Below the pieces are notes generated by a model. The model did not search any database, was not told the DNA's origin, and was given only the letters and a program-made list of their open reading frames with translations. The translations under genes were made by a program, and so were the position numbers. From Octopus sinensis (lineage: Eukaryota): a stretch of 64,000 nucleotides of DNA. Each line of letters begins with the position of its first letter. Position 1 is the first letter of the stretch. Shown one piece after another: positions 1 to 64,000 of the stretch. The stretch is taken from contig NC_043001.1 of the NCBI RefSeq assembly GCF_006345805.1, positions 43,338,001 through 43,402,000 on the forward strand, given 5' to 3'.

Positions 1-330
1 GCTTTGTATTTATACAAGTTAACTCCAAATCTCACCCAGAGACCTCAAGAGACAAGTTAGAAGTTCAAGTTGGTATTATGCCTAGGGTGTCATATATTTG
101 GTTTTGTACATTGTATTGTTCTAGAGCGTTTTAGATTACATAGACAGTATTTTACGTAGGATATGGGCAGTTCCCATGAGCACTATCTTTTGAATTTCTA
201 CCATTTTGGGGTTTCCTGGTATCTGAACTAGGTAAGAACCACCCCCTTTTGCTATCATTCCTAAGGCACCTATGACAACAGGTATTGTTTTAGTCTTGAG
301 GTTCCACACTTTTTCAGAGTAACACATGCA
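1..330 (-). mobile_element. 3' end of an R4/Dong-like (RLE-type) non-LTR retrotransposon: ORF C-terminus plus 3' UTR
   Basis: ORF 136-327 reads KVWNLKTKTIPVVIGALG...LQ/IQKIVLMGTAHILRKILS*, the C-terminal signature I recognise from RLE-clade elements. Clade assignment is from recall. Confidence 0.7.
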
Positions 331-460
331 CGATTTTCATTAAGAAAAAAAAAAAAAATTTTTTTTTTTTTAGTGGAATCAAGTACCCTGACCTCCTAAT
401 ATGCTGCAAATCCCTTATTTTGGTTCAGGAAGGTGGGGCGGCGAAGGGACCCCCCCCCCC

Positions 461-825
461 GTCCTGGATTCATTGGAATTTTTTTTTCTCCGTTGAATGA
501 ATTCCTGTGACATCCTAATATGCTACAAAAACCTTTTTGGGGTTCGAAAAACGGAGTGGGGTGAGGTGGAAGCTTCAGAAATTTCACCTACCTCTACCCC
601 CATTGATCTTTTCATCAGCACGATTTTCACTAAGGATAAAAAAAAAATTCCAATGAATCCGGGACGGATTTCCCTAACCCTAACTCTGAAAAGATGAATG
701 GGAATGGGGTGGGTGAAATTTCCGAGGCTTCCACCTCACCCCACTCCGTTTTTCGGACCCCAAAAAGGGTTTTGTAGCAGGGATTCACTCAATGAAAAAA
801 AAAAAATTCCAATGAATCCAGGACC
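461..825. repeat. Imperfect inverted repeat (foldback) with long homopolymer runs
   Basis: GTCCTGGATTCATTGGAATTTTT (~461) versus AAAAATTCCAATGAATCCAGGAC (~801-823). CGGAGTGGGGTGAGGTGGAAGC (~552) versus GCTTCCACCTCACCCCACTCCG (~727). Confidence 0.55.
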
Positions 826-884
826 GGAAATTTCGGGCCTATAGTAGAAAAGATTATTTTCATTATTATTATTGGTTTTTTAAA

Positions 885-1550
885 ACAGGCTATTAGAGTA
901 GAAACTGTAGAATTTAGCAGGGAACTAGCGAAGACTAGAGTAGAGAGAGACCGTTTTGGGAAATTAGAAGAGGCACTGAGTAGAGGCATGGCGACTGATG
1001 TGCTGGCAGCGAGATTGGTTCTGAACCAATTCTTCAACACCAAGCATGAAGTTTGCATTGTCAGAGCTAGGGCATGTGCTCTATAGCAAGAGGGAAATGA
1101 AAGCTGTTCGATTGGCCTAGGTGGCCAAGGCGCAACGTGGTAATAAAACTACAATTCGGTCTTTAAGAGGTCGGGATGGGCACATGCTACACGAGTCGAA
1201 GCAGATTTGTGCGGAATTTCAGCGGTACTTTGCTGAACAGTACGCGCGGTGGCCCAGAGGCGGAGGTGAACTTCACTTACTACCTTGATGGTATGCCGCG
1301 GCTTTTGGCCAGGGACATAGAGACCTGCAAAATGCCGATAACAGCTGAAGATACACGTGACGTGTTGCACAAGGGAGCGGTTCCGGGATTGGATGGTCTG
1401 CTCTTCGAGTTTTATATACATATGCCAGACTTGTTTGGTGAGCTTTTGGGAAACGTCTGCTGCAACTGGCAGCAGAATGGGAGAATACCCAGATCTGTGA
1501 GCCGAGGTGTGGTAACACTACTGAGAAAACATCCGAACAATGGGGACATA
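885..1550 (+). mobile_element. Decayed L1/Tx1-like LINE ORF2 fragment (linker into the RT domain)
   Basis: ORF 1176-1595 contains PITAED...PGLDGLLFEFY...RIPRSVSRGVVTLLRK, matching the PGxDG..EFY pre-RT motif. Upstream frames contain stops and frameshifts. Confidence 0.7.
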
Positions 1551-1984
1551 TTTTTTTCCAATGCTCCAACGATTCTGCGAATCCCTCGGCCTTAATATTC
1601 AATAATGAGAGCAATATATGGGTTTTCGTTTCTTGTAATCTGATTAGTATGAACATGCTTATTGCAAATACGCCCATTCTCAGTTCCACAAACATACAAT
1701 GTTTTGCGATGGTCAAATGATTCTCTTCAATTTCACTTTGTCACAGTCTTTGCTATTTTTACTTTTTTTTTTTCAAAAGAGCTTGCTGTTATATCTGCAC
1801 TCATATTATTCTGTAACTTTCAAAAAAAAAAAAAAAAATTAACACTTTAATCTCACATGAATTACTTTGTCATATTACTGTGGGAAATTTCTCTAAAAGA
1901 GAAATCTTTGCAGAAAGGTGAGTAGATTGATTACATATTTCTTTCATTATGTTATCGCAGTTTTGTGAGATTTGGCTGTTATTT

Positions 1985-2350
1985 CTAGCATGTGGATAGC
2001 CTGCTTGAAGACCAAGGCCGTAGAATTGGGAGGTGGGGGTGAAAAATTGAAACTTTACAATTCTTTTTCAGAATCATGGGAAAGATCCTCATAGGATTTT
2101 TAAACAAACCTGGGGGTGAGGAGAGGACGGAAAATTCACAAGATCCGATTTTCCCCTCCATAACTTTCAGGAAAATGGATACATACGGAATCACTCGTTT
2201 ATGGTGAATGCGATTCTGAAAAAAAACAACAAAATTCCAAAAATCGCAAATTCAAAATTTCAATTCTCTCCCCCACCCATTCCTTCGGTTTTTCCGGAAT
2301 TTTCTTTTTTTTTTGAGAAATACGTAGATATCCTTACGAGGATCTTTTTT
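1985..2350. repeat. Dispersed repeat family with a (GG)ATCCGATTCTGAAAA core, copy 1
   Basis: Shares CTAGCATGTGGATAGCCTGCTTGAAG...GCCGTAGAATTGGGAG and GATTCTGAAAAA blocks with 4970-5760 and 29325-30130. Confidence 0.55.
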
Positions 2351-2583
2351 TTTATGTGACACATTGAACCAATATCCAAAGTTTCAAAGTGTTTAGTTAA
2401 AAAAAAAATGTGCTTCAGATGGAACTGATCCTATTTATTTTCTACAGTTAACACCCAGCGGGGTTTTTTTTTATTTTCGTTAACGGGTGAGGATCTTTAT
2501 ATAGATCAAACATTTTACAAAATTACGATTATCTAAAAAGATATTTTTAAATATCTATTTTTACCATAAACTCCACGATTCTC

Positions 2584-2953
2584 TTTTATTTGCTTCAGTT
2601 ATTTAACTGTGGCCATACTGGAGCAAATCGACCCAGGACTTATTCTTTGGAAGCCTAGTACTTATTCTATCGGTCTTTTGCCGAACCGTCAAGTTACGGG
2701 GACATAAACTCACCAGCATCGGTTGTCAAACGACGTTGAGGGGATAAACAGACACACAAACATATATATATATGGCATTCATTCGATATGAGCGCCAGAT
2801 ATATATATATATAGAACGGGCTTCTTTCAGTTTCCGTCTACCAAATCCACTCACAAGGCTTTGATCGCCCCAAGGACGCTATAGTAGAAGACACTTGCCC
2901 AAGGTGCCACGAAGTGGGACTGAACCCGGAACCACACAGCCACTCCTGCGCCT
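2584..2953 (-). mobile_element. tRNA-derived SINE (cephalopod-type)
   Basis: Minus-strand head AGGCGCAGGAGTGGCTGTGTGG...GGGTTCAGTCCCAC (A/B-box-like), then GGCAAGTGTCTTCTACTATAG and CCTTGTGAGTGGATTTGGTAGACGGAAACTGAAAGAAGCCC. Related copies at 16840, 22900, 50900, 51240 and 55060. Confidence 0.8.
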
Positions 2954-4197
2954 ATACTAAAAAAAATTCGAAAAGGCGGGAAAAATGAAAATGTTACAGA
3001 AGACGAGGAAGACACAAATATATTAAAAATTCGAGTTTCTCTCTTCTTTTGCAAAATCACTATTTCCTAGAAATCGAAAGGTTTGGGTGAAGTTGATAAT
3101 TGACGGAGGTAAAGGACATGACCACGCCCCATTTCTTTTTTTTTTTACTACAGAAACCCACTTTTTCGACTGCGGAGATTCCGAATCTGCAAAAAGAAAA
3201 ATCGGCATTTCAAAGGGATTGTGGTACATGTACTTCACCTCCGCCTTGGTAATTTTCGTCGCTATTGTATAAGATTACCTATACACATTTTTCATAACTC
3301 TTTTCATACAACTCTGTACATACATATTTGGTCAACATCGACGAGAACATTTAATAAATGTTACTATTCACTCATCACTTCGCTTGTATCTTTCTGAGTA
3401 TGTGTATGTATGTATTGTGTTAAAATATTATTAGTATGGCTATTTGTACAAACTTGACTTATGTGAGGAGGGGAAAGGGTTTAAAAATTTAAAAGAATTT
3501 TTTTTTTCCATAATCGTATGAATTCCCGTATGTAGAACACAAATTCACAAAAATTTCTGAACTTTCCAAAAAAATAAAGTTATGAAGGGGAATACGGGGT
3601 GCATTAAACCAGAATTAAACCGCTAATTGGAGCACTTAAAAAGACTAATGTCCGATGTTTAAAATAAAATTTCGCATGCTTTTACGTATCCATACTGATT
3701 TTCGCGTATCCACAAAGAAATTGGACACTGAATTTTCCATTTTGAAAATTTTTCATTTCAGACGGTATATTCAGGGATACTCCAAAATTCATCAAGAAAA
3801 TTTGATGAAAATGATTTGGCCTATTGTTTACGGATCGAATACAATACTCTAAAAAATGTTTAACCTAAGCTGAAATTAAAAACACTCGTACATACATTTT
3901 CTATAAAACCCTAAAATTGTAAAATGTCTCATATAAAAAATGACTGTATCAATTGCAGTGTCATTAATCAAATCTTGAAATGTCTGAGTTGACGTTGACG
4001 AAAAAGTAAGGCTATTGTGACCTTGTGTAATGCTGATAGTGATATCTTCTTTCTTAACACCGGTCCTGTTGTCAAATTTCTTCTCTGAAATAGTGAGGGC
4101 AGTGAGAAATAATGCTGAGTTTGGTATCTATCTTGTTCAAAGATAGCAATTCCTAAAATAAGTTTATATACAATCGAAGACATTTGTTATCGGCCAA

Positions 4198-4320
4198 CAC
4201 GTGCGTACGATGACCTACCGCATGCTTTTCCGACCAGTTTGTCACCTGATTGCCGCCAGAAACGTAACTAGGGCTTGTTTTGCGATTCGTCCTTCCCCCA
4301 CTTTTTATCTCACACACGTG
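4198..4320. promoter_or_regulatory. Two canonical E-boxes (CACGTG at 4198-4203 and 4315-4320) at the MTHFD start
   Basis: Motifs seen directly in a CpG-richer first-exon region. Function not demonstrated. Confidence 0.35.
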
Positions 4321-4433
4321 TCTCCTGCCTCTTGTTCTAGACCGATAACAGTAACAAGACTTAATTCGAATTATTCTGCAGAACGTCACCAAACTACCAT
4401 GGCAACTTTACTGAGCGGTAAAGAGGTTTCAGC
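4210..4433 (+). CDS. MTHFD1: MTHFD exon 1 (upstream ATG 4210; core ATG 4399 in ACCATGG context)
   Basis: Open frame from 4210 through [12 protein letters not shown], followed by donor GTAAGT at 4434. Confidence 0.85.
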
Positions 4434-7400
4434 GTAAGTTAAAATATTATTACAACTATTTATAATTTGCTTCATATGACGTGAAAATTAATTTTAAAAT
4501 GACAAAACATCATTATTTTAAGTAAGGGAAACTTTTTTTTTTTGTAATTTCACGTTTATGCTGAAATGAAATATGATCATTTAATTTCTTTGCGCGCCAG
4601 ACAGAACCAGAAATAAGGTTAAAAAAATCTAGCAACAAACGAAACTCAGTAAATAACAAAACCGATATTTAAACAAAGAACTGCGCCATTCAAAATCTGT
4701 TTTGAATAACAAGGGTATCCATGTAAATAGTTTGTTGCACTAAAATATCAAAGTGCTTAAACCAGAATTTCGCCAAAATATTTTTTCACGAAAATGTTTC
4801 GGATTGCGTGCTTCAAGATAACGGGAAAATGCACGAATCGTTTAAATATAAGCATGCTTCTGTTAGTAAACAAACTTCGTGATAAGAGTGGCTTGGAAAA
4901 TAATGGTCACGATATAAAGATCTTCACCCGGGAACAAAAAAAATAATACACCAGCCTGGTGGGTGTTAACAAGTATGTAGAAAACGAATATATGGGGGTG
5001 GGGAGAGGACTTTCGGAAAATTCACAAGTTCCGATTTTTCCGTCATAACTTCCGCTAAAATGGATATATATATATATTGATTTTGTTTTTTACGGAATCC
5101 CACGTTTTTGGTTATGGAGGATCCGATTCTGAAAAAAAAAAATTTCAAAATTTCCATTACCCCCCGCGCACTTCATTTTTCACTTTTTCCGCAAATTATT
5201 ATTATTATTATTTTTATTTTTTTTGCAAAATACGTAGAAAAATACGAAGTTAACGATTCTGAAAAAAATTCGTTTGTAAAATTTCAATTTTTCAACAGGA
5301 AAAAAAACAAACAATATATACCCTCAGGCCTTCAAGCAGGCTCTCCACATGTTAGAAATAACAGCCAAATCTCACAAAACTGCAATCACCTTACTGCAAA
5401 GATTTCTTTTAGAGTAATTTCCCATAGTAATATGACAAAGTAATTCATGTGAAATTAAAGTGGGGTTTTTTTCTTAAACTTTTAAAAAAATTTTTTCGAA
5501 TTTTTTTTTATTCCATCAATCTACGTAGGAAAATACGGAGATTAAGTATATGGGGGAAAAAATTTTGAAGTTTTTCAGAATCGTAATCTTCGTATTTTTC
5601 TACGTATTTCGCAAAAAAAAAAAAATAATAATAAATTAAAAAATTGCGAAAAAGTGGAAAATGGAGGTGGGTGGGGGTATTGAAATTTTGAAAATGAGAT
5701 TTTTGAATTTTTTTAAATTTCAGAATCGGATCCTCCATAACCAAAAACAGTTTTCTATCACTCAAATGAAAATAAATGAATCTAAACAATATTTTTTTCA
5801 AACTTTTTCCATTTACACTCAAGCATAAAAATAATTCTTGAATTTCTTTCCCTTACTATTGCCGTTGAAAAACAAAAAAATTATTAATCATATTTCGCAA
5901 TTTTTCTTTTCCATAAAAAGATGCTGCCCTTCACTTCCAAGAGCATTGTCCAAAAAAAATCGGATAAATTCCATCTTATGTGTCCAATGAGTCCAACTAC
6001 ATCATGTTTCAGTGTTTGCTTTGTCATGGGTTCGACAGTTGGATAACCTTCCAAATGCCAATCACTTTATAGCATATTTGATGATATATAAAGCATATAT
6101 TCAGCACTTTTGAAATCACCATGCAGTTTACAGGACTATAAATTCTGGGCGGAGTCAGCTTCATGCTAGGGGACAAGGGGTTAGACTGTGAAAGAGGATT
6201 CAGATCAAGTTCTTGTAGAGGATCTGCTTTTTTCTATAAGCTTTGTAACTAATTGAATATTTCTTTCCTGGAGGTGGGGATCTTGGCATCTTGAAGTGAA
6301 GGCTAATTTATCCATAATTCTGTCATCTCTGGGAAATGAAAAATGTGCCATGTAAAATTCAGCTTTATAGGAATTATATTGATTCTTATTTGTTTTTTGT
6401 CTACATTTTCTAATGGAAAAATAGTAATATTGCCATGAATTGTTCAGGTTCACCATCAACTGTTATTTTAGAAGTTACAGTAATCACAAGCAGCTTTTTT
6501 TTTTTTTTTTTTGTGGTATGGAAATTGTAAAGAAAAAAGTTTTTACAGAATGCAAAGCTGGGGGTTTGGAAGAGGAAAGAAAAGAGAGAAGTAAATGAAA
6601 AATGTTGGTTAGTGGGGTGGGAGTGTGAAGAATACAAAAGATGTTAAAAAAAAAAAAAAACGAAATACCTGAGAGGTACAGTGGGGAATAGTGTTAAGAG
6701 ATTTTGAAAAGCATGAGCTTTTGACAGTTTTCCTTTTTAAAAACGTTAAGTGTTTCAGAATGTGTGATGTTATACAATTATAAATTATAAAATTTATTAA
6801 CTCTACATATTCGAAGCTTGTTTCTTTAGAAAATTTAATGATATTTAATCATTACCATCATTATTTAATGTCTATTTTCCATTCTAGCATGGGTTGAATG
6901 GTTTGACAAGAGCTGGCAAGCCAGAAGACTTTGTCAGGCTTTGTTGTCCATTTTTGCATGGTTTCTATGGTTGGATGCCCTTCCTAACACCAACCACTTT
7001 ACAGAGTGTAATGGGTGCTTTTTTTGTGGCACCAGTACCAGTGGGTTTGCCAAGCAACTTGTGAGACAAAGTCCTTTGACTGGAAGGAGTAGTATTGAGG
7101 GAGGTGGCTTTGTGCCAGTTGAGAGGTTAAAAGAATAGTTGAGGGATAGAAATGGGCATCTTGCTGTAAAAGAGACACAAGAATATCCCAGTTAGTCAAA
7201 GAGAGTGAGGAGATGGGGGTGGGTGCAAATATAGGTGGAATGATACAGTGGATTGAATTGGGGATGTGGACAGTGCGGATATGTGCAGGGGAAGTTTCAT
7301 AAGAATGTAAGGAGTTTAGTATTTTATTCTGGTTTCTGTTCACAGTATCAGAGCTTTGGAGTTGGAATCAGTTGTTGGGTTAATGGTGTCAGGATTAGTG

Positions 7401-10400
7401 AAAATATACTGACTGCAATATATAATTAATGATAAAATGCAATAATAATGCATTAAATTTTCCAATTTTAAAGAAGCTAATTTTAAAATATTCAGATCAG
7501 TTTTGAAGACTTCTGTGAAAGATCTAGTGGCATTAAATCTGTTTATAAGAACAAGATGTTAATAAATTTCAGATTTAGATTTTTGATTTAACCCATATTC
7601 TTTTGATATAGTGTTTTTTTGCAGTTTAATTTTTTAGTGTGTTTAATGTAATTTTTCATATTACATTTGTTAAAATTATATATTCAAACAAAACAATACT
7701 TTAACCTTGAAAAGGATATGGTCATTTATCCATTTAGCATTTGTATTACTCTGTCAAATGTAGTATTGAGATTTCAATGATGTGGTTGTTTAGGGGTTTT
7801 TTTTTTCTTTTTTTTTTTTGTCTAGAAATACCTAGTCGGGTAGTCTTGGGATGGTGGATATGGCCAGTTTAACCCTTTGACGTTCAGATAATACTGTGAA
7901 ATTTAATATTTATTTATTCACATTGTTTTGAATTAATTGTGCATTATCTTGTAGCTTTGAAATTTTGATGATGTAATTATTTTCAGAATGACATTGTAGG
8001 GTAAGTGTGAGAGGCCATATATTAACAATTTAAACATAGTACAGGTAGAATATATGGGCCAGATAATGTCAGTTTAAATGCTAATAGGTTAAGTTGCTTA
8101 GTCTTTTATGTTTAACTTTGTATTTTAGATTTTTTGAACTTGTAAACAGATGCTCCAAAAAGCCTCATTTTTTAAAATTTTGTGTTTTGTTTTATGCTTA
8201 ATTGCTTATAGTTAAATAAATAATATTTAAAAATTACAACATTAGAGCTTGGTTAACCCTTTCGTTACCAACCTGGCTGAAACCGGCTCTGGCTCTGTTG
8301 TACAAATGTCTTGTTTTCATAAGGTTTGAATTAAAATCTTCCACCAAACGTTAGTCACAATTTATGTTCCTAACACTAGCTGAATGATAACTAAGTTATT
8401 TTACTACATTCTTTGTTATATTTAAAGTAATTGAAAGAAACACTGAGCATCTCAAAATAAATACAGTAATGAAAGGGTTAAGGTGTTAAAAAGTAGCCTG
8501 ACGACCCACATTGTCCATGTATGTTATACATAATTAGTCAATTCACAAATCAAGGGGTTAGAGGAGTGATAACATAAATTGAAGAGTTGAAATTTTGCGT
8601 ACTGACACCACAAACTTGCATACATTTTGATATTAACTATTACTAATTTCTTGCTTGCTTTCTCTCAAATCTGATGTCTATACAAGTATAAGAAAAAATT
8701 ATTTACACATATAATAGCCAAATCACCTCACAATTATGCATATAATAACCAAATTACCGAGCAATCACACAACCTGATGACTTGGTAGGAAAAAGAGAAC
8801 AAACAGAATTCTAAATATAGAGACAAATTGGTCGAGGCTGACTTAAACAGCTTTTTTTTTTTTTTTTTTGTACATAGATTTCTTGAAGTTTCACCGTGTA
8901 GATGAAACTGTATGCTATTTAAGTGTCTTTGATTTGTTTTGTTAATGTCTTTTTAGGGAGATCCGCAATAAATTGAAAGAAGATATTGAAAACTTCCAAG
9001 ACAAATATCCCAAATTTTTACCTTGCTTAGTTATAGTCCAGGTGAGAATTATTTCTTGAAATTAATGTCTAATCATAATAAAAGCTGGGTTAGTTAGATA
9101 TAGTATTGCAATTAATATTCTATGTTAGATAACAATTAATCTTTGAGCTCAAGCACCTTAGAGATAATCACAGATGTTATGAATACTGCTTGAGATATTC
9201 AAATAATGACATACATACCATTGGCAATGGTTAAGGGAACTTTTAACTTTTCTCTTGTGAGATGGTTCAAGCCATCAATGTGAGCCATAAATGATAACTA
9301 GACATGAACTAGGGATCACTTCAACTGACTGCACTCTCTTTCTATAAAGAGTGAATCTCAGGTATATCAAACTCAGTGTTTTTTCTTCTATAGTTGTATA
9401 TAATTTACTATTTTTGTTACCATCACTTACTATATGCTTATAAAGAATTACTTTAATCTTGGCATATATTGATGAAATACAAAGTAGCTGCCTTATCTTT
9501 AACGTTTCCTAATGACACAATCTTTTTTTCTTTTGCGATGCTTCATCAGAAGAGGAGGGCTAGGATTAGTACCCATGACTTTCTGAAGATCTCTTCGGTA
9601 TGTGGGATTGATGCAGTTGATGCCCATTCTGGATATCTGCAAGGAGCAGGGTACTGAAACTCTGGTTCAAATGCAACTAAATGAACTTCACTAAAGACAC
9701 CCGAGGATATTGTTTTAAACTAAATTGTATTGCATGTTAAGGATTAGGATTATCACTAACATTTTGAAACTGTCATTGGATAATAAACATGAGGGCAAAG
9801 TCTTTGTTTTTATGAGATTTCCAAGATGAAGATTTCATTTCAGAGAAACTAATATTGAAAATTAAAAAGTATTTAAAATTGCTTCATTTATAGAATACAA
9901 AATAAAGTAAAGAAAATATTTGTTTCCATGTATAAATAAATGGTTTAGTCAGGTGCAGAAGTTTATATAAATGTAACAGAAATAAGAGCAGTAAGCTTAA
10001 CTTGAAAGACAAGACAATCTCAACCACATGAATTAGACTTGTTACACTACTACTACTACTACTACCTGTCTGATACTAAATATCAGACAATTGGTGTTAG
10101 TAGTAGTAGCAGTGTATAGTCATAACAATTCTTTTATTAGGTTGGAGACCGTGAAGATTCTAATGTTTATATTAGAATGAAAGTAAAGAATTCAGCTGAC
10201 ATTGGGATGAAAGCAGAGCACATCAAATTACCAAAATCTTCAACTCAAGCTGATGTAAGTTAGATAACAGTACTTACTAATTCAGTTCTTTTATTGCCTT
10301 CTCTTGTTTAGTTATTCAACTGATTTTCATCATCATCATCATCATCATCATCATTGTTTATTGTTGCTTTTTGAATAACAATACTTCTTTCATCAAACTA

Positions 10401-13400
10401 ATAACCATGTTAAATAACACTGATCACCTGACTTTCAGATTGGGTCAAGTGATATAATAAACATAAGCATCACAGGAAGCCAGCAACACTACCATATGAA
10501 TATTGTGTCTTTTTTAAAATATGTTGTTTCAAAGCTTTCTATTCGATTGTGGAATATTCTTAAGCACTTATTTTTTACATGACGCCATTACTTAAAATCA
10601 TGTCTGCTAATAAGTTTTGGAATTAACAAATTTCATGCTGAGAAGTATTTTGCTTATAATCTTATATATGACAAATATTGATAAGGATTTAATTACTGGT
10701 GTGCAATAGACTTATAATTTATTGCTGCAATAAACATGTATCCTTGCTTACCAGGCTGCTTAGTATTGTATATGACCCAATTACACTGTTTGAACACACA
10801 GCCTGTGTGTGTAGTTTGTGTGGTTAATGGATAAGTTTATTGCAGTTGATGTTCAAGTGTTACTCATTAATGGTTAAAAGTTACAAAAGAGACAAGCACA
10901 CAATTCGACTATGAGAATTGTAAAGTGTGTACCTATCAGTTCATCATTATCATTTTCAACATCTATTTTTCTATGCTTGCATGAGTCAGACAAGAGTATG
11001 CTGAAGTGTGTTCTATGGTTGGATGCATTTCCTGATGCCAACCCTCAAGATATTTGCATTTACATTTATTTTATTTTTTTAGGTGTTGGCAACAGTTAAC
11101 AGACTCAATGAAGACCTTACTGTCCATGGTATTATTGTTCAGGTACTTTGACAGCATTCTGCCTTTCTTTTCACAATTGGTAATTCTATTCAGTTAATTG
11201 GTTGATAACCTATCGGGTGGGGGCTATCTACAGCTTTAGGGATTAATCGTGTGCACTAGGAAACAAAGTTTAAATATTAACCAAGCATAAATTGTTAAAA
11301 GTATCCATAGAGCCTGGGACTTTTACAGGAAAATAAAAGGGATCATGTGAAAGGCTTATTTTCTCTAAAATCCTTAGTGATACAAGTCCAATTAAAATGG
11401 CTTTGATAATCAAAACCTTGTCTAAGCAAGAGAATATTAAAATAAAGAAAATTGCAATGTACAACAAATTGCAGCAGTTTGCATTGTTGCCCTTTCTTTC
11501 ATTGTTTATATATAGGCAGCTTTACAGTAAAAAGGCCAATGAGTGAGTCTTCACCTAGTTGTTCAATTTGCTAGAAATAACAGCCTAATTACATTCTATC
11601 AGCATAAAAAATTAACATTGTATAATTTCATGGGTGTACTTACCTGGCGATTTGATGTGTGACTATGTGTTGAAATTAAATTACAATGTGGAAGACACAT
11701 CCTAGACAATCAAAAGCACACAAAGACTGTTAACTTCACTTAAATATTTATTTTTTGGTGTCCAAATTTTTGTCGCACCAAATGATAAATGCTTAAGTGT
11801 TGCTAACAGTCTTTGTGTTTTTGAGTGGCTGATATTTGTCTTCCACACTGACATTGTATAATGTCATCTTAGATTGGATGGTCATAATTGGGATACCTTC
11901 AGCCATAGATATGCTTGGTCACAGCCACGTGAGGCTAAGCAACAACTGTATAGTAAAGAGTAGCAACAGTAGAGACTGACCAAATACCAAAGAATAGAGG
12001 GAAGTCATGTCTACAGTTTTATTTCACTTCTTGGTAATAGTTAGCTTAGTATTACACAATCTTCATTTTCATTCACCTGAGTAGAAGATTGAAGTTTTTT
12101 TAACTAAGAAATCAGTATAAATACAGACGGTTTTATCTTTTTAATTATACACATTTTTTTAAAATGATGATTTTATTAACCCCATGATAACAGGGTTTTT
12201 TTTAATCAAGCAACTAGGTTGCATTGATGGTAGTCATCTCGGCTGAGATCAGCAATTAAGCACACGACAATGGTTCAGCGTATATTTACATCAGGGGCTT
12301 TAACCAGTTTACAGCAGTGATTCATTCATTTGCCTGCACGTGGCTACGGTAATTGCACCAATTCAGGTCAGCACTTAGTACGAGATAATGTTTAACATAT
12401 AGTTACATCAACCTCTTTAGTGCAAATATTGTTTATTTACCTAAACTATATCGCTGTGCAGGATACTCATGCAGTATTATCCCTGAATCAGATCGCTCAG
12501 CAGCACAAGTCGGATCAACTTCATGTATTTACAATCACGTGAATTCAAAAATTGACTTTAGTGTGGTAGAGTTCAAAACAGGATACTGCACATAGTGGCA
12601 TATCACATTGTGAACAAATAGTATTTAGTTTCCTTATGTTTCCCTTTTGCTTTACATACTGTGCATCTCATTGGAGCATTTGTCTTCATGGCGGTGGGGG
12701 AAAATGTCCAACATGGGGATGTCCACATGTTCTGTACTTTGGAAGCTCTGATGCTTCTATCATTTCATAAAACAGTAGATTCCTGAATGTCAATTCATCC
12801 CGTTACACCACCAATTATCTGCCAAATCAAAGACACATTGTCAATTATACACAAGAAAATTTTTTTTGTACCATTTCACAAATTTTCTCACCAATTTGTG
12901 TGTTGTCGCCAGCTGATCTCAGCAATCAACCCTGCCCATCCCTTCATTGTATGAAACAACTACGCTTGGTTTCATTATAGCATTACCATCCTCATCTTGT
13001 TTCCTACTGTTCTTCATGCTTGCAGAATGTGTTGTGGATAACATGCAGACGTTTTTCTTGTCACGTCACGCTAGAGCAAGAATGCTACTATCAGTGCATA
13101 GGTACACTGTTTCCCCCTTTCAAAGTTTTATCAGGTGGCATGTTTTCCCTGTGTATCCTCACAGTCCCACAGGCATTAATCTTCCTCATCTGCAACTGCA
13201 GGAAGAGGTCTGGACTGGAAAACCAGCTGTTCATATAAATATTGTAGCCTTTGACAAACAAGCTTTCATTCAACTCTAATTGACACTAGAGTAGACACTG
13301 GAAGATCCAATCTGTCCTGATCAGTGTAGATTTTGTAATTCCACATATATCTACAGGCTTTGCTAGTTGACTGGCATACTTTATAAACCTTGACTCCAAA

Positions 13401-16400
13401 GCAAGTACATTTGGTCGGGTTGTATTGTTTGAATCAGAGCCTTCCCTTGAATTTCCACAAACTTTATCAATACAAATGTCCTGTGTGGGGACATACATCA
13501 TTCTGAAATTTTCAGCCACTTCATCAATGATAGGATGTATTTAGTGCAACCTATCATCCTGGTTCTTATCTGAGTTGAAATGTAGATTTCAAAAAGCGCC
13601 AAAAATTGATCATGTGCCATCATTTCTGGAAAGAAATGTGTTGGTGTGGCTGGATCCAGATTCCAATGACACTAAGGTCGGTTTATTCACGATGCACATC
13701 AGTATCAGCAGGGCAAGCAGAAATTTGATTTTGACCGTCTGGTTGGAAACCAATCACCACCATGCTGGGGATGGTTTTCAGCATACTCATTTTTGTTCGC
13801 TATATATTGGAACATTTCATTCATCAAAAACTCATGGAAGATTTGCAATGGTGAATTTCCATGTTCAAGGTTTGTCTTTATGTCAGGCGTACCAGTAAAC
13901 CCATACCATTGGACAAAATTGTCTCTTGCACGTCACATGATAGTCTGTTGTTTGGGGCCATTCACTACTGCACGCCTGTGCCTTTGATTCACTGGAATAT
14001 CACTATCACTATTGGAATCATCTGATTCTAAACTAGTAAGAATACTCACTATCTGAATCATTGTCTGAACTGGAAGAAACAACTGGTGAGGTGGTGAATT
14101 TTGGTATTGCCTGGTGCAACAACCGTAAATTTGACAAAACAGGATGTGACAATGAAGTGGTAGGACGTGATGAATGTAAATTCGACGAAACGGGATGCAA
14201 CAGCAAATTGACAGAGCCGGAGTGGCAGGACCAGCCTATCAGGTAGTAAATATTTACATGAAACATGTAATTGACCTATCAGTTGGCAGGTGGACCAGGC
14301 AGCATATAATTACATCAACCAAGCATGTACATTGCATGTGTAAATTTATGTCAACTATTTTAAAAGGATTAACTTGAATTTACATTCTGAAGATTCTCTG
14401 TTAAAAAAAGATTCAGGCATTTTGCTTTGTTTTTATTAACTATTTTTCTTTGTCTCTCATTCTCTCTCTAGCTACCAATGGAATCTGAACATGAAATTGA
14501 TTCTCATCTTGTCACCAATTCTATAATTCCCTCCAAAGATGTTGATGGGTAATACCAAAATATTTTTTATAGGAAACATTTCCTTTTGAAGCTTGCTTAA
14601 CTTGGAAGACAGATATATCTGTGTGTATGTGTATAGGTGTATTGTATATAAGTTTTCTTCCCAACTATAAATCCACTACTTGACACCTGGTAAATGCCTT
14701 CTTTAGCTCCTGGCCAACAAAAGCCTTGTAAGTGAATTGGGTAGACAGAAACTGGAAGAAGTCTGTTGTATTATATCTTTCATTATCATTTAATACCTAC
14801 CTTCCATGCTGGCATGGGTTGTTTGGTTTAACAATATCCAATAAACCAGAAGATTGCACAGAGCTCCAACATCTGCTTTGGTAGGGCTTCTACAGTTGGA
14901 TGCCCTTTCAAGCACCAACCACTTCACAAAGTGTACTGGAAGCTCTTTTCAAAAAGAGGAGTCTCTGCAACTAAGTAGTAAAAGAAGAGGTGGTTTTATG
15001 CCAGGTGTTGTGAAGCTAGAGTATGATAGAGGAACTCACATAAATGTTTTGGTGTAGGGGATATATAGGGTTATGTTGCATTATACAAGTGGTTGGGAAT
15101 AGCTGGAAAGAATCTGTCTGGCAACCGTGTCGGTGGCACGTAAAAGCACCATCCGTTCGCGTCCGTTGCCAGCCTCGGCTGGCCCCCGTGCCGGTGACAC
15201 GTAAAAGCACCGTCCGTTCGTGGCCGGTTGCCAGCTCTGTCTGGCCCCGTGTCGGTGGCACGTAAAAGCACCATCCGTTCGTGTCCGTTGCCAGCATCGC
15301 CTGGCCCTGTGCCGGTGACACGTAAAAGCACCATCCGTTCGTGGCCGTTCGCCAGCTCTGTCTGGCACCTGTGCAGGTGGCACATAAAAAACACCCACTA
15401 CACTCGCGGAGTGGTTGGCGTTAGGAAGGGCATCCAGCCGTAGAAACACTGCCAGATCTGACTGGGCCTGACGAAGCCTTCCAGCTTCACAGACCCCAGT
15501 TGACCCGTCCAACCCATGCTAGCATGGAAAGCGGACGCTAAACGATGATGATGATGATGAATATAAGGATGTTGGTAACAAGGAACAGATAAAGATGTAG
15601 AGGTTAATGTAGTGAGTGATATACAAGGGTGAAAGTGTAGTTAATAGGAAATATCTGGGGCTGGTTATGCGAAACTGGTGTAGGAGACAGCTGTGAACTC
15701 ACTTTATATGCCGGGTCTTCGCAGTCACAGCATATCTCCAGAGGTCTCGATCTTTTGTCATTGCCTCTGTGAGGCCCACGTTTGAAGGTCATGCTTCACC
15801 ACCTCATCCCATGTCTTCCTAGGTCTACCTCTACCCTGGATTCCTTCAACTGTTTGGGAGTGGCACTTCTTCACACAGCTCTCCTCATCTATCCATAGTA
15901 CATGGCCATACCAGTGCAAACGTCTCTCTTGCACACCACATCCAATAAGAAATGACTGACTTTTTTAGAGTCCATTTGGATCTGTATAAAAATAAACAGT
16001 TGCTGCTTGGTGTGATCTGCACATGCATGTATTTTCCACATACACTGTCATGCTATTAAACTGCTAGTCAGTTAACTAATAACCCATGTTATGTTTATTA
16101 AATAAAATTATGGTTATTATCTTGCTTGTATATATTTGTCTATTTAAACAGGTTATTGTTTGCTAACAAAACTTAATAGATCCATTGAAAATTGAATTTG
16201 TATTCTTTGTAGTTTGCATTCAGAAAATGCTGGAAAGTTAGCTGTTGGTGACCTCAGTCACTGTATTACTCCCTGTACTCCACGGGGATGTTTAGAATTA
16301 ATCAAAAAATCAGGTATAGTTTTACTTTTATTTTTTATCTACCATCATTATCATGAGGTGTTATCATCTCTAGAAGCTCATCTTTATTGTCATGGTATTA

Positions 16401-19400
16401 CGTAATTACCAAATTTTGCTAAACCTTTCACTCTACAACATTATATGTCCCAGATTCTTTTTCCAAACACAGATTTAAACTTTACATTTCCTGTTAACAC
16501 CATAGCAGTTACTTGTGACCTTTTAAAAATAGATTTAATTTCATTCTTTTTTTTTTTTTTTAACTAATCGTAAATACTTGTAGTTGTATAAAGTACATGT
16601 AGGTGTAATACACACTAGTGATTAATTATATTACAATATTTAGCTGGTGGTGGTGAGTTGTTGTATTCTTATATTTTAATATTTGGATTTTTTCTAAATT
16701 AGCTTTGTAATGTTGGAGGCTAATCTCTATAAATTAGTATAAATGATTCACTTTATTGATGCAAACATAGCACCTAGCTATTACACTGTATTTACCTAGC
16801 AACAGTTTGTTAGTGATAGTAAACTTGATTATATATAGTTGTATGGTAGAAGTTTGCTTCCCAACTACATGGTCTTGGGTTCAGTCCCACTGTGCGGTAG
16901 CTCAGGCAAGTGTCTTCTGCTACAGCCCTGAACTGACCAAAGCCTTGTGAGTGAATTTGGTTGACAGAAGCTCATCATGCGTGTATGTATTTGTGTGTGC
17001 ATAAGTTGGTATCTCCTTGTCTCCACATCAAATGGTTGTTGTAAATGAGTGTCACTGTCATACAAGTGCTGTCCTTCATTTCCAGTCTTCCATGGAAGCA
17101 TGTCTGGTCATGGGGAATATTACCTTACTTGGCAATAAGAAAATCTGCCTCAAAAACTTCTGTCTGATACATACAAGCATTGGAAAAGTGGGTGGTGGTA
17201 GCATAACTTGATGCCTTATTGATATGCCATTTGGCCTTACATGATTCAAGAGAAAAAACATGAGTATAGTTTTCCTGTTACCTTTTCCATACCTCTAAGA
17301 AAGAGCTGAGCTTATCACTACAATTTAACAAAGCATTACTCAGTTATTAGGCTTTTATTTGATAACTGGGTTGTTTTTGGTAGGAGTATAATGCAATACT
17401 GGAAACAACAATAAATGATGACCTTGTTAGTTACCCAAGGTTCAATACAAGACACCTCTAAGTATTGCAGTGAAGTTAGATCCAGAACCATATGATTTGG
17501 AAGAAAACTTAACCACGCAGCTATGTCTGAATTCATGCATCACCCATATTCCTATTAAGTTGTCATCTCCTTTATCATTTAAAAGGTAAAGTTTATTTGA
17601 TAAATATTATTTAACCTTTTTGATACCTACCTGTCTGAGACTGCTCCTGGTTCTTTAATACAAACTTCCATTTCTAATAAATATTAGATATTTGTTAAAT
17701 CAAGTCTTAATAAATTTTCCTGAATTGAATCTATTCCACTAGGGGTGCCAGTTAGTGGTAAAACTGCTGTTGTGCTAGGTCGAAGCAAAATAGTCGGTGC
17801 TCCCATGTCCAATTTGTTATTATGGAACCATGCTACTGTCACAGTTTGTCACTCAAAGACTGTTGATCTGCCAGCTGTGGTAAGTTTGACAATATTTTTA
17901 CATATCTTTGTGTTACATATGTAATTCTTATTGGATGTTTTACTTGGCATTTCTCATTACTTGTGTGGGTTGGGTTAACCTTACGATGCATAGATCAAGA
18001 TATTTGCAATGATAATCTACTTATGACATTGTGGTAGGTGGGGACAATTTGTTCTTCAGCTGACGAATTGCTGTCCAGCTGACGAATTGCAGAAACCTTA
18101 TATTTTGTCCTCTGAATACAGTTGATTTCAATGGAAGGAAAGAATAATGGTATTAGAACTTGTAATTTAAACAAGTGAAACTGAATACTTTACTTTCTCT
18201 GTCAACTCACTCCTCAGTAGAATCTTGATTAATTCATAAGATTTTTATCTTCTGTATCACTCTGCAGTTTAGCATTACGTTTTGCAATTATCTAAAGTTG
18301 CATATTTTGTATTATTGCATTTTGGTTCAGATATTTATAATAAATAAATAAGTGTGCTTATTTATTTATGATGAACTAATTATTAAGGAATACTTTTACT
18401 TCCAAGTTTAGTGAGCCTAAAAGTATTCTATATGGAAAATGAGCCATTTTTACATTGCTGCTACCTTTGAGAAAATTAAGAGAGGCTATATGTAGTCAAA
18501 TATTCTTCAAATCACATCTTTCTGTCTTACAGAAATAAAAGACATTGGAGAATGTAGTTTCAGATACATTCTTTAAAAAAAAAAAAAAAAAGACATGGTC
18601 GTAGAGCTGATTTAGATTTAAACAACAACTATTGTTATTGATAAGAAATGTTTGCATGAATTACTAGATTAAATATCTCTATGTTGAAAACTTCTTTGAA
18701 ACACGCTACTACATTGCTGTCACAAATTAATGATGTTACTTATTATTTACTTGATTTTGTACTGGTTGCAATGTTGCTGATAAAATATTCTTTTTTTCAC
18801 ATGTCTGCAATTAATATTTTTTTTACAATTTTAAATTGTGTACCAACTCTGATTTTAAAATATTCTTCTGTTTATGTAAAAAAAAATTGGTCTGATTTTT
18901 TTTTCATTGGAAACAAAAGTAGACATCATCTCTAAAAGTTTTTACTATTACACATACCACAAGTTAGCATAGTTTTAAAAAAATATGATGCATTTATGAG
19001 CAATGTGTAAATAATTGTAGCTATAAACAAATGTCTAAACTTTTAATCACATTTGCACTAATGGGCTGGATATTAGAAAAAGATGTATTAGTAAACTGTC
19101 ACTGGGTTCTTAAATCTATGTATCCTTTGGTACATTTGCTTCATATGCTTTGCTCAGCTGTACGTGCGACATTTGTCAGTGTCTTCCTTTTATTATTGAA
19201 AACTTTTTAAGCTTCAGTTTAAGAAATTAATTTAAGTGTTCTTTTTCTGTTTTCAGGCTATTATCTTTTCATTGCAACATATGTCTAGATGATGGAAGTT
19301 TATCAATGTTAAATTATTTTACTGTATTTAATTTACAGACTTGTAATGTAAATTAAGAAATAAGCTTGTTTTGTCACCATCTTGTAGTTTTTTCTCTTCA

Positions 19401-20524
19401 CTTAAACTGCTATTTACTTTTGGAAAAGATTTGAATAGATGTAACACTACCTATCTTTCCCTTTTCTAAAGCCATAAACAGACACCTAATTATGCATTTG
19501 ACAAATGATTGATTAATTGTAAACATTACCTTTAAAGAGAAGAGTAGATATTCATTTGCTAATTAAACTAAAAATATTGTACAGGTGAGAACAGCTGACA
19601 TACTTGTGGTTGCTATAGGAAGACCAGAATTTGTCAAGTCAGATTGGATTAAGCCTGGTGCAGTTGTTGTTGATTGTGGAATTAATTCTATCCCAGGTTA
19701 GTGAAATACCTTCATATTTACTTCAGCTGGGGCATTTGTATAACACTTGTGTATATATACGTTTTAAGGAGACAGTTGCAATGTCACATGTTGATGCAAA
19801 ATCAAGTTTTATTTTCTACACTACCCTCTCTTTTCAACTTCACCCCTGTCTCTTGAAAATGCAAGTAGTCATGTTGCTTCTCTACAGCAAGGAATTTGTT
19901 CTGCTCTACCCCTTTTCCTCACATTTTATTCCTCTCTACTTTTTATAAGGTTGCTCTTTTCTAGATTCAGGGTTCATAGTCTTGCGAGCTGCATGATGGC
20001 CAAACTAGTGATGTTCGTATAGAAAATTTTCCAGCACATACTGTAAAATGATTGGAATTGAGAACATACACCTTCATACATGCCAAATAGACACTGGAGC
20101 ACTGATGTTGGTTTGTCAGAATTACCATTTTATTAGTTCAGCATAAGTCAGCATGAAAAAGACGTGTAAAGGGGTGATTTTTATATTGGCATATTTTGAA
20201 GTTTAGTGTTTGACAAGATAGTTAAAGAAACTGTTAATGGATATTTTCTAAGAGAAAAGTTGATGAGGCTTCAGTGTCATGTAATTATACAATGCGGTAA
20301 ATAACTATATAGATCAAATTGTCTGTATGTTTTCTTGTTTTACAGATGAGACAAAGAAAAGTGGAAAGAGACTTGTTGGTGATGTTGATTTTTGTGGAGC
20401 TAAAGAAGTTGCCTCTTGGATTACGCCAGTTCCGGGGGGTGTTGGTCCCATGACTGTGGCTATGCTGCTTCAGAACACTGTAGAAAGTGCCAAGAAGTTT
20501 GCGCCCAAGCAGTTTGAAAGTTGA
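4210..20524 (+). CDS. MTHFD1: MTHFD1-type NADP-dependent methylene-THF dehydrogenase/cyclohydrolase, D/C domain only (299 aa from ATG 4399; 362 aa from ATG 4210)
   Basis: Hand-spliced exons with GT-AG ends: 4399(4210)-4433, 8957-9041, 10141-10254, 11083-11142, 14472-14548, 16213-16313, 17743-17879, 19585-19696, 20346-20524. Total 900 nt, in frame. Motifs: [14 protein letters not shown] (YxxxK), [57 protein letters not shown]. Stop TGA at 20522-20524. Confidence 0.93.
4970..5760. repeat. Foldback-like copy of the ATCCGATTCTG repeat family in MTHFD intron 1
   Basis: GTTTTTGGTTATGGAGGATCCGATTCTGAAAA (~5103-5135) is inverted as TTTCAGAATCGGATCCTCCATAACCAAAAAC (~5718-5748). TACGTAGAAAAATACGAAG is also inverted. 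Confidence 0.6.
6886..7400 (-). mobile_element. CR1/L2-like LINE 3' remnant plus the abundant 'TTAGGAAGGGCATCCA...AACCCATGCTAG' tail repeat
   Basis: Tail motif 6886-7030 recurs at ~14810, 15410, 21200, 23420, 24860, 53810 and 58020. ORF 6999-7343 resembles a decayed LINE C-terminus. Confidence 0.5.
7869..8092. mobile_element. TTAA-flanked piggyBac-type MITE, family B
   Basis: TTAA|CCCTTTG...ATGCTAATAGG|TTAA. Partial relatives at ~23130-23225, 53950-54067, 54140-54350 and 54400-54500. Confidence 0.6.
8253..8481. mobile_element. TTAA-flanked piggyBac-type MITE, family A
   Basis: TTAA|CCCTTTCGTTAC...GTAATGAAAGGG|TTAA. Near-identical copies at 51517 and 52186. Confidence 0.85.
8957..9041 (+). 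CDS. MTHFD1: MTHFD exon 2
   Basis: ttttag|G GAG ATC CGC ... GTC CAG|gtgaga; [28 protein letters not shown]. Confidence 0.92.
10141..10254 (+). CDS. MTHFD1: MTHFD exon 3
   Basis: [38 protein letters not shown]|gtaagt. Confidence 0.93.
11083..11142 (+). CDS. MTHFD1: MTHFD exon 4
   Basis: [20 protein letters not shown]|gtactt. Confidence 0.92.
12176..14372 (-). mobile_element. Decayed piggyBac (PGBD4-like) transposon in MTHFD intron 4
   Basis: Frameshifted minus-strand transposase: D-E-S-like region followed by KFKGRLRFKQY/RARFG (~13480-13390), [16 protein letters not shown] (ORF 13091-13273), and C-terminal Cys-rich domain [10 protein letters not shown]...[20 protein letters not shown] (~12680-12550). 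TTAA at both ends, but the TIRs are poorly matched. Confidence 0.8.
14472..14548 (+). CDS. MTHFD1: MTHFD exon 5
   Basis: [26 protein letters not shown]|gtaata. Confidence 0.92.
15126..15560 (+). repeat. SINE/LINE-tail element with five ~61-bp tandem units and a (GAT)n tail
   Basis: CACGTAAAAGCACC recurs at 15137, 15198, 15259, 15319 and (degenerate) 15381, followed by the TTAGGAAGGGCATCCAG tail and GATGATGATGATGA. Confidence 0.85.
15700..15945 (-). mobile_element. RTE-clade LINE ORF2 C-terminal fragment
   Basis: Minus strand reads [11 protein letters not shown]...[17 protein letters not shown] (RTE-type WxGHV / GRPxxTW). Confidence 0.75.
16213..16313 (+). CDS. MTHFD1: MTHFD exon 6
   Basis: [33 protein letters not shown]|gtatag. 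Confidence 0.92.
16840..17200 (+). mobile_element. Diverged tRNA-derived SINE
   Basis: GGGTTCAGTCCCACTG...GGCAAGTGTCTTCT...CCAAAGCCTTGTGAGTGAATTTGG, as in 2584-2953. Confidence 0.7.
17743..17879 (+). CDS. MTHFD1: MTHFD exon 7
   Basis: [46 protein letters not shown]|gtaagt. Confidence 0.94.
19585..19696 (+). CDS. MTHFD1: MTHFD exon 8
   Basis: [37 protein letters not shown]|gttagt. Confidence 0.94.
20346..20524 (+). CDS. MTHFD1: MTHFD terminal exon 9
   Basis: [59 protein letters not shown]. Confidence 0.92.
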
Positions 20525-20607
20525 AGTTGTTACAATTACAGTAGTTGTAGTTGTGGAGACACACTTGCACATGACTGAATCTAGTAGTAATTCACTACTT
20601 TGTGAAA

Positions 20608-20613
20608 AATAAA
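20608..20613 (+). terminator. Polyadenylation signal candidate for the MTHFD gene
   Basis: AATAAA 84 nt after the stop codon, followed by U/GU-rich sequence. Confidence 0.55.
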
Positions 20614-21139
20614 GTGTTCAATATATTTTGCATAAAATTTTTCATTTATCTGTTATTAAATGTGTTTTGGTAAAATGATAAATATTGCAGCCTTTCCTGA
20701 GATATCAATTGCAATGGCTCATTGAGAGCTTAGGAATTCACTGTGAAATCCATCTCATTTGAAATGGTCTTTAACTGATAATTTCAAATGCAAATACACC
20801 AGTCTTCTCTTTTATATATATATATATATATAAAGCCGATGTTAATGTAGTGAGCATCAAATCTAATTAGATATTATCTGAGTTGATTATTTTACAGTTT
20901 TTACATGCTAGCATAGGTGGATAATTCAGGTATATTTTTTTACAGTTTGATGCTCTTAGTATAACTAATCCTTACTTATTTTTCAGGTACACTAATTTGA
21001 ATTAAAATGACAGCATAATCATTATAAGATTTTTCTTTCTGTTTTCATTGAAAAGAACGTATAAAACTCTTTCACTGGTCAACCATTAGCACTGTATCCT
21101 TACAAAATAAGGTACATTTACACCATCGTTTAATATTTT

Positions 21140-21520
21140 CCATACTGGCATGAGTTGCAACTAGACAGCAGCTGGCCAGCCAGGGAGCTGTCTAGACTCC
21201 AATTGTTTGTGGTATGGTTTCTTGGGCTGGATGCTCTTCCTTGTGCCAACTACTTTACTGTTTGCTGGGTGCTTTTTCCATGCCACTGGCACCTGTAGAG
21301 AACAGGGCTGTGTACGGATGTCAGCCATTTTACTTAGTTTGATGCAACTTATCAAGTACAGTGAATCACCACAACTTCCAGTCGTCTCAGCGAGGCCCAG
21401 TGTCCAAAGAGCCTATTTACCACTTTGTCCTGTCTTCCTGGGTCTACCCCTACCACAATGAGCTTAGCATTTCTTTATGCCACTGTCTTCATCCATATGC
21501 ATCATATGACGAAACCAGCA
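21140..21520 (-). mobile_element. RTE LINE 3' fragment plus tail repeat
   Basis: GRGRPR-like segment (CTTCCTGGGTCTACCCCTACC on +) adjacent to the GGCATCCAGC tail. A similar block lies at 23400-23900. Confidence 0.55.
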
Positions 21521-24133
21521 GTACCCAATAATAAAGCTTAACACGAAAATTAATAATTTCCCATTTATGCACATTGTTTATATTCAAATGCTGAGAATAT
21601 ATAATTGCATTTCCATTGTAGACAATATGTTATACTGTCATAAAGCATCCTTTATACAAGGATGCATCACAAAAGAAACATGTAAAATAGGTTTCACCTT
21701 GATACCTTTTTTCTCCCCTTTATCTTTTCAAACTAGTGGAAGTTGATATTTTCTGTTTACACCCATCCATTTCAGTTCATTTTGCTTTCTTGGAGAATAG
21801 CCACCTGCAACCCACTCTGTAACTGACATGTAATGTCAATAGGAAGTTTCTGATGGCAGTCTTTTGATGGTGATACCTTGTGGCTTTTCATGTACACAAT
21901 AAAAGAATTTAGAGATTAAATTTACTAAAAATCCCATAAGATATATCATTTTCTTCCAGGATGTTTCACTGGATAGCATAATGGTTTGATTTGACATTGC
22001 CCCATTTGTTTATATGATTGAGTTTACCTTCAGTACCAACACCTGTTTTTTGAGTGGTAGACATGAACATTTGCTGTCTGTCCTTGTACAAGGTGACTTG
22101 CAACTTGCTGTCCTCGCCAAGTGTCTCCACTCTTCTCATTTTATTATTTTGTAAACTTTTTTTTTTTTGGTGTAACCTTTTATTGTACTGCAAATGTTTA
22201 CAAAAACATTCTGTCAGAACCACTGTAAAACAAGAATAAGTCAAAATACAAATGCTTGTATTGACCCCAATCCATTTTGTCTCTACTTCTCTCAGTGTAA
22301 ATGTCAAAAGTTTACACAGTAGTTGGTGAATTATGAACCTCCCATTCAGTCATGCCCTAACTGGCATGTTTTGCTAGAAATGTACGCTGTTCAGAAATTA
22401 TTGCTTCATCATGACAGATTTTTTCCTGGAAAATAGTTTGATTTTTCAGATGTCAAGTCCAACATTGGGTACACCTTGTATAGAGGGTTGTAGTAATAGT
22501 GCAGATTAATACCTGGTTTGGGGCATGATACTGGATATATTATGGTCAGTGTACCCGATATCCACCTTCCCATTTGCTATTCCTGATGTCATTAAAAATT
22601 TCAATCCACAAGACGATCTACCTCCCAAAGCTTAAACCTCTAATTTCTTGCTTTTACTACAAACATATGCATGCACATTGTTCACGGTATTCAGAAAGAA
22701 ATGGCTTTTCCTTTCATGATCTTAAAGCTATGAGATTTCCATGACGATTTATTTGGTCATAGAGTGAATACTTTAGGCCAGTTTAATTATGCAATCCATT
22801 TTTTTGTGGGTCAGATGGAATTTGCAATAGATTGTTCTGTCTCCCAACCCTCACCTATTTTGAGGCCAAGGTAATATTTCATGACAGGCTTCTTTTAGCT
22901 TCTGCCTACCAGTCCTTTTCACAAGGAATTGATTGGCCTGAGTATAGAAGATACTTGCTCAGGATGCTACAATGAGACTGAACCCAAGTTTACTTCACTG
23001 GGGAGCAAGCTTCTTAACCATATAGCCACACTTGTACCTATGCCTATCTGAACAATTAGCCCCAATGACTGTTTTCAACCCATTATCATTCAGATTATTT
23101 CGTCAAATGTAATAATTATTTATTCATTGTTTTAACTTTTAGAATGACATTGTAGAGGTGAGAAGCCAGATCTGGCCAATTTAAATTCTAATGGGGAAAT
23201 GGTTATCTACAGAACATGTTAGTTAACATGATTCCAAATATTTTTCAACAGTGTTAAATATCTCTATTGACCTTGGTATTTCTGGTTCATAGTCATGTAT
23301 CCAAAAAGATGCATAGATAAGTACCTGTTTGCAACCACTTATAAAGCCAAACATTAGTGTCTGGTATGGAATAAGAATAGTGCTGAGGGCCAGAGCTGGC
23401 AAGCCACACCACACTCGTCTGATATGGCATGGTTTCTACAGCTGGATGCCCTTCCTAACACCAGTGTACTAGGCACTACATGGTACGAGTACTTTATACC
23501 ATCAAAAGGATTGGTCTTAACACTTCTGCTGCAGATTATGGGTTTCTGTAAGTGTGGCAAGGCGCCAAAGTCCTTTGTCAACTCACCTGAAAGGTTCAGT
23601 ATCCTGAGGTAGTTCTTCAGTACTTCATCTCGTGTCTTCCACCCACTTTGAGACATTGGCACTTCCTTATGGAGCTATTGGAACACATAGGAACTAATTC
23701 CTCTTCTGCCTTACTTCTCTCTCAGAACACTAGCACTGTCAAACATGTTCACTTACATTACACATCCAGCAGAGCATACCAGCCTCATTCCTCTCTAAAA
23801 CAAGTGGCAGCTCTGTGAATTTCTTGCATCCTATTCTTATTCTAGTAATCACACTCTCCATGCACCTTCCCTCATTACTAATTTAGTCCCCTAGGTAACA
23901 GAAATCTTTCAATGATTAATTTTAATAAGAGCAAACCCTATGTAATGATAAAAGAGCAAGTTTAACATTCATCTTATTCTAACACACTGAAGACTTAATT
24001 TTACAAAGCAATCTAGTTACAGTCACTATTGTGGATTCCACGTCAGTTACAAGGAGAGTGGGAACAGGTTAAAGCCAATAATTAGAAAACAACAAATTTA
24101 TATTAATGCCATTTATTGAACTTCATTCTAAGG

Positions 24134-24207
24134 TTATGCTACATCTTCCTTAGTGGCTCTGGTGTAGATGATCTGTGAATGGTGTTTGGATACCAGCTTG
24201 ATGTCAC
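24134..24207 (-). CDS. RPS25: RPS25 exon 4 (terminal)
   Basis: ttttag|GT GAC ATC AAG CTG GTA TCC ... GCA TAA. Confidence 0.93.
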
Positions 24208-27200
24208 CTAAAATTTTTTAAAAAAATAACAGTAAAGATATCTACAACAAAAGATAAAATTATGAAGATGCAAAATAATAGAAAACAAATTTATATATTT
24301 ACAGGCAGCATGTTCAAGCATACTATATTTACTTGTGTATATAATATGCAGACCCACGTGTGAGCAACAAAATATCAGAAAAGTATCTCGTGTATAAAAT
24401 GCACAGACTTCTCTAGTATATATGGAAACAAGTTATAATTGCTGTATAAAATACACCAAATAAATGCACACATCCTCCATAAAAATCTTTGACCGTTACC
24501 AATTAAACATTTCTTCTCTCCCACATCCTAGTCTCCGTCATTTCCAGACCATCTTATGTTGCCTTGAATATACATACCTATCATAGAGTATTGAATGTTC
24601 ATACCAGCATCCCAATCACACATCGCTCTTATTTATGCCTCATTCAAAGAGACTAGCGAGCAAGCAATCAAGCAGAGACAGGGCTCTGAGAACCCCCTAG
24701 TCATATTGAAAACAGTTATTTCTCTAGCACTAGTGTCCCCTCCCCCACCAAAAAACCACACACTCTACACTTTAAAAAAACGTGAAGATTGTAAAGCCTA
24801 ACTGAGGATGCTAAAGCTCTAATGCTGGCATGATCAAAATCCCCAGTACACTGGAAAGCCATTGCTATTAGGAAGGGCATCCAGTTGTAGAAACCAAACA
24901 AGATGAGATCCTCTTCTAGGTGAAAACAGGATGCTTTAAATACAGACTATCTGTCCAATCCATGCTAGAGTAGAAAGCAGATGAAAAGGAATATATGTAC
25001 AACTACACCATATAGAGTGGCATTAAAAATACAAAATCTCTCAAATCACAACCCTTTTCTATGCAACCAATGCATGAAAATTACTCAACACAAAACTTGA
25101 GAGTGTGACCTGTATCACTCACCTAGCTGAATATAAAAGAAAAGATCTTAAACCAAGTTAACCAACTATCAAACCACCTGTACACATTTCATGATTTAAA
25201 AGCGACAAATTTTGAACTGAACAGAATTTGATACTCCAGAACAGCATTAATTAGTCATTCTTTATATGAGCATTATCTTCTTATAATTATATAAACTAAA
25301 ACACTTTTGAGAAACAAGAATTTGCACACATACTACCATACAATAAATATCTAGCTAAGATACAGGCTATTTCTCTTAACTATCTTCACCATCCCTACCC
25401 TTCACAAAACACTAACTCTTTATGACATTGACTAATAAATGCTTACTTAACATGAACTTCAACTTTAAACTCACCAGTTTAGGAAGTTCTGCAAAAATAA
25501 GATATTGCTCACTTGGATTAACACACAAAGTAATTTTATATGAAAAAAAATAAAAGTTATTAGAATTTTCAAATGTATTTTCAAGCAAAACAAAATATAA
25601 CTGTCTAGAAAAAAAATAAAGAACAAGGCTTATGGACCAAAAATAATAAGCCTGGTTATCTGTTCAGAACTTCTTAGAGGATAAGAACATCATAATTAAC
25701 TTCAGGAGTCAGAACTTTATCATCTCTACAGAGAACCCAAATCAACTATTGAACAAAACATGCAAACTGAAGAATAACAAGATGCAGAATATAAAAATAT
25801 TGTTAAAATAAATGCTAGAAAGTATTTTGTAGAATATATTTTAATTTGTTTGGTTTGGAGAAAGGTACCTGTGGCCTTTTGCACACATTGAGACTAGTGA
25901 AATAAATGTAGCTAATTTTCCTAACGATCACCCACCAACATACATGCAGCTAAAATAAAAAAGTACACCAGATCAGGCTCATATTAAAACAACCTATACA
26001 TTTTCAATTACTTATAAACTTCAACTAAAACATTAATACTATGCCAAAAAAGAAGCTAATATTTTACACCCAGACCCAGACCAACAGATACCACTCATAT
26101 TAGACTAGCTTAAAAGCCTGTGGCCCCAAACTAAAGAGAGCAATAATAATAAAGCATTTATTGGTACCCTATCAAAATGGTATTACTTTAAATTCAGAAA
26201 AAATGAAAAACTTGTAAGTTCAAAAATTTTGGGAGTTCTTTTAAAATTCAACTGTTAGCATATAAATTCTCATCTAGACCTGATCACAATGCTAGATGTT
26301 CAAGAACCAAATGAAGGGCAAATTTTCTATCTCAGGATCATCCTGATTCCAAAGACATATATGTCTATGTAGAGCAAATATAGACTGAGATACAGGCTAT
26401 TGAGTAATGCAGTCACTTAACACTGGCGCTTCTGAATTAAGTAATCCATGCCATAAAAAAAACTTGCAAATGAAATTTCATAAAATATAGGATTTAGAGG
26501 AAACAGTGTCCATGTCCGAAGAAATTTTGTAAAAATAACCATTTCATTATTACTCAGATGTTTAAAATAAAAAGCTATTATGTAAAATAATAGAAAAGTT
26601 TTAATTGAAAATGGACAGTTTAGTATCAAAAGGAATGTTTTACTTTCCAGATAAAAAATAAAGAATTGCTATTCATTAAAAGAGCTAAGCTGGTTTAGTA
26701 ACATTTACTAGCAAACCAATATTGTCTTGACCTTATCTTTTTTTAAAATTAGTTTGATTTTAGATACTTCATGTTGAACTTAAAACACCACTTCATTTTC
26801 ACATGTTAGTGCAAGATATTTTACGAGTAGAGACCGACAGCCATCAGGGATGCTTGGTTCCACAACAGAACTGATATTCATAACCATGAACTTTTGATCT
26901 ATCAAAAATCAGTTTACAAAAACTCACAATTTAATTAGACATCATGAATTGTATTTCAAAAAGTGATGTAACTTTTCAATGTTGTAAAACAAAGAATTGT
27001 CAAGACAAAACTTGGTGCCTCACCTAGTTATTTCCTCTTTAATTTTTATTTTCTTCTTTAATTACCAGATACTGAAAGATCACCTTTTATGCTTAATGAC
27101 ATGCTATATACATACATATATTATATGCATGCAAATTTAACTGAATGTTTATATATGTTGACCGTTGCTTTGAGCCTCTGAGAGCTAAGAATATAACTTC

Positions 27201-30200
27201 CTTCCTTGGTAACAAGAATAGCAACTGGTTGCAAAATCCCACCTCATATACACCCCCCTCCTCCAAACCATAGAAAAAGGGTACTACTTAAGAAGAGTGG
27301 TCCGGGTGTGTGTACTCGCACATCCGCGCTAGCTAGTCGATCCTTTGTGTTTTTGTGCTTTATTTACTGTTTTTAAAAAATTATGTTGTGTTTTATTTAT
27401 TTTGCTAGGTAGTTGTTGTAGGATCGACTAGTCACGGATACCCGCACCGGGACCACTCTTCTTTAGTACCAGAAAAAGTTACACAAGCATAAGACTCAGC
27501 TACAAGCCACATGCAGTTTGAAAGGTATTAATATAAATGTCAGTTCTCTCCCCACAAATTTCGTTGCAATTGTAATCTATGCAGATTGAAAGAAAAAAAC
27601 TTGGATCTTGTGAATTTTCCAAAGTCCTCACCCCACCCACTCCACTGCTTTATGTGCATTTTTGTTTTCATACTGCACTATTTCTTTTTATTTCATTTCC
27701 AGGCAATATTGTAAGCATTAACTATATATTTCAGTCTCAATCTGATATTTTATGCTTACGTCGAATCTACTGCACGTCAGTTCTCGCCCAAACATGAGCA
27801 AAAATCATTCAATTGATCGATCCCTCCAATCTATATTAGTAGTGCTTTTCAAACTCCAACCACCAGCAATTGAGCTTAACTTGCCTTCATGCATTCAACA
27901 AAGTTCTTTCAGAAGTGAAATAGCACATTGCTCTCTGGTCTCTCACAAAGAGGATTACTTGACAGTAGCCTTGTACCAAGTTGAAATTTCAAACAAAATC
28001 ATTTCTTTCATTTATACAATTGCTAAATTTGAAAACTCTGATCATTCCAATCCGGAAGTCCAATGTTTGTTATAGTGTTTATTCAATACACACAGCTAGC
28101 TATTTAATGTAACCTATTCAGTATACAAATATAATTTTTAAATTACAAACCTGTTAAATTCTCATTTTAATATTGACAGTTATAAAGAAAATATTTTCTA
28201 GATACCATATAAACTCAACTCTAAAATAAAAAAAAAATTTAATGAATTGCTACAAAACAAAAAAAATTCCTACCTAGTCTTTCCAATTCACGGAGGGCAA
28301 GTTTTGCCAGAGAACCACGAATCTTCAATCTTTCACTAACCACTGAAGGTGTGACCAGTTTATAGCTTGGGACTTCTTTTAACAACTTATCATAAGTAGC
28401 ATTGTCAAAAAATACTAAATTATTTAACTTGTCCCTGACTTTTCCTTTTGACCACTTCTGCAATGGAAAAAAAAAAACAGCAGTTAGTAAAATACTTTGA
28501 TCAGTTAAGTAAAAGTTTTTCATGAGATATGTATAAAATGAGTGATAAAGTTCAGAACATACACATAGTGCACCTGTCTTGACGGACTTAATTGTATTTG
28601 TTTCTTTTCTAATCAGAAGTGCTTTTGACCAACAAGTATGAAGTATTTGGCAGGGAAATTTTGCTTGCTCATCATTAATAAACTTTCTTACTTGTGGGAG
28701 CTTATGAATAGTTTATGTAGTACTGAACTTAAGTTTTAAATATTTTCCCAAGTAATTAATATATTTTTCTAACACTACTGTATTCATTCACAAAATGTGT
28801 TATATTTCACATCAGTCATCATTAAGCTATTCTTTTCTGATGAGGTCTAATAAGACCAGAACATATCTAGGAGTTACCATACTTCTTGAGATCAAAGTCA
28901 ATTCCCATCGGACTCCATGTTTTAATATTTTTCATCTCCCCATTATACTTCACTTTTTAAAAACCAAAATTAAAAGGATTACATTAATCACAAAGAATGT
29001 AATTTGAACTGTTTTATGACTGTCACTGCTTTAATGCAAAAATTGGTAGCCAGCCAATTCATGATAATTTCATTTAACACTTCAATATCAGACTGGAATT
29101 GATTTGCTAATAAAAACAAAATCCATAGCCTTCAGTGTTATTTATACACAATATGTATGGTATTTTGAGTTACTCAACAGTTACATTAAATGATCCATAA
29201 ATTTATTATGTTCCATTATATAAATGCAAGATTGTTCCTGGACTCAGTGTTCCAGTCTTGGTCATCAAGTTTATCTTAAAAACACATCAATGCTTTTATA
29301 ATATTAAAAAAAAAAATTTTGGAGCTTTTCCCTCATAACTTTCAGGAAATGGATATATATTGGATTTTTTTTTTATGGATTCCCACGTTTTCAGCTATGG
29401 AGAATCCGATTCTGAAAAAAAAATTGTAAAATTTCAATCTGTCAAAAGAAATTTTTTAAATTGCATGCAACCCCCCCCCCACGCCCAATTCTACGGCCTT
29501 GGCCTTCAAGCTGGCTATCCACATGCTAGAAATATGCAATCAATCTACTCATCTCAAGTGAAATTAAAGTGTTCATTCTTTTGCTTTGAAAGTTATAGCA
29601 AAGAAATACTGTGACAAAGTGAACTTAAAGAGAATCATTTGACCAGCACAAGACATTTGCGAAACAGAAATTGGTCTTGCCCATTTGAGATTTGGCTGCT
29701 ATTTCTAGCATGTGGATAACCTGCTTGAAGGCAAAAAGCCGTAGAATTGGGAGAGGAGGTTGTTGGGGGTTTTTTCCAATATATATCCATTTTCCTGAAT
29801 AATATGAGGGAAAAATCGGATCTTTTGAATTTTCCGGAAGTCCCCTCCTCCCACCCATATTCGTTTTTTACAATTAACACTCAGCAGGCTGTTCTTTTGT
29901 TTACGTTAACGCGTGAGGATCTTAGAAATATTTTTCAGAATCGTAATCTTCGCATTTTTCTACGTATTTGGGGGGGGGGGTAGAAGGGTTGAATATATTA
30001 TATTGATAATGCGATTTTTGAAATTTTTTTTTTTTTCAGAATCGGATCCTCCATAGCCAAAAACGTGGGATTCCGTAAAAAAAGAAATCAATATATATAC
30101 ATATCCATTTTCCCAAAAGTTATAACGGGAAAATCGGATGTGGATTTTCCGAAAGTCCCTTCCCCCAACCCGCCAGGGTCATCAGCGTGCATTTTTTTCT

Positions 30201-31919
30201 CCATTTTCGTTTTCCACACACTTGTTAACCCCAGGTTGGCTAATTTTTTGTTTTGTTCCCGAGTGAAGGTCTTTATATTGACCCTGATGCATCCCCATTC
30301 CTACAGGTAATCAACAATCGAGAGTAACATACTATTAACGAAAAAATTTTAAATCAGGTTATATAAAAATTTCCACAATTTGAAACATATAGACAGCATT
30401 TAGAATCGATATTTACCTTCTTTTTGGCTTTACCACCGGATCCTCCTTCCTTCTTTTTCTTTTCCGGCTGTTTTCCTCCTTTTCCTCCCTTGCTATCTGT
30501 CTTTTTGGGCGGCTACAAGAAAATATTTGACGGTGAAGATGAAAAATATATATTTTTTTTAATGAAAATCTATTTTAATTTGGTTATTAACAAGGCGTTA
30601 ATAGGACCACTCTTCTTAAATAGTACCGCGTTAAGATTATATGCGCTCTTATTTATATCGAAAATTGGCAATCTTTCGTCTCTAGTAGACCTTTCCGTCG
30701 ATTTCCGTAAAAAAATTTTTTTTTTTTTTTTTACATATGGGCTTGCGGGAACTTTTGAAGCAATGAGAGCGAAAGAGACTAAGACAAAGCCATTAGAAAC
30801 ATGTAGGACGAGAAAATTAGTCATTTCGACAAATGGCTTAATTGTAAATATATTCCTCGTTATATCCAAGACTCCGATCAAACAATATACTTAGGTTAGC
30901 AAGCGTCGAGAGGACATGTCAATCTTAACTAAAGCGGAGTCGGCTATAATAGAATGAATAAAAACCCAAAATAACTCAAAATGAAACGAATGGCTAAAAT
31001 TTTCAAAATATGTGACTGATAAATTACTTCAGAATACTGTTTACATTTAACAGCTTAATTTCCTGGCAGTCTTTTTAATTCCATCACGTCGATTAGCCAT
31101 CTATTTTTGTACATTACTGTTGATGTTATTACAGAAATATTGGTTTCGAATTTTGGTACAAGGCCAGCAACTTCAGAAGAGAGGTATGTCGATTACATCG
31201 ACGCCAATATTCGACTGGTACTAATTTTATCGAGCTAGGTAGAATTTTAAAGCCGAACGGAACAAATGCCGATAAGTATTTTGCCCGGCGTGTCAATTCT
31301 GCCAGCTTGCCGTCTTGAAGAGTATCCGAAAAAAGAACAAAATCAAACAGTACATCGTAACGGAAAAAGCAAATTTTAAGCGAATTGAATATGTAGTAGA
31401 AAGCAAATTAGAACAAGCTATAACTGTTTGAGCTGATTGTATTTGCAACAAAATGAGAGGAATGTGATATTTATGGTTAATTTTCGCTAAAATCGCATTC
31501 TTTCAATTGCCCAGATGAAAAGAAATGCGTGTATCCCTAAAAATACCACGTGTACTTTGATGGTAGACAGACCACATTTATGAATTATTTTGTGACATTC
31601 ACAAACCGATTTCAGGGCTATTTTGTACCTTCATACACCATATACATATCAATTCCTAAAGATCCTACTTCCGGATAAATTAAATGAAACTTTACTTTAA
31701 CAATTGTGTTAAATAAGCTGCCATGTTGAGAAATGCATTGAGGAGGTAGAAGAAATTATAACGTATAATTAAAAGACATTAACTTACTCTAAACACTAAA
31801 GAAATTACTATCAGAAGTAATGTAATCGATTAAATTGTGTTATATTGAGCGTTGGTAAGAATTTAAGCAACACTAATAAAATGAATTGCGAAAAAATAAG
31901 AAGGAGAAGAACGTACCAT
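24134..31919 (-). CDS. RPS25: 40S ribosomal protein S25 (eS25), 118 aa
   Basis: Exons on -: 31919-31917 (ATG|gtacgt), 30512-30417 ([10 protein letters not shown]...GGKAKKK), 28457-28274 ([61 protein letters not shown]), 24207-24134 ([24 protein letters not shown]). Total 357 nt. AATAAA on - at 24117-24112. Confidence 0.96.
27280..27470. mobile_element. ~190-bp MITE/hairpin with GC-rich arms in RPS25 intron 3
   Basis: AAGAAGAGTGGTCCGGGTG...CTAGTCGATCCT versus AGGATCGACTAG...CACCGGGACCACTCTTCTT, around an AT-rich centre. Confidence 0.7.
28274..28457 (-). CDS. RPS25: RPS25 exon 3
   Basis: ttgcag|AAG TGG TCA ... AGA CTA G|gtagga; 184 nt. Confidence 0.96.
28608..28680 (-). ncRNA. Candidate intronic box C/D snoRNA in RPS25 intron 2
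   Basis: Sense to RPS25: TAA-TGATGA (box C ATGATGA, 28675-28669) ... CTGA-TTA (box D, 28616-28613). 3-bp closing stem, ~70 nt long, 150 nt upstream of the exon 3 acceptor. No target identified. Confidence 0.55.
29325..30130. repeat. Foldback-like copies of the ATCCGATTCTG repeat family in RPS25 intron 2
   Basis: CTATGGAGAATCCGATTCTGAAAA (~29396) versus TTTCAGAATCGGATCCTCCATAG (~30035). CTTCAAGCTGGCTATCCACATGCTAGAAATA versus TATTTCTAGCATGTGGATAACCTGCTTGAAG. Confidence 0.6.
30417..30512 (-). CDS. RPS25: RPS25 exon 2
   Basis: ttgtag|CCG CCC AAA ... AAA AAG AAG|gtaaat; 96 nt. Confidence 0.94.
31141..31317 (-). mobile_element. tRNA-derived SINE, second family, in RPS25 intron 1
   Basis: TTGGTTTCGAATTTTGGTACAAGGCCAGCAA...GTCGATTACATCGAC...GACTGGTACT. 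Second copy at 52435-52625. Confidence 0.7.
31917..31919 (-). CDS. RPS25: RPS25 exon 1, coding part (ATG only)
   Basis: GATG|GTACGT donor downstream of a pyrimidine-tract start. An ATG-only first exon matches my recollection of vertebrate RPS25. Confidence 0.8.
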
Positions 31920-31943
31920 CCTATACGTCCACGAGGTTGTAGC

Positions 31944-31997
31944 AGAAAGAAAGACTTCAAGTGCGACTGCGCAGAGAAATTGCCCGGATATATATAA
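31944..31997 (-). promoter_or_regulatory. RPS25 core promoter: TCT/5'TOP pyrimidine tract and TATA-like element
   Basis: Minus strand has TTATATATAT (31997-31988) about 35-40 nt upstream of TCTTTCTTTCT (31954-31944), which is ~25 nt before the ATG. Confidence 0.65.
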
Positions 31998-32443
31998 GGC
32001 CGCTTAAGATTAAGATCTATCTTTGATAGATAAGGGGGAAATTTCGAGGGCAAAAACCATCTTCAAATATTTATTGATCCTGAATGATATAACAAAAATG
32101 CTCACAAAAATATTCGTTCACAAGATTTCACTTCTGTTGCTATTTCGAAATAAGAGGCATAGCATGTCAGAAACTGTATGTGTGTATGTGCGCACGCGCG
32201 CAACCAACCATGCCATTGAGGAGAAAATATATTAAGGAAACATACTGATTAAATACGCATAAGGTCTTATATATGTAATATAAGTTGGGGTTGAGAAACT
32301 TCGATTAGCTGAGATTAGTCATGCAATTAATAGACAAGACCTTTCTAAAACTTTTTAAAATAAAATCAAGCAAGCAAATTTTGGGGAAAATAAATATAAA
32401 GAGTGGATCTGGTTTTTAGTATCGTTATATATGTATGTATACA

Positions 32444-32457
32444 TTCACACACACACA

Positions 32458-32556
<99 letters not shown>

Positions 32557-32557
32557 C
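32444..32557. repeat. (CA)n + (TA)n compound microsatellite
   Basis: Seen directly. Confidence 0.95.
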
Positions 32558-32852
32558 TACAGAAAATTAAGTAAATTTCGAACGAGGGATAGCTGTACAA
32601 ACAGCCTAAAAGGTTGGGTAAATACTTCTAGAAGACGGGGAAAAAAAGTTACAAACAGGCGGCTAGAGAGAATCGAACCCTGTACCTCTCAGATACCGTC
32701 TGCTAGCAACTTTTTTTCTGTTTTCTAGGGGAATTGACCCAATTTTCTTGGTTGTCTTCATAGCTACCCAGCGTTCGAAATTTAATTTATTTACTGTAAA
32801 ATACCAACCTATTCGATGCATCCTAAGTTTGTTGACAAAATATGCTCATATA

Positions 32853-33170
32853 CTTATGGGCAGCTGCTCTTCCATGGAAACAAAGTTTCCGGACCTCGCG
32901 CCGAACAATCATCGTGCTTAGAGTAGATCCTGTGTGATGGTGATGAGGGGTGATAGACCATTATGCCGTAGGACCCTCTTCAACATCCGACGGTCTTTGG
33001 GGGTTAACATGGTCAGCCTGAACGCTTTTGGGTTGTACACGACTCTTCACGTTTCCACTTCGTTCTTACATCGGAAACAGTGGACCTAGGGATATTGAGG
33101 AGGGTGGAAATCTCGTGCACTGGCTTAATAGACAAGTGGTGGCGGACGTAAAGAATGTGGACCGCACCCT
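32853..33170 (-). mobile_element. Tc1-family transposase N-terminal (HTH) fragment
   Basis: Manual minus-strand translation gives HEISTLLNIPRSTVSDVRTKWKRE...RSG and, in another frame, FHGRAAAHK (32879-32853). Confidence 0.8.
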
Positions 33171-33306
33171 CTTTCATTTTTTTTTTTTTACAGAATACGC
33201 CATTTTCGAGTACGGAGGTACTGTTACTGCAAAAAAAAAAAAAGCTGCGTTTTAAAATTTTAATTCCCCCTCCAATTCTTGGGTGGGGTGGGGGGAAATT
33301 AAACTT

Positions 33307-35915
33307 TTAAAATGATCCTGCACAATGGCAGTTAAATCGATTGCAGCAGGAGATGAAAGAGAACATACGGCAACGAGAGAGTGCGTCAGCAGGTACGTTC
33401 TCTGTTTCAGGTATATGCCGAATGTCACTCATGAACTGGGAAATGTAGTCCAGGTGACAAAAAGCACGAGGTGGGTGTCTGTCCAATTTAGATGACAGAG
33501 CAAATGTAAGCGGTTTGCGATCAGTATAAATCACAAAATCTCGGCCATCAAGTTGATATTGAGAATGACGAACCGACAGGTAGATCGCTAAGAGTTCACA
33601 ATCAAATATACTGTAATGATGTTCAGCTGGCTTTAATTGACGAGAAAAAAATGCCAAAGGTCAAGTTTGATTATCGATGGTATGTTGTAAAACGGCCCCG
33701 ACCGCAGAATCCAATGCATCAACTGTTAAAGAGAGACAAGCATCAGGAACTGGATGTGCAAGCAAAGGAAAAGAAGCTATTTCCTTCTTGATTTACACAA
33801 AAGAAGATAGTGCCTCAGCAGATAAAGTGATAGGAGAATTTTTTTGTTTTATTTGCTTTCAATAGTTGAATCAAAGGATGTAACATGTTTGCACATTTAG
33901 GTATGAATCCCCTGTAGAAGTTGACGTTTCCCAAGAAATGACACAGATGGCATAAAGAAGTGGAAAGTGAGATGCATTGATTTGTATCGACTTTGGAGGA
34001 GAGAGGTCAGATACCATTAGAGTCGATATAATGACCTAGGAATTTCAGAGAGGTTTATCCGAAAACACATTTAGCAGGGTTGATTCGCACATTGTCGGGG
34101 CAAAGATGCTGGAAAAGTTGAGATTAGTGATGGAGGTGATTTTCATGTGAGTCACTAGCTATGAGCAAATCATCCATGTAAGCAAGCGCACAGTCAAGTC
34201 CACAGACAACTTCATCAATAAACCTCTGGAATGTACTCATTGCATTCTGCAAACTGAAGCTCATAAACAGGAACTCAAAACTTCCAAAAGGAGTGGTAAT
34301 GGCAGTTTTTGTGTATATTGTCAGGGTTCATCGGAATTGGATGATAAGCCCAGATGAGGTCAACCTTGGAAAAAACAGTACAACCATGCAAGTGTGAAGC
34401 AAAATCCTGGAGATTCCTTAATGGATAGTGATCTGGAACAGTGACCGCATTTAAACATGTATAATCACTCACTGGATGAAAATCTGAATCCCCTTTCCAA
34501 GCCAAATGAAGAGGAGATGCTCAAGAGCTGGTGGAGGGGCGAATAAGGCTGAGTTGAAGCATATACTCAAACTCAGATCAAGCCTTTTTGAGCCAATCAG
34601 GGGCGAGTCACTGTGGACATGAAAAAACGGGTGGTCCAGAAGTAGTGATATAATGGTGAATCGAGTGCGTAATTTTGTCTGATTTGAAAGTCGGATCTAC
34701 CAGCTCTGGGAAAGAAGCCAAAAGAGAGTGGAATTGATCTCCAGCAGTGGCGACAAAAAATGACTGGCTGAAAACAGCATTAGTAGTAACCCGAGCAGGG
34801 GTAAGCAAAGATGTAGAATCGTCCATGAGTCTGTCGCCTGACATCTTACTAATAAGTGAAAGTGGCTTTAGAAGTCTGCACCCAGAATAGAGTGTGGTAG
34901 ATCTGCTATAATGAAACCCACCTAAAATCCCTTCAAAGGTTGAGATCTAGGTTTAATGAGACCTGACTGTAAGTTTTTATTGGGGATAGATTCACCGTAT
35001 GCAGGTTAATGACAGATTGCTTTGCTTGTCTGAAGTAACATGCAAAGGCCAACTCTAACAGCTGGATCCAGTGTCAACCATGAATGATTCGTTAGACTCA
35101 TGATCCTTAACAAAGAATGCATGATGAGATGAAAAAATGGCGGGAAGAAACTGACATGCCCAAATCTTCTGCAACTAGTTTTCCGACAGCTTGAATGAAC
35201 AGGGTTGGATGCATCAATGGGCTTTGTCCTTAAATCTAGCATGGTACCAGCAGAGATTGGAAACCATTGAAACAGAACTAGATGACTGTGACTAAGAGCT
35301 GGTGTGTTCTTGCCACAGTGTGTCCATGCAACATGTTAATGCATCGACTCTCTCCAAAATGTTGTCATATGATGAGGCAGGAGACTTTGTAGTAGTAGGT
35401 GAAGCTACTAAAGGGTCTGAACAGGTATGGTGAAGTGCAGGCTGTACAGTAAGCTCTATGATCTTGTCCACCATGGTGGCTATCTGATTGAGCAAATTGG
35501 AGTCGACTGTTGTGGCCAGTATTGATTGGACATTCAGCGGTAGACAAGAGGAAAACAATTTCCTTAGCAGAAGATTGTCCTCAAGTGGAATATTGCTGAG
35601 TTCTCGCAACCAATGAAGAAACTCAGATGGTGTCCTATCTCTCAGATGTTCATCTTGCATCAGTGTCTGGAATTTACTCTCTGCGGATTGTGTGTTCCAA
35701 CGGAGAACCTCAGATTTCATGGACACGTAAGTTGCATCTGGATGTGGGTCAGTGATGAGATCTTTCACTGAGCGTGCGAGAGGTGAAGGCATTCCACAGT
35801 ACAAAAGGTTCAGTTGCTGTTGGTGAGGTACAGCATGGGCGGAAAAATATGCATCCAATTGAGCAAACCAAAGTGTGACATCACCAGAGTATGGAGGCAA
35901 GTTGGGAAGACTCAT
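33307..35915 (-). mobile_element. Decayed Gypsy/Ty3 LTR retrotransposon gag-pol, truncated after RNase H
   Basis: gag from ATG 35915 (LPPYSGDVTLWFAQLDAYF...DRTPSEFL), ILGADF protease tail (~34890), RT (YPLRNLQDF...FSKVDLIWAYHPIP; AYMDDLLIAS ~34180), RNase H (FFSRQLKPAEHHYSIFDCELLAIY...YTDRKPL...ADALSR). No integrase seen. Confidence 0.9.
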
Positions 35916-36864
35916 CTTTTACAGAGGAAAGAAAGGGAAAAGGAAAAAAGCATGGGAATGTACAAAACTCTCACAGAGAAAAGGACCAAAGAACCGACAA
36001 AAATGTTGTTGGAATAATAAATGTGTGTGCAGTAAAAAATTTTCTTAACAAAATAAAAAATTTTTTTTGTACTATGTGCAGAAAGGAAAAAAATATTTTC
36101 TTTTTTGTTTTAGTTGCCAAACCTGTGTTACAGTCCGCTGAAAAAAATATTTGATCCATTCTTTTCTTTTTTCAAGATGATGTCAGAAATTGTCAGGCGA
36201 ATTGATATGTTTTCTGTTTCTGACAACATATAAGGCATTGGAACATGGCAGTAGACAGGAATGATGGCTATAGGCTTCAACAGGTAAAATGGCTAAAATG
36301 AAATGGCGGGAAACAATCTCATCATTGCAAGTCTACCGGCTCATTCCTAGCAGTTTTCATCATTTCTCAACATGGCATCGTTTGTTTACTTTGTCTATGG
36401 AGCGTGGTACCTCAGGGGAAACGAGTAGGAGATGAATTTGTGATTCTTCTCTTCTGTTAATTCGTGTATATAAGTTTGTACTGCTTTTCTGTTTTGAGGT
36501 GGAGCAAACACATGAACATAGAAAGACACAAGGTGCAGCACTGAGAAGCAACTAGCAAGTGGGAATATCTACAACATTCAACAACTGGAAGATAAGGTGC
36601 AAAGTCGTCCACGTGTGAATCTCATTCTTTTAGGAATTGTAACTATGGTAAAACTTTCATATTCAAACTTGGGCTGTGAAGTTGATGGCTGGCTTGCTTG
36701 AAGTATGTCCTCTCATTGCTGCATTTAGAAACAGGTGAGCCATTTTAACAACAATAGAAGATTCCGGTTGCTGAAAATCCTTTTAGACAGAGTCACTATT
36801 TTATAATGGAAGGAAGGTTTTTATGATACTTTTTGGGTATCTTCTTTTTCCATTATAATTATTC

Positions 36865-37226
36865 TGTTGATTCAAGGAGCTGGAGATACAAAGAATGAAG
36901 CAGAGTAAATTCAATAACCGTTTATTCACAGGTACTTCGTACAAGGGGTTTGCTTTTAGTAATCATCTTCACAGCAGTGCATAGTTAGCCTTCTCTCCCA
37001 TACATGTGAGGTTCAATAACTCCTGGAGACAAAAGTTCATTGTGAGCTCCTGGCTTCAAAGTGTCTTCTCAGTGTCAGCGTGAGAAGAATGAAAGGGAAA
37101 ATGTTGTTGTCTTTTCCTTAAATAACAGTTGCAGGTGAGATCTTGTTTTTGTGTCACATATGGCAATGATTCCAGGCAAGATCTTGCTGTTTCAAAATGG
37201 TGCTGGCTTCTTTGTGCCTCGCTACA
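36865..37226 (-). mobile_element. Probable LTR (solo or orphaned), 362 bp
   Basis: Minus strand begins TGTAGCG and ends CAACA, with AATAAAA ~60 nt from the end. No TSD and no PBS seen. Confidence 0.45.
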
Positions 37227-37239
37227 ACCTTATATTAAA

Positions 37240-37700
37240 TCTGCACTGATTCCATGAACAAAGACCTTGAAACCATCCACCTCTAGATTTATATCATTTT
37301 TGTCTCCTCCATCATCAGACAGATTTAATCAGTGCACACACCAAGGAAAGATTCTTGCACCTTAAATCACAAAACATGAACAACACACTACTAGAATCTT
37401 CAAGAATGTCAGAAATAATAGGCTTTGCTATCCCTGAAGATCTTTTCTGGTAAACAAACATTCTTAATATGGTGAAGATTGCCTTTCTCTTCAGAGCCTA
37501 CTTTCTATATATCTTAGTTAATATCAACAATGGAGTCCTATTCCCACATCTAGGATGAAACTGTAGGTACACATACACACATCCTAAACTGCATCCAAAG
37601 AAATTTTACTTGACTGATTGACAGGAAGCTTTTAAGCAACACACTCTAATCTCTGCTTTACAGACATCTTGCTTCAACTCTTCACTATTTCTACCATTAT
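37240..37700 (+). mobile_element. Decayed CR1/Jockey-like LINE, post-RT fragment
   Basis: Reads ...ESYSHI*DETVG...ILNCIQ...SNTL*SLLYRHLASTLHYFYHYY, resembling the YCSHIW/LQSLAHRR/LFYRYY pattern. Confidence 0.5.
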
Positions 37701-37704
37701 TACA

Positions 37705-37960
37705 GGGGCTGCTGCACCTTAGTTCTGTCTGGCCTCATGCTTCCTCCACTCAAGAACTCCTGACACACATGTCATTCCATTTGTTCTCCTATATTGTTCC
37801 CCTCGTTTTGGGCTCCACACTAACTCATGTGTCCATCCTTCTTCCCAGAACCTCACCATTCTGGAACCCCTCTTTGAACATCTTTGCTTGTAGCTTTCAA
37901 TCAGCATGCATAGGTTCAAGATCAATGTTAATAACATTAATCTTACTGGCCTCAGAAGAT
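37705..37960 (-). mobile_element. RTE LINE 3' fragment
   Basis: Degenerate WxGHV...GRP...W pattern similar to 15700-15945. Confidence 0.45.
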
Positions 37961-39283
37961 CTGCAAAACAAATGAACGAAATTTAATTTTTGTAGGACAG
38001 GTTGAGTAGATCTTAATATGTTACTAACATGTATTTATTGATCTTTAGGTGTGAGATGACGGTAACTGATGAGTATTTACCCTGTGATTTATCAACTTTT
38101 GTTAAATGTTAACAATTAAAGTTGGCTTTAGTGGAACTGCAACTCAAACTGTACTTTTATTGGTTTAAAAACACTATGAGATTAAAAATATAATTAATTT
38201 CAATAAGGCAGTATATAAGATTAGATGTCAGGGGCTAAATATTTCCTTGTTTTCTGAAGAGAATGGCTAATCTTTGTGGTGCAGACATTACCATGTCGAG
38301 GACATGTGCTTGTTAGGACAAATATTTGTAATGAATTATATACTGCAAATAAATGAGAAAATATTATTATTTGAAACGGCCCTTTATTTTCATTGTTACA
38401 ATATAAGATACAACTTCTTCGAGATGCTGTTATAAAAGGATAAATTGCTGTTCAGCTTTCTAATCTTTAGGTAGTCAAATTCATCTTTTGTTGACTACTT
38501 GAAGATTGATGGAAAAGGAGAGAAAATATAAGAGAGTTTACCTGTGTTGACTGGTAGAGAGGGTGAAAGTTAAATGCTCCCTCTTTGACAGCACATAAGT
38601 AAAGGAAGAAACAGGGACGCTCTTTAATGGTCAGCCAAGAGAAGAAGAGCTAAAACCAATTTTGGGTTCTGTATTTATATTTTTTAAAACTAAATTAGGT
38701 GAGGTTAGAAAAAGGATTTTCTGTCTCTTATCTGCCTGAACCCTATTTAACCAAAGAATGTTAAGTTAAACAAGAAAACTTTACTAAATGTGACTGTTGA
38801 CTTTCATAAATTTTGTAAGTGCAGAGGCTGAAAACAATATGAAAGAAACAGGAAGAAAACTCTAGACTAGGTTTCAAATCTTGGCTTAGAATCTCGGAAG
38901 CGATTCATTACATATTCATTGATAGTGAGGCCTAACATTTGTAGAAATCTCATGCATCTAGTCAACTAATAGGTTGGATTAAATTCATCAAAGCTTTTGT
39001 AACTAGTTTCATTATATATGTAAGATCCAACAGCATTTGCATTTAATATTCCACATGCTCCTCTGAGGTATTTTCCTTCAACATATTATTGATATCCATA
39101 CTCAGCACCATACATTTCCTCTATTTTTCCTTAGCTCTATGATCAATGGATATGGTTGAGATAAATTCAGTTTGAGGAGCATTCTGCATACAAAATACAA
39201 ATAGTCTCACAATATATAGTCAAATTAAAAAGAATTTTCACCCAGATTCTTAAACATTCTCTCGGGAGAGTTTCCCTCTAAGG

Positions 39284-39568
39284 CAGTGATTTCCAATGTG
39301 GGACCTAGGAAAAGTGTGGTGGGTGTGGTGCTGTAGTTGTCAGGCACAAGATTCTCATTAAAGTGATTCACCATTTTATTTTTTTCTTAGTCAATAATGT
39401 ACTTTTTTTGTACTCAGTACTTAATAAAAGATATACTAGTAGATTCTTTTGTATTAAATAATTGTGGTGAAATATTAAAAATAAAGTTTTTTTTTCCAAC
39501 CACCAGTGGGCATTTATTTTTTGCAAAGTTATAGTGGAGCCTGGGGAAAAATAGGTTGGGAAATAATG
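39284..39568. mobile_element. hAT-type MITE with 8-bp TSD
   Basis: TIR CAGTGATTTCCAA / TTGGGAAATAATG. Flanks CTCTAAGG (39276-39283) and CTCTAAGC (39569-39576). Confidence 0.75.
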
Positions 39569-39829
39569 CTCTAAGCTATTTAAAAAAAAAAGTAAAAGCA
39601 ACAGGCAAGGTAAATAGTTCCAATAAAATCATTTAACTGGAATATGATAATGTTGACAGGATAGGATCTTATCAGGTAAAAATCAATAAGTAGCCCACCC
39701 ACCTCATACACCCAAACTGATAAGCATTCACAAAACTTTTAAAACAGAGAGTCATACATATACATACATACATGCATATATACATATACATACACACACA
39801 CACATACATACACTATATATATATATATA

Positions 39830-40470
39830 CTAGCAGTATCGCCCGGCGTTGCTCGGGTTTGTAAGGGAAATAACTATATAAGCATTTTTAGAGAGTTATA
39901 GCCAAAAAATAGCAAAAAATGCATTAAAAATGGAAAAAATATGATGGTAAATTTTTTGAAAAATCGTTGACTCATCGTAGACATTTTTAGAGAGTTACTT
40001 CCCTTATATAATAGCGAAAAAATGCATTAAAAATGGAAAAAAAACGATGGTAAATTTTTTTTTAAAATCGTAGACTCATGTAGACGCTTTCTTAGCCATT
40101 TCTGTTTTGGTGTCTTCAAGCCATGAAGTCGTTGTTCTAAAAGAACGCTGGTCTCCTTGACAACGCATTACGACGTTGATTTCCTTGCACTCCCTTCCCC
40201 ACAGGTGCAGGTGTGAGCGTGGACGCCAACTCCGCCGCCATCGACACATCGAAAAATTATGCATTAAAAATGGAATAAAAAATGATGTTAAATTATTTTT
40301 AAAATCGTAGACTCATCGTAGACACGCGCTAATACTCAGACGGGCTCGATATGAATCACAACTATAAGCTACCCGAATTTGGTTAAACTGCACCGCAAAA
40401 TGTGGGAGTAGTTAGGAATCTAAATCGAAGGGGACAGACACTCACACAACTACAGTTTTATATATATAGA
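39830..40470 (-). mobile_element. Non-autonomous Helitron, family H1
   Basis: On -: A|TCTATATATATAAAA ... CCCGAGCAACGCCGGG hairpin ... CTAG|T. Confidence 0.8.
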
Positions 40471-40544
40471 TATACATAGTGCAGTAGTGGTGAGATGTGA
40501 CAGCAAAGAAAAGCATACATTCACTCTCTGCATGCAATTAGACT

Positions 40545-40830
40545 CGGAAAGTTCGTGAGGAACCCATTGACCCAATTTGCTGACTTTTCCGATAGCACAC
40601 AGGTCTCAATGAATGGTTGAATGACCAAATCCAAGCTTCTCTGCTAGTTCCTCAACAGTTACGATGAGATTTTGTTCCACCAGGGTTTTCAGGATGTCCT
40701 TGTCGAGTTCTACAGATCTTTCAGGATGAGGCTCGTCTTCTAGGCTGTTCCAATATAGCTTTGAAAAAAATAGCTGTTAAAATCGAAATGCACTCTTCAA
40801 AACTTGCACTATGAATAAGGACAAGATAAA
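40545..40830 (-). mobile_element. mariner transposase N-terminal fragment
   Basis: Minus strand reads SLEDEPHPERSV...TVEELAEKL...KLGQWVPHEL (the mariner WVPHEL motif). Confidence 0.75.
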
Positions 40831-41094
40831 ATTACTACCTGCTTTTATAGCAAGTTAATATAAGTAGTTTATCCCATTCCTCTCTGACTTTTAGTTCAAG
40901 CTGTTGAAAAAACCGCATTATTATATATATATACATACATACATACATACATATACACACACACTCTCTCTCTCACACACATGCACACATTTGTATTCTG
41001 TTATTCTTTTATATGTTTCAGCCTTGAGGTTGTGGCCATGCTGGATCATGTGTGTGTGTGTGTGTGTCTATCTGTCTGTCTGTCTGTATGTATA

Positions 41095-41590
41095 TCTCTT
41101 ATTATAAAAGGCAGATTTTATCTGCCTCCCTTTGGGAGTTATACAAATCTACAATATAGGATTTCTTCAATTACAATTTACCTTGCATTTTTAAGAGTAC
41201 AATGCATCGCGTCATGCCAGGTCCAGTTTTTAAAATTTAAACTCCAGTTAAGCAAAATTTACAGAAAACTCACATTCTGGTGTGTGTGTCAAATGCTTTT
41301 CTTAGTCTGGTTTACAGCACACGCAAACGCACACACACAGTGGGCAACGAATAAAATGAAAGTAATTGACTTACTGTAGTGAGTGATTCTTTCACTCTGC
41401 CTCCCACTTCCTCTTTCCACACAGACACGCAAATATATAAATAAAATTGTAAGCTAACGTGCGTGTGTGTGAGTGGGTGTGTGTGGGTGTGCGCGTGTGT
41501 GTGTGTGTGAGGGTGCGCGTGTGTGTGTGTGTGCGTGAGTGTGTGACAGGAAAGTTTTTTTACTACGAATATAACACCTATATCCAAGTA
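41095..41590 (+). mobile_element. Helitron/Helentron-like non-autonomous element, family H2
   Basis: A|TCTCTTATTATAAAAGGCAGATTTTATCTGCC (5' TC plus subterminal hairpin). Inverted second copy at 43660-43961. The 3' end is uncertain. Confidence 0.55.
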
Positions 41591-41597
41591 GCAGAAA

Positions 41598-42076
41598 GAT
41601 AAGACAGTAAGGTGTGATTTGAGGGAGATCTGGCTGCTATTTCTACCATGTCTAGCTGCCATGTAGGGGTCTCCCTCATAGGCTCATACATACATATATA
41701 CATAGATAAGACAGTAAGGTGTGATTTGGGGGAAATTTGGCTGCTATTTCTACCAGGTCTAGCTGCCATGTAGGGGTCTCCCTCATAGGCTCATACATAC
41801 ATATATACATAGATAAGACAGTAAGGTGTGATTTGGGGGAAATTTGGCTGCTATTTCTACCAGGTCTAGCTGCCATGTAGGGGTCTCCCTCATAGGCTCA
41901 TACATACATATATACACAGATAAGACAGTAAGGTGTGATTTGGGGGAAATTTGGCTGCTATTTCTACCAGGTCTAGCTGCCATGTAGAGGTCCCCCTCAT
42001 TGGCTCATATATATATACATACATAAGACAGTAAGGTGTGATTTGAGGGAGATTTGGCTGCTGTTTCTACCAGGTC
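41598..42076. repeat. 107-bp tandem repeat, ~4.5 copies
   Basis: ATAAGACAGTAAGGTGTGATTTG units start at 41598, 41705, 41812, 41919 and 42022. Confidence 0.95.
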
Positions 42077-42397
42077 TGTTAGGCCTTCTCATGTAAACTC
42101 AAGCTTTCTCATGCCTTCAACATATGACCAAAGCAGAGAATGTATTCTTTTATTCTTCTGCTTTTTCCAGCCATTGGTCTGTGGCCATGCTGGGGCAATG
42201 CCTTGAAGAATTGTAGTTTAATGAATCAACTCCAGTTTTATTTTTGTAAGCATTGTACTTATTCTATCTGTTTCCTTTGTCAAACCACTAGGTGACAGGG
42301 ATGTAAACAAACCAACATTCGTTGTCAAGCAGTGGTGGAGGACAATCACAAGCACAGACACGCACACACACACACATACATGCATACACATATACAC

Positions 42398-42428
<31 letters not shown>

Positions 42429-42446
42429 TATGTGTGTATATATATA

Positions 42447-42704
42447 TTGCAGCGTGGAAGGTGTTTGTAAGCTATTTAAGAAACACACAAAAACCGTTAC
42501 ATTCACTTCAACATTTAAATTTAATTTGCCAAAATATTTTCGTCGCTTTCAGACCGCGACCTGTTCACTGACAAAAATATCATGCTAACAGGTCGCGGTC
42601 TCAAAGCGACGAAAATATTTTCACAAATTAAATTTAAATGTTGAAGTGAATCTAACGGTTTTTGTGTGTTCTTAAATGGCTTATAAACACCTTCAACGCT
42701 GCAA
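42447..42704. mobile_element. Near-perfect palindromic MITE (~120-bp arms)
   Basis: TTGCAGCGTGGAAGGTGTTT...GACCGCGACCTGTT [spacer] AACAGGTCGCGGTC...AAACACCTTCAACGCTGCAA. Confidence 0.85.
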
Positions 42705-42869
42705 CTGTTTTCATTCCAGCACACGATCTCAGATCAAGTCACTTGCTATGCAAGTACATCTCTGTAACTATATATATATTATATATATATATATATATAT
42801 GTATATTGGTAAAAACAGTAAGATAACAAAAGAAAGAAAGAGACCTCAATATTATGTAAATAGAGGAAA

Positions 42870-43264
42870 TCTTTATATATAAAAGTGAGGTTGTGTGTCT
42901 GTCTCCTATGATTTAGATTCCTAACTACTCCCACATTTTGCGGTGCAGTTTAACCAAAACCGGGTATCTTATAGTCGTGATTCATATCGAGACCGTCTGG
43001 GTATTAGCGCGCGTCTACGATGAGTCTACGATTTAAAAAAAAATTTACCATCAATTTTTCCCATTTTTAATCCATTTTTGACATATATAAGGGAAGTAAC
43101 TCTCTAAAATTTATTATTAAATCTCAGAACGTAAAAAGCTACAGTAACACCCCTCCCCCTTTGTGGTTAGCCATATTGAGATGGCTATTATACTTTACAT
43201 CTCTAAAAATGCTTATATAATTATTTCCCTTACAAACCCGAGCAACGCCGGGCGATACTGCTAG
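42870..43264 (+). mobile_element. Non-autonomous Helitron, family H1 (shorter copy)
   Basis: A|TCTTTATATATAAAA ... CCCGAGCAACGCCGGG (43237-43252) ... CTAG|T. Confidence 0.8.
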
Positions 43265-43265
43265 T

Positions 43266-43361
43266 ATGTATATGTATGTGTGTGAACAATAATATTTTCA
43301 ACAGATGTGTTGCAAATGTATCTGATTGTTCTCAAGCTTCAATACTGTGTGTGTGTGTGTA

Positions 43362-43392
<31 letters not shown>

Positions 43393-43515
43393 ATGTATGT
43401 ATGTATATGTATGTATGTATGTATGTGTGTATGTATGTGTGTGTGTATGTATGTATGTGTGTGTGTGTTGTATGTATGTATGTATGTATGTATGTATGTA
43501 TGTATGAGTGTATGT
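43266..43515. repeat. (TG)n/(TATG)n microsatellite field
   Basis: Seen directly. Confidence 0.9.
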
Positions 43516-43659
43516 TTACTTTATTACTAACACAAGCCAGTACGGTTATTTAATGTAAAGTCTTCCTCAAATCACTATCTCTGGCTATTTACTCTCTTCC
43601 AAGAACATTTTCACTCACACTTATGTGTTAGCTTCCCATACATTTTACTCATGTATCTA

Positions 43660-43961
43660 TCAGCGTGATAGAGAGAAACAAATATTACATCTAGTTTCAC
43701 TTTATTCGTTGCCCACTGTGTGTGTGCGTTTGCGTGTGGTGTAACCAGACTAAGAAAAGCATTTGACACACCACACCAGAATGTGAGTTTTCTGTAAATT
43801 TTGCTTAATTGGAGTTTAAATTTTAAAAACTGGACCTGGCATGACGCGATGCATTGTACTCTTAAAAACGGTAGGTAAATTGTAATTGAAGAAATCCTAT
43901 ATTGTAGATTTGTATAACTCCCAAAGGGAGGCAGATAAAATCTGCCTTTTATAATAAGAGA
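43660..43961 (-). mobile_element. Helitron-like family H2, second copy
   Basis: Reverse complement of 41095-41400. Confidence 0.6.
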
Positions 43962-44202
43962 TATATATATATATTAAAGTTAGATAAAGCAGGTTTACGA
44001 GATTATCATAGGTTTCACATCCACAAAGAGCTTGGCTTTATGGTGTATCATCAGATCCCTAAACCTGTTGGTTAAAGACCTCTCTAGTGAGTGGCCTCTA
44101 GAATATGGAGGAGAAAATGACTCTGTTACTGTGTCAACAAAGGGGATTGTCTTCACTTGGCTATCGATTACTAGTGACCCTGTTATCCCATGGGTTCTAC
44201 TA

Positions 44203-44720
44203 AGCTAGCAGGAATTTCTTGAAATGTAAGAAGAGTCTGAAGACCTCCATTCTGGAGTTCAGGATGGTCCCTGGGTTGCGGGAGTCCTTTAGGATCCTTG
44301 CCCATTCCACTATGCCTAATTTACAGCAGTTGGTTCCGTTATAGTAGGGAACAGGATTTTCCAGGATTCTCCATGATATTGTGTATGTAATCCTGTCGTC
44401 TATTAGCTGTCATGCATGGCTGGCTAATGATGTGATGAATCTCCTTTCTGGTATCCTGAAGGAGGATCTGTGGTTGGAGAGGTGTTGTTTGAACGAGTTC
44501 CTTGAACAGCCGATGTATCTCTGTGGTTGGGTGATGGCAGTGGTGTGTCTGTTGGTGTTGGCTATCACCATTGATGGAGGCACTCTCATTGCTGTTGTCG
44601 ATGTCTTAGTGATGTCTCTGCTGCTGTTTCTGTTAGGGATACTGCCATTGTTTATCTTTAATGTTATTGTTGTTTTTGCTGGTACTGCCACTGCTGCTAC
44701 TGGAACTGTGGACTAGGGTC
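44203..44720 (-). mobile_element. Penelope-like element GIY-YIG endonuclease fragment
   Basis: QPQRYIGCSRNSFKQHLSNHRSSF...TSLASHA*QL...YTISWRIL...PY...CCKL...LNSRME...FLLA*. One internal TGA (probably from TGG). Confidence 0.75.
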
Positions 44721-46011
44721 TGAAAGTTTACCACACCATAGTGGGTTACACCATGGTACCTCTGCTTTGTGACAGAAGTAGGAAGAATGAGTGAGAGAAA
44801 GAGTATAGTGGGGTTCACCCCACCCGCCGGAGCCTCGTGGAGCTTAGGTGTTTTTGCTCAATAAACATTCACAATGCCCGCTCTGGGAATCGAAACAGCG
44901 TTCTTACGACCGTGAGTCCACTACCCTAACCACTGGGCCATTGCGCCTCCACCCTGCTGCTGTAGATGTAGCCTTAAGGGAAGCTGTTGCTGCTGTTGTC
45001 ATTAGGGATACTGTCACTGCTGTCATTGATGTTGTTATTGTGATGAATCTCCTTTCCGGTATCCTGAAGGAGGATCTGTGGTTGGAGAGGCATTGTTTGA
45101 ATGAGTTCCTGGAACAACTGATGTATCTCTGTGGTTGGGTGTTGGCTTTGCTACCACCACTGTTGCTGGTGCTAGTGGAGTTGGCATCATTGGAGATGGC
45201 AATGGTTGGCAAAGGTGCCATTGTTGTTATTATGGTTTTTACCATTGATGTATAGAGTGGGTATATTGTCCAAAGTGGGCGGAGATAAAGATCATGGACT
45301 GCACCCCCTTTGCGATTTTTTTGGGGGGTGGGGGAGGATTTTATTTCTATATAAACACACATTATCGAGGGTGGAGATTCTGAATTTGCAAAAAAATCTG
45401 CATGTCATTGCTGTTGTAGATGTCATTGGCGATGTCTCTGCTGCTATTTCCGTTAGGGATACTGACGTTTGCTTATCATCGATGTTATTGTTGTTATTAC
45501 TGGCGATGCTGTTGCTGCTGCTATTGGAATTGTTGAGCCTGCTGCTGTCTTCTTCCAATCAGGACTCACGCCATTAGCCACAAAGAATAATCTCTAATTC
45601 GAGCCTACTCTAAGCTACTAAGAATGCGTGTGGCAACTTGAAGATCCACCCACGACACACAATAGACTGGCGGTTGCACGGGCATGAAAGCTACGTAAAT
45701 GGTGGCTTTTAACAGGTGGAGAGCTGAACTATCCTGGGGTACAGAGGATTCGCAATCTAGACTAGGGTCTGAAAGTTTACCACACCATAGTGGGTTACAC
45801 CATGGTACCTCTGCTTTGTGGCAGAAGTAGGAACAATGAGTGAGAGAAAGTTGTGGTGAAAGAGTATAGTGGGGTTCACCCCACCCGCCGGAGCCTCATG
45901 GAGCTTAGGTGTTTTTGCTCAATAAACACTCACAATGCCCGGTCTGAGAATCGAAACCGCGTTCTTACGACCGTGAGTCCGCTACCCTAACCTAGGGGTA
46001 CGACGGAATGT
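44714..46011. repeat. Direct duplication (44714-44932 and 45763-46011) including a SINE head
   Basis: CTAGGGTCTGAAAGTTTACCACACCATAGTGGG...CCGTGAGTCC.CTACCCTAACC occurs twice. Confidence 0.85.
45040..45250 (-). mobile_element. Second partial copy of the Penelope GIY-YIG fragment
   Basis: QPQRYISCSRNSFKQCLSNHRSSFRIPERRFIT in ORF 44904-45362. Confidence 0.7.
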
Positions 46012-46435
46012 TAGGTAACAATCTGATTGTATAACCCTACGCTCATCAGAGATAGCCAATATGGAATCCTCTGAGTGTGTACAACTTCCTTGAAATGAAT
46101 GACGTGTGCAACGTCCTGGAAATGAATGACATATGTACCACTCCTTGGAAATGTATGACAGAATTTTTTTTTTAGAATCATAATCTCTGTATTTTTCTAT
46201 GTATTTCACCCCAAAAGATGTTTTTAAAATGTGAAAATCTAAGAAATTCAGAGGTGGAGATTTAAATTTTGAAATGCAGATCTTTTTGCAGATTCAGAAT
46301 CTCCGCCCTCGATAATGTGTGTTTATATAAAAATAAAATCCCACCCCACCGCAAAAAAAAAAAAAAAATCGCAAAGTGGGGGGTGCAGTCCATGATCTTT
46401 ATCTCCGCCCACTTCGGATAATATACCCACTCTAT
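45255..46435. repeat. Inverted pair (45255-45400 versus 46272-46435) related to the GATTCTGAA repeat family
   Basis: GGGCGGAGATAAAGATCATGGACTGCACCCCC versus GGGGGTGCAGTCCATGATCTTTATCTCCGCCC. Confidence 0.8.
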
Positions 46436-46684
46436 TGACAGGTATACAACTGCATCTTTTTCCTGACTTATGGGACTTTTAGACGACTTACTTACGTACA
46501 CACACACGTGTATATAAAACAAAATAAATTAATTCTCATTCCTCAAACATCATTTCCATTTGTCGATGCAAAATATGCGCTTATGTCGAAAATATTACGA
46601 GAAGATCAAATATTAAAAATGCATATTACTTCTAATTGACTTTATTTAAATTTCGTTATCAGGTTTCGAATAGTTTTTACCCGG

Positions 46685-46778
46685 TCTCGTGAGAGGAAGT
46701 CAAACTTTGATGAGCCTACAACTTTTCATTGTTGAAGAGTTCCACAATTCAGTAAACTACTTCCTTTAGACGCACGTG
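46685..46778 (+). promoter_or_regulatory. FBL promoter candidate: TCTCGTGAGA, GGAAGT, TCT-like CTTCCTTT and an E-box
   Basis: TCTCGTGAGA 46685-46694 (variant of the TCTCGCGAGA housekeeping palindrome), ETS-like GGAAGT 46695-46700, CTTCCTTT 46760-46767, CACGTG 46773-46778. Confidence 0.45.
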
Positions 46779-46807
46779 GATTATTTAGTTCGCAATAATT
46801 ATCTGAA

Positions 46808-46820
46808 ATGGGTCCTCCTG
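46808..46820 (+). CDS. FBL: FBL exon 1, coding part
   Basis: ATG GGT CCT CCT G|gtaagt; the phase joins exon 2 as GFSPRGG. Confidence 0.8.
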
Positions 46821-49800
46821 GTAAGTCTTAAATTTGTCTATTGACATGTATAAAATATTTTTTATAATATATTTGTATGTTCGATGTTTCTTTTCACAAT
46901 ATTTTCTACTGCGATTGAACTATAAACCTGTTGGTTCTGTTTATATATTCAGTGGAAGCCTCTTATTGCGATCAGATGAAAACTTTCCGACAGTAGTAAC
47001 CGGCTGATAACATTAGGCAAATAATAAGTTTGTGGCCTCGTCTAAGTATGACGAGAATAATCGGTTGATAATATCCGTAATTATACGTGGCTTCCACTGA
47101 GTGCTTGTGAATCAATAAACCATTCCGTGAAAAATTTTGGCTCGATTCCTTTGAAATATTTACATAAGGGCTGAGGAAATACGAGCGAGGGAATATCTAC
47201 GCACTCGTTTGAATTACTCCCACATGGTCACTTTGTACTATGACTATATCGAAATATCCCACTTTTTTTTTTTGTCTCATTGGGCATTTTAGATTGTTAC
47301 TCATGTTTATATATTAATGTGCAACTATTGAAGATGTAGTATTTTAAATTAATCAGATGAATGTATTTTTGTTTATCTATCTTGTTGAATGACAGCACGT
47401 GTCGGTATACTGCACAAAAGGCCGAAAACAAATACTAATATTGCAAGAGTGGAGAAATTGCTTTGCTGTAGTATTTCATTCTTTGAAAACATACTATTTC
47501 ATATTGTCATCGATGTTAGAAAGATTTTAAAAATAATATTGTATTGATCAGTTGTGCAAAACTTGTGTTTATTCAGTTATGTATTTTAAGAACCATACAG
47601 ATTTTAAATTCTTGAATTTAAAATAAAAATAATCATACTGAGAAAAAATAAAGTTCCTAATGACAATTTTATTTCGTTCATAAATTCTCTGGTCAGGCAT
47701 TGTAATGCAATTGTTATTCTACCCAAATACGAATTATATCTCTGGGCCATGATGTATCGATATATTTTATACGTCTCCTCGGGAGTGCCTTCATGAACCA
47801 CGTGGTTTTCTATTTAAGAAAACATTATTTAGGTGGCGAAATAAAGTAACGTTTTAAAAATCCGTCTGCTTCATTTGTGTAAAACAACAAATTAGTGGCA
47901 GCGGTACAGCGATATGCCTGTTATAAAGATTAAAAAAAAAAAATCGAAAGTAAACAATTGCAAAGGTGATGGTCATATGGTAAAGGAGTTAAACGTGTTC
48001 AAGTCAGTTGAATCAAGCGGCAAGCGTGAGAAATGGTGGCGTCATTAATCCTATTCCCAAGGTTCTGTCAAACGAGAACAAGTGCGAGACTTAACAAATG
48101 GGTCGATTTTATGAGCTTTTATTTCATTGCTAACGAAATAGACGAAAAACTTAAACAGCTTTATTTTACTTAGCATAGGCCAGGGGCGAGAATTAATGAC
48201 GGCTGGACAGGAAGAAATATCAGCAAACGTATTCAGAACTTCTGAAGCTCATGAGATAGAAAAACCAAACAAATGGGTTGAACGCTTAGAGTTCTCTTTA
48301 ATTCAACAAGTTGAAGAGTCAGTGGACGAATATTTGGATAGACTTAAATCAAAAGCCGAAAGATGCGACTTCGGCACAAACCAGGAGGAAAGAATCCTTG
48401 AACAAATAATAAAAGGACTGAAATGGAGAAATGAAACAAAAAATCTGGTAAACGAACCAGATCTTACTCTAGAGTTAGCTATTGAGAGCATAAGGACATA
48501 TGAAGCTACGATAGAAAGCAGTACATGTTATGATGATACTAGTGAAACGAAAACAGATTCATGTCATGATGATACTAATGAAACGAAAACAGATTCATGT
48601 CATGAAATAACGGTGAAAAATGCCAGACCGTGTGGAAGATGTGGAAAAAACCATGGAAAGAGAAAAAAAGACTGTCATGCATTTAACAAAGAATGCAGAA
48701 AATGCAACAGGTTACACCATTTTGAAAAATTTTGCCTTACAAAAACAACTATGTACCAAAACGGAAATTCCCGTCCACATTGGTTTGGAGAAAGAATCCC
48801 ATATGATCCATACCAAGAAGAAATCTATGAGTACCCGGAAAACGGAGGAGAGAGTTTTAATAACGGTAAGGAAATATTTACTATCATAGATTGTAAAGAC
48901 AATCAAATCTGAGAAAGGATGAATGCCAGAAGAAAGAAATAACAACAGAAATGCTAAAGACCCTCCTGAATTAAGTTATAGGCAGCAGAGTGTCAGTCCT
49001 TCAAGAAAATTAGATATGGTAACCATCGTCAAAATGCACAGTGATGGACGACTGTTCCAGTGCAACAAGTCACACCTGCAGCAGTTATACAGTCCAGAGA
49101 AACAGGTTGCCTTCAGTTCGCTAGCTCAACAGATCAGAGACAATAATCAACCAACTTTGGCCTGCAAGGGTGAATGTCAGTGCTCAAGATAATCGTATTC
49201 AGTGAGTCCAACTCACAATGTAGGCAGAACAGACTGACCAATCACCAGTGCCATTGGGCCATTCTGTGAGAATAAGTATGCCCCAGTAAAACTTCATATG
49301 TGGCATAAATACCTAATACGTTGACTAATTCATAATTGCTAACTTCTTATTTGATAAACGGGTTGTGAAATCATGCGTCGGTATATTTTACAAATTATGA
49401 TGAAGGCACACTTTGAGTGTACCTTAATAAAAAAAACATATTATGTGATATTAAAAAAAAAAGACAAATGAGATGGTGAATTAAAGTGACATGTTTTAAA
49501 AATCTTTTTGCTTCATTTATGTAAAAGCAATATAACAGGCTGAAAGTAACTTGCAATGAAATAGTGACTTAGTAAATTGGCACTGTTTAGGAACACACAA
49601 AATGATCTGTTGATTATTCGTATAGTTCAGTAATGTATAGATTTCAGGATTATTTTGGAGCATTCTTTAATTTAGTAGATTCTGTAACTTCAAAAGTTTT
49701 TAAATACATCGGGGAAACCTGGTATTTAAATGATTAGTGAATTAATTATCAATTGATATATATTTAGACTTGAATCATATGTATTGAACATGGTAACTAA

Positions 49801-52800
49801 TTATCAACAGAAATTTACTGAAGATTGTTTTTTTTAAACATGTTTGTGTTCCTGCATGATTATAACCATTTACAGAAGAATAGTAAATTGAAAAATAATC
49901 TGCAAAAAGTTCCATTTTCACTTGGCTTCTAGAGCAAAAGGTTTTTTTCTAGTCTAAACTTAATAATTTACACAATTTTAATTGCTAGCAGTGTAATTAA
50001 ATTTTATCGTAGAATATTAACTGTTCATTTAACCTAACTAGCAATGTATTGTTAATTTTGAATTATTGAAAGAAGGAAAAAACAAACAAAAAAATATCAG
50101 CTTCAAAAATTACTTGAATTATGGTTTCTAGAAATTTGCAAGCAATAGGCACAAACTAGAGAAAGTGACTCCTGATATAACATATCTGATTTAGAAATTA
50201 GAGAAATGTGACTACAGTAATTGTGAATATGCAAAATTATGAAAAGCAAAGAAACGCCCCAAGTTGTGAAGGCTGTAGTAATAGTATTCAATAGTGGAGT
50301 AATACAAATATAATAAGGTGTAAACTACTGTTGCAGCATTCACATAGAATATGTCAACTACTCCTCCCTTTTAGCGTTGAATGGAACATTTGCCAGCTGG
50401 ATAAACAGTGTTGACATTAATGATTTTTAAATCTAAAATAAGACTTTATGCTAGTAAGGGTAATGAACAACATTATCCAATGTATCCTTCATTTTTTAAG
50501 AGTGTATAGTATAACTTGAAAGATATACTAATTCTAATATATTGTGCAACCATGCAAGAGCTTCCGCAGTGGCTCAGAATAAGGTCTTTAGAAATATTTT
50601 ATAAATACAAGAAAAATTCAGAGTAGCTGTTTGTCCTAGCTCTTAGATGTAGGAACTATCACCTTTGAAAAATTCATGCTTCAGCCCTGCTCCCATTGGT
50701 TTATAAGAAAGTCCTTGTGGTTGCTTGACTAGCTAGAAGTAGCATATACATTCTGCTATCTGAGAAAAGGATAGAAATATCAGGCAGTCTAGTCCAGGAT
50801 ATATTATGCCTGAAAAAAAAGACAGGATGGTCATTGTCAGAATGCTTTTGATTGTAGGTCTGTTTGATTAGGGTCTAACTTGGGGTTAAATAACAAGTAT
50901 AGATGCATTGTAGCCAATTGGTTAAGAAGTATGCTTCATAATCACGAGACCCTTGGTTTGATTCCACTGCATGGCAACTTGATCAAGTGTAATTTTTTTA
51001 TATAGACAAATCATCCCATATCCTTGTGAGTGAAACTTGGGTAGATGGAAACTGTACAGGTGTCTGATGGATGGACTCTATTTGTAATTCAAGGGTACAG
51101 CTTTGTCACATACTGTCATGCTGATTCTGCTTAAGAATTACATTGTATCCGTGAAATGCTCAATCACTTTTTTCTTCCTATCTGCCAAAGGAGGTTCAAG
51201 CACTTTGACACACATACACAAAAGAGAACTTCGGCCTACCAAGTTCTCTCACATGCCTTTGTGGTTGATCTGAGTTTATAGAAGACACTTGCCCAAAGTG
51301 TTGCACAGTTGGACTGAACTTGAAACCATGTGGTTGAGAAGCAAGCTTCTCATCCATACAGCTATACTTTTGACTATAAAAAAAAATGCATACTCATATG
51401 TGCAGAACTATTTGTGTGTAGATTTTCTATATGATGCCCTTTCTGATGTTGACTCTCATCTCTATCCAAGTGAGATAATGTTCTTCCTATCTATCAGAGG
51501 TGGTGTATTAACATCATTAACCCTTTCGTTACCAACCCGGCTGAAACTGGCTCTGGCTTTGAGTACAAATGTCTTATTTTCATAAGTTTTGAATTAAAAT
51601 CTTCCACCAAACCTTAGTCACAATTTATGTTCCTAACACTAGCTTAGTGATAACTAAGTTATTTTACTAAATTCTTTGTTACATTTAAAATAATTGAAAG
51701 AAACACAGAGCATCTCAACAGAAACACAGTAACGAAAGGGTTAATTCATTTGATTGAACCACTGAATACTCATTGTTGTTATTGACAGAGAACCATCCAA
51801 TAAGAGCATTGTAAACTTGAAGACTTGACCAAGTTATTTACCAAATTTTAACTGAGAATCTAAAGCATTGAATTCTCTTGATGAAACTATATTTTGAATC
51901 AAATAAGATCTTGTAGAATAATTTGATAGTGAGGTAGCAAGCTGAAAAATAAATCTCAGAATCTAAGTTACCAGAAAATCGATTTTACTGTACTACATAT
52001 TTTGTTAGTGGAGGGCTGAAAGGTAAAAGTGACCCTAATATGATTTGATTCTCAGAATGAGATGTAACTGATCATCACAATGTCTTTCTGCCTGCTTTCA
52101 TCGGTAAGATATCAAAATTAAAGAAACACTAAATGTTGAATGATATTTTTGCAGATAAACAAAACTAGCAACATAGTGGTTGTCCTTAACCCTTTCGTTA
52201 CCAACCCGGCTGAAACTTGCTCTGGCTCTGTAGTACAAATGTCTTGTTTTCATAAATTTGAATTAAAATCTTCCACCAAACGTTAGCCACAATTTATGTT
52301 CCTAACACTAGCTTAATAATAACAAAGTTATTTTACTAAATTCTTTGTTGCATCTAAAGTAATTGAAAGAAACACAGAGCATCTCAAAATAAATACGGTA
52401 ACGAAAGGGTTAAATAGTTTCAATACTCAAATTTATTGGTTTCAAATTTTGGCACAAGGCCATCAATTTCGGGGGTAGGAGTAAGGTCATTACATCGACC
52501 CCAATACTCAACAGGTACTTAGTTTATTGACCCTGAAAGGATGAAAGGTAAAGTCAACCTCAGCCAAATTTGAATTCAGAGTGTAAAGACGGATGAAATG
52601 TTGCTAAGCATTTTGCCTGCCTTAATACTCAAATTATTAAAACTGTGATCATTGTTGATTCTATTAATTTTCATTATAATATCAAGATTATCATTCAAAG
52701 ATTTTGTAACTTCATTCAGGATTAACACTAAATAAAATAATTTAAATAATATTCTTTTTTTCCTTCTTTTTCAGGATTCTCACCTCGAGGTGGTGGACGC

Positions 52801-55800
52801 GGAGGTGGTCGCGGTGGCTTTGGTGGCCGTGGAGGTGGACGTGGAGGCTTTGGTGGCGGAGGTGGACGTGGAGGCTTTGGTGGTGGAGGTGGACGTGGAG
52901 GCTTTGGTGGCAGAGGTGGCGGTGGTGGTAGAGGAGGATTTGGTGGCCGGGGTGGAGGTGGCAGAGGAGGATTTGGTGGCAGAGGACGTGGGGGTAAATA
53001 TCTTTTTAATTGTCTTATTTTCTTAAAATATTTGGTGCTATTCAGTTCTTTCATTCTTCCTGATGATAGTCTTGAGAGTACACTTAAATTTGTTTGCTTT
53101 TTAGGTGGCCGAGGTGGTATGAGAGGTGGGCAGAAAGTTATAATTGAACCTCACAGACATGAAGGTAAGCTAATAGTGATAGTCTTCAGTTTTTAATGCT
53201 TATTTTGATTGTGTTTTACTTTCATTAAGATGTCCTGTTTTATTTCATGTATCTAATAGTTTTAATCTTACTTTAAATAGGTGTTTTTATTGCTCGTGGT
53301 AAAGAAGATGTATTGGTTACAAAAAATATGGTCGTTGGAGATAGTGTATATGGCGAGAAAAAAATTGCTGTTGAAGTAAGGTGTCTTTTTTTCTTGTCTT
53401 TTTTTTTTTTACTCTGTCAAATGTAGTACTTATTTATTCACATTCTTTTGATGTCAATGATGTGATTGAGACCATTGGTATTATATTGTGCTTGAGAAGA
53501 CCCAACAAGCCAAGTAAAATTGCAGTTGTGGCAGATATTGCTGTCACGCAAATGGCACCTGTACCAATGGCATGTAAAAGCACCTTTTAAGTGCTGGGCC
53601 TCGCAGAGGAAAGGACTGAGACTATTTGTCATTATGCCGGGCTTTGAGCATTGGGCCTCACAGAGGCAATGACTTGAGTTCATTTGGCATTATTCTGTGC
53701 TTGAAAAGACCCATCAAGCCAAGTAAAAACGCAGTCGTGGCAGATACTGGTGTCACGCAAATGGCATCCATACCAGTAGCACATAAAAGTACCCATTACA
53801 CTCTCGGGTGGTTCGTGTTAGGAAGGGCATCCAGTCATAGAAACTTTGCCAAAACAGACTGGATCCTAGTGCAGCTTGCCAGCCCTGATCAAACCGTCCA
53901 ACCCATACCAGCATGGACAACGGACGTTAAATGATGATGATGATGTAATTGCATATTTTTAGAAGGACATTGTAAGGTAGGTGTGAGAGGCTGGATCTGG
54001 CTGGTTTGAACAAAACATAGATAGAATATTTGGGCCAGATATGGCTGTTTTAAATGCTAAAGGGTTAATGAATATAAGTGCCACTTGTTAATTCTGTACA
54101 AAATTGGTAGGGTAAAGAGGGTTGGAGAAATCTTACTTTAACTATTTAGCATTTAATCCAGCCACATCCAACCCAAATATTATACCTGTTGTATGTTCAA
54201 ACCAACCATATCCAGGCTCTCACACCTACCCTACATTGTCATTCTAAAAATAAACAATCACATCTTCAAAATTTTGAAGCTGCAAGATTCTACATGGTTA
54301 ATTTTTTAAAATGTAGATAAATAATACATTGCATAAATGAATCTGAATGTTAAATGGTCGTAATTAGTCATGGCTTATGTCAAAGCTTCAAACTTTTAAT
54401 GTGGTTGTTTACTTTTAGAATGATATTGTAGGGTAAGTGTAAGAGGCTGGTTTTGACCAGTTTAAACATGAGACAGGTAGAATATTTGGACTGGATAGAG
54501 TAGTTGTCATGTATAGAACAGCTTGGAACATAATCATTTTTATGCACTGAGTTTTGAATATTCTTTTCTAAGAATTCTTTTTCTGTAGAAATGGCTTTGT
54601 ATTATCTGCTATTGGATGCATTGTAGGATCAGAAAACTTGCTAGCTTTAATACTTTGTAATTTCGTACAATATTGCATATTATTTGATACAAATTTAATC
54701 TCTTTTATTTATTTATTACTTTTTCTAATTCCAGGAAGGAGACAAAAAAATTGAATACAGAGCATGGAATCCTTTCCGGTCCAAGTTAGCAGCAGCTATT
54801 CTTGGTGGAATTGATGACATCCACATGAAACCAGGGAGCAAAGTTTTATATTTAGGAGCTGCTTCAGGGACCACAGTTAGCCACGTTTCAGATCTCGTTG
54901 GTCCAGTGAGTTGTCAACTTGAAATTTTTGTTTCTGTTTGTAAAATTAATATTTTTGTCCCTAGAAACCAGCCTTTGAATATCAAGTCTGGGGAAAGTAC
55001 AATTTTTAAACTTTAGTTACTTTCATTTATGGATATTGGTTGTGAAGTATTGGATTACTTTCCATATGAGGAAAGTAGATACCATTGTGACTGAAGTTGG
55101 AAGTTTGCTTCCTCACTATGTGGTCTCAAGTTTAGTCCCATTGTGTGGCATATTGGGCAAGTGTCTTCTCCTATGGCCACAGGCTGACCAAAGCCTTGTG
55201 AGTGGGTCAAATAGACGAAAAGTGAAAGAAGTTCACTTATCTGTGTGTGTGCCTGCAGTTAAATCTGAAGTCTTTACAATTTGAAGAAGAATAAGTAACA
55301 GAAATAGAATGTAGAATAAATTCAGAGAACACAAACTTATAACAATGTTGGATGGTGCACATTAATAAAATCGCACATTATCAGTAACATAACATAATTT
55401 GTATTGGTATATTGATGTAAAGATGAAAGGTAAATCAAGGGGATTTTTATAAATCTGTCACTCCAGTTTTTGTTCCTGGTGTTAGTACTGAAAATTCTGG
55501 AATGTTTGCTGCATAGTAGAATTGAAATATTTTCTCACATGTTAGAGAAAACTTTTAGTGGTTCAGGCTGCTTTCAGTAATGTACATGTGTTGGTTTCAG
55601 AATTATGTGCGAGGAAAAAAATCAGTATTATACTGAAACATTCAGAGTAGATACCTTCATTTTGGTTGTTTATAGTAATATAATGTTTTGGTAGTTCTCT
55701 CTCACCATCTGTTGCTTTCAGTAATGTTCTTGGAAATTTAGAATTGAACCCTTTATTAAATCCATGGGGATAGATTGCTCACCAAGACTTACTAATAACT

Positions 55801-57310
55801 GGAAGATGTTTCTTATTTGGTTAATATAAGAAATTTCCAAAGCAACAAATAAAGTTTTATTAGGAAAGATGCTGTTGGGAAATATCTTATTAATTTTGAG
55901 TGTTTTTTTTTTTTGTGTGTGTAGGTGTGAGATATTTAGTTGGGAATATGAAGATAAGGCTGAGCTAGCATTTAGTCTGTTGAACTTCTTGACCTCTGTT
56001 AATGATCTAAATTCTTTTCTATAGGAAGGCATTGTCTATGCTGTAGAGTTTTCCCATCGAAGTGGTCGTGATTTATTAAATGTTGCTACAAAACGCACCA
56101 ATATTGTTCCAATTATTGAAGATGCTCGACATCCATTGAAATACAGAATGTTAGTTGGTAAGCATTAGTATTATCAGTTTATTTTGTATTCTCTGTATTC
56201 TTTATAGTGTATTTTATTTCAATGCTGATCATAAATATTTTTTTTTTCCAGGCATAGTTGATACAATTTTCTCTGATGTTGCTCAACCAGACCAAGCTAG
56301 AATCGTTGCTTTGAATGCACATCACTTTTTAAAGAACAATGGATATGTTGTCATTTCTATTAAGGTAAATTCTTAATATCTTCAAATTAAATAATAGCAA
56401 TATTTGATTCGTATTTGTTTTACACTTGAATTTAAAAAATAATGCCTCAATCAATTTAACTGCTTATTTCTATTGGCAGTAGAATGAGTAATAGTAATAT
56501 ACTGGGAAAATTGTTCTTGATTTAGTATAAAAATTATATTCTACTCTTTTACTTCGTATTGGGTTGGAAAGTAAGTCCCATTATATTTCAAGATGAGAAA
56601 GAAACAAATGTTTCTTATAATCTTTAATTGATTTGTTTAATCAAGATATTTCCCCTCGTTACTGACAACATTATCCTATCTATTTGGCAAGTTGTTAATC
56701 CCTTGGGTGTAGAATTCTTCAGATGTCAAAGCAAAGAAGCAGTATCATTTTTAACCTCTTCACATAGAAAAGGGTAAAGTTGATACAAATTTAACCACTA
56801 TGGTATAATGTTATCTGCAAAGAAAGACAAAGAACAGTGTAAAACTTAATGCATAAGTATTGAACAAGTACCCTCAAAGTGATCATGCCAGAAATGCAAT
56901 AAGACTTTTTTCCAACTTGATACATTAGTTACATCATCTAATATATATTTAATTCCTGTTACTTAGCATTATTTGTATTGGAATTATTGGCTTAGTGATG
57001 TTGTAAGCAAGACAAGTCTTAATTTGGTTTCAATTACTTGTTAGATTCATTTCACATATATTGCTAATGTCGCTTCTGTCTTCCAGCATATCCTTCATAA
57101 CACTGAAATATATTATTTGAACTATTTTTTCCTTCTGTGTTGCAGGCTAATTGTATAGATTCTACAGCAGAACCAGAAGCAGTATTTGCTGGTGAAGTAA
57201 ACAAAATGAAAGCTGAAAAAATTAAACCCCTTGAACAGCTGACACTTGAACCTTATGAAAGAGATCATGCTGTAGTAGTTGGCTGTTACAGGCCACCACC
57301 TAAAAAATAG
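46808..57310 (+). CDS. FBL: Fibrillarin, rRNA 2'-O-methyltransferase, 322 aa
   Basis: Exons 46808-46820, 52775-52993 (GAR/RGG domain), 53105-53164, 53281-53375, 54735-54905, 56025-56157, 56252-56364, 57146-57310. Total 969 nt. Motifs: [94 protein letters not shown]. Confidence 0.97.
46949..47100. mobile_element. Small MITE with 12-bp TIRs in FBL intron 1
   Basis: TCAGTGGAAGCC ... GGCTTCCACTGA, with an internal repeat ATAACCGGCTGATAA / ATAATCGGTTGATAA. Confidence 0.55.
47893..47905 (+). promoter_or_regulatory. Primer-binding site, tRNA-Leu-type
   Basis: TAGTGGCAGCGGT matches 12 of 13 nt of TGGTGGCAGCGGT, the complement of the tRNA-Leu(AAG/UAG) 3' end ...ACCGCUGCCACCA (recalled). It lies directly after the putative LTR end ACAACA. 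Confidence 0.6.
48196..48912 (+). CDS. Gag-like ORF (capsid-like region plus two Cys/His zinc knuckles), 238 aa
   Basis: [24 protein letters not shown]...[11 protein letters not shown]...LTLELAI; CGRCGKNH...[21 protein letters not shown]. The upstream gag part (~48033-48175) is frameshifted. Confidence 0.7.
   Translation: MTAGQEEISANVFRTSEAHEIEKPNKWVERLEFSLIQQVEESVDEYLDRLKSKAERCDFGTNQEERILEQIIKGLKWRNETKNLVNEPDLTLELAIESIRTYEATIESSTCYDDTSETKTDSCHDDTNETKTDSCHEITVKNARPCGRCGKNHGKRKKDCHAFNKECRKCNRLHHFEKFCLTKTTMYQNGNSRPHWFGERIPYDPYQEEIYEYPENGGESFNNGKEIFTIIDCKDNQI
51517..51744. mobile_element. piggyBac-type MITE, family A
   Basis: TTAA|CCCTTTCGTTAC...GTAACGAAAGGG|TTAA. Confidence 0.88.
52186..52413. 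mobile_element. piggyBac-type MITE, family A
   Basis: TTAA|CCCTTTCGTTAC...GTAACGAAAGGG|TTAA. Confidence 0.88.
52435..52625 (-). mobile_element. tRNA-derived SINE, second family
   Basis: Homologous to 31141-31317. Confidence 0.7.
52775..52993 (+). CDS. FBL: FBL exon 2 (GAR domain)
   Basis: ttttcag|GA TTC TCA CCT CGA GGT... RGG/FGG repeats ...|gtaaat. Confidence 0.93.
53105..53164 (+). CDS. FBL: FBL exon 3
   Basis: [20 protein letters not shown]|gtaagc. Confidence 0.93.
53281..53375 (+). CDS. FBL: FBL exon 4
   Basis: [32 protein letters not shown]|gtaagg. Confidence 0.95.
53450..53945 (+). mobile_element. SINE/LINE-tail repeat with an internal duplication and (GAT)n tail in FBL intron 4
   Basis: GACCC..CAAGCCAAGTAAAA..GCAGT.GTGGCAGATA occurs twice, then TTAGGAAGGGCATCCAG...GGACGTTAAATGATGATGATGAT. 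Confidence 0.7.
54735..54905 (+). CDS. FBL: FBL exon 5
   Basis: [18 protein letters not shown]...SDLVGP|gtgagt. Confidence 0.96.
56025..56157 (+). CDS. FBL: FBL exon 6
   Basis: [44 protein letters not shown]|gtaagc. Confidence 0.96.
56252..56364 (+). CDS. FBL: FBL exon 7
   Basis: [38 protein letters not shown]|gtaaat. Confidence 0.96.
56558..56770 (-). mobile_element. mariner 3' end remnant in FBL intron 7
   Basis: TA|TTGGGTTGG TIR-like end; minus strand reads [26 protein letters not shown]. Confidence 0.6.
57146..57310 (+). CDS. FBL: FBL terminal exon 8
   Basis: [54 protein letters not shown]. Confidence 0.96.
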
Positions 57311-58283
57311 ACATTATTTTATATTTTTAACATTCATGAACTCATCCATTTTTTTGTGTATATACAGTACATAAAAGAAAACACAAGACAAAAATCATGG
57401 CTTTATATCTTTTTTCTTTTACTATTTGACCAATGGAATTTTCACAGTATATCCTACTGAAAGCCAGCAGCAAGGACAGCCTGTTTTCTCTAACACTGAG
57501 TTGTCCATTAGAGGATTGTTCCTCTTAATGTCAAAATGCCTTAAAATGAATATAGATATATTGTTGAAATTATAGGTTACAGGAAAATATTTATGTCTAA
57601 AGTGTTTTACATTAGACCAATAATGTTTTATCAACTATCTTGACTTGCTTTACAATGTAAAGTATGTTTTTTTTAAAGGAAAATACCATATTTACTCTCC
57701 ATGAGTTAATATTCTTTTTTCATCCATGCCACATAAAACTGATTAACCAAACAAAATTTTTATAATTTGCCATGATCTACAGAAACAATAAAAACTTGTA
57801 AAGAGAAAATGCTGGTTTTATATTTTTTTCACATCAGGTTTGCACTCTGTAGTGTTAAATACAAAACTAGTAGACAGTCCAGCAAAATAAATCATGCCCT
57901 ATCGTAAGTATAGACTCATGTTTGTCATATTTGTATGGGTTAGGCGAGTTATGGTCTGAGTTGATTCTTATTCATAGTTACACCTCCCCTAGATGGGTCA
58001 GAGGGTGACATTTTGCTTGTATGTTCCATTTTTTGGCATGGTTTCTACAGCTGGATGTTTTTCCAAGTGTAAGTCCTTTTACAGAATGTACCATTATAAG
58101 ATTTTCGGGCATTGGTCTATGAACATGTGTGAGGTGCAACTGTCAAGAGGCTTTACTATATTGACTGTAGTTCTTTCTTTGGTATATATTCTATGACCTC
58201 AAGGTTGGAAGGCAGAGTCCTTGTGTGTAAGAGGATGAAACCTAATACCACTAGGTATTTTTGAACCTTTACCTATCTATCTA

Positions 58284-58336
<53 letters not shown>

Positions 58337-58412
58337 GGAAAAATTGCAACCAAGGCAGAAAAAGTATCTCAAGTAATTTAAAATGATTTAATTATGGTAT
58401 GGTAAATTTAAA

Positions 58413-58488
58413 GTCTTACAGCCATTTCTGGGATAACCCAAGTGGTAGGTTAGCATGTCCATGCACTGGATATTCCGTCATCAGAGAC
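58413..58488 (-). ncRNA. Type I hammerhead-ribozyme-like motif (probably degenerate)
   Basis: GTCT-CTGATGA-[49-nt imperfect stem II]-GAAA-TGGCTG-TA-AGAC; stem I is GTCT/AGAC. Confidence 0.55.
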
Positions 58489-59106
58489 AATGTATGAATG
58501 TTTCAGATAAGGAAAATTTACAAGGAATAAAATATAAGAATAAAGGAGTAAAAGTAGTTAAAAGAATATAGGCAGGAGAATAATGTTCACAACTCATCTT
58601 TTTCCAGAGGATATGGATGTTGGTTGGTACTTCCATGAAGATACCAACCTTTAATAATAATCCTAGGTAAATCCAGGAAGTATTCTGAATGATATGTTCA
58701 TATTGTAAATGTGTATATAGAGCGAGAAAGTATGATGGACATAAATGGGTTTTGTGAGTGGGTGTATGAGAGATAAAGGGTGATTGAAAAGAAAAAATAA
58801 GATAAGGGTAAAAAATTAAATTAAAAGTAATATATCAAATGGGTTGTGAGTGTGTATGGGAGTGATATATCGTTACCTTAATTTTATTTATTATTTTTTA
58901 CCCTTTCACCCAATATCTTATTTTTATTCCTTTCACCTATCTCTCTCATACACCCACTCACAAAACCCATTTATGTCCCATGGAAGTACCAACCAACATT
59001 CATATCCTAGAAAAAGATGAGTTGTGAACATTAATTTTTCTAACTACTTTTTAATTCTATTTTATTCCTTGTAAACTAAATTTTCCCTGTCTAAAATGTT
59101 CATACC

Positions 59107-59186
59107 TTGTCACTGATGATGGAATACTCAGTACATGGACACATGCTAACCTACCACTTGGTTTATCCTAGAAATGGTTGTGAGAC
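59107..59186 (+). ncRNA. Second, more degenerate hammerhead-like motif
   Basis: GTCA-CTGATGA-TGGAATA...TATCCTA-GAAA-TGGTTG-TG-AGAC. The cleavage triplet GUG is predicted to be non-cleaving. Confidence 0.4.
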
Positions 59187-59914
59187 TTCAAGTTCACCTT
59201 GCTCTAATTGTATTATTCTAAATGACTTGAGATACTCATTCTACTTTGGTTGTGATTCTTCCTCTAATATAAGATATACTTGCTGTAACAGGACCCTAAC
59301 ATAGATCCCTAGATCCAGTCTTAGCTGTGATCATGGAACCTAACATTTGACCAACTATAGCACTTACCCAGCATACTTATTCGTTTAGATCACAAGTGAA
59401 GTAAACCCCTCATTCTTTGTCTATCTATGTATATATATTATACACATCAGACAGGTTTCAGGAGCTTTAGAAGAGTTTGTCTACAAAATTGCATTCCCTG
59501 TGTTATGGTTAACCAAGATGTTGTACAGAGGAATCTATAACTTGGAATTGCATAATTCTGAAGTGTACTTTGGGCAACAGAAAGCTGCAAATGTCCATCC
59601 ATTGCTGGTCATAATATTTATAATTTAGTGAAGATTATGGCAAGAAGGAATAGAATATAATCACTTAATTTGGTTGCTGAAATATTTAGTTACTTTTCTC
59701 TGGTGCAATCACGTCAGCTGGTGTTAGGAACATAAATTGTGACTAAGGTTTGGTGGAAGATTTTAATTCAAAACTTATGAAAACAAGACATTTGTACTCA
59801 GAGCCAAAGCTAGGTTGGTAATGAAAGGGTTCAAATGCTATTACATATGCAAGAAATACCTTGCTACTGAGGAGGAAATAAAAGTAATGGTGGTAGAGTT
59901 TAGCTGATCTACTA

Positions 59915-60211
59915 CAGGAGTGGTTCTCAACTAGAGTCCATACAAAAAAAATAGTAAATCAGGGGTCCACAATTGTATTTTAAGGGCCCTCTCAAAAAAT
60001 TTTGCTTTAGATTTATTGCAAGAAACAGTTAGGTTTCTTTCTCTAACGTTTTGCATAGTTCAACCTACACAAGTTAATGTGTGAAAAACAAAATGAGAAG
60101 TTTCTATAAAATTAGTTTTTAAATATAAAATGGCTACGGGAGTCCACCAGAATTAAATAGTAATCAAAGGGGTCGATAGATTAAAAAAAGAAAAATGTCT
60201 GAAAACCCCTG
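59915..60211. mobile_element. hAT-like MITE
   Basis: CAGGAGTGGTTCTCAAC ... GTCTGAAAACCCCTG ends. TSD unclear. Confidence 0.5.
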
Positions 60212-60439
60212 TATTACTGGGTAAATTTGGTTGTGCTTTTAAGAATTCTACATTTTTGTTGCTTTGCAAGCTCATTATCAAAGTAAGTTCATCTATGAGG
60301 GTGGACTGAGGCTGACTCTGAAGGAGTGATGCTAGAGTTGTGGAATTTTGCATGCATTAATTAGAACACTTTATTAGTAACTGCATTATTTCTTTCCTGG
60401 TAAAACAATATCTGACAGTTCAAAGAAGACTTCAAAAGT

Positions 60440-61378
60440 AACCAGTGGCATCTTCTCTTGAAAATGGACAAAGTTTGGCATCATGATGTTAAAGTACCTG
60501 CAGAAAAAAAATGGATTAGCTCCAAGAACATTCTTGCTGACATGGTTGTTACATTAAGGGATAATGATCCAGCTTTATCAATAATGCAAAAGTGGACATC
60601 CTGCAACTGACTATAAATCAAATAGCCAATGATATTAGCATATTCTGTGAGAGAGAATATTCTGCTCAGTGAACTTGACACGACAAAGGTTTCTGCTTGA
60701 TGGCTGTCACTTCTGACACCAGATCAAAAGTACACCAGGCTGATCACATCACAGGAAAATCTGACAGGCAAATCCAGTTGGTTCCCTAACCCAAGATGAG
60801 TGTTGAATTCATTACACTGAGTCAAGGACAAAAAGACAATCCATGCAGTAGAGACATCTCCTCACCTGCTCCAAAGAAGGCCAATGTTTAAGCTGCAGGG
60901 AAGTTGTTTGGGATGCAAAAAGCATTGTATTTATTGACTATCTTCAAAAGAACTACACCATTGATGGAGAGTACTATACCAACATGTTGAGGCAGTTACA
61001 AAGGGCTATCAAAACCAAACGTCCAGGAAAACTGATGAAAGGGATCTTGTTTTATCAGAACAATACTCCAGCACACAAATCCTTGCTTTTAATGGTTGCT
61101 GTACATGGCTGTGACTTTGAACTAGTTGATCACCTTTCCTATTTTCTTGATTTGGTCTCATCTGTTCCACAACATGAAAAAACACTTGGCTGGGAAGCAG
61201 TATTGCAGTGATGATGTCATATCTGCTATAGATGACATTTTTTGGCCAACCAAATGAAAGCTTCACCAGCGAAATCCAAGCTGCAACACCAATGGAAAAA
61301 TTGTGTGGATCACAAAGAGGATTATGTTAAAAAATAAACATTTGGGACAACTTATGAACTTTTCAGCCAACCCTTGTA
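60440..61378 (+). mobile_element. Decayed mariner transposon
   Basis: MDK...LAPKNILADMVVTL, KVSA*WLSLLTP (WVP-like), FYQNNTPAHK, degenerate YSPDL, and a 3' TIR-like GAACTTTTCAGCCAACCCTTG|TA. Many frameshifts. Confidence 0.85.
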
Positions 61379-62675
61379 TAGTAAACAATATTTTTTTGCA
61401 TGTAAAATCATAAAAATTTGGGAACAATCAGAGAAATATTTAATATTTTATTCAATTTAAGAATTGAAATCAATTTATCATCAGCTTATTTGACATTTAT
61501 TTAGGTGTGTTATTACAATGATGTTACATTTGAAGCACTTAAGCAGTTCAGAATAAACCTATGCACAAATGTAGCTGAAGGGTATCCCATTGTGTTGGTT
61601 TATGAAATCACGTTTTTGATCATGAGGCAATTATTGTTTCTATACATTTTTCTTGAAAAGTAATATCCTAACAACATTTAGTCTTGCACTCTGTTGTTGT
61701 ACAGTAAAGTTGGGTTCTCTTGTTCTGTGAAAATTTTCCAAAATCTAGGGTATGATTTATTTAGAGAATACATTCTCTTATGAGTTAACATGGATCTGAT
61801 CTGGGGAGTAAAAATTAATTTTTTTTTCGATAAAAAAATAAAATAAAAGTTATTCAGATTAGAAACCTAAATACAAAGATATTACATCTTCAAGCCTAAT
61901 AGTAGAATCCTCACTTTAAAAGTTTTTTGATCATTACTTTCTCTTGTGTGATAGCAAAAGTAAACACATGATCTAGTTTATAATCATTTGGCTTATGTTG
62001 CTAATCCTTTCAGGAAAACTTGCTGGATATAAAAGTTATATATCCTCACTCATGTTTGAATGTATCGTTTTCCAATAACGGATGTGGTTGTATATCTGTA
62101 AATATAAAGAAAGTTTAAGATTTAGAATATTGAAAATGCTTGCAAGGACATTTTATTCTAAATAATTAAAATAAGTATCTGTTTCTGAACATACAATATA
62201 ACAGTTATATATACATTGAAATGCTTACCTTTACTTGAAATAGACCATAATGTCTACAGATGTAAGTAAAGTGCAATTTAAAACATGAAACTGTAGAGAA
62301 ATTGAATAATTCCAGTTGATTGTTCCCACTTTTGGTTGAATATTTTACTTCCTTTATACTGTCATTTTTCTCCTCAACTTTCATAACCTGTTTCAATTAA
62401 ATTTCCTTGATGTCTGATAAATTTTTAATTGCATTGTCTGCTGACTCTATAGACTCATTTCAGTTGGCATGTCATGTTACAATGTGTGCCATTTTGCATT
62501 AGCTAACATAAATTTGTATCAAGTTACCTGCCAACAGCAAGCTCTTGGAGTAGTTTCATTGCTGGTATCCTCAATTACCATATATTTCATGTGAGCAATT
62601 AAGAGGGATTCAAATTATACTCGCCAATTAATTCAATGTTAATGAGATTAAAACAAAGTTAAAAGAAGGCTAGAC

Positions 62676-62824
62676 CAGTGTGCTGTGGTACACTGGTGTG
62701 TCACAGTGTAACCTGAATATAATTTTTTTCCCTATACTTTTAGTTATATTTTTAGTTCAGGTGTGTCACCAATTTTGAAAAGAATATAAGTGTACTGCAA
62801 GTGAAAAAATGTTGTGTAGCCCTG
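62676..62824. mobile_element. hAT-type MITE with 8-bp TSD
   Basis: Ends CAGTG / CCCTG. Flanks GGCTAGAC (62668-62675) and AGCTAGAC (62825-62832). Confidence 0.65.
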
Positions 62825-63017
62825 AGCTAGACTGAACATGTAGAAACTGTAGTCCAATAATGAAATTTACTTGTGTTAATGTTAAGCTGTTAATATGGTT
62901 GCTTCAAATCTCTACTGTTGTGAAGGTGCATAGTCTAACAACAGTGCTGCAATATATAATCCTCTTGTAACCATCCAGTTTTTTTTATATGAAGGACTAC
63001 ATTGTTCCATGTGTTTT

Positions 63018-63059
<42 letters not shown>

Positions 63060-63082
63060 CAAACAAGTGCATAAGGTATGTG

Positions 63083-63125
<43 letters not shown>

Positions 63126-63158
63126 CAAACAAGGTGCATAAGGTATGTGTATGTATAT

Positions 63159-63189
<31 letters not shown>

Positions 63190-63353
63190 TACATACAAGG
63201 TGCATAAGGTATTTGAGGATGTACCTTTTTTGGGTCATTGCTGCATTTTTTGCTTACTCTGTATAATCTTTGTTTCAGATGATTCTGCTAATTCACCATC
63301 TTATTTGTAAATGTACTTCTGTTCTTATAGGAAACAATGACAATATGAAACTG

Positions 63354-63611
63354 TTATTTACCTTGTAGTTCTCTAACTACCTTATTGTGGTAGTCTTGCA
63401 AGGTTTGTACCAATTTGCATCGTTTGGAAAATAATTCATGATCTTTATCAAAATCATTTACAAGAGTCAAGCAGGTCTCTCCTTTGTCAGATTTATCTGT
63501 GAACATTTTTTTAATATGTTCCCATGATGCAGTCTTCAGAATAATACTAATGACTTCAAAATCAGAAAATTCTATGGCATACATCAAAATATTCTTGCCT
63601 TGTTCTTTATC
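63354..63611 (-). CDS. Probable terminal exon of an ankyrin-repeat protein (the rest lies outside the window)
   Basis: Acceptor ttctttttccag|GAT AAA GAA; DKEQGKNILMYAIEFSDFEVISIIL...DKGETCLTLV...LQGK*, two G-x-(T/N)-x-L ankyrin-like turns. An alternative in-frame acceptor exists at 63731. Confidence 0.6.
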   Translation of the reverse strand, partial: DKEQGKNILMYAIEFSDFEVISIILKTASWEHIKKMFTDKSDKGETCLTLVNDFDKDHELFSKRCKLVQTLQDYHNKVVRELQGK

Positions 63612-64000
63612 CTGGAAAAAGAACAGAAGATGATGAGAAGATTTAAATGAATTCCTTTCCAGCTGAGAGTGAACAGATCTCATGGATCTTAGAATAGCTT
63701 GAGTACAAATTGACCAAGACATCACAAAGCCCTATATATAAAAATTAGTATTTCTTTCATTTTGTATAAGCACTAAGAAATTTGATAACATATACTTCCA
63801 AAGTTACCTATGATACTACAGGTAATATTATTTCACTAAACACAATTGAATTCTTGATTCTTTCTAAATTAGCACAAATAGGATCCTGAAATGGTTAGCT
63901 TGTAATTACATTGTTATAAAATTAATAGTGTTTTCATCTTTTATATTGTTTAGCTATTAAAGTAATTAATTTTACCTAGTTCTTTACTACCCACAAGGGG

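Follow-up and report, generated by a model that had tools for sequence, protein, structure and literature searches.

A folate gene of Octopus sinensis has a reading frame that continues upstream of the start codon of its enzyme core to two further ATGs. The question raised by this locus is what the 63 additional codons encode, whether they direct the enzyme to mitochondria, and whether the same gene also serves the cytosol. A first-pass annotation of the 64-kb stretch of DNA that was analysed here (the window) had read the extension as resembling a mitochondrial presequence, had suggested that one gene may supply both compartments, and had combined this with a missing synthetase into an unusual arrangement of one-carbon metabolism. 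Here, we considered the gene model, the type of enzyme, the extension in this and other cephalopods, and the paralogous gene that carries the synthetase.

The exons were located with tblastn probes, followed by manual reading of the splice sites. The gene comprises nine GT-AG exons (Table 1), and the spliced product is either 362 aa (the long form) or 299 aa (the core). The 362-aa product is an exact match to XP_029636440.1, listed as “C-1-tetrahydrofolate synthase, cytoplasmic isoform X1” of Octopus sinensis, so that the long form is already the reference model. The second RefSeq isoform, X2, found in O. sinensis and O. bimaculoides (P0122, P0124), is 247 aa long and starts with MKVKNS at Met116 (≈10177–10179). 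It is devoid of the leader, of the first 52 residues of the core and of the catalytic Y52, and its transcript would accordingly begin with a different 5′ exon. The exact 299-aa core protein had no match in a collection of 15 billion proteins, and the RefSeq products are the 362-aa and 247-aa forms only. The window is ≈99% identical to the corresponding locus in O. vulgaris, and the products from the two species differ in a single amino acid, Tyr55 in O. sinensis and Ser55 in O. vulgaris (codon 55, window 4372–4374). This site belongs to the second half of the leader, which evolves fast.

Table 1. Positions of the exons and associated features of the folate gene in the window.
Feature	Positions	Strand	Remarks
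In-frame stop TAA closing the frame 5′ of the first ATG	4159–4161	+	
63-codon N-terminal extension, putative mitochondrial presequence, ending AERHQTT	4210–4398	+	ATG1 at 4210, ATG2 at 4222
Remainder of exon 1: ATG 4399 (ACCATGG), 35 nt, GTAAGT donor	4399–4433	+	Met64 of the long form
Exon 2	8957–9041	+	
Exon 3: YxxxK catalytic motif, Met116 (start of RefSeq isoform X2)	10141–10254	+	
Exon 4	11083–11142	+	
Exon 5	14472–14548	+	
Exon 6: PCTPRGC motif	16213–16313	+	
Exon 7: GRSKIVG and CHSKT NADP-site motifs	17743–17879	+	
Exon 8	19585–19696	+	
Exon 9: coding end, stop TGA 20522–20524, no synthetase after it	20346–20524	+	Argonauta ends likewise
AATAAA, likely polyadenylation signal, 84 nt past the stop	20608–20613	+	Read by eye

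Residues 68–354 of the long form matched the Pfam families PF00763 (117 bits; cut-off 32.8) and PF02882 (230 bits; cut-off 27), and no other domain was detected. The protein scored 405 bits against the D/C domain of human MTHFD1 (PDB 1A4I and 1DIA), compared to 208 bits against MTHFD2 (5TC4), and the residues Y52, K56, Q100, D125, R173 and S197 were all identical in the alignment to the human MTHFD1 D/C domain. Given this affinity to MTHFD1 and the intact catalytic and NADP-binding residues, the product should be an active, NADP-type, MTHFD1-derived methylene-THF dehydrogenase/methenyl-THF cyclohydrolase (D/C). Orthology to MTHFD2 was rejected, since the bit score was about half of that for MTHFD1 and the alignment required an 8-residue gap at the MTHFD2-specific loop. 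Nor is the gene that of a trifunctional C-1-tetrahydrofolate synthase: the stop codon comes directly after the D/C domain, followed by the AATAAA, and no match to the synthetase domain FTHFS (PF01268) was found anywhere within the 64-kb window. The database name “C-1-tetrahydrofolate synthase, cytoplasmic” is probably inaccurate in both of its parts. The D/C domain is 72% identical to that of the trifunctional oyster protein, and 57–61% identical to the fish proteins described below. The PDB alignment begins at residue 65 of the query, which corresponds to residue 4 of human MTHFD1, and by this correspondence Met64, encoded by ATG 4399, is the ancestral MTHFD1 start codon.

MTHFD1-like proteins consisting of the D/C domain only are widespread (e.g., P0039, P0043, P0044, P0047, P0070 and P0114). 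Some of these have basic N-terminal leaders (in teleosts, one spider and tardigrades), and others are leaderless (in other spiders and in many unnamed transcripts). Loss of the synthetase from copies of MTHFD1 seems to have occurred repeatedly.

The three ATGs of exon 1 (4210–4212, 4222–4224 and 4399–4401) are in the same reading frame on the + strand, and this frame is without stops from the TAA at 4159–4161 to the GTAAGT donor after 4433. Both the frame and the peptide were as the first-pass annotation had given them: the extension is exactly 63 aa long, with eight Arg, one Glu, no Asp and 14 Ser and Thr residues. It is also devoid of Lys, and the Glu, at position 58, is the first acidic residue. 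The GC content of the extension is 46%, compared to 30–33% in the flanks. Within the window, only 2.3% of ATGs were preceded, at a distance of 50 codons or more and without an intervening stop, by another ATG in the same frame, and 1.5% of stop-free 63-codon stretches had eight or more Arg and no more than one acidic residue (D + E). A long open frame together with an Arg-rich, acid-poor composition is therefore jointly unlikely to have arisen by chance, even in one genome. The first ATG has A at both the −3 and +4 positions, and is followed 12 nt downstream by the second. A TATATA sequence is found at 4165–4170, 40–45 nt 5′ of ATG 4210. It is shared by the three Octopus species (O. sinensis, O. 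vulgaris and O. bimaculoides), and Argonauta does not have it. If this were a genuine TATA box, the 5′ leader would be ≈10 nt long, possibly favouring bypass of the first AUG; in an AT-rich genome, this is pure speculation.

We then compared the extension with those of other cephalopods. In O. bimaculoides, the 63-codon frame is kept, with seven of the 63 residues changed, all of them past residue 34; the first 100 nt differ from O. sinensis by one change, which is synonymous. O. vulgaris also has an open, basic extension. In Argonauta hians, the frame is 61 codons long; its alignment with the Octopus extension has 66 columns, of which 28 are identical, among them the motifs AARNV and IRPxPxFYLxHVSP. 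Among the decapodiforms, Sepia-type transcripts from four samples have a 63-codon extension, and a second decapodiform, represented by one transcript, has 53 codons. The decapodiform extensions could not be aligned with those of the octopods, yet they have the same make-up, with a net charge of +6 and one acidic residue; over the leaders of the other cephalopods, the net charge ranged from +6 to +8, with at most one acidic residue in each. All indels between the Octopus and Argonauta extensions, and between those of the decapodiform pair, are in frame. The assembled decapodiform transcripts (five samples) cover the upstream ATG, and have an in-frame stop 21–24 nt 5′ of it. The first-pass annotation had proposed to look for an open, Arg-rich extension in other cephalopods. 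Two further Octopus species (O. bimaculoides and O. vulgaris), Argonauta hians and two decapodiforms thus have one, and neither stops nor frameshifts, which would have spoken against it, were found in the cephalopods examined.

Substitution rates differed between the two groups. In the decapodiform pair, dN/dS was 0.29 for the extension (Fisher p = 0.001), compared to 0.06 for the core, and the extension is under purifying selection. Between Octopus and Argonauta, the extension had a dN/dS of 0.74, which is indistinguishable from 1, while that of the core was 0.05. The differences at codon positions 1, 2 and 3 of the octopod extension numbered 16, 16 and 21, respectively, i.e., there was no third-position bias. 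In the comparison of O. sinensis with O. bimaculoides, non-coding DNA upstream shows about the same conservation as the extension itself, and the two species are too closely related for coding constraint to be distinguished from conservation of non-coding DNA.

These octopod data are what might be expected if the extension were not translated at all. Translation would then start at ATG 4399, yielding a D/C enzyme of the cytosol only, and gene predictors, which choose the longest ORF, would have created the long form as an artefact. A cytosolic site would also fit the ancestral role of MTHFD1 and the need for D/C activity in the cytosol. However, an ATG with a purine at −3 followed by an open frame of 53–63 codons is present in four lineages whose sequences are largely unalignable, and the chance of this is only ≈2% per lineage. 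The in-frame indels, the low dN/dS in the decapodiforms and the basic, acid-poor make-up that is kept throughout also speak against an untranslated extension, and a scanning ribosome would reach the first ATG before any other. We therefore consider this explanation highly improbable. By the comparison between species, the leader shows the pattern of a sequence that is translated and evolving rapidly, in which the composition is conserved and the sequence is not. Presequences typically conserve composition instead of sequence.

The extension is N-terminal, carries a net positive charge, is nearly free of acidic residues and is rich in Arg, Ser and Thr, consistent with the composition of mitochondrial presequences. 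The presequence-like character that was first noted in O. sinensis extends, as an open, basic and acid-poor frame, across the cephalopods. Based on these comparisons, a mitochondrial presequence is the best reading of the extension, with a probability of roughly 0.65. The maximum hydrophobic moment was 0.73 (residues 4–14), a value that was reached by 10% of shuffled sequences and is not significant. In the AlphaFold2 model, residues 1–60 have a pLDDT below 50, with no helix or other secondary structure, and the fold starts at about residue 62. This disorder indicates that the extension is an appendage that lies outside the enzyme fold. An Arg is present five to seven residues before Met64 in Octopus, Argonauta and the Sepia-type transcripts, but not in P0004, and one 10-residue stretch near the junction matches an R-10-type processing-peptidase pattern; both of these were noted by eye, and the motifs are weak.

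The presequence would have arisen by recruitment of an upstream ATG in frame with the ancestral MTHFD1 start, now Met64. Most ribosomes would start at ATG 4210, producing a 362-aa precursor of a D/C-only enzyme. The leader would then direct import into mitochondria and be removed near the junction, the region in which three of the four lineages have an Arg. Translation from ATG 4210 in octopus, import, the site of cleavage and the activities of the enzyme are all inferred; for the use of ATG 4210 in O. sinensis, the evidence consists of the annotation and the comparison with other species. A solely mitochondrial enzyme would leave the cytosol without a D/C activity of the MTHFD1 type, which would be odd for an animal and counts against this reading.

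The other part of the arrangement was found elsewhere in the genome. A bivalve FTHFS query retrieved 929-aa proteins from O. vulgaris and Argonauta and a 957-aa product of a decapodiform-looking transcript (P0283, P0280 and P0264). The 929-aa protein of O. vulgaris (locus L010) is encoded identically in O. sinensis, on a different chromosome from the window gene (L009, 4001–97958). The “missing synthetase” of the first-pass annotation is therefore not missing. An absence of the synthetase from cephalopods altogether, suggested by the lack of a trifunctional cephalopod protein among the first homologues listed, was likewise rejected: those homologues were no longer than 627 aa, the matches listed for a chimeric D/C+FTHFS query did not exceed ≈875 aa, and the FTHFS query alone brought up the 929-aa genes.

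The FTHFS domain of the paralogue is 78% identical to that of the pearl oyster, but its N-terminal D/C-like domain shares only 47% identity with the window protein. In the octopod paralogues, DSNVY is replaced by E-DCH, with loss of Y52, and PCTPRGC by SSTAAAI; GRSKIVGAP has become GHNKLTTTP, with loss of R173 and S174, and CHSKT has become CHPDM, with loss of S197. Among 120 FTHFS matches, all four D/C motifs were absent only in three proteins, all of them from cephalopods. The D/C activity of the paralogue was thus presumably lost. Upstream of its start, at the ancestral MASILSGK, the paralogue has no ATG in the same frame, and in this respect it serves as a control for the extension. Its first exon has the same design as that of the window gene (ATG, 35 nt, GTAAGT), and all eight intron positions in the D/C region are common to the two genes. 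These shared introns rule out that the window gene originated as a retrogene.

With one gene that is proficient in the synthetase, degenerate in D/C and leaderless, and another that encodes D/C only and has a leader, cephalopods appear to have split MTHFD1 in two. The window gene would be one half of this cephalopod-wide split, and the 929-aa paralogue the other; the latter has the appearance of a cytosolic equivalent of vertebrate MTHFD1L, with only the synthetase retained. The unusual compartmental arrangement that the first-pass annotation had anticipated thus stands, but for a different reason: it is not that the synthetase is absent, but that the long gene has lost its D/C motifs. MTHFD1 is usually described in animals as a single-copy, trifunctional cytosolic enzyme (PMC11064299), and we found no description in the searchable literature of its division between two genes in cephalopods. 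An entire animal class appears to have divided MTHFD1 in this way, and this natural experiment bears on the reason for the fusion of the three activities and on how one-carbon units cross between compartments. For the octopus, there are three options: the cytosol may do without a D/C enzyme of the MTHFD1 type, the short gene may be dual-targeted, or a different enzyme may take over.

The second of these options is made more attractive by the consideration that a mitochondrial-only short enzyme leaves the cytosol without MTHFD1-type D/C. The gene would then yield both a mitochondrial 362-aa precursor, from ATG 4210 or 4222, and a cytosolic 299-aa enzyme, from ATG 4399, either by leaky scanning or from a transcription start inside exon 1, and the cytosolic form would work beside the synthetase-only paralogue. 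Two in-frame AUGs bracket the presequence, and the downstream AUG is conserved in Octopus, Argonauta, the Sepia-type transcripts and P0004. In O. sinensis this downstream AUG has the strong context ACCATGG. All four cephalopod lineages have the corresponding Met64, even though the neighbouring residues diverge (xTM). In most of the teleost counterparts, however, this column is occupied by I, L or V, so that the conservation may be that of a hydrophobic residue and not of a start codon.

The spacer between the two starts contains no out-of-frame ATGs in Octopus, in the Sepia-type transcripts or in L007, but two in Argonauta. Pooled, these two compare to 6.4 expected (1.2–1.9 per lineage; Poisson p = 0.046), a marginal depletion (p = 0.08–0.16 for individual lineages) among lineages that are not independent. 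Other observations are less favourable to the use of both starts. The −3 position of the first ATG is A in all three Octopus species and a purine throughout the lineages examined, and the second in-frame ATG follows closely after it. The 299-aa product is absent from RefSeq, where X2 is instead a 247-aa truncation without Y52. The only other MTHFD1-type gene is leaderless and has lost Y52 and the PCTPxGC, GRSxxVG and CHSKT motifs, which favours a cytosolic role for the short gene, and the mechanism is known from Drosophila Nmdmc and Shmt and from TRNT1 and GARS1. On balance, we regard dual localisation, by either route, as possible but doubtful. Somewhat more tentative still is the full arrangement, in which the only intact cephalopod D/C enzyme of the MTHFD1 type would serve two compartments from one mRNA, its cytosolic form pairing with the 929-aa synthetase-only paralogue. 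If true, a fission of the trifunctional C1-THF synthase would be combined with dual targeting of one of the pieces. The dual targeting itself would be a new case of a known mechanism, not a new principle.

Several established systems resemble parts of this arrangement. TRNT1 and GARS1 are dual-localised by means of alternative start codons, with a weak context at the first start in the leaky-scanning TRNT1 (PMC12718117). In these genes, and in yeast CCA1, which uses alternative transcription starts, two in-frame AUGs bracket the presequence and the downstream AUG is conserved, as in the octopus gene; unlike in TRNT1, the context of the first octopus AUG is not weak. For both Nmdmc and Shmt of Drosophila, three isoforms are predicted, one of them mitochondrial and two cytosolic (bioRxiv 10.1101/2022.11.25.517956).

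MTHFD2 and MTHFD2L, to which Nmdmc belongs, resemble the octopus protein in being D/C-only enzymes with an N-terminal mitochondrial presequence (putative in the octopus). The octopus protein, in contrast, is without the 8-residue loop that is specific to MTHFD2, and keeps R173 and S197, the residues for the 2′-phosphate of NADP. MTHFD2 itself probably descends from a trifunctional ancestor whose synthetase was lost.

A further likeness is with fish. In zebrafish, the MTHFD1 paralogue Mthfd1a has a leader that is predicted to be mitochondrial (p = 0.97), and its synthetase is mutated (PMC3410756); percomorph fishes have 322-aa, D/C-only proteins with a 22-aa, Arg-rich leader. (One spider and two tardigrades have longer basic leaders.) Like the octopus protein, zebrafish Mthfd1a and the ≈322-aa teleost proteins, listed as “C-1-tetrahydrofolate synthase, cytoplasmic-like”, are MTHFD1 paralogues with an added leader and D/C motifs of the NADP type. 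The synthetase is either mutated, as in zebrafish, or gone, as in the percomorphs. The two groups differ in that the leader is ≈22 aa in fish and 53–63 aa in cephalopods, and that the Met64 column is Met in cephalopods and I, L or V in most fish. Furthermore, fish retain a fully trifunctional mthfd1b, whereas the long paralogue of cephalopods has lost its D/C motifs. The cephalopod and fish duplications were probably independent, as suggested by the greater identity of the octopus D/C domain to oyster than to fish. With precedents in MTHFD2 and zebrafish Mthfd1a, and with the 362-aa model already in RefSeq, the presequence itself is ordinary.

For the long paralogue, a parallel is MTHFD1L, which has been described as having a conserved FTHFS domain together with a degenerate D/C-like domain (PMC11064299). 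Both proteins have the full MTHFD1 architecture, with the degenerate domain at the N-terminus. MTHFD1L, however, has a mitochondrial leader, whereas the 929-aa cephalopod paralogue is leaderless; and, in a further difference from vertebrates, no intact trifunctional copy was seen beside the 929-aa paralogue in cephalopods. Since MTHFD1L is reported to be specific to vertebrates, the cephalopod case would be convergent.

The surroundings of the gene were also inspected. RPS25 follows as the adjacent gene on the downstream side, tail-to-tail with the folate gene and with exons at 24149–24208 and 28242–28460 on the − strand; the neighbour is the same in Argonauta (L001) and O. vulgaris (L002). 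On the upstream side, Argonauta has an MRP-L28 gene in head-to-head orientation (L001, 1–3982). Two of the introns contain repeats. Intron 5 has a tandem array of 61/122-bp units at 15113–15389, where the alignment with O. vulgaris breaks, and in intron 7 a unit of ≈135 bp (17975–18111) is single in O. sinensis but repeated in tandem about four or five times in O. vulgaris. Further downstream, an ORF at 48196–48912 on the + strand has a weak match to retrotransposon gag (PF03732; 23.6 bits, below the cut-off of 24.1), and an ORF at 35292–35915 on the − strand has a DUF7041 domain. These two ORFs are probably remnants of mobile elements.

What the first reader, a model, noticed from the sequence alone, without database searches (positions are those of the whole stretch)
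20346..20613. MTHFD1-type enzyme that ends after the dehydrogenase/cyclohydrolase domain: possible fission of C1-THF synthase
Seen: the spliced ORF is a C1-THF-synthase-like N-terminal domain but stops at ...[11 protein letters not shown] (aa 299). An AATAAA follows at 20608, and I found no formyl-THF synthetase exons before the convergent RPS25 3' end. Known: animal MTHFD1 is trifunctional (~935 aa) and continues W-x-I-x-Y...PVPSD into the synthetase domain. Residues equivalent to human Y52, K56, Q100, D125, C147 and the NADP-specifying GRS (R173/S174) are all retained, so this looks like an active NADP-type D/C. That differs from MTHFD1L (dead D/C) and from MTHFD2 (NAD/Mg/Pi-type). Inference: a stand-alone bifunctional enzyme derived from MTHFD1, with the synthetase encoded elsewhere or the gene split. 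This would parallel the proposed origin of MTHFD2 by synthetase loss.
Basis: partly seen in the sequence, partly recalled or inferred. Interest (0 to 1): 0.75.

Follow-up and report, generated by a model that had tools for sequence, protein, structure and literature searches.

The report
Octopus stand-alone MTHFD1-type dehydrogenase/cyclohydrolase gene
Octopus, argonaut and cuttlefish share a working gene that keeps only the first two of the three activities of the folate enzyme MTHFD1, has probably been re-addressed to mitochondria, and arose independently of the similar-looking MTHFD2, though whether the third activity is encoded elsewhere is not settled.

Summary
A 9-exon gene on the + strand (4210-20524) encodes an MTHFD1-type dehydrogenase/cyclohydrolase (D/C) that stops right after the D/C domain. 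No synthetase (FTHFS) exon or relic lies anywhere in the 64 kb. AATAAA is at 20608, and a convergent RPS25 gene follows.

The protein is 362 aa, not 299. Its first 63 residues are Arg/Ser/Thr-rich and almost acid-free, like a mitochondrial presequence.

The D/C domain is 61% identical to primate MTHFD1 and 72-74% to full-length mollusc MTHFD1, but 41% to MTHFD2. It keeps all catalytic and NADP-type residues, including Ser197.

All eight introns match mollusc MTHFD1. The ORF ends two codons past the ancestral exon 9/intron 9 junction, where GAAAGT replaces the GT donor. The gene is shared by Octopus, Argonauta and Sepia (RPS25 neighbour in all three) and is under strong purifying selection (dN/dS about 0.05).

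Short forms in fish, chelicerates, tardigrades and a sponge do not group with it, so they arose separately. In the coral Acropora a short isoform comes from read-through at what appears to be the same intron.

"Derived from MTHFD1 by synthetase loss" is supported. "Fission" is untested, because no tool could search a cephalopod genome for FTHFS.

The parts
4210..4433 (+). Exon 1 (coding part). Codons 1-63 form the Arg/Ser/Thr-rich N-terminal extension. Codon 64 (ATG at 4399, context ACCATGG) is the ancestral MTHFD1 start, followed by [12 protein letters not shown]. The donor is GT.
   Evidence: ORF continuity and an in-frame upstream stop at 4159. P0001 carries the same N-terminus; composition is 8 R, 0 K, 0 D, 1 E.
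8957..9041 (+). Exon 2 ([28 protein letters not shown]).
   Evidence: AG/GT borders. The intron position matches the Patella and Aplysia MTHFD1 genes.
10141..10254 (+). Exon 3. It holds S49, Y52 and K56 (human numbering) of the active site.
11083..11142 (+). Exon 4. It ends at Q100 (human numbering), in ...HGIIVQ.
14472..14548 (+). Exon 5. It holds D125, in KDVDG.
16213..16313 (+). Exon 6. It holds C147, in TPCTPRGC.
17743..17879 (+). Exon 7. It holds the NADP site: G172-R173-S174, I176 and S197. The 8-residue MTHFD2 insertion is absent.
   Evidence: PMC9173628 identifies Ser197/Arg233 as a determinant of cofactor preference.
19585..19696 (+). Exon 8. It holds C236, in VDCGIN.
20346..20524 (+). 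Exon 9, the terminal coding exon (the finding), ending in TGA at 20522-20524.
   Evidence: Pfam THF_DHG_CYH_C is matched to its end.
20516..20524 (+). GAAAGT followed by TGA, at the position of the ancestral phase-0 exon 9/intron 9 splice donor. The GT donor is absent, and read-through adds Glu-Ser-stop.
   Evidence: Codon alignment: Patella GGG|GTATGT, Aplysia GCG|GTCAGT, Argonauta TTT|GATAGCTGA, Sepia GTT|TGATAA.
20608..20613 (+). AATAAA, the candidate polyadenylation signal 84 nt after the stop. A second candidate, ATTAAA, is at 20655.
   Evidence: No 3'-end reads were available, so its use is inferred.
24149..30512 (-). Convergent RPS25 gene. Coding exons were seen at about 24149-24208, 28242-28460 and 30357-30512. 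It bounds the locus about 3.6 kb after the D/C stop.
   Evidence: Annotated as Ribosomal_S25 in the O. vulgaris and Argonauta loci. It is also 2.8 kb downstream of the Sepia gene.

Best explanation
The gene encodes a 362-aa precursor. It has an N-terminal mitochondrial-type presequence of about 60 residues, followed by a complete NADP-type 5,10-methylene-THF dehydrogenase / 5,10-methenyl-THF cyclohydrolase domain of the MTHFD1 lineage. It has no 10-formyl-THF synthetase domain.

Origin. The gene arose from an intron-containing MTHFD1 gene in the cephalopod lineage, before octopods and cuttlefish split. The copy ends at the intron that separates the D/C domain from the linker. The old 5' splice site is gone, translation runs 0-2 codons into the former intron and stops, and the transcript is polyadenylated shortly after. 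An upstream in-frame ATG in exon 1 added the targeting peptide.

Function. The mature protein corresponds almost residue for residue to the isolated human D/C domain used for crystal structures. It should therefore interconvert CH2-THF, CH+-THF and 10-CHO-THF with NADP(H), most likely in the mitochondrial matrix. That is the job MTHFD2/MTHFD2L do in vertebrates.

What is shown: gene structure, absence of FTHFS in the locus, MTHFD1 affinity, conserved residues, conservation and constraint across coleoids, and truncation at the old exon/intron junction.

What is inferred: mitochondrial import, NADP use, polyadenylation site, and that a trifunctional MTHFD1 still exists elsewhere in the genome. 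I think the last point about 75-80% likely; it was not tested.
For: - Gene model: 9 exons, AG/GT borders, 1089-nt CDS. It matches annotated P0001.
- Domains: only PF00763 and PF02882 are found.
- No FTHFS in the 64 kb or within 10 kb downstream in O. vulgaris, Argonauta or Sepia.
- Affinity: gapless alignment to the human MTHFD1 D/C domain 1A4I at 405 bits, versus 208 bits for MTHFD2. Identity is 72-74% to full-length mollusc MTHFD1 D/C domains but 60-62% to the short forms of other phyla that were compared.
- Trees (NJ bootstrap): cephalopod shorts 100%; Mollusca including them 73%; all short forms monophyletic 0%.
- Residues: catalytic and cofactor positions are identical to mollusc MTHFD1. 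S197 replaces the Arg233 of MTHFD2 (PMC9173628, PMC9796130).
- Introns: all eight positions are shared with the Patella and Aplysia MTHFD1 genes.
- ORF end: 0-2 codons past the ancestral exon 9 donor in Octopus, Argonauta and Sepia.
- Constraint: dN/dS is 0.054 (Octopus vs Argonauta) and 0.058 (vs Sepia) over the D/C domain.
- Transcripts: five cuttlefish RNA-seq contigs carry the intron-free 361-aa ORF with the N-extension. They stay colinear with the genome past the stop.
- N-extension: 55-65 aa, 7-9 basic residues and at most 1 acidic in four cephalopod sequences. Full-length mollusc MTHFD1 proteins have none.
- Synteny: MRPL28 | D/C gene | RPS25 in O. vulgaris and Argonauta, and RPS25 downstream in Sepia.
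Against: - No cephalopod full-length MTHFD1 or separate FTHFS protein was retrieved. 'Duplicate plus truncation' therefore cannot be told from 'the only copy lost or split off its synthetase'.
- The cephalopod clade branches where a cephalopod MTHFD1 orthologue would be expected, which fits both readings.
- Mitochondrial targeting rests on composition only. No predictor or experiment was run.
- The conserved Met at the ancestral start, in a strong ACCATGG context, could yield a cytosolic form as well.
- The trees are distance-based NJ on 290 columns, with weak deep nodes.
- Poly(A) site use was not shown for Octopus.
Confidence: 0.7

Rival explanations
1. True gene fission or domain loss. This is the only MTHFD1 orthologue of coleoid cephalopods. 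The synthetase half is either a separate FTHFS-only gene elsewhere or is lost. The D/C half would then serve mitochondria from Met1 and possibly the cytosol from Met64.
For: - The cephalopod short clade sits where the cephalopod MTHFD1 orthologue should be, beside gastropod and bivalve full-length genes.
- No cephalopod full-length MTHFD1 appeared among the 120 best hits of a profile whose D/C half was cephalopod, although eleven other mollusc groups did.
- The ancestral start Met is kept in all four cephalopod sequences, in an ACCATGG context in Octopus.
Against: - The list cut-off (1717 bits) lies just under the other molluscs (1719-1772). A slightly faster-evolving cephalopod protein would be missed.
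- No gastropod full-length MTHFD1 locus examined has RPS25 or any other called gene within 10 kb (Patella, Aplysia, Lottia). Nothing therefore marks the octopus locus as the ancestral one.
- Zebrafish, where a comparable MTHFD1-derived paralogue (mthfd1a) exists, keeps the trifunctional gene too (PMC3410756).
- Published surveys report MTHFD1 as near-universal in animals (PMC11064299).
Confidence: 0.13
2. The 362-aa product is only the short isoform of a much larger trifunctional gene. Its FTHFS exons would lie more than 43 kb downstream, with RPS25 and other genes nested in a giant intron. The Acropora short isoform shows that such isoforms exist.
For: In Acropora, one gene makes both forms by read-through of what appears to be the same intron. 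Cephalopod introns can be long; the Sepia gene spans 30 kb.
Against: - The GT donor at the old junction is absent in Octopus (GAAAGT), Argonauta (GATAGC) and Sepia (TGATAA).
- There is no FTHFS signal in the remaining 43.5 kb on either strand. Other genes, including RPS25 and a fibrillarin-like gene, occupy that stretch.
- The annotations of two octopods and a cuttlefish all end the gene here.
Confidence: 0.03
3. The enzyme is cytosolic. Translation starts at Met64, and the upstream 63 codons are 5' leader or a non-targeting extension.
For: Met64 has an optimal Kozak context and is conserved. The first ATG has A at -3 but A at +4. dN/dS of the extension is 0.47, much looser than the domain.
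Against: - An open, in-frame extension of 55-65 codons is kept in octopods and decapodiforms. It always has a basic, acid-poor, Ser/Thr-rich composition.
- It is present in five cuttlefish mRNA contigs.
- First-AUG initiation is the default, and presequences normally evolve fast.
Confidence: 0.1
4. It is the octopus orthologue of MTHFD2 (the NAD/Mg/Pi-type mitochondrial D/C enzyme), simply misnamed.
For: It has the same two-domain architecture and a presequence-like N-terminus.
Against: - 40.8% identity to human MTHFD2 versus 61% to primate and 72-74% to mollusc MTHFD1.
- 208 versus 405 bits.
- It lacks Arg233 (has Ser) and the 8-residue insertion.
- MTHFD2 falls outside the MTHFD1 clade in the tree.
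Confidence: 0.01

Closest known systems
MTHFD1 (trifunctional C1-THF synthase), D/C domain; human structures 1A4I, 1DIA, 6ECQ
   Same: It has the same fold family (PF00763 + PF02882). The alignment is gapless at about 61% identity. Catalytic residues S49/Y52/K56/Q100/D125 and NADP-site residues R173/S174/I176/S197/C236 are identical. All eight introns are shared with mollusc MTHFD1 genes. The mature length matches the crystallised D/C fragments of 296-309 residues.
   Different: There is no linker and no FTHFS domain. A 63-aa N-terminal extension is present. It sits at a separate locus next to RPS25.
MTHFD2 / MTHFD2L (mitochondrial bifunctional D/C enzymes)
   Same: It has the D/C-only architecture and a presumed mitochondrial location. 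The proposed evolutionary route is the same: a trifunctional ancestor that lost its synthetase (PMC9796130, PMC9173628).
   Different: It is an independent and much younger event. Identity is 41%. It keeps Ser197 instead of Arg233 and lacks the MTHFD2 insertion, so NADP rather than NAD/Mg/Pi dependence is expected.
Zebrafish mthfd1a and the 320-330 aa teleost 'C-1-tetrahydrofolate synthase, cytoplasmic-like' proteins
   Same: These are MTHFD1-derived paralogues with an N-terminal leader and an intact D/C domain. The synthetase is degenerate in cyprinids (Danionella P0122, 925 aa) and absent in most of the teleosts listed. A mitochondrial leader is predicted for zebrafish mthfd1a (PMC3410756).
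   Different: They nest inside vertebrate MTHFD1 with 100% bootstrap, not with the cephalopod gene. They are therefore a separate origin.
Acropora MTHFD1 short isoform (P0008 versus P0278)
   Same: A D/C-only product ends at what appears to be the same domain-boundary junction, seven residues after the conserved SAK motif in both.
   Different: In the coral it is an alternative transcript of the trifunctional gene. The intron is read through and adds a conserved 25-aa tail, and there is no N-terminal extension. In cephalopods the short form is fixed as its own gene.
Bacterial, plant and trypanosomatid FolD/DHCH bifunctional enzymes
   Same: They have the same two activities and the same two-domain architecture.
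   Different: Identity is only about 49-51% to the FolD-length (287-297 aa) database representatives used as outgroups. The cephalopod protein lies inside animal MTHFD1, so it is a secondary return to the FolD architecture.

Membership tests
MTHFD1 (C1-THF synthase) lineage | D/C domain (PF00763 + PF02882) that groups with MTHFD1 orthologues rather than with MTHFD2 or FolD | tested here: met
   405 bits to human MTHFD1 D/C versus 208 to MTHFD2. 72-74% identity to mollusc MTHFD1. The Mollusca clade has 73% bootstrap.
MTHFD1 (C1-THF synthase) lineage | C-terminal FTHFS domain (PF01268) in the same polypeptide, giving the trifunctional enzyme | tested here: not met
   The ORF stops at 20522. Pfam finds no FTHFS. 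There are no FTHFS exons or relics in the 64 kb or in the downstream flanks of three cephalopod loci.
MTHFD1 (C1-THF synthase) lineage | NADP-type cofactor site (R173, S197 and neighbours) | tested here: met
   By sequence only: R173, S174, I176, S197 and C236 are as in MTHFD1, and positions 171/216/218 are as in mollusc MTHFD1. The activity was not measured.
MTHFD1 (C1-THF synthase) lineage | Shared exon-intron structure with MTHFD1 genes | tested here: met
   All eight intron positions match Patella and Aplysia MTHFD1. The ORF ends at the ninth junction.
MTHFD1 (C1-THF synthase) lineage | Cytosolic protein with no N-terminal targeting peptide | tested here: not met
   A 63-aa basic, acid-poor extension is present. 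Full-length mollusc and primate MTHFD1 proteins have none. The location itself was not tested.
MTHFD2 / MTHFD2L | Membership of the MTHFD2 clade | tested here: not met
   40.8% identity, and MTHFD2 falls outside the MTHFD1 clade with the FolD-like outgroups. 208 and 205 bits.
MTHFD2 / MTHFD2L | NAD/Pi/Mg site (Arg233 in place of Ser197) and the insertion after LLH | tested here: not met
   Ser at the Arg233 position and no 8-residue insertion (PMC9173628).
MTHFD2 / MTHFD2L | D/C-only architecture with a mitochondrial presequence | tested here: inconclusive
   The architecture criterion is met. The presequence is inferred from composition only.
Split (fission) C1-THF synthase | A separate FTHFS-only gene and no trifunctional gene in the same genome | not testable with these tools
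   No tool searches cephalopod genomes. The last protein search listed no cephalopod FTHFS protein, but that is uninformative.

The most novel reading that the evidence does not exclude
Coleoid cephalopods have no trifunctional MTHFD1 at all. On this reading the ancestral gene was broken at the domain-boundary intron. This locus would be its D/C half, now sent to mitochondria from Met1 and to the cytosol from the conserved Met64. The synthetase would be encoded separately or lost. That would be the first natural fission of the opisthokont FolD-FTHFS fusion in an animal.
Probability: 0.12. Interest if true: 0.75.

Novelty: new variant of a known kind. Interest (0 to 1): 0.5.

Why it matters
MTHFD2 is widely said to have evolved from a trifunctional MTHFD1-like enzyme by losing its synthetase and then switching cofactor. 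Here is a younger, independent case caught at the first step. The synthetase is gone, a mitochondrial-type leader has been gained, and the NADP site is untouched.

The mechanism is also legible in the DNA: the gene ends at the domain-boundary intron and the splice donor is missing.

Similar D/C-only MTHFD1 derivatives turned up in teleosts, chelicerates, tardigrades and a sponge. A coral makes the same product as an isoform by intron read-through. The four-gene picture of animal MTHFD enzymes in the one family survey I read (PMC11064299) therefore looks incomplete.

Database names such as "C-1-tetrahydrofolate synthase, cytoplasmic" are probably wrong on both counts for these proteins. If the enzyme is mitochondrial and NADP-linked, it bears on how invertebrate mitochondria make NADPH and formyl-THF.

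Tried and rejected
- MTHFD2 orthologue: rejected on score, identity, tree position and cofactor residues.
- Pseudogene or truncated relic: rejected. dN/dS is about 0.05 across octopod and cuttlefish comparisons, and spliced transcripts exist.
- Assembly error at the TGA: rejected.
- One ancient metazoan 'short MTHFD1' paralogue family. The first two protein searches suggested this, because they returned almost only 290-410 aa proteins. It is rejected for two reasons. The search tool under-lists long proteins when the query is short; a full-length query returned 900+ aa proteins. In bootstrapped trees the short forms were never monophyletic.
- Arion P0005 as a short mollusc relative: it is a fragment of ordinary gastropod MTHFD1, 83% identical to Aplysia.
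- Synteny test for the ancestral locus. The Patella, Aplysia and Lottia MTHFD1 loci show no called gene within 10 kb, and a direct search of the Patella and Aplysia loci found no RPS25. The test is uninformative. Look-ups for Ruditapes and Mya found nothing.
- Finding a cephalopod full-length MTHFD1 with a chimeric cephalopod-D/C + FTHFS profile: none was listed, which is inconclusive.
- Literature searches for cephalopod MTHFD genes found nothing relevant.
- The 50%-cluster representative search gave no taxon resolution for animals.
Full report
**What is in the window**

It starts after an AG at 20346. It reads (D)[58 protein letters not shown] and stops at TGA 20522-20524. AATAAA follows at 20608 and ATTAAA at 20655.

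Eight further exons upstream, all with AG/GT borders, complete a D/C coding sequence. The same exon, however, is open upstream to an ATG at 4210, with an in-frame stop at 4159. This gives a 1089-nt CDS of 362 aa.

That protein equals the annotated Octopus vulgaris protein P0001, named 'C-1-tetrahydrofolate synthase, cytoplasmic', apart from one residue in the extension. The window is 94-99% identical at DNA level to the O. vulgaris assembly GCA_951406725.2. It is therefore another haplotype or a very close species, and the stop context is identical in both.

**No synthetase here**

Pfam finds only THF_DHG_CYH and THF_DHG_CYH_C. tblastn with real full-length MTHFD1 proteins (a mammal, two 936-937 aa metagenome proteins and a cyprinid) hits the D/C exons only. 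An HMM built from 141 FTHFS domains and run with all filters off against the six-frame translation of the whole window gives one chance-level hit, with i-E 6 and score -7.6.

A convergent RPS25 gene ends about 3.6 kb after the stop. Further on lie retroelement fragments and a fibrillarin-like gene.

**Which family**

The protein aligns without a gap to the human MTHFD1 D/C domain (1A4I) at 405 bits. Human MTHFD2 scores 208 bits and MTHFD2L 205.

I verified my MTHFD2 sequence against PDB 7EHJ; all 315 residues matched. Over 290 aligned columns the octopus domain shows these identities:

| Compared with | Identity |
|---|---|
| Full-length MTHFD1 of bivalves and gastropods | 72-74% |
| Capitella MTHFD1 | 68% |
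| Vertebrate MTHFD1 | 61-63% |
| MTHFD2 | 40.8% |

S49, Y52, K56, Q100, D125, C147 and G172-R173-S174 are kept. So are the positions that separate the MTHFD1 cofactor site from the MTHFD2/2L site. These are I176, S197 and C236, with L171, I216 and R218 exactly as in mollusc MTHFD1. The 8-residue MTHFD2 insertion is absent.

Ser197 versus Arg233 is described as a key determinant of NADP versus NAD preference (PMC9173628). The six differing cofactor residues are listed in PMC9796130. It is untested in activity.

**A caution about the searches**

The first two protein searches returned almost only 290-410 aa proteins from many phyla. That looked like an old, pan-metazoan short family. It is partly an artefact. 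With a 933-aa chimeric profile (cephalopod D/C plus FTHFS from three full-length proteins, alignment A1) the same tool returned only 900+ aa proteins. So with a short query it under-lists long proteins.

One apparent short mollusc relative, Arion P0005, is a fragment of ordinary gastropod MTHFD1 and is 83% identical to Aplysia.

**Where the gene came from**

In NJ trees of the D/C domain with 200 bootstraps:
- The four cephalopod short proteins form a clade (100%).
- That clade sits with the full-length MTHFD1 of gastropods and bivalves (Mollusca, 73%).
- Teleost short proteins sit inside vertebrate MTHFD1 (100%), next to cyprinid mthfd1a.
- Chelicerate short proteins form their own clade (96%).
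- 'All short forms monophyletic' has 0% support.

No short form from a gastropod or bivalve appeared in the search that favours short proteins. The cephalopod gene is thus a lineage-specific derivative of MTHFD1. D/C-only derivatives have arisen several times.

**How it was truncated**

All eight introns of the octopus gene lie at the same positions as in the Patella and Aplysia MTHFD1 genes. In those genes the next junction is a phase-0 donor seven codons after the conserved ...SAK motif: Patella GGG|GTATGT and Aplysia GCG|GTCAGT. At that point:
- Octopus reads TTT|GAAAGT TGA.
- Argonauta reads TTT|GATAGC TGA.
- Sepia reads GTT|TGA TAA.

The ORF therefore ends 0-2 codons into what was intron 9, and no GT donor is left. 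The octopus GAAAGT differs from a consensus GTAAGT by one base. That resemblance is suggestive, not proof.

Cuttlefish mRNA contigs continue colinearly with the genome past the stop, which shows that this is a terminal exon there.

The same-looking junction is used differently in the coral Acropora. P0008 (324 aa) and P0278 (the N-terminal part of the FTHFS-containing form) are identical for 299 residues. In the genome, the short form's 25-aa tail, VSPTLKMGLSLAPLFPYLRRLMLRK, is encoded directly after that exon. This is intron read-through. The long form instead splices to an exon 2 kb further on. Similar tails occur in other coral-like sequences.

**Conservation and constraint**

O. vulgaris and Argonauta both have MRPL28(-) | D/C gene(+) | RPS25(-). 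Sepia has RPS25 2.8 kb downstream. None has FTHFS exons in the 10 kb downstream.

dN/dS over the D/C domain is 0.054 (Octopus vs Argonauta, dS 0.94) and 0.058 (Octopus vs Sepia). The N-terminal extension gives 0.47.

Five RNA-seq assemblies of a cuttlefish carry the intron-free 361-aa ORF, including the extension. The gene is functional and is shared by octopods and a cuttlefish, so it predates their split.

**The N-terminal extension**

The octopus extension has 8 Arg, no Lys, no Asp, 1 Glu and 14 Ser/Thr in 64 residues. Argonauta has 6 R, 3 K, 1 D. The cuttlefish and squid-like transcripts have 5 R, 2 K, 1 D. Full-length mollusc and primate MTHFD1 proteins start directly at the D/C domain.

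This is the composition of matrix-targeting presequences, but I ran no dedicated predictor, so targeting is an inference.

The ancestral start Met is retained in all four cephalopods. In Octopus it sits in an ACCATGG context. Dual initiation, giving a mitochondrial and a cytosolic form, is possible but speculative.

Comparable extensions occur in the scorpion, tardigrade, sponge, theridiid spider and teleost short forms. Zebrafish mthfd1a was reported to have a predicted mitochondrial leader and a mutated synthetase (PMC3410756). The Danionella protein P0122 (925 aa) shows that degenerate synthetase directly.

**What remains open**

Whether cephalopods also keep a trifunctional MTHFD1 decides between 'duplicate that lost its 3' half' and 'fission or loss'. 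None of the available tools searches a cephalopod genome. The full-length profile search listed eleven other mollusc groups but no cephalopod. Its cut-off (1717 bits) was only just below those molluscs (1719-1772), so a slightly faster-evolving cephalopod protein would be missed.

The Patella, Aplysia and Lottia MTHFD1 loci have no called neighbours within 10 kb, so synteny does not help. Literature searches found nothing on cephalopod MTHFD genes.

I favour duplication plus truncation, at about 0.75-0.8, for two reasons. Zebrafish keeps the trifunctional gene alongside its mthfd1a paralogue. And MTHFD1 is reported as near-universal in animals (PMC11064299).

**Novelty**

The gene model is already in public annotation, but under a name that is probably wrong twice: it is not a synthase and probably not cytoplasmic. 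The one survey of the family I read describes animals as having MTHFD1 and MTHFD2, duplicated in vertebrates. It does not mention D/C-only MTHFD1 derivatives.

I rate this a new variant of a known kind. It is of moderate interest as an independent, mechanistically legible replay of the proposed MTHFD2 origin, and as part of a recurrent pattern.

Noticed in passing
L013 (Acropora digitifera) 14975-15136 and 17164-17253; proteins P0008, P0278: One coral MTHFD1 gene makes both a form continuing into the FTHFS domain and a D/C-only isoform. The short form reads through the splice donor after ...SLQMQK into the intron, adding a 25-aa tail (VSPTLKMGLSLAPLFPYLRRLMLRK). Similar tails occur in other coral-like sequences (P0012, P0277).
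   Followed up: partly
Proteins P0024, P0047, P0088 (teleosts, about 320-340 aa); P0122 (Danionella, 925 aa); P0102 (Culter): Teleost short 'C-1-THF synthase-like' proteins group with cyprinid mthfd1a. The cyprinid synthetase domain is present but degenerate (for example GEGRRTITIGL in place of GEGKSTTTIGL). This looks like a decay series from trifunctional to D/C-only, with an N-terminal leader.
   Followed up: partly
Proteins P0040, P0106, P0077 (spiders), P0317 (tick), P0478 (scorpion), P0057 and P0111 (tardigrades), P0098 (sponge), P0118 (wasp), P0085 (millipede); locus L007: Many other animals have annotated D/C-only MTHFD1-type proteins ending within about 3 residues of the same junction, several with basic N-terminal extensions. 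The spider locus L007 has no FTHFS exon within 10 kb downstream. Its last exon is fused, so its intron pattern differs.
   Followed up: partly
L006 (Sepia pharaonis) 10001-10135 versus transcripts L008-L012: The deposited Sepia gene model P0269 (370 aa) has a different, acidic first exon from the Arg-rich N-terminus seen in five RNA-seq contigs (P0003). The genome annotation's first exon is probably wrong.
   Followed up: partly
L001 1-2657 and L002 3165-7982 (just upstream of the window's start): A mitochondrial ribosomal protein gene (MRP-L28) lies head-to-head upstream of the D/C gene in both octopods, 2 kb away in Argonauta. A shared bidirectional promoter with a mitochondrial gene is conceivable.
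   Followed up: no
window 52750-53193 and 54729-55013, + strand: A fibrillarin-like gene. It has an RGG/GGF-rich N-terminal exon and an exon reading [59 protein letters not shown].
   Followed up: no
window 33310-35918 (-), 48142-48909 (+), 60852-61208 (+): Transposable-element remnants, judged from the translations by eye. They include a retroelement pol/gag-like ORF run, a gag-like ORF, and a mariner/Tc1-like transposase fragment (...YYTNMLRQLQRAIKTKRPGKLMKGILFYQNNTPAHKS).
   Followed up: no
window 6869-7135, 14845-15054, 21165-21458, 23358-23609, 53620-53931: A dispersed repeat appears in introns and intergenic DNA. It is recognisable in translation by a shared motif (...LDALP.(T/A)NHFT...). 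It is probably a SINE-like element, and one copy lies 0.6 kb downstream of the D/C gene's stop.
   Followed up: no
window 41300-43530: Long TG/CA-rich and (CATA)n-like microsatellite tracts give spurious HTHTHT and VCVCMYV ORFs on both strands.
   Followed up: no
(tool behaviour): With a query of about 300 aa, the search for homologous proteins listed no protein longer than 540 aa. Yet 930-aa MTHFD1 proteins score as well on the domain. With a 933-aa query it listed only long ones. Length distributions from that tool should not be read as biology.
   Followed up: yes
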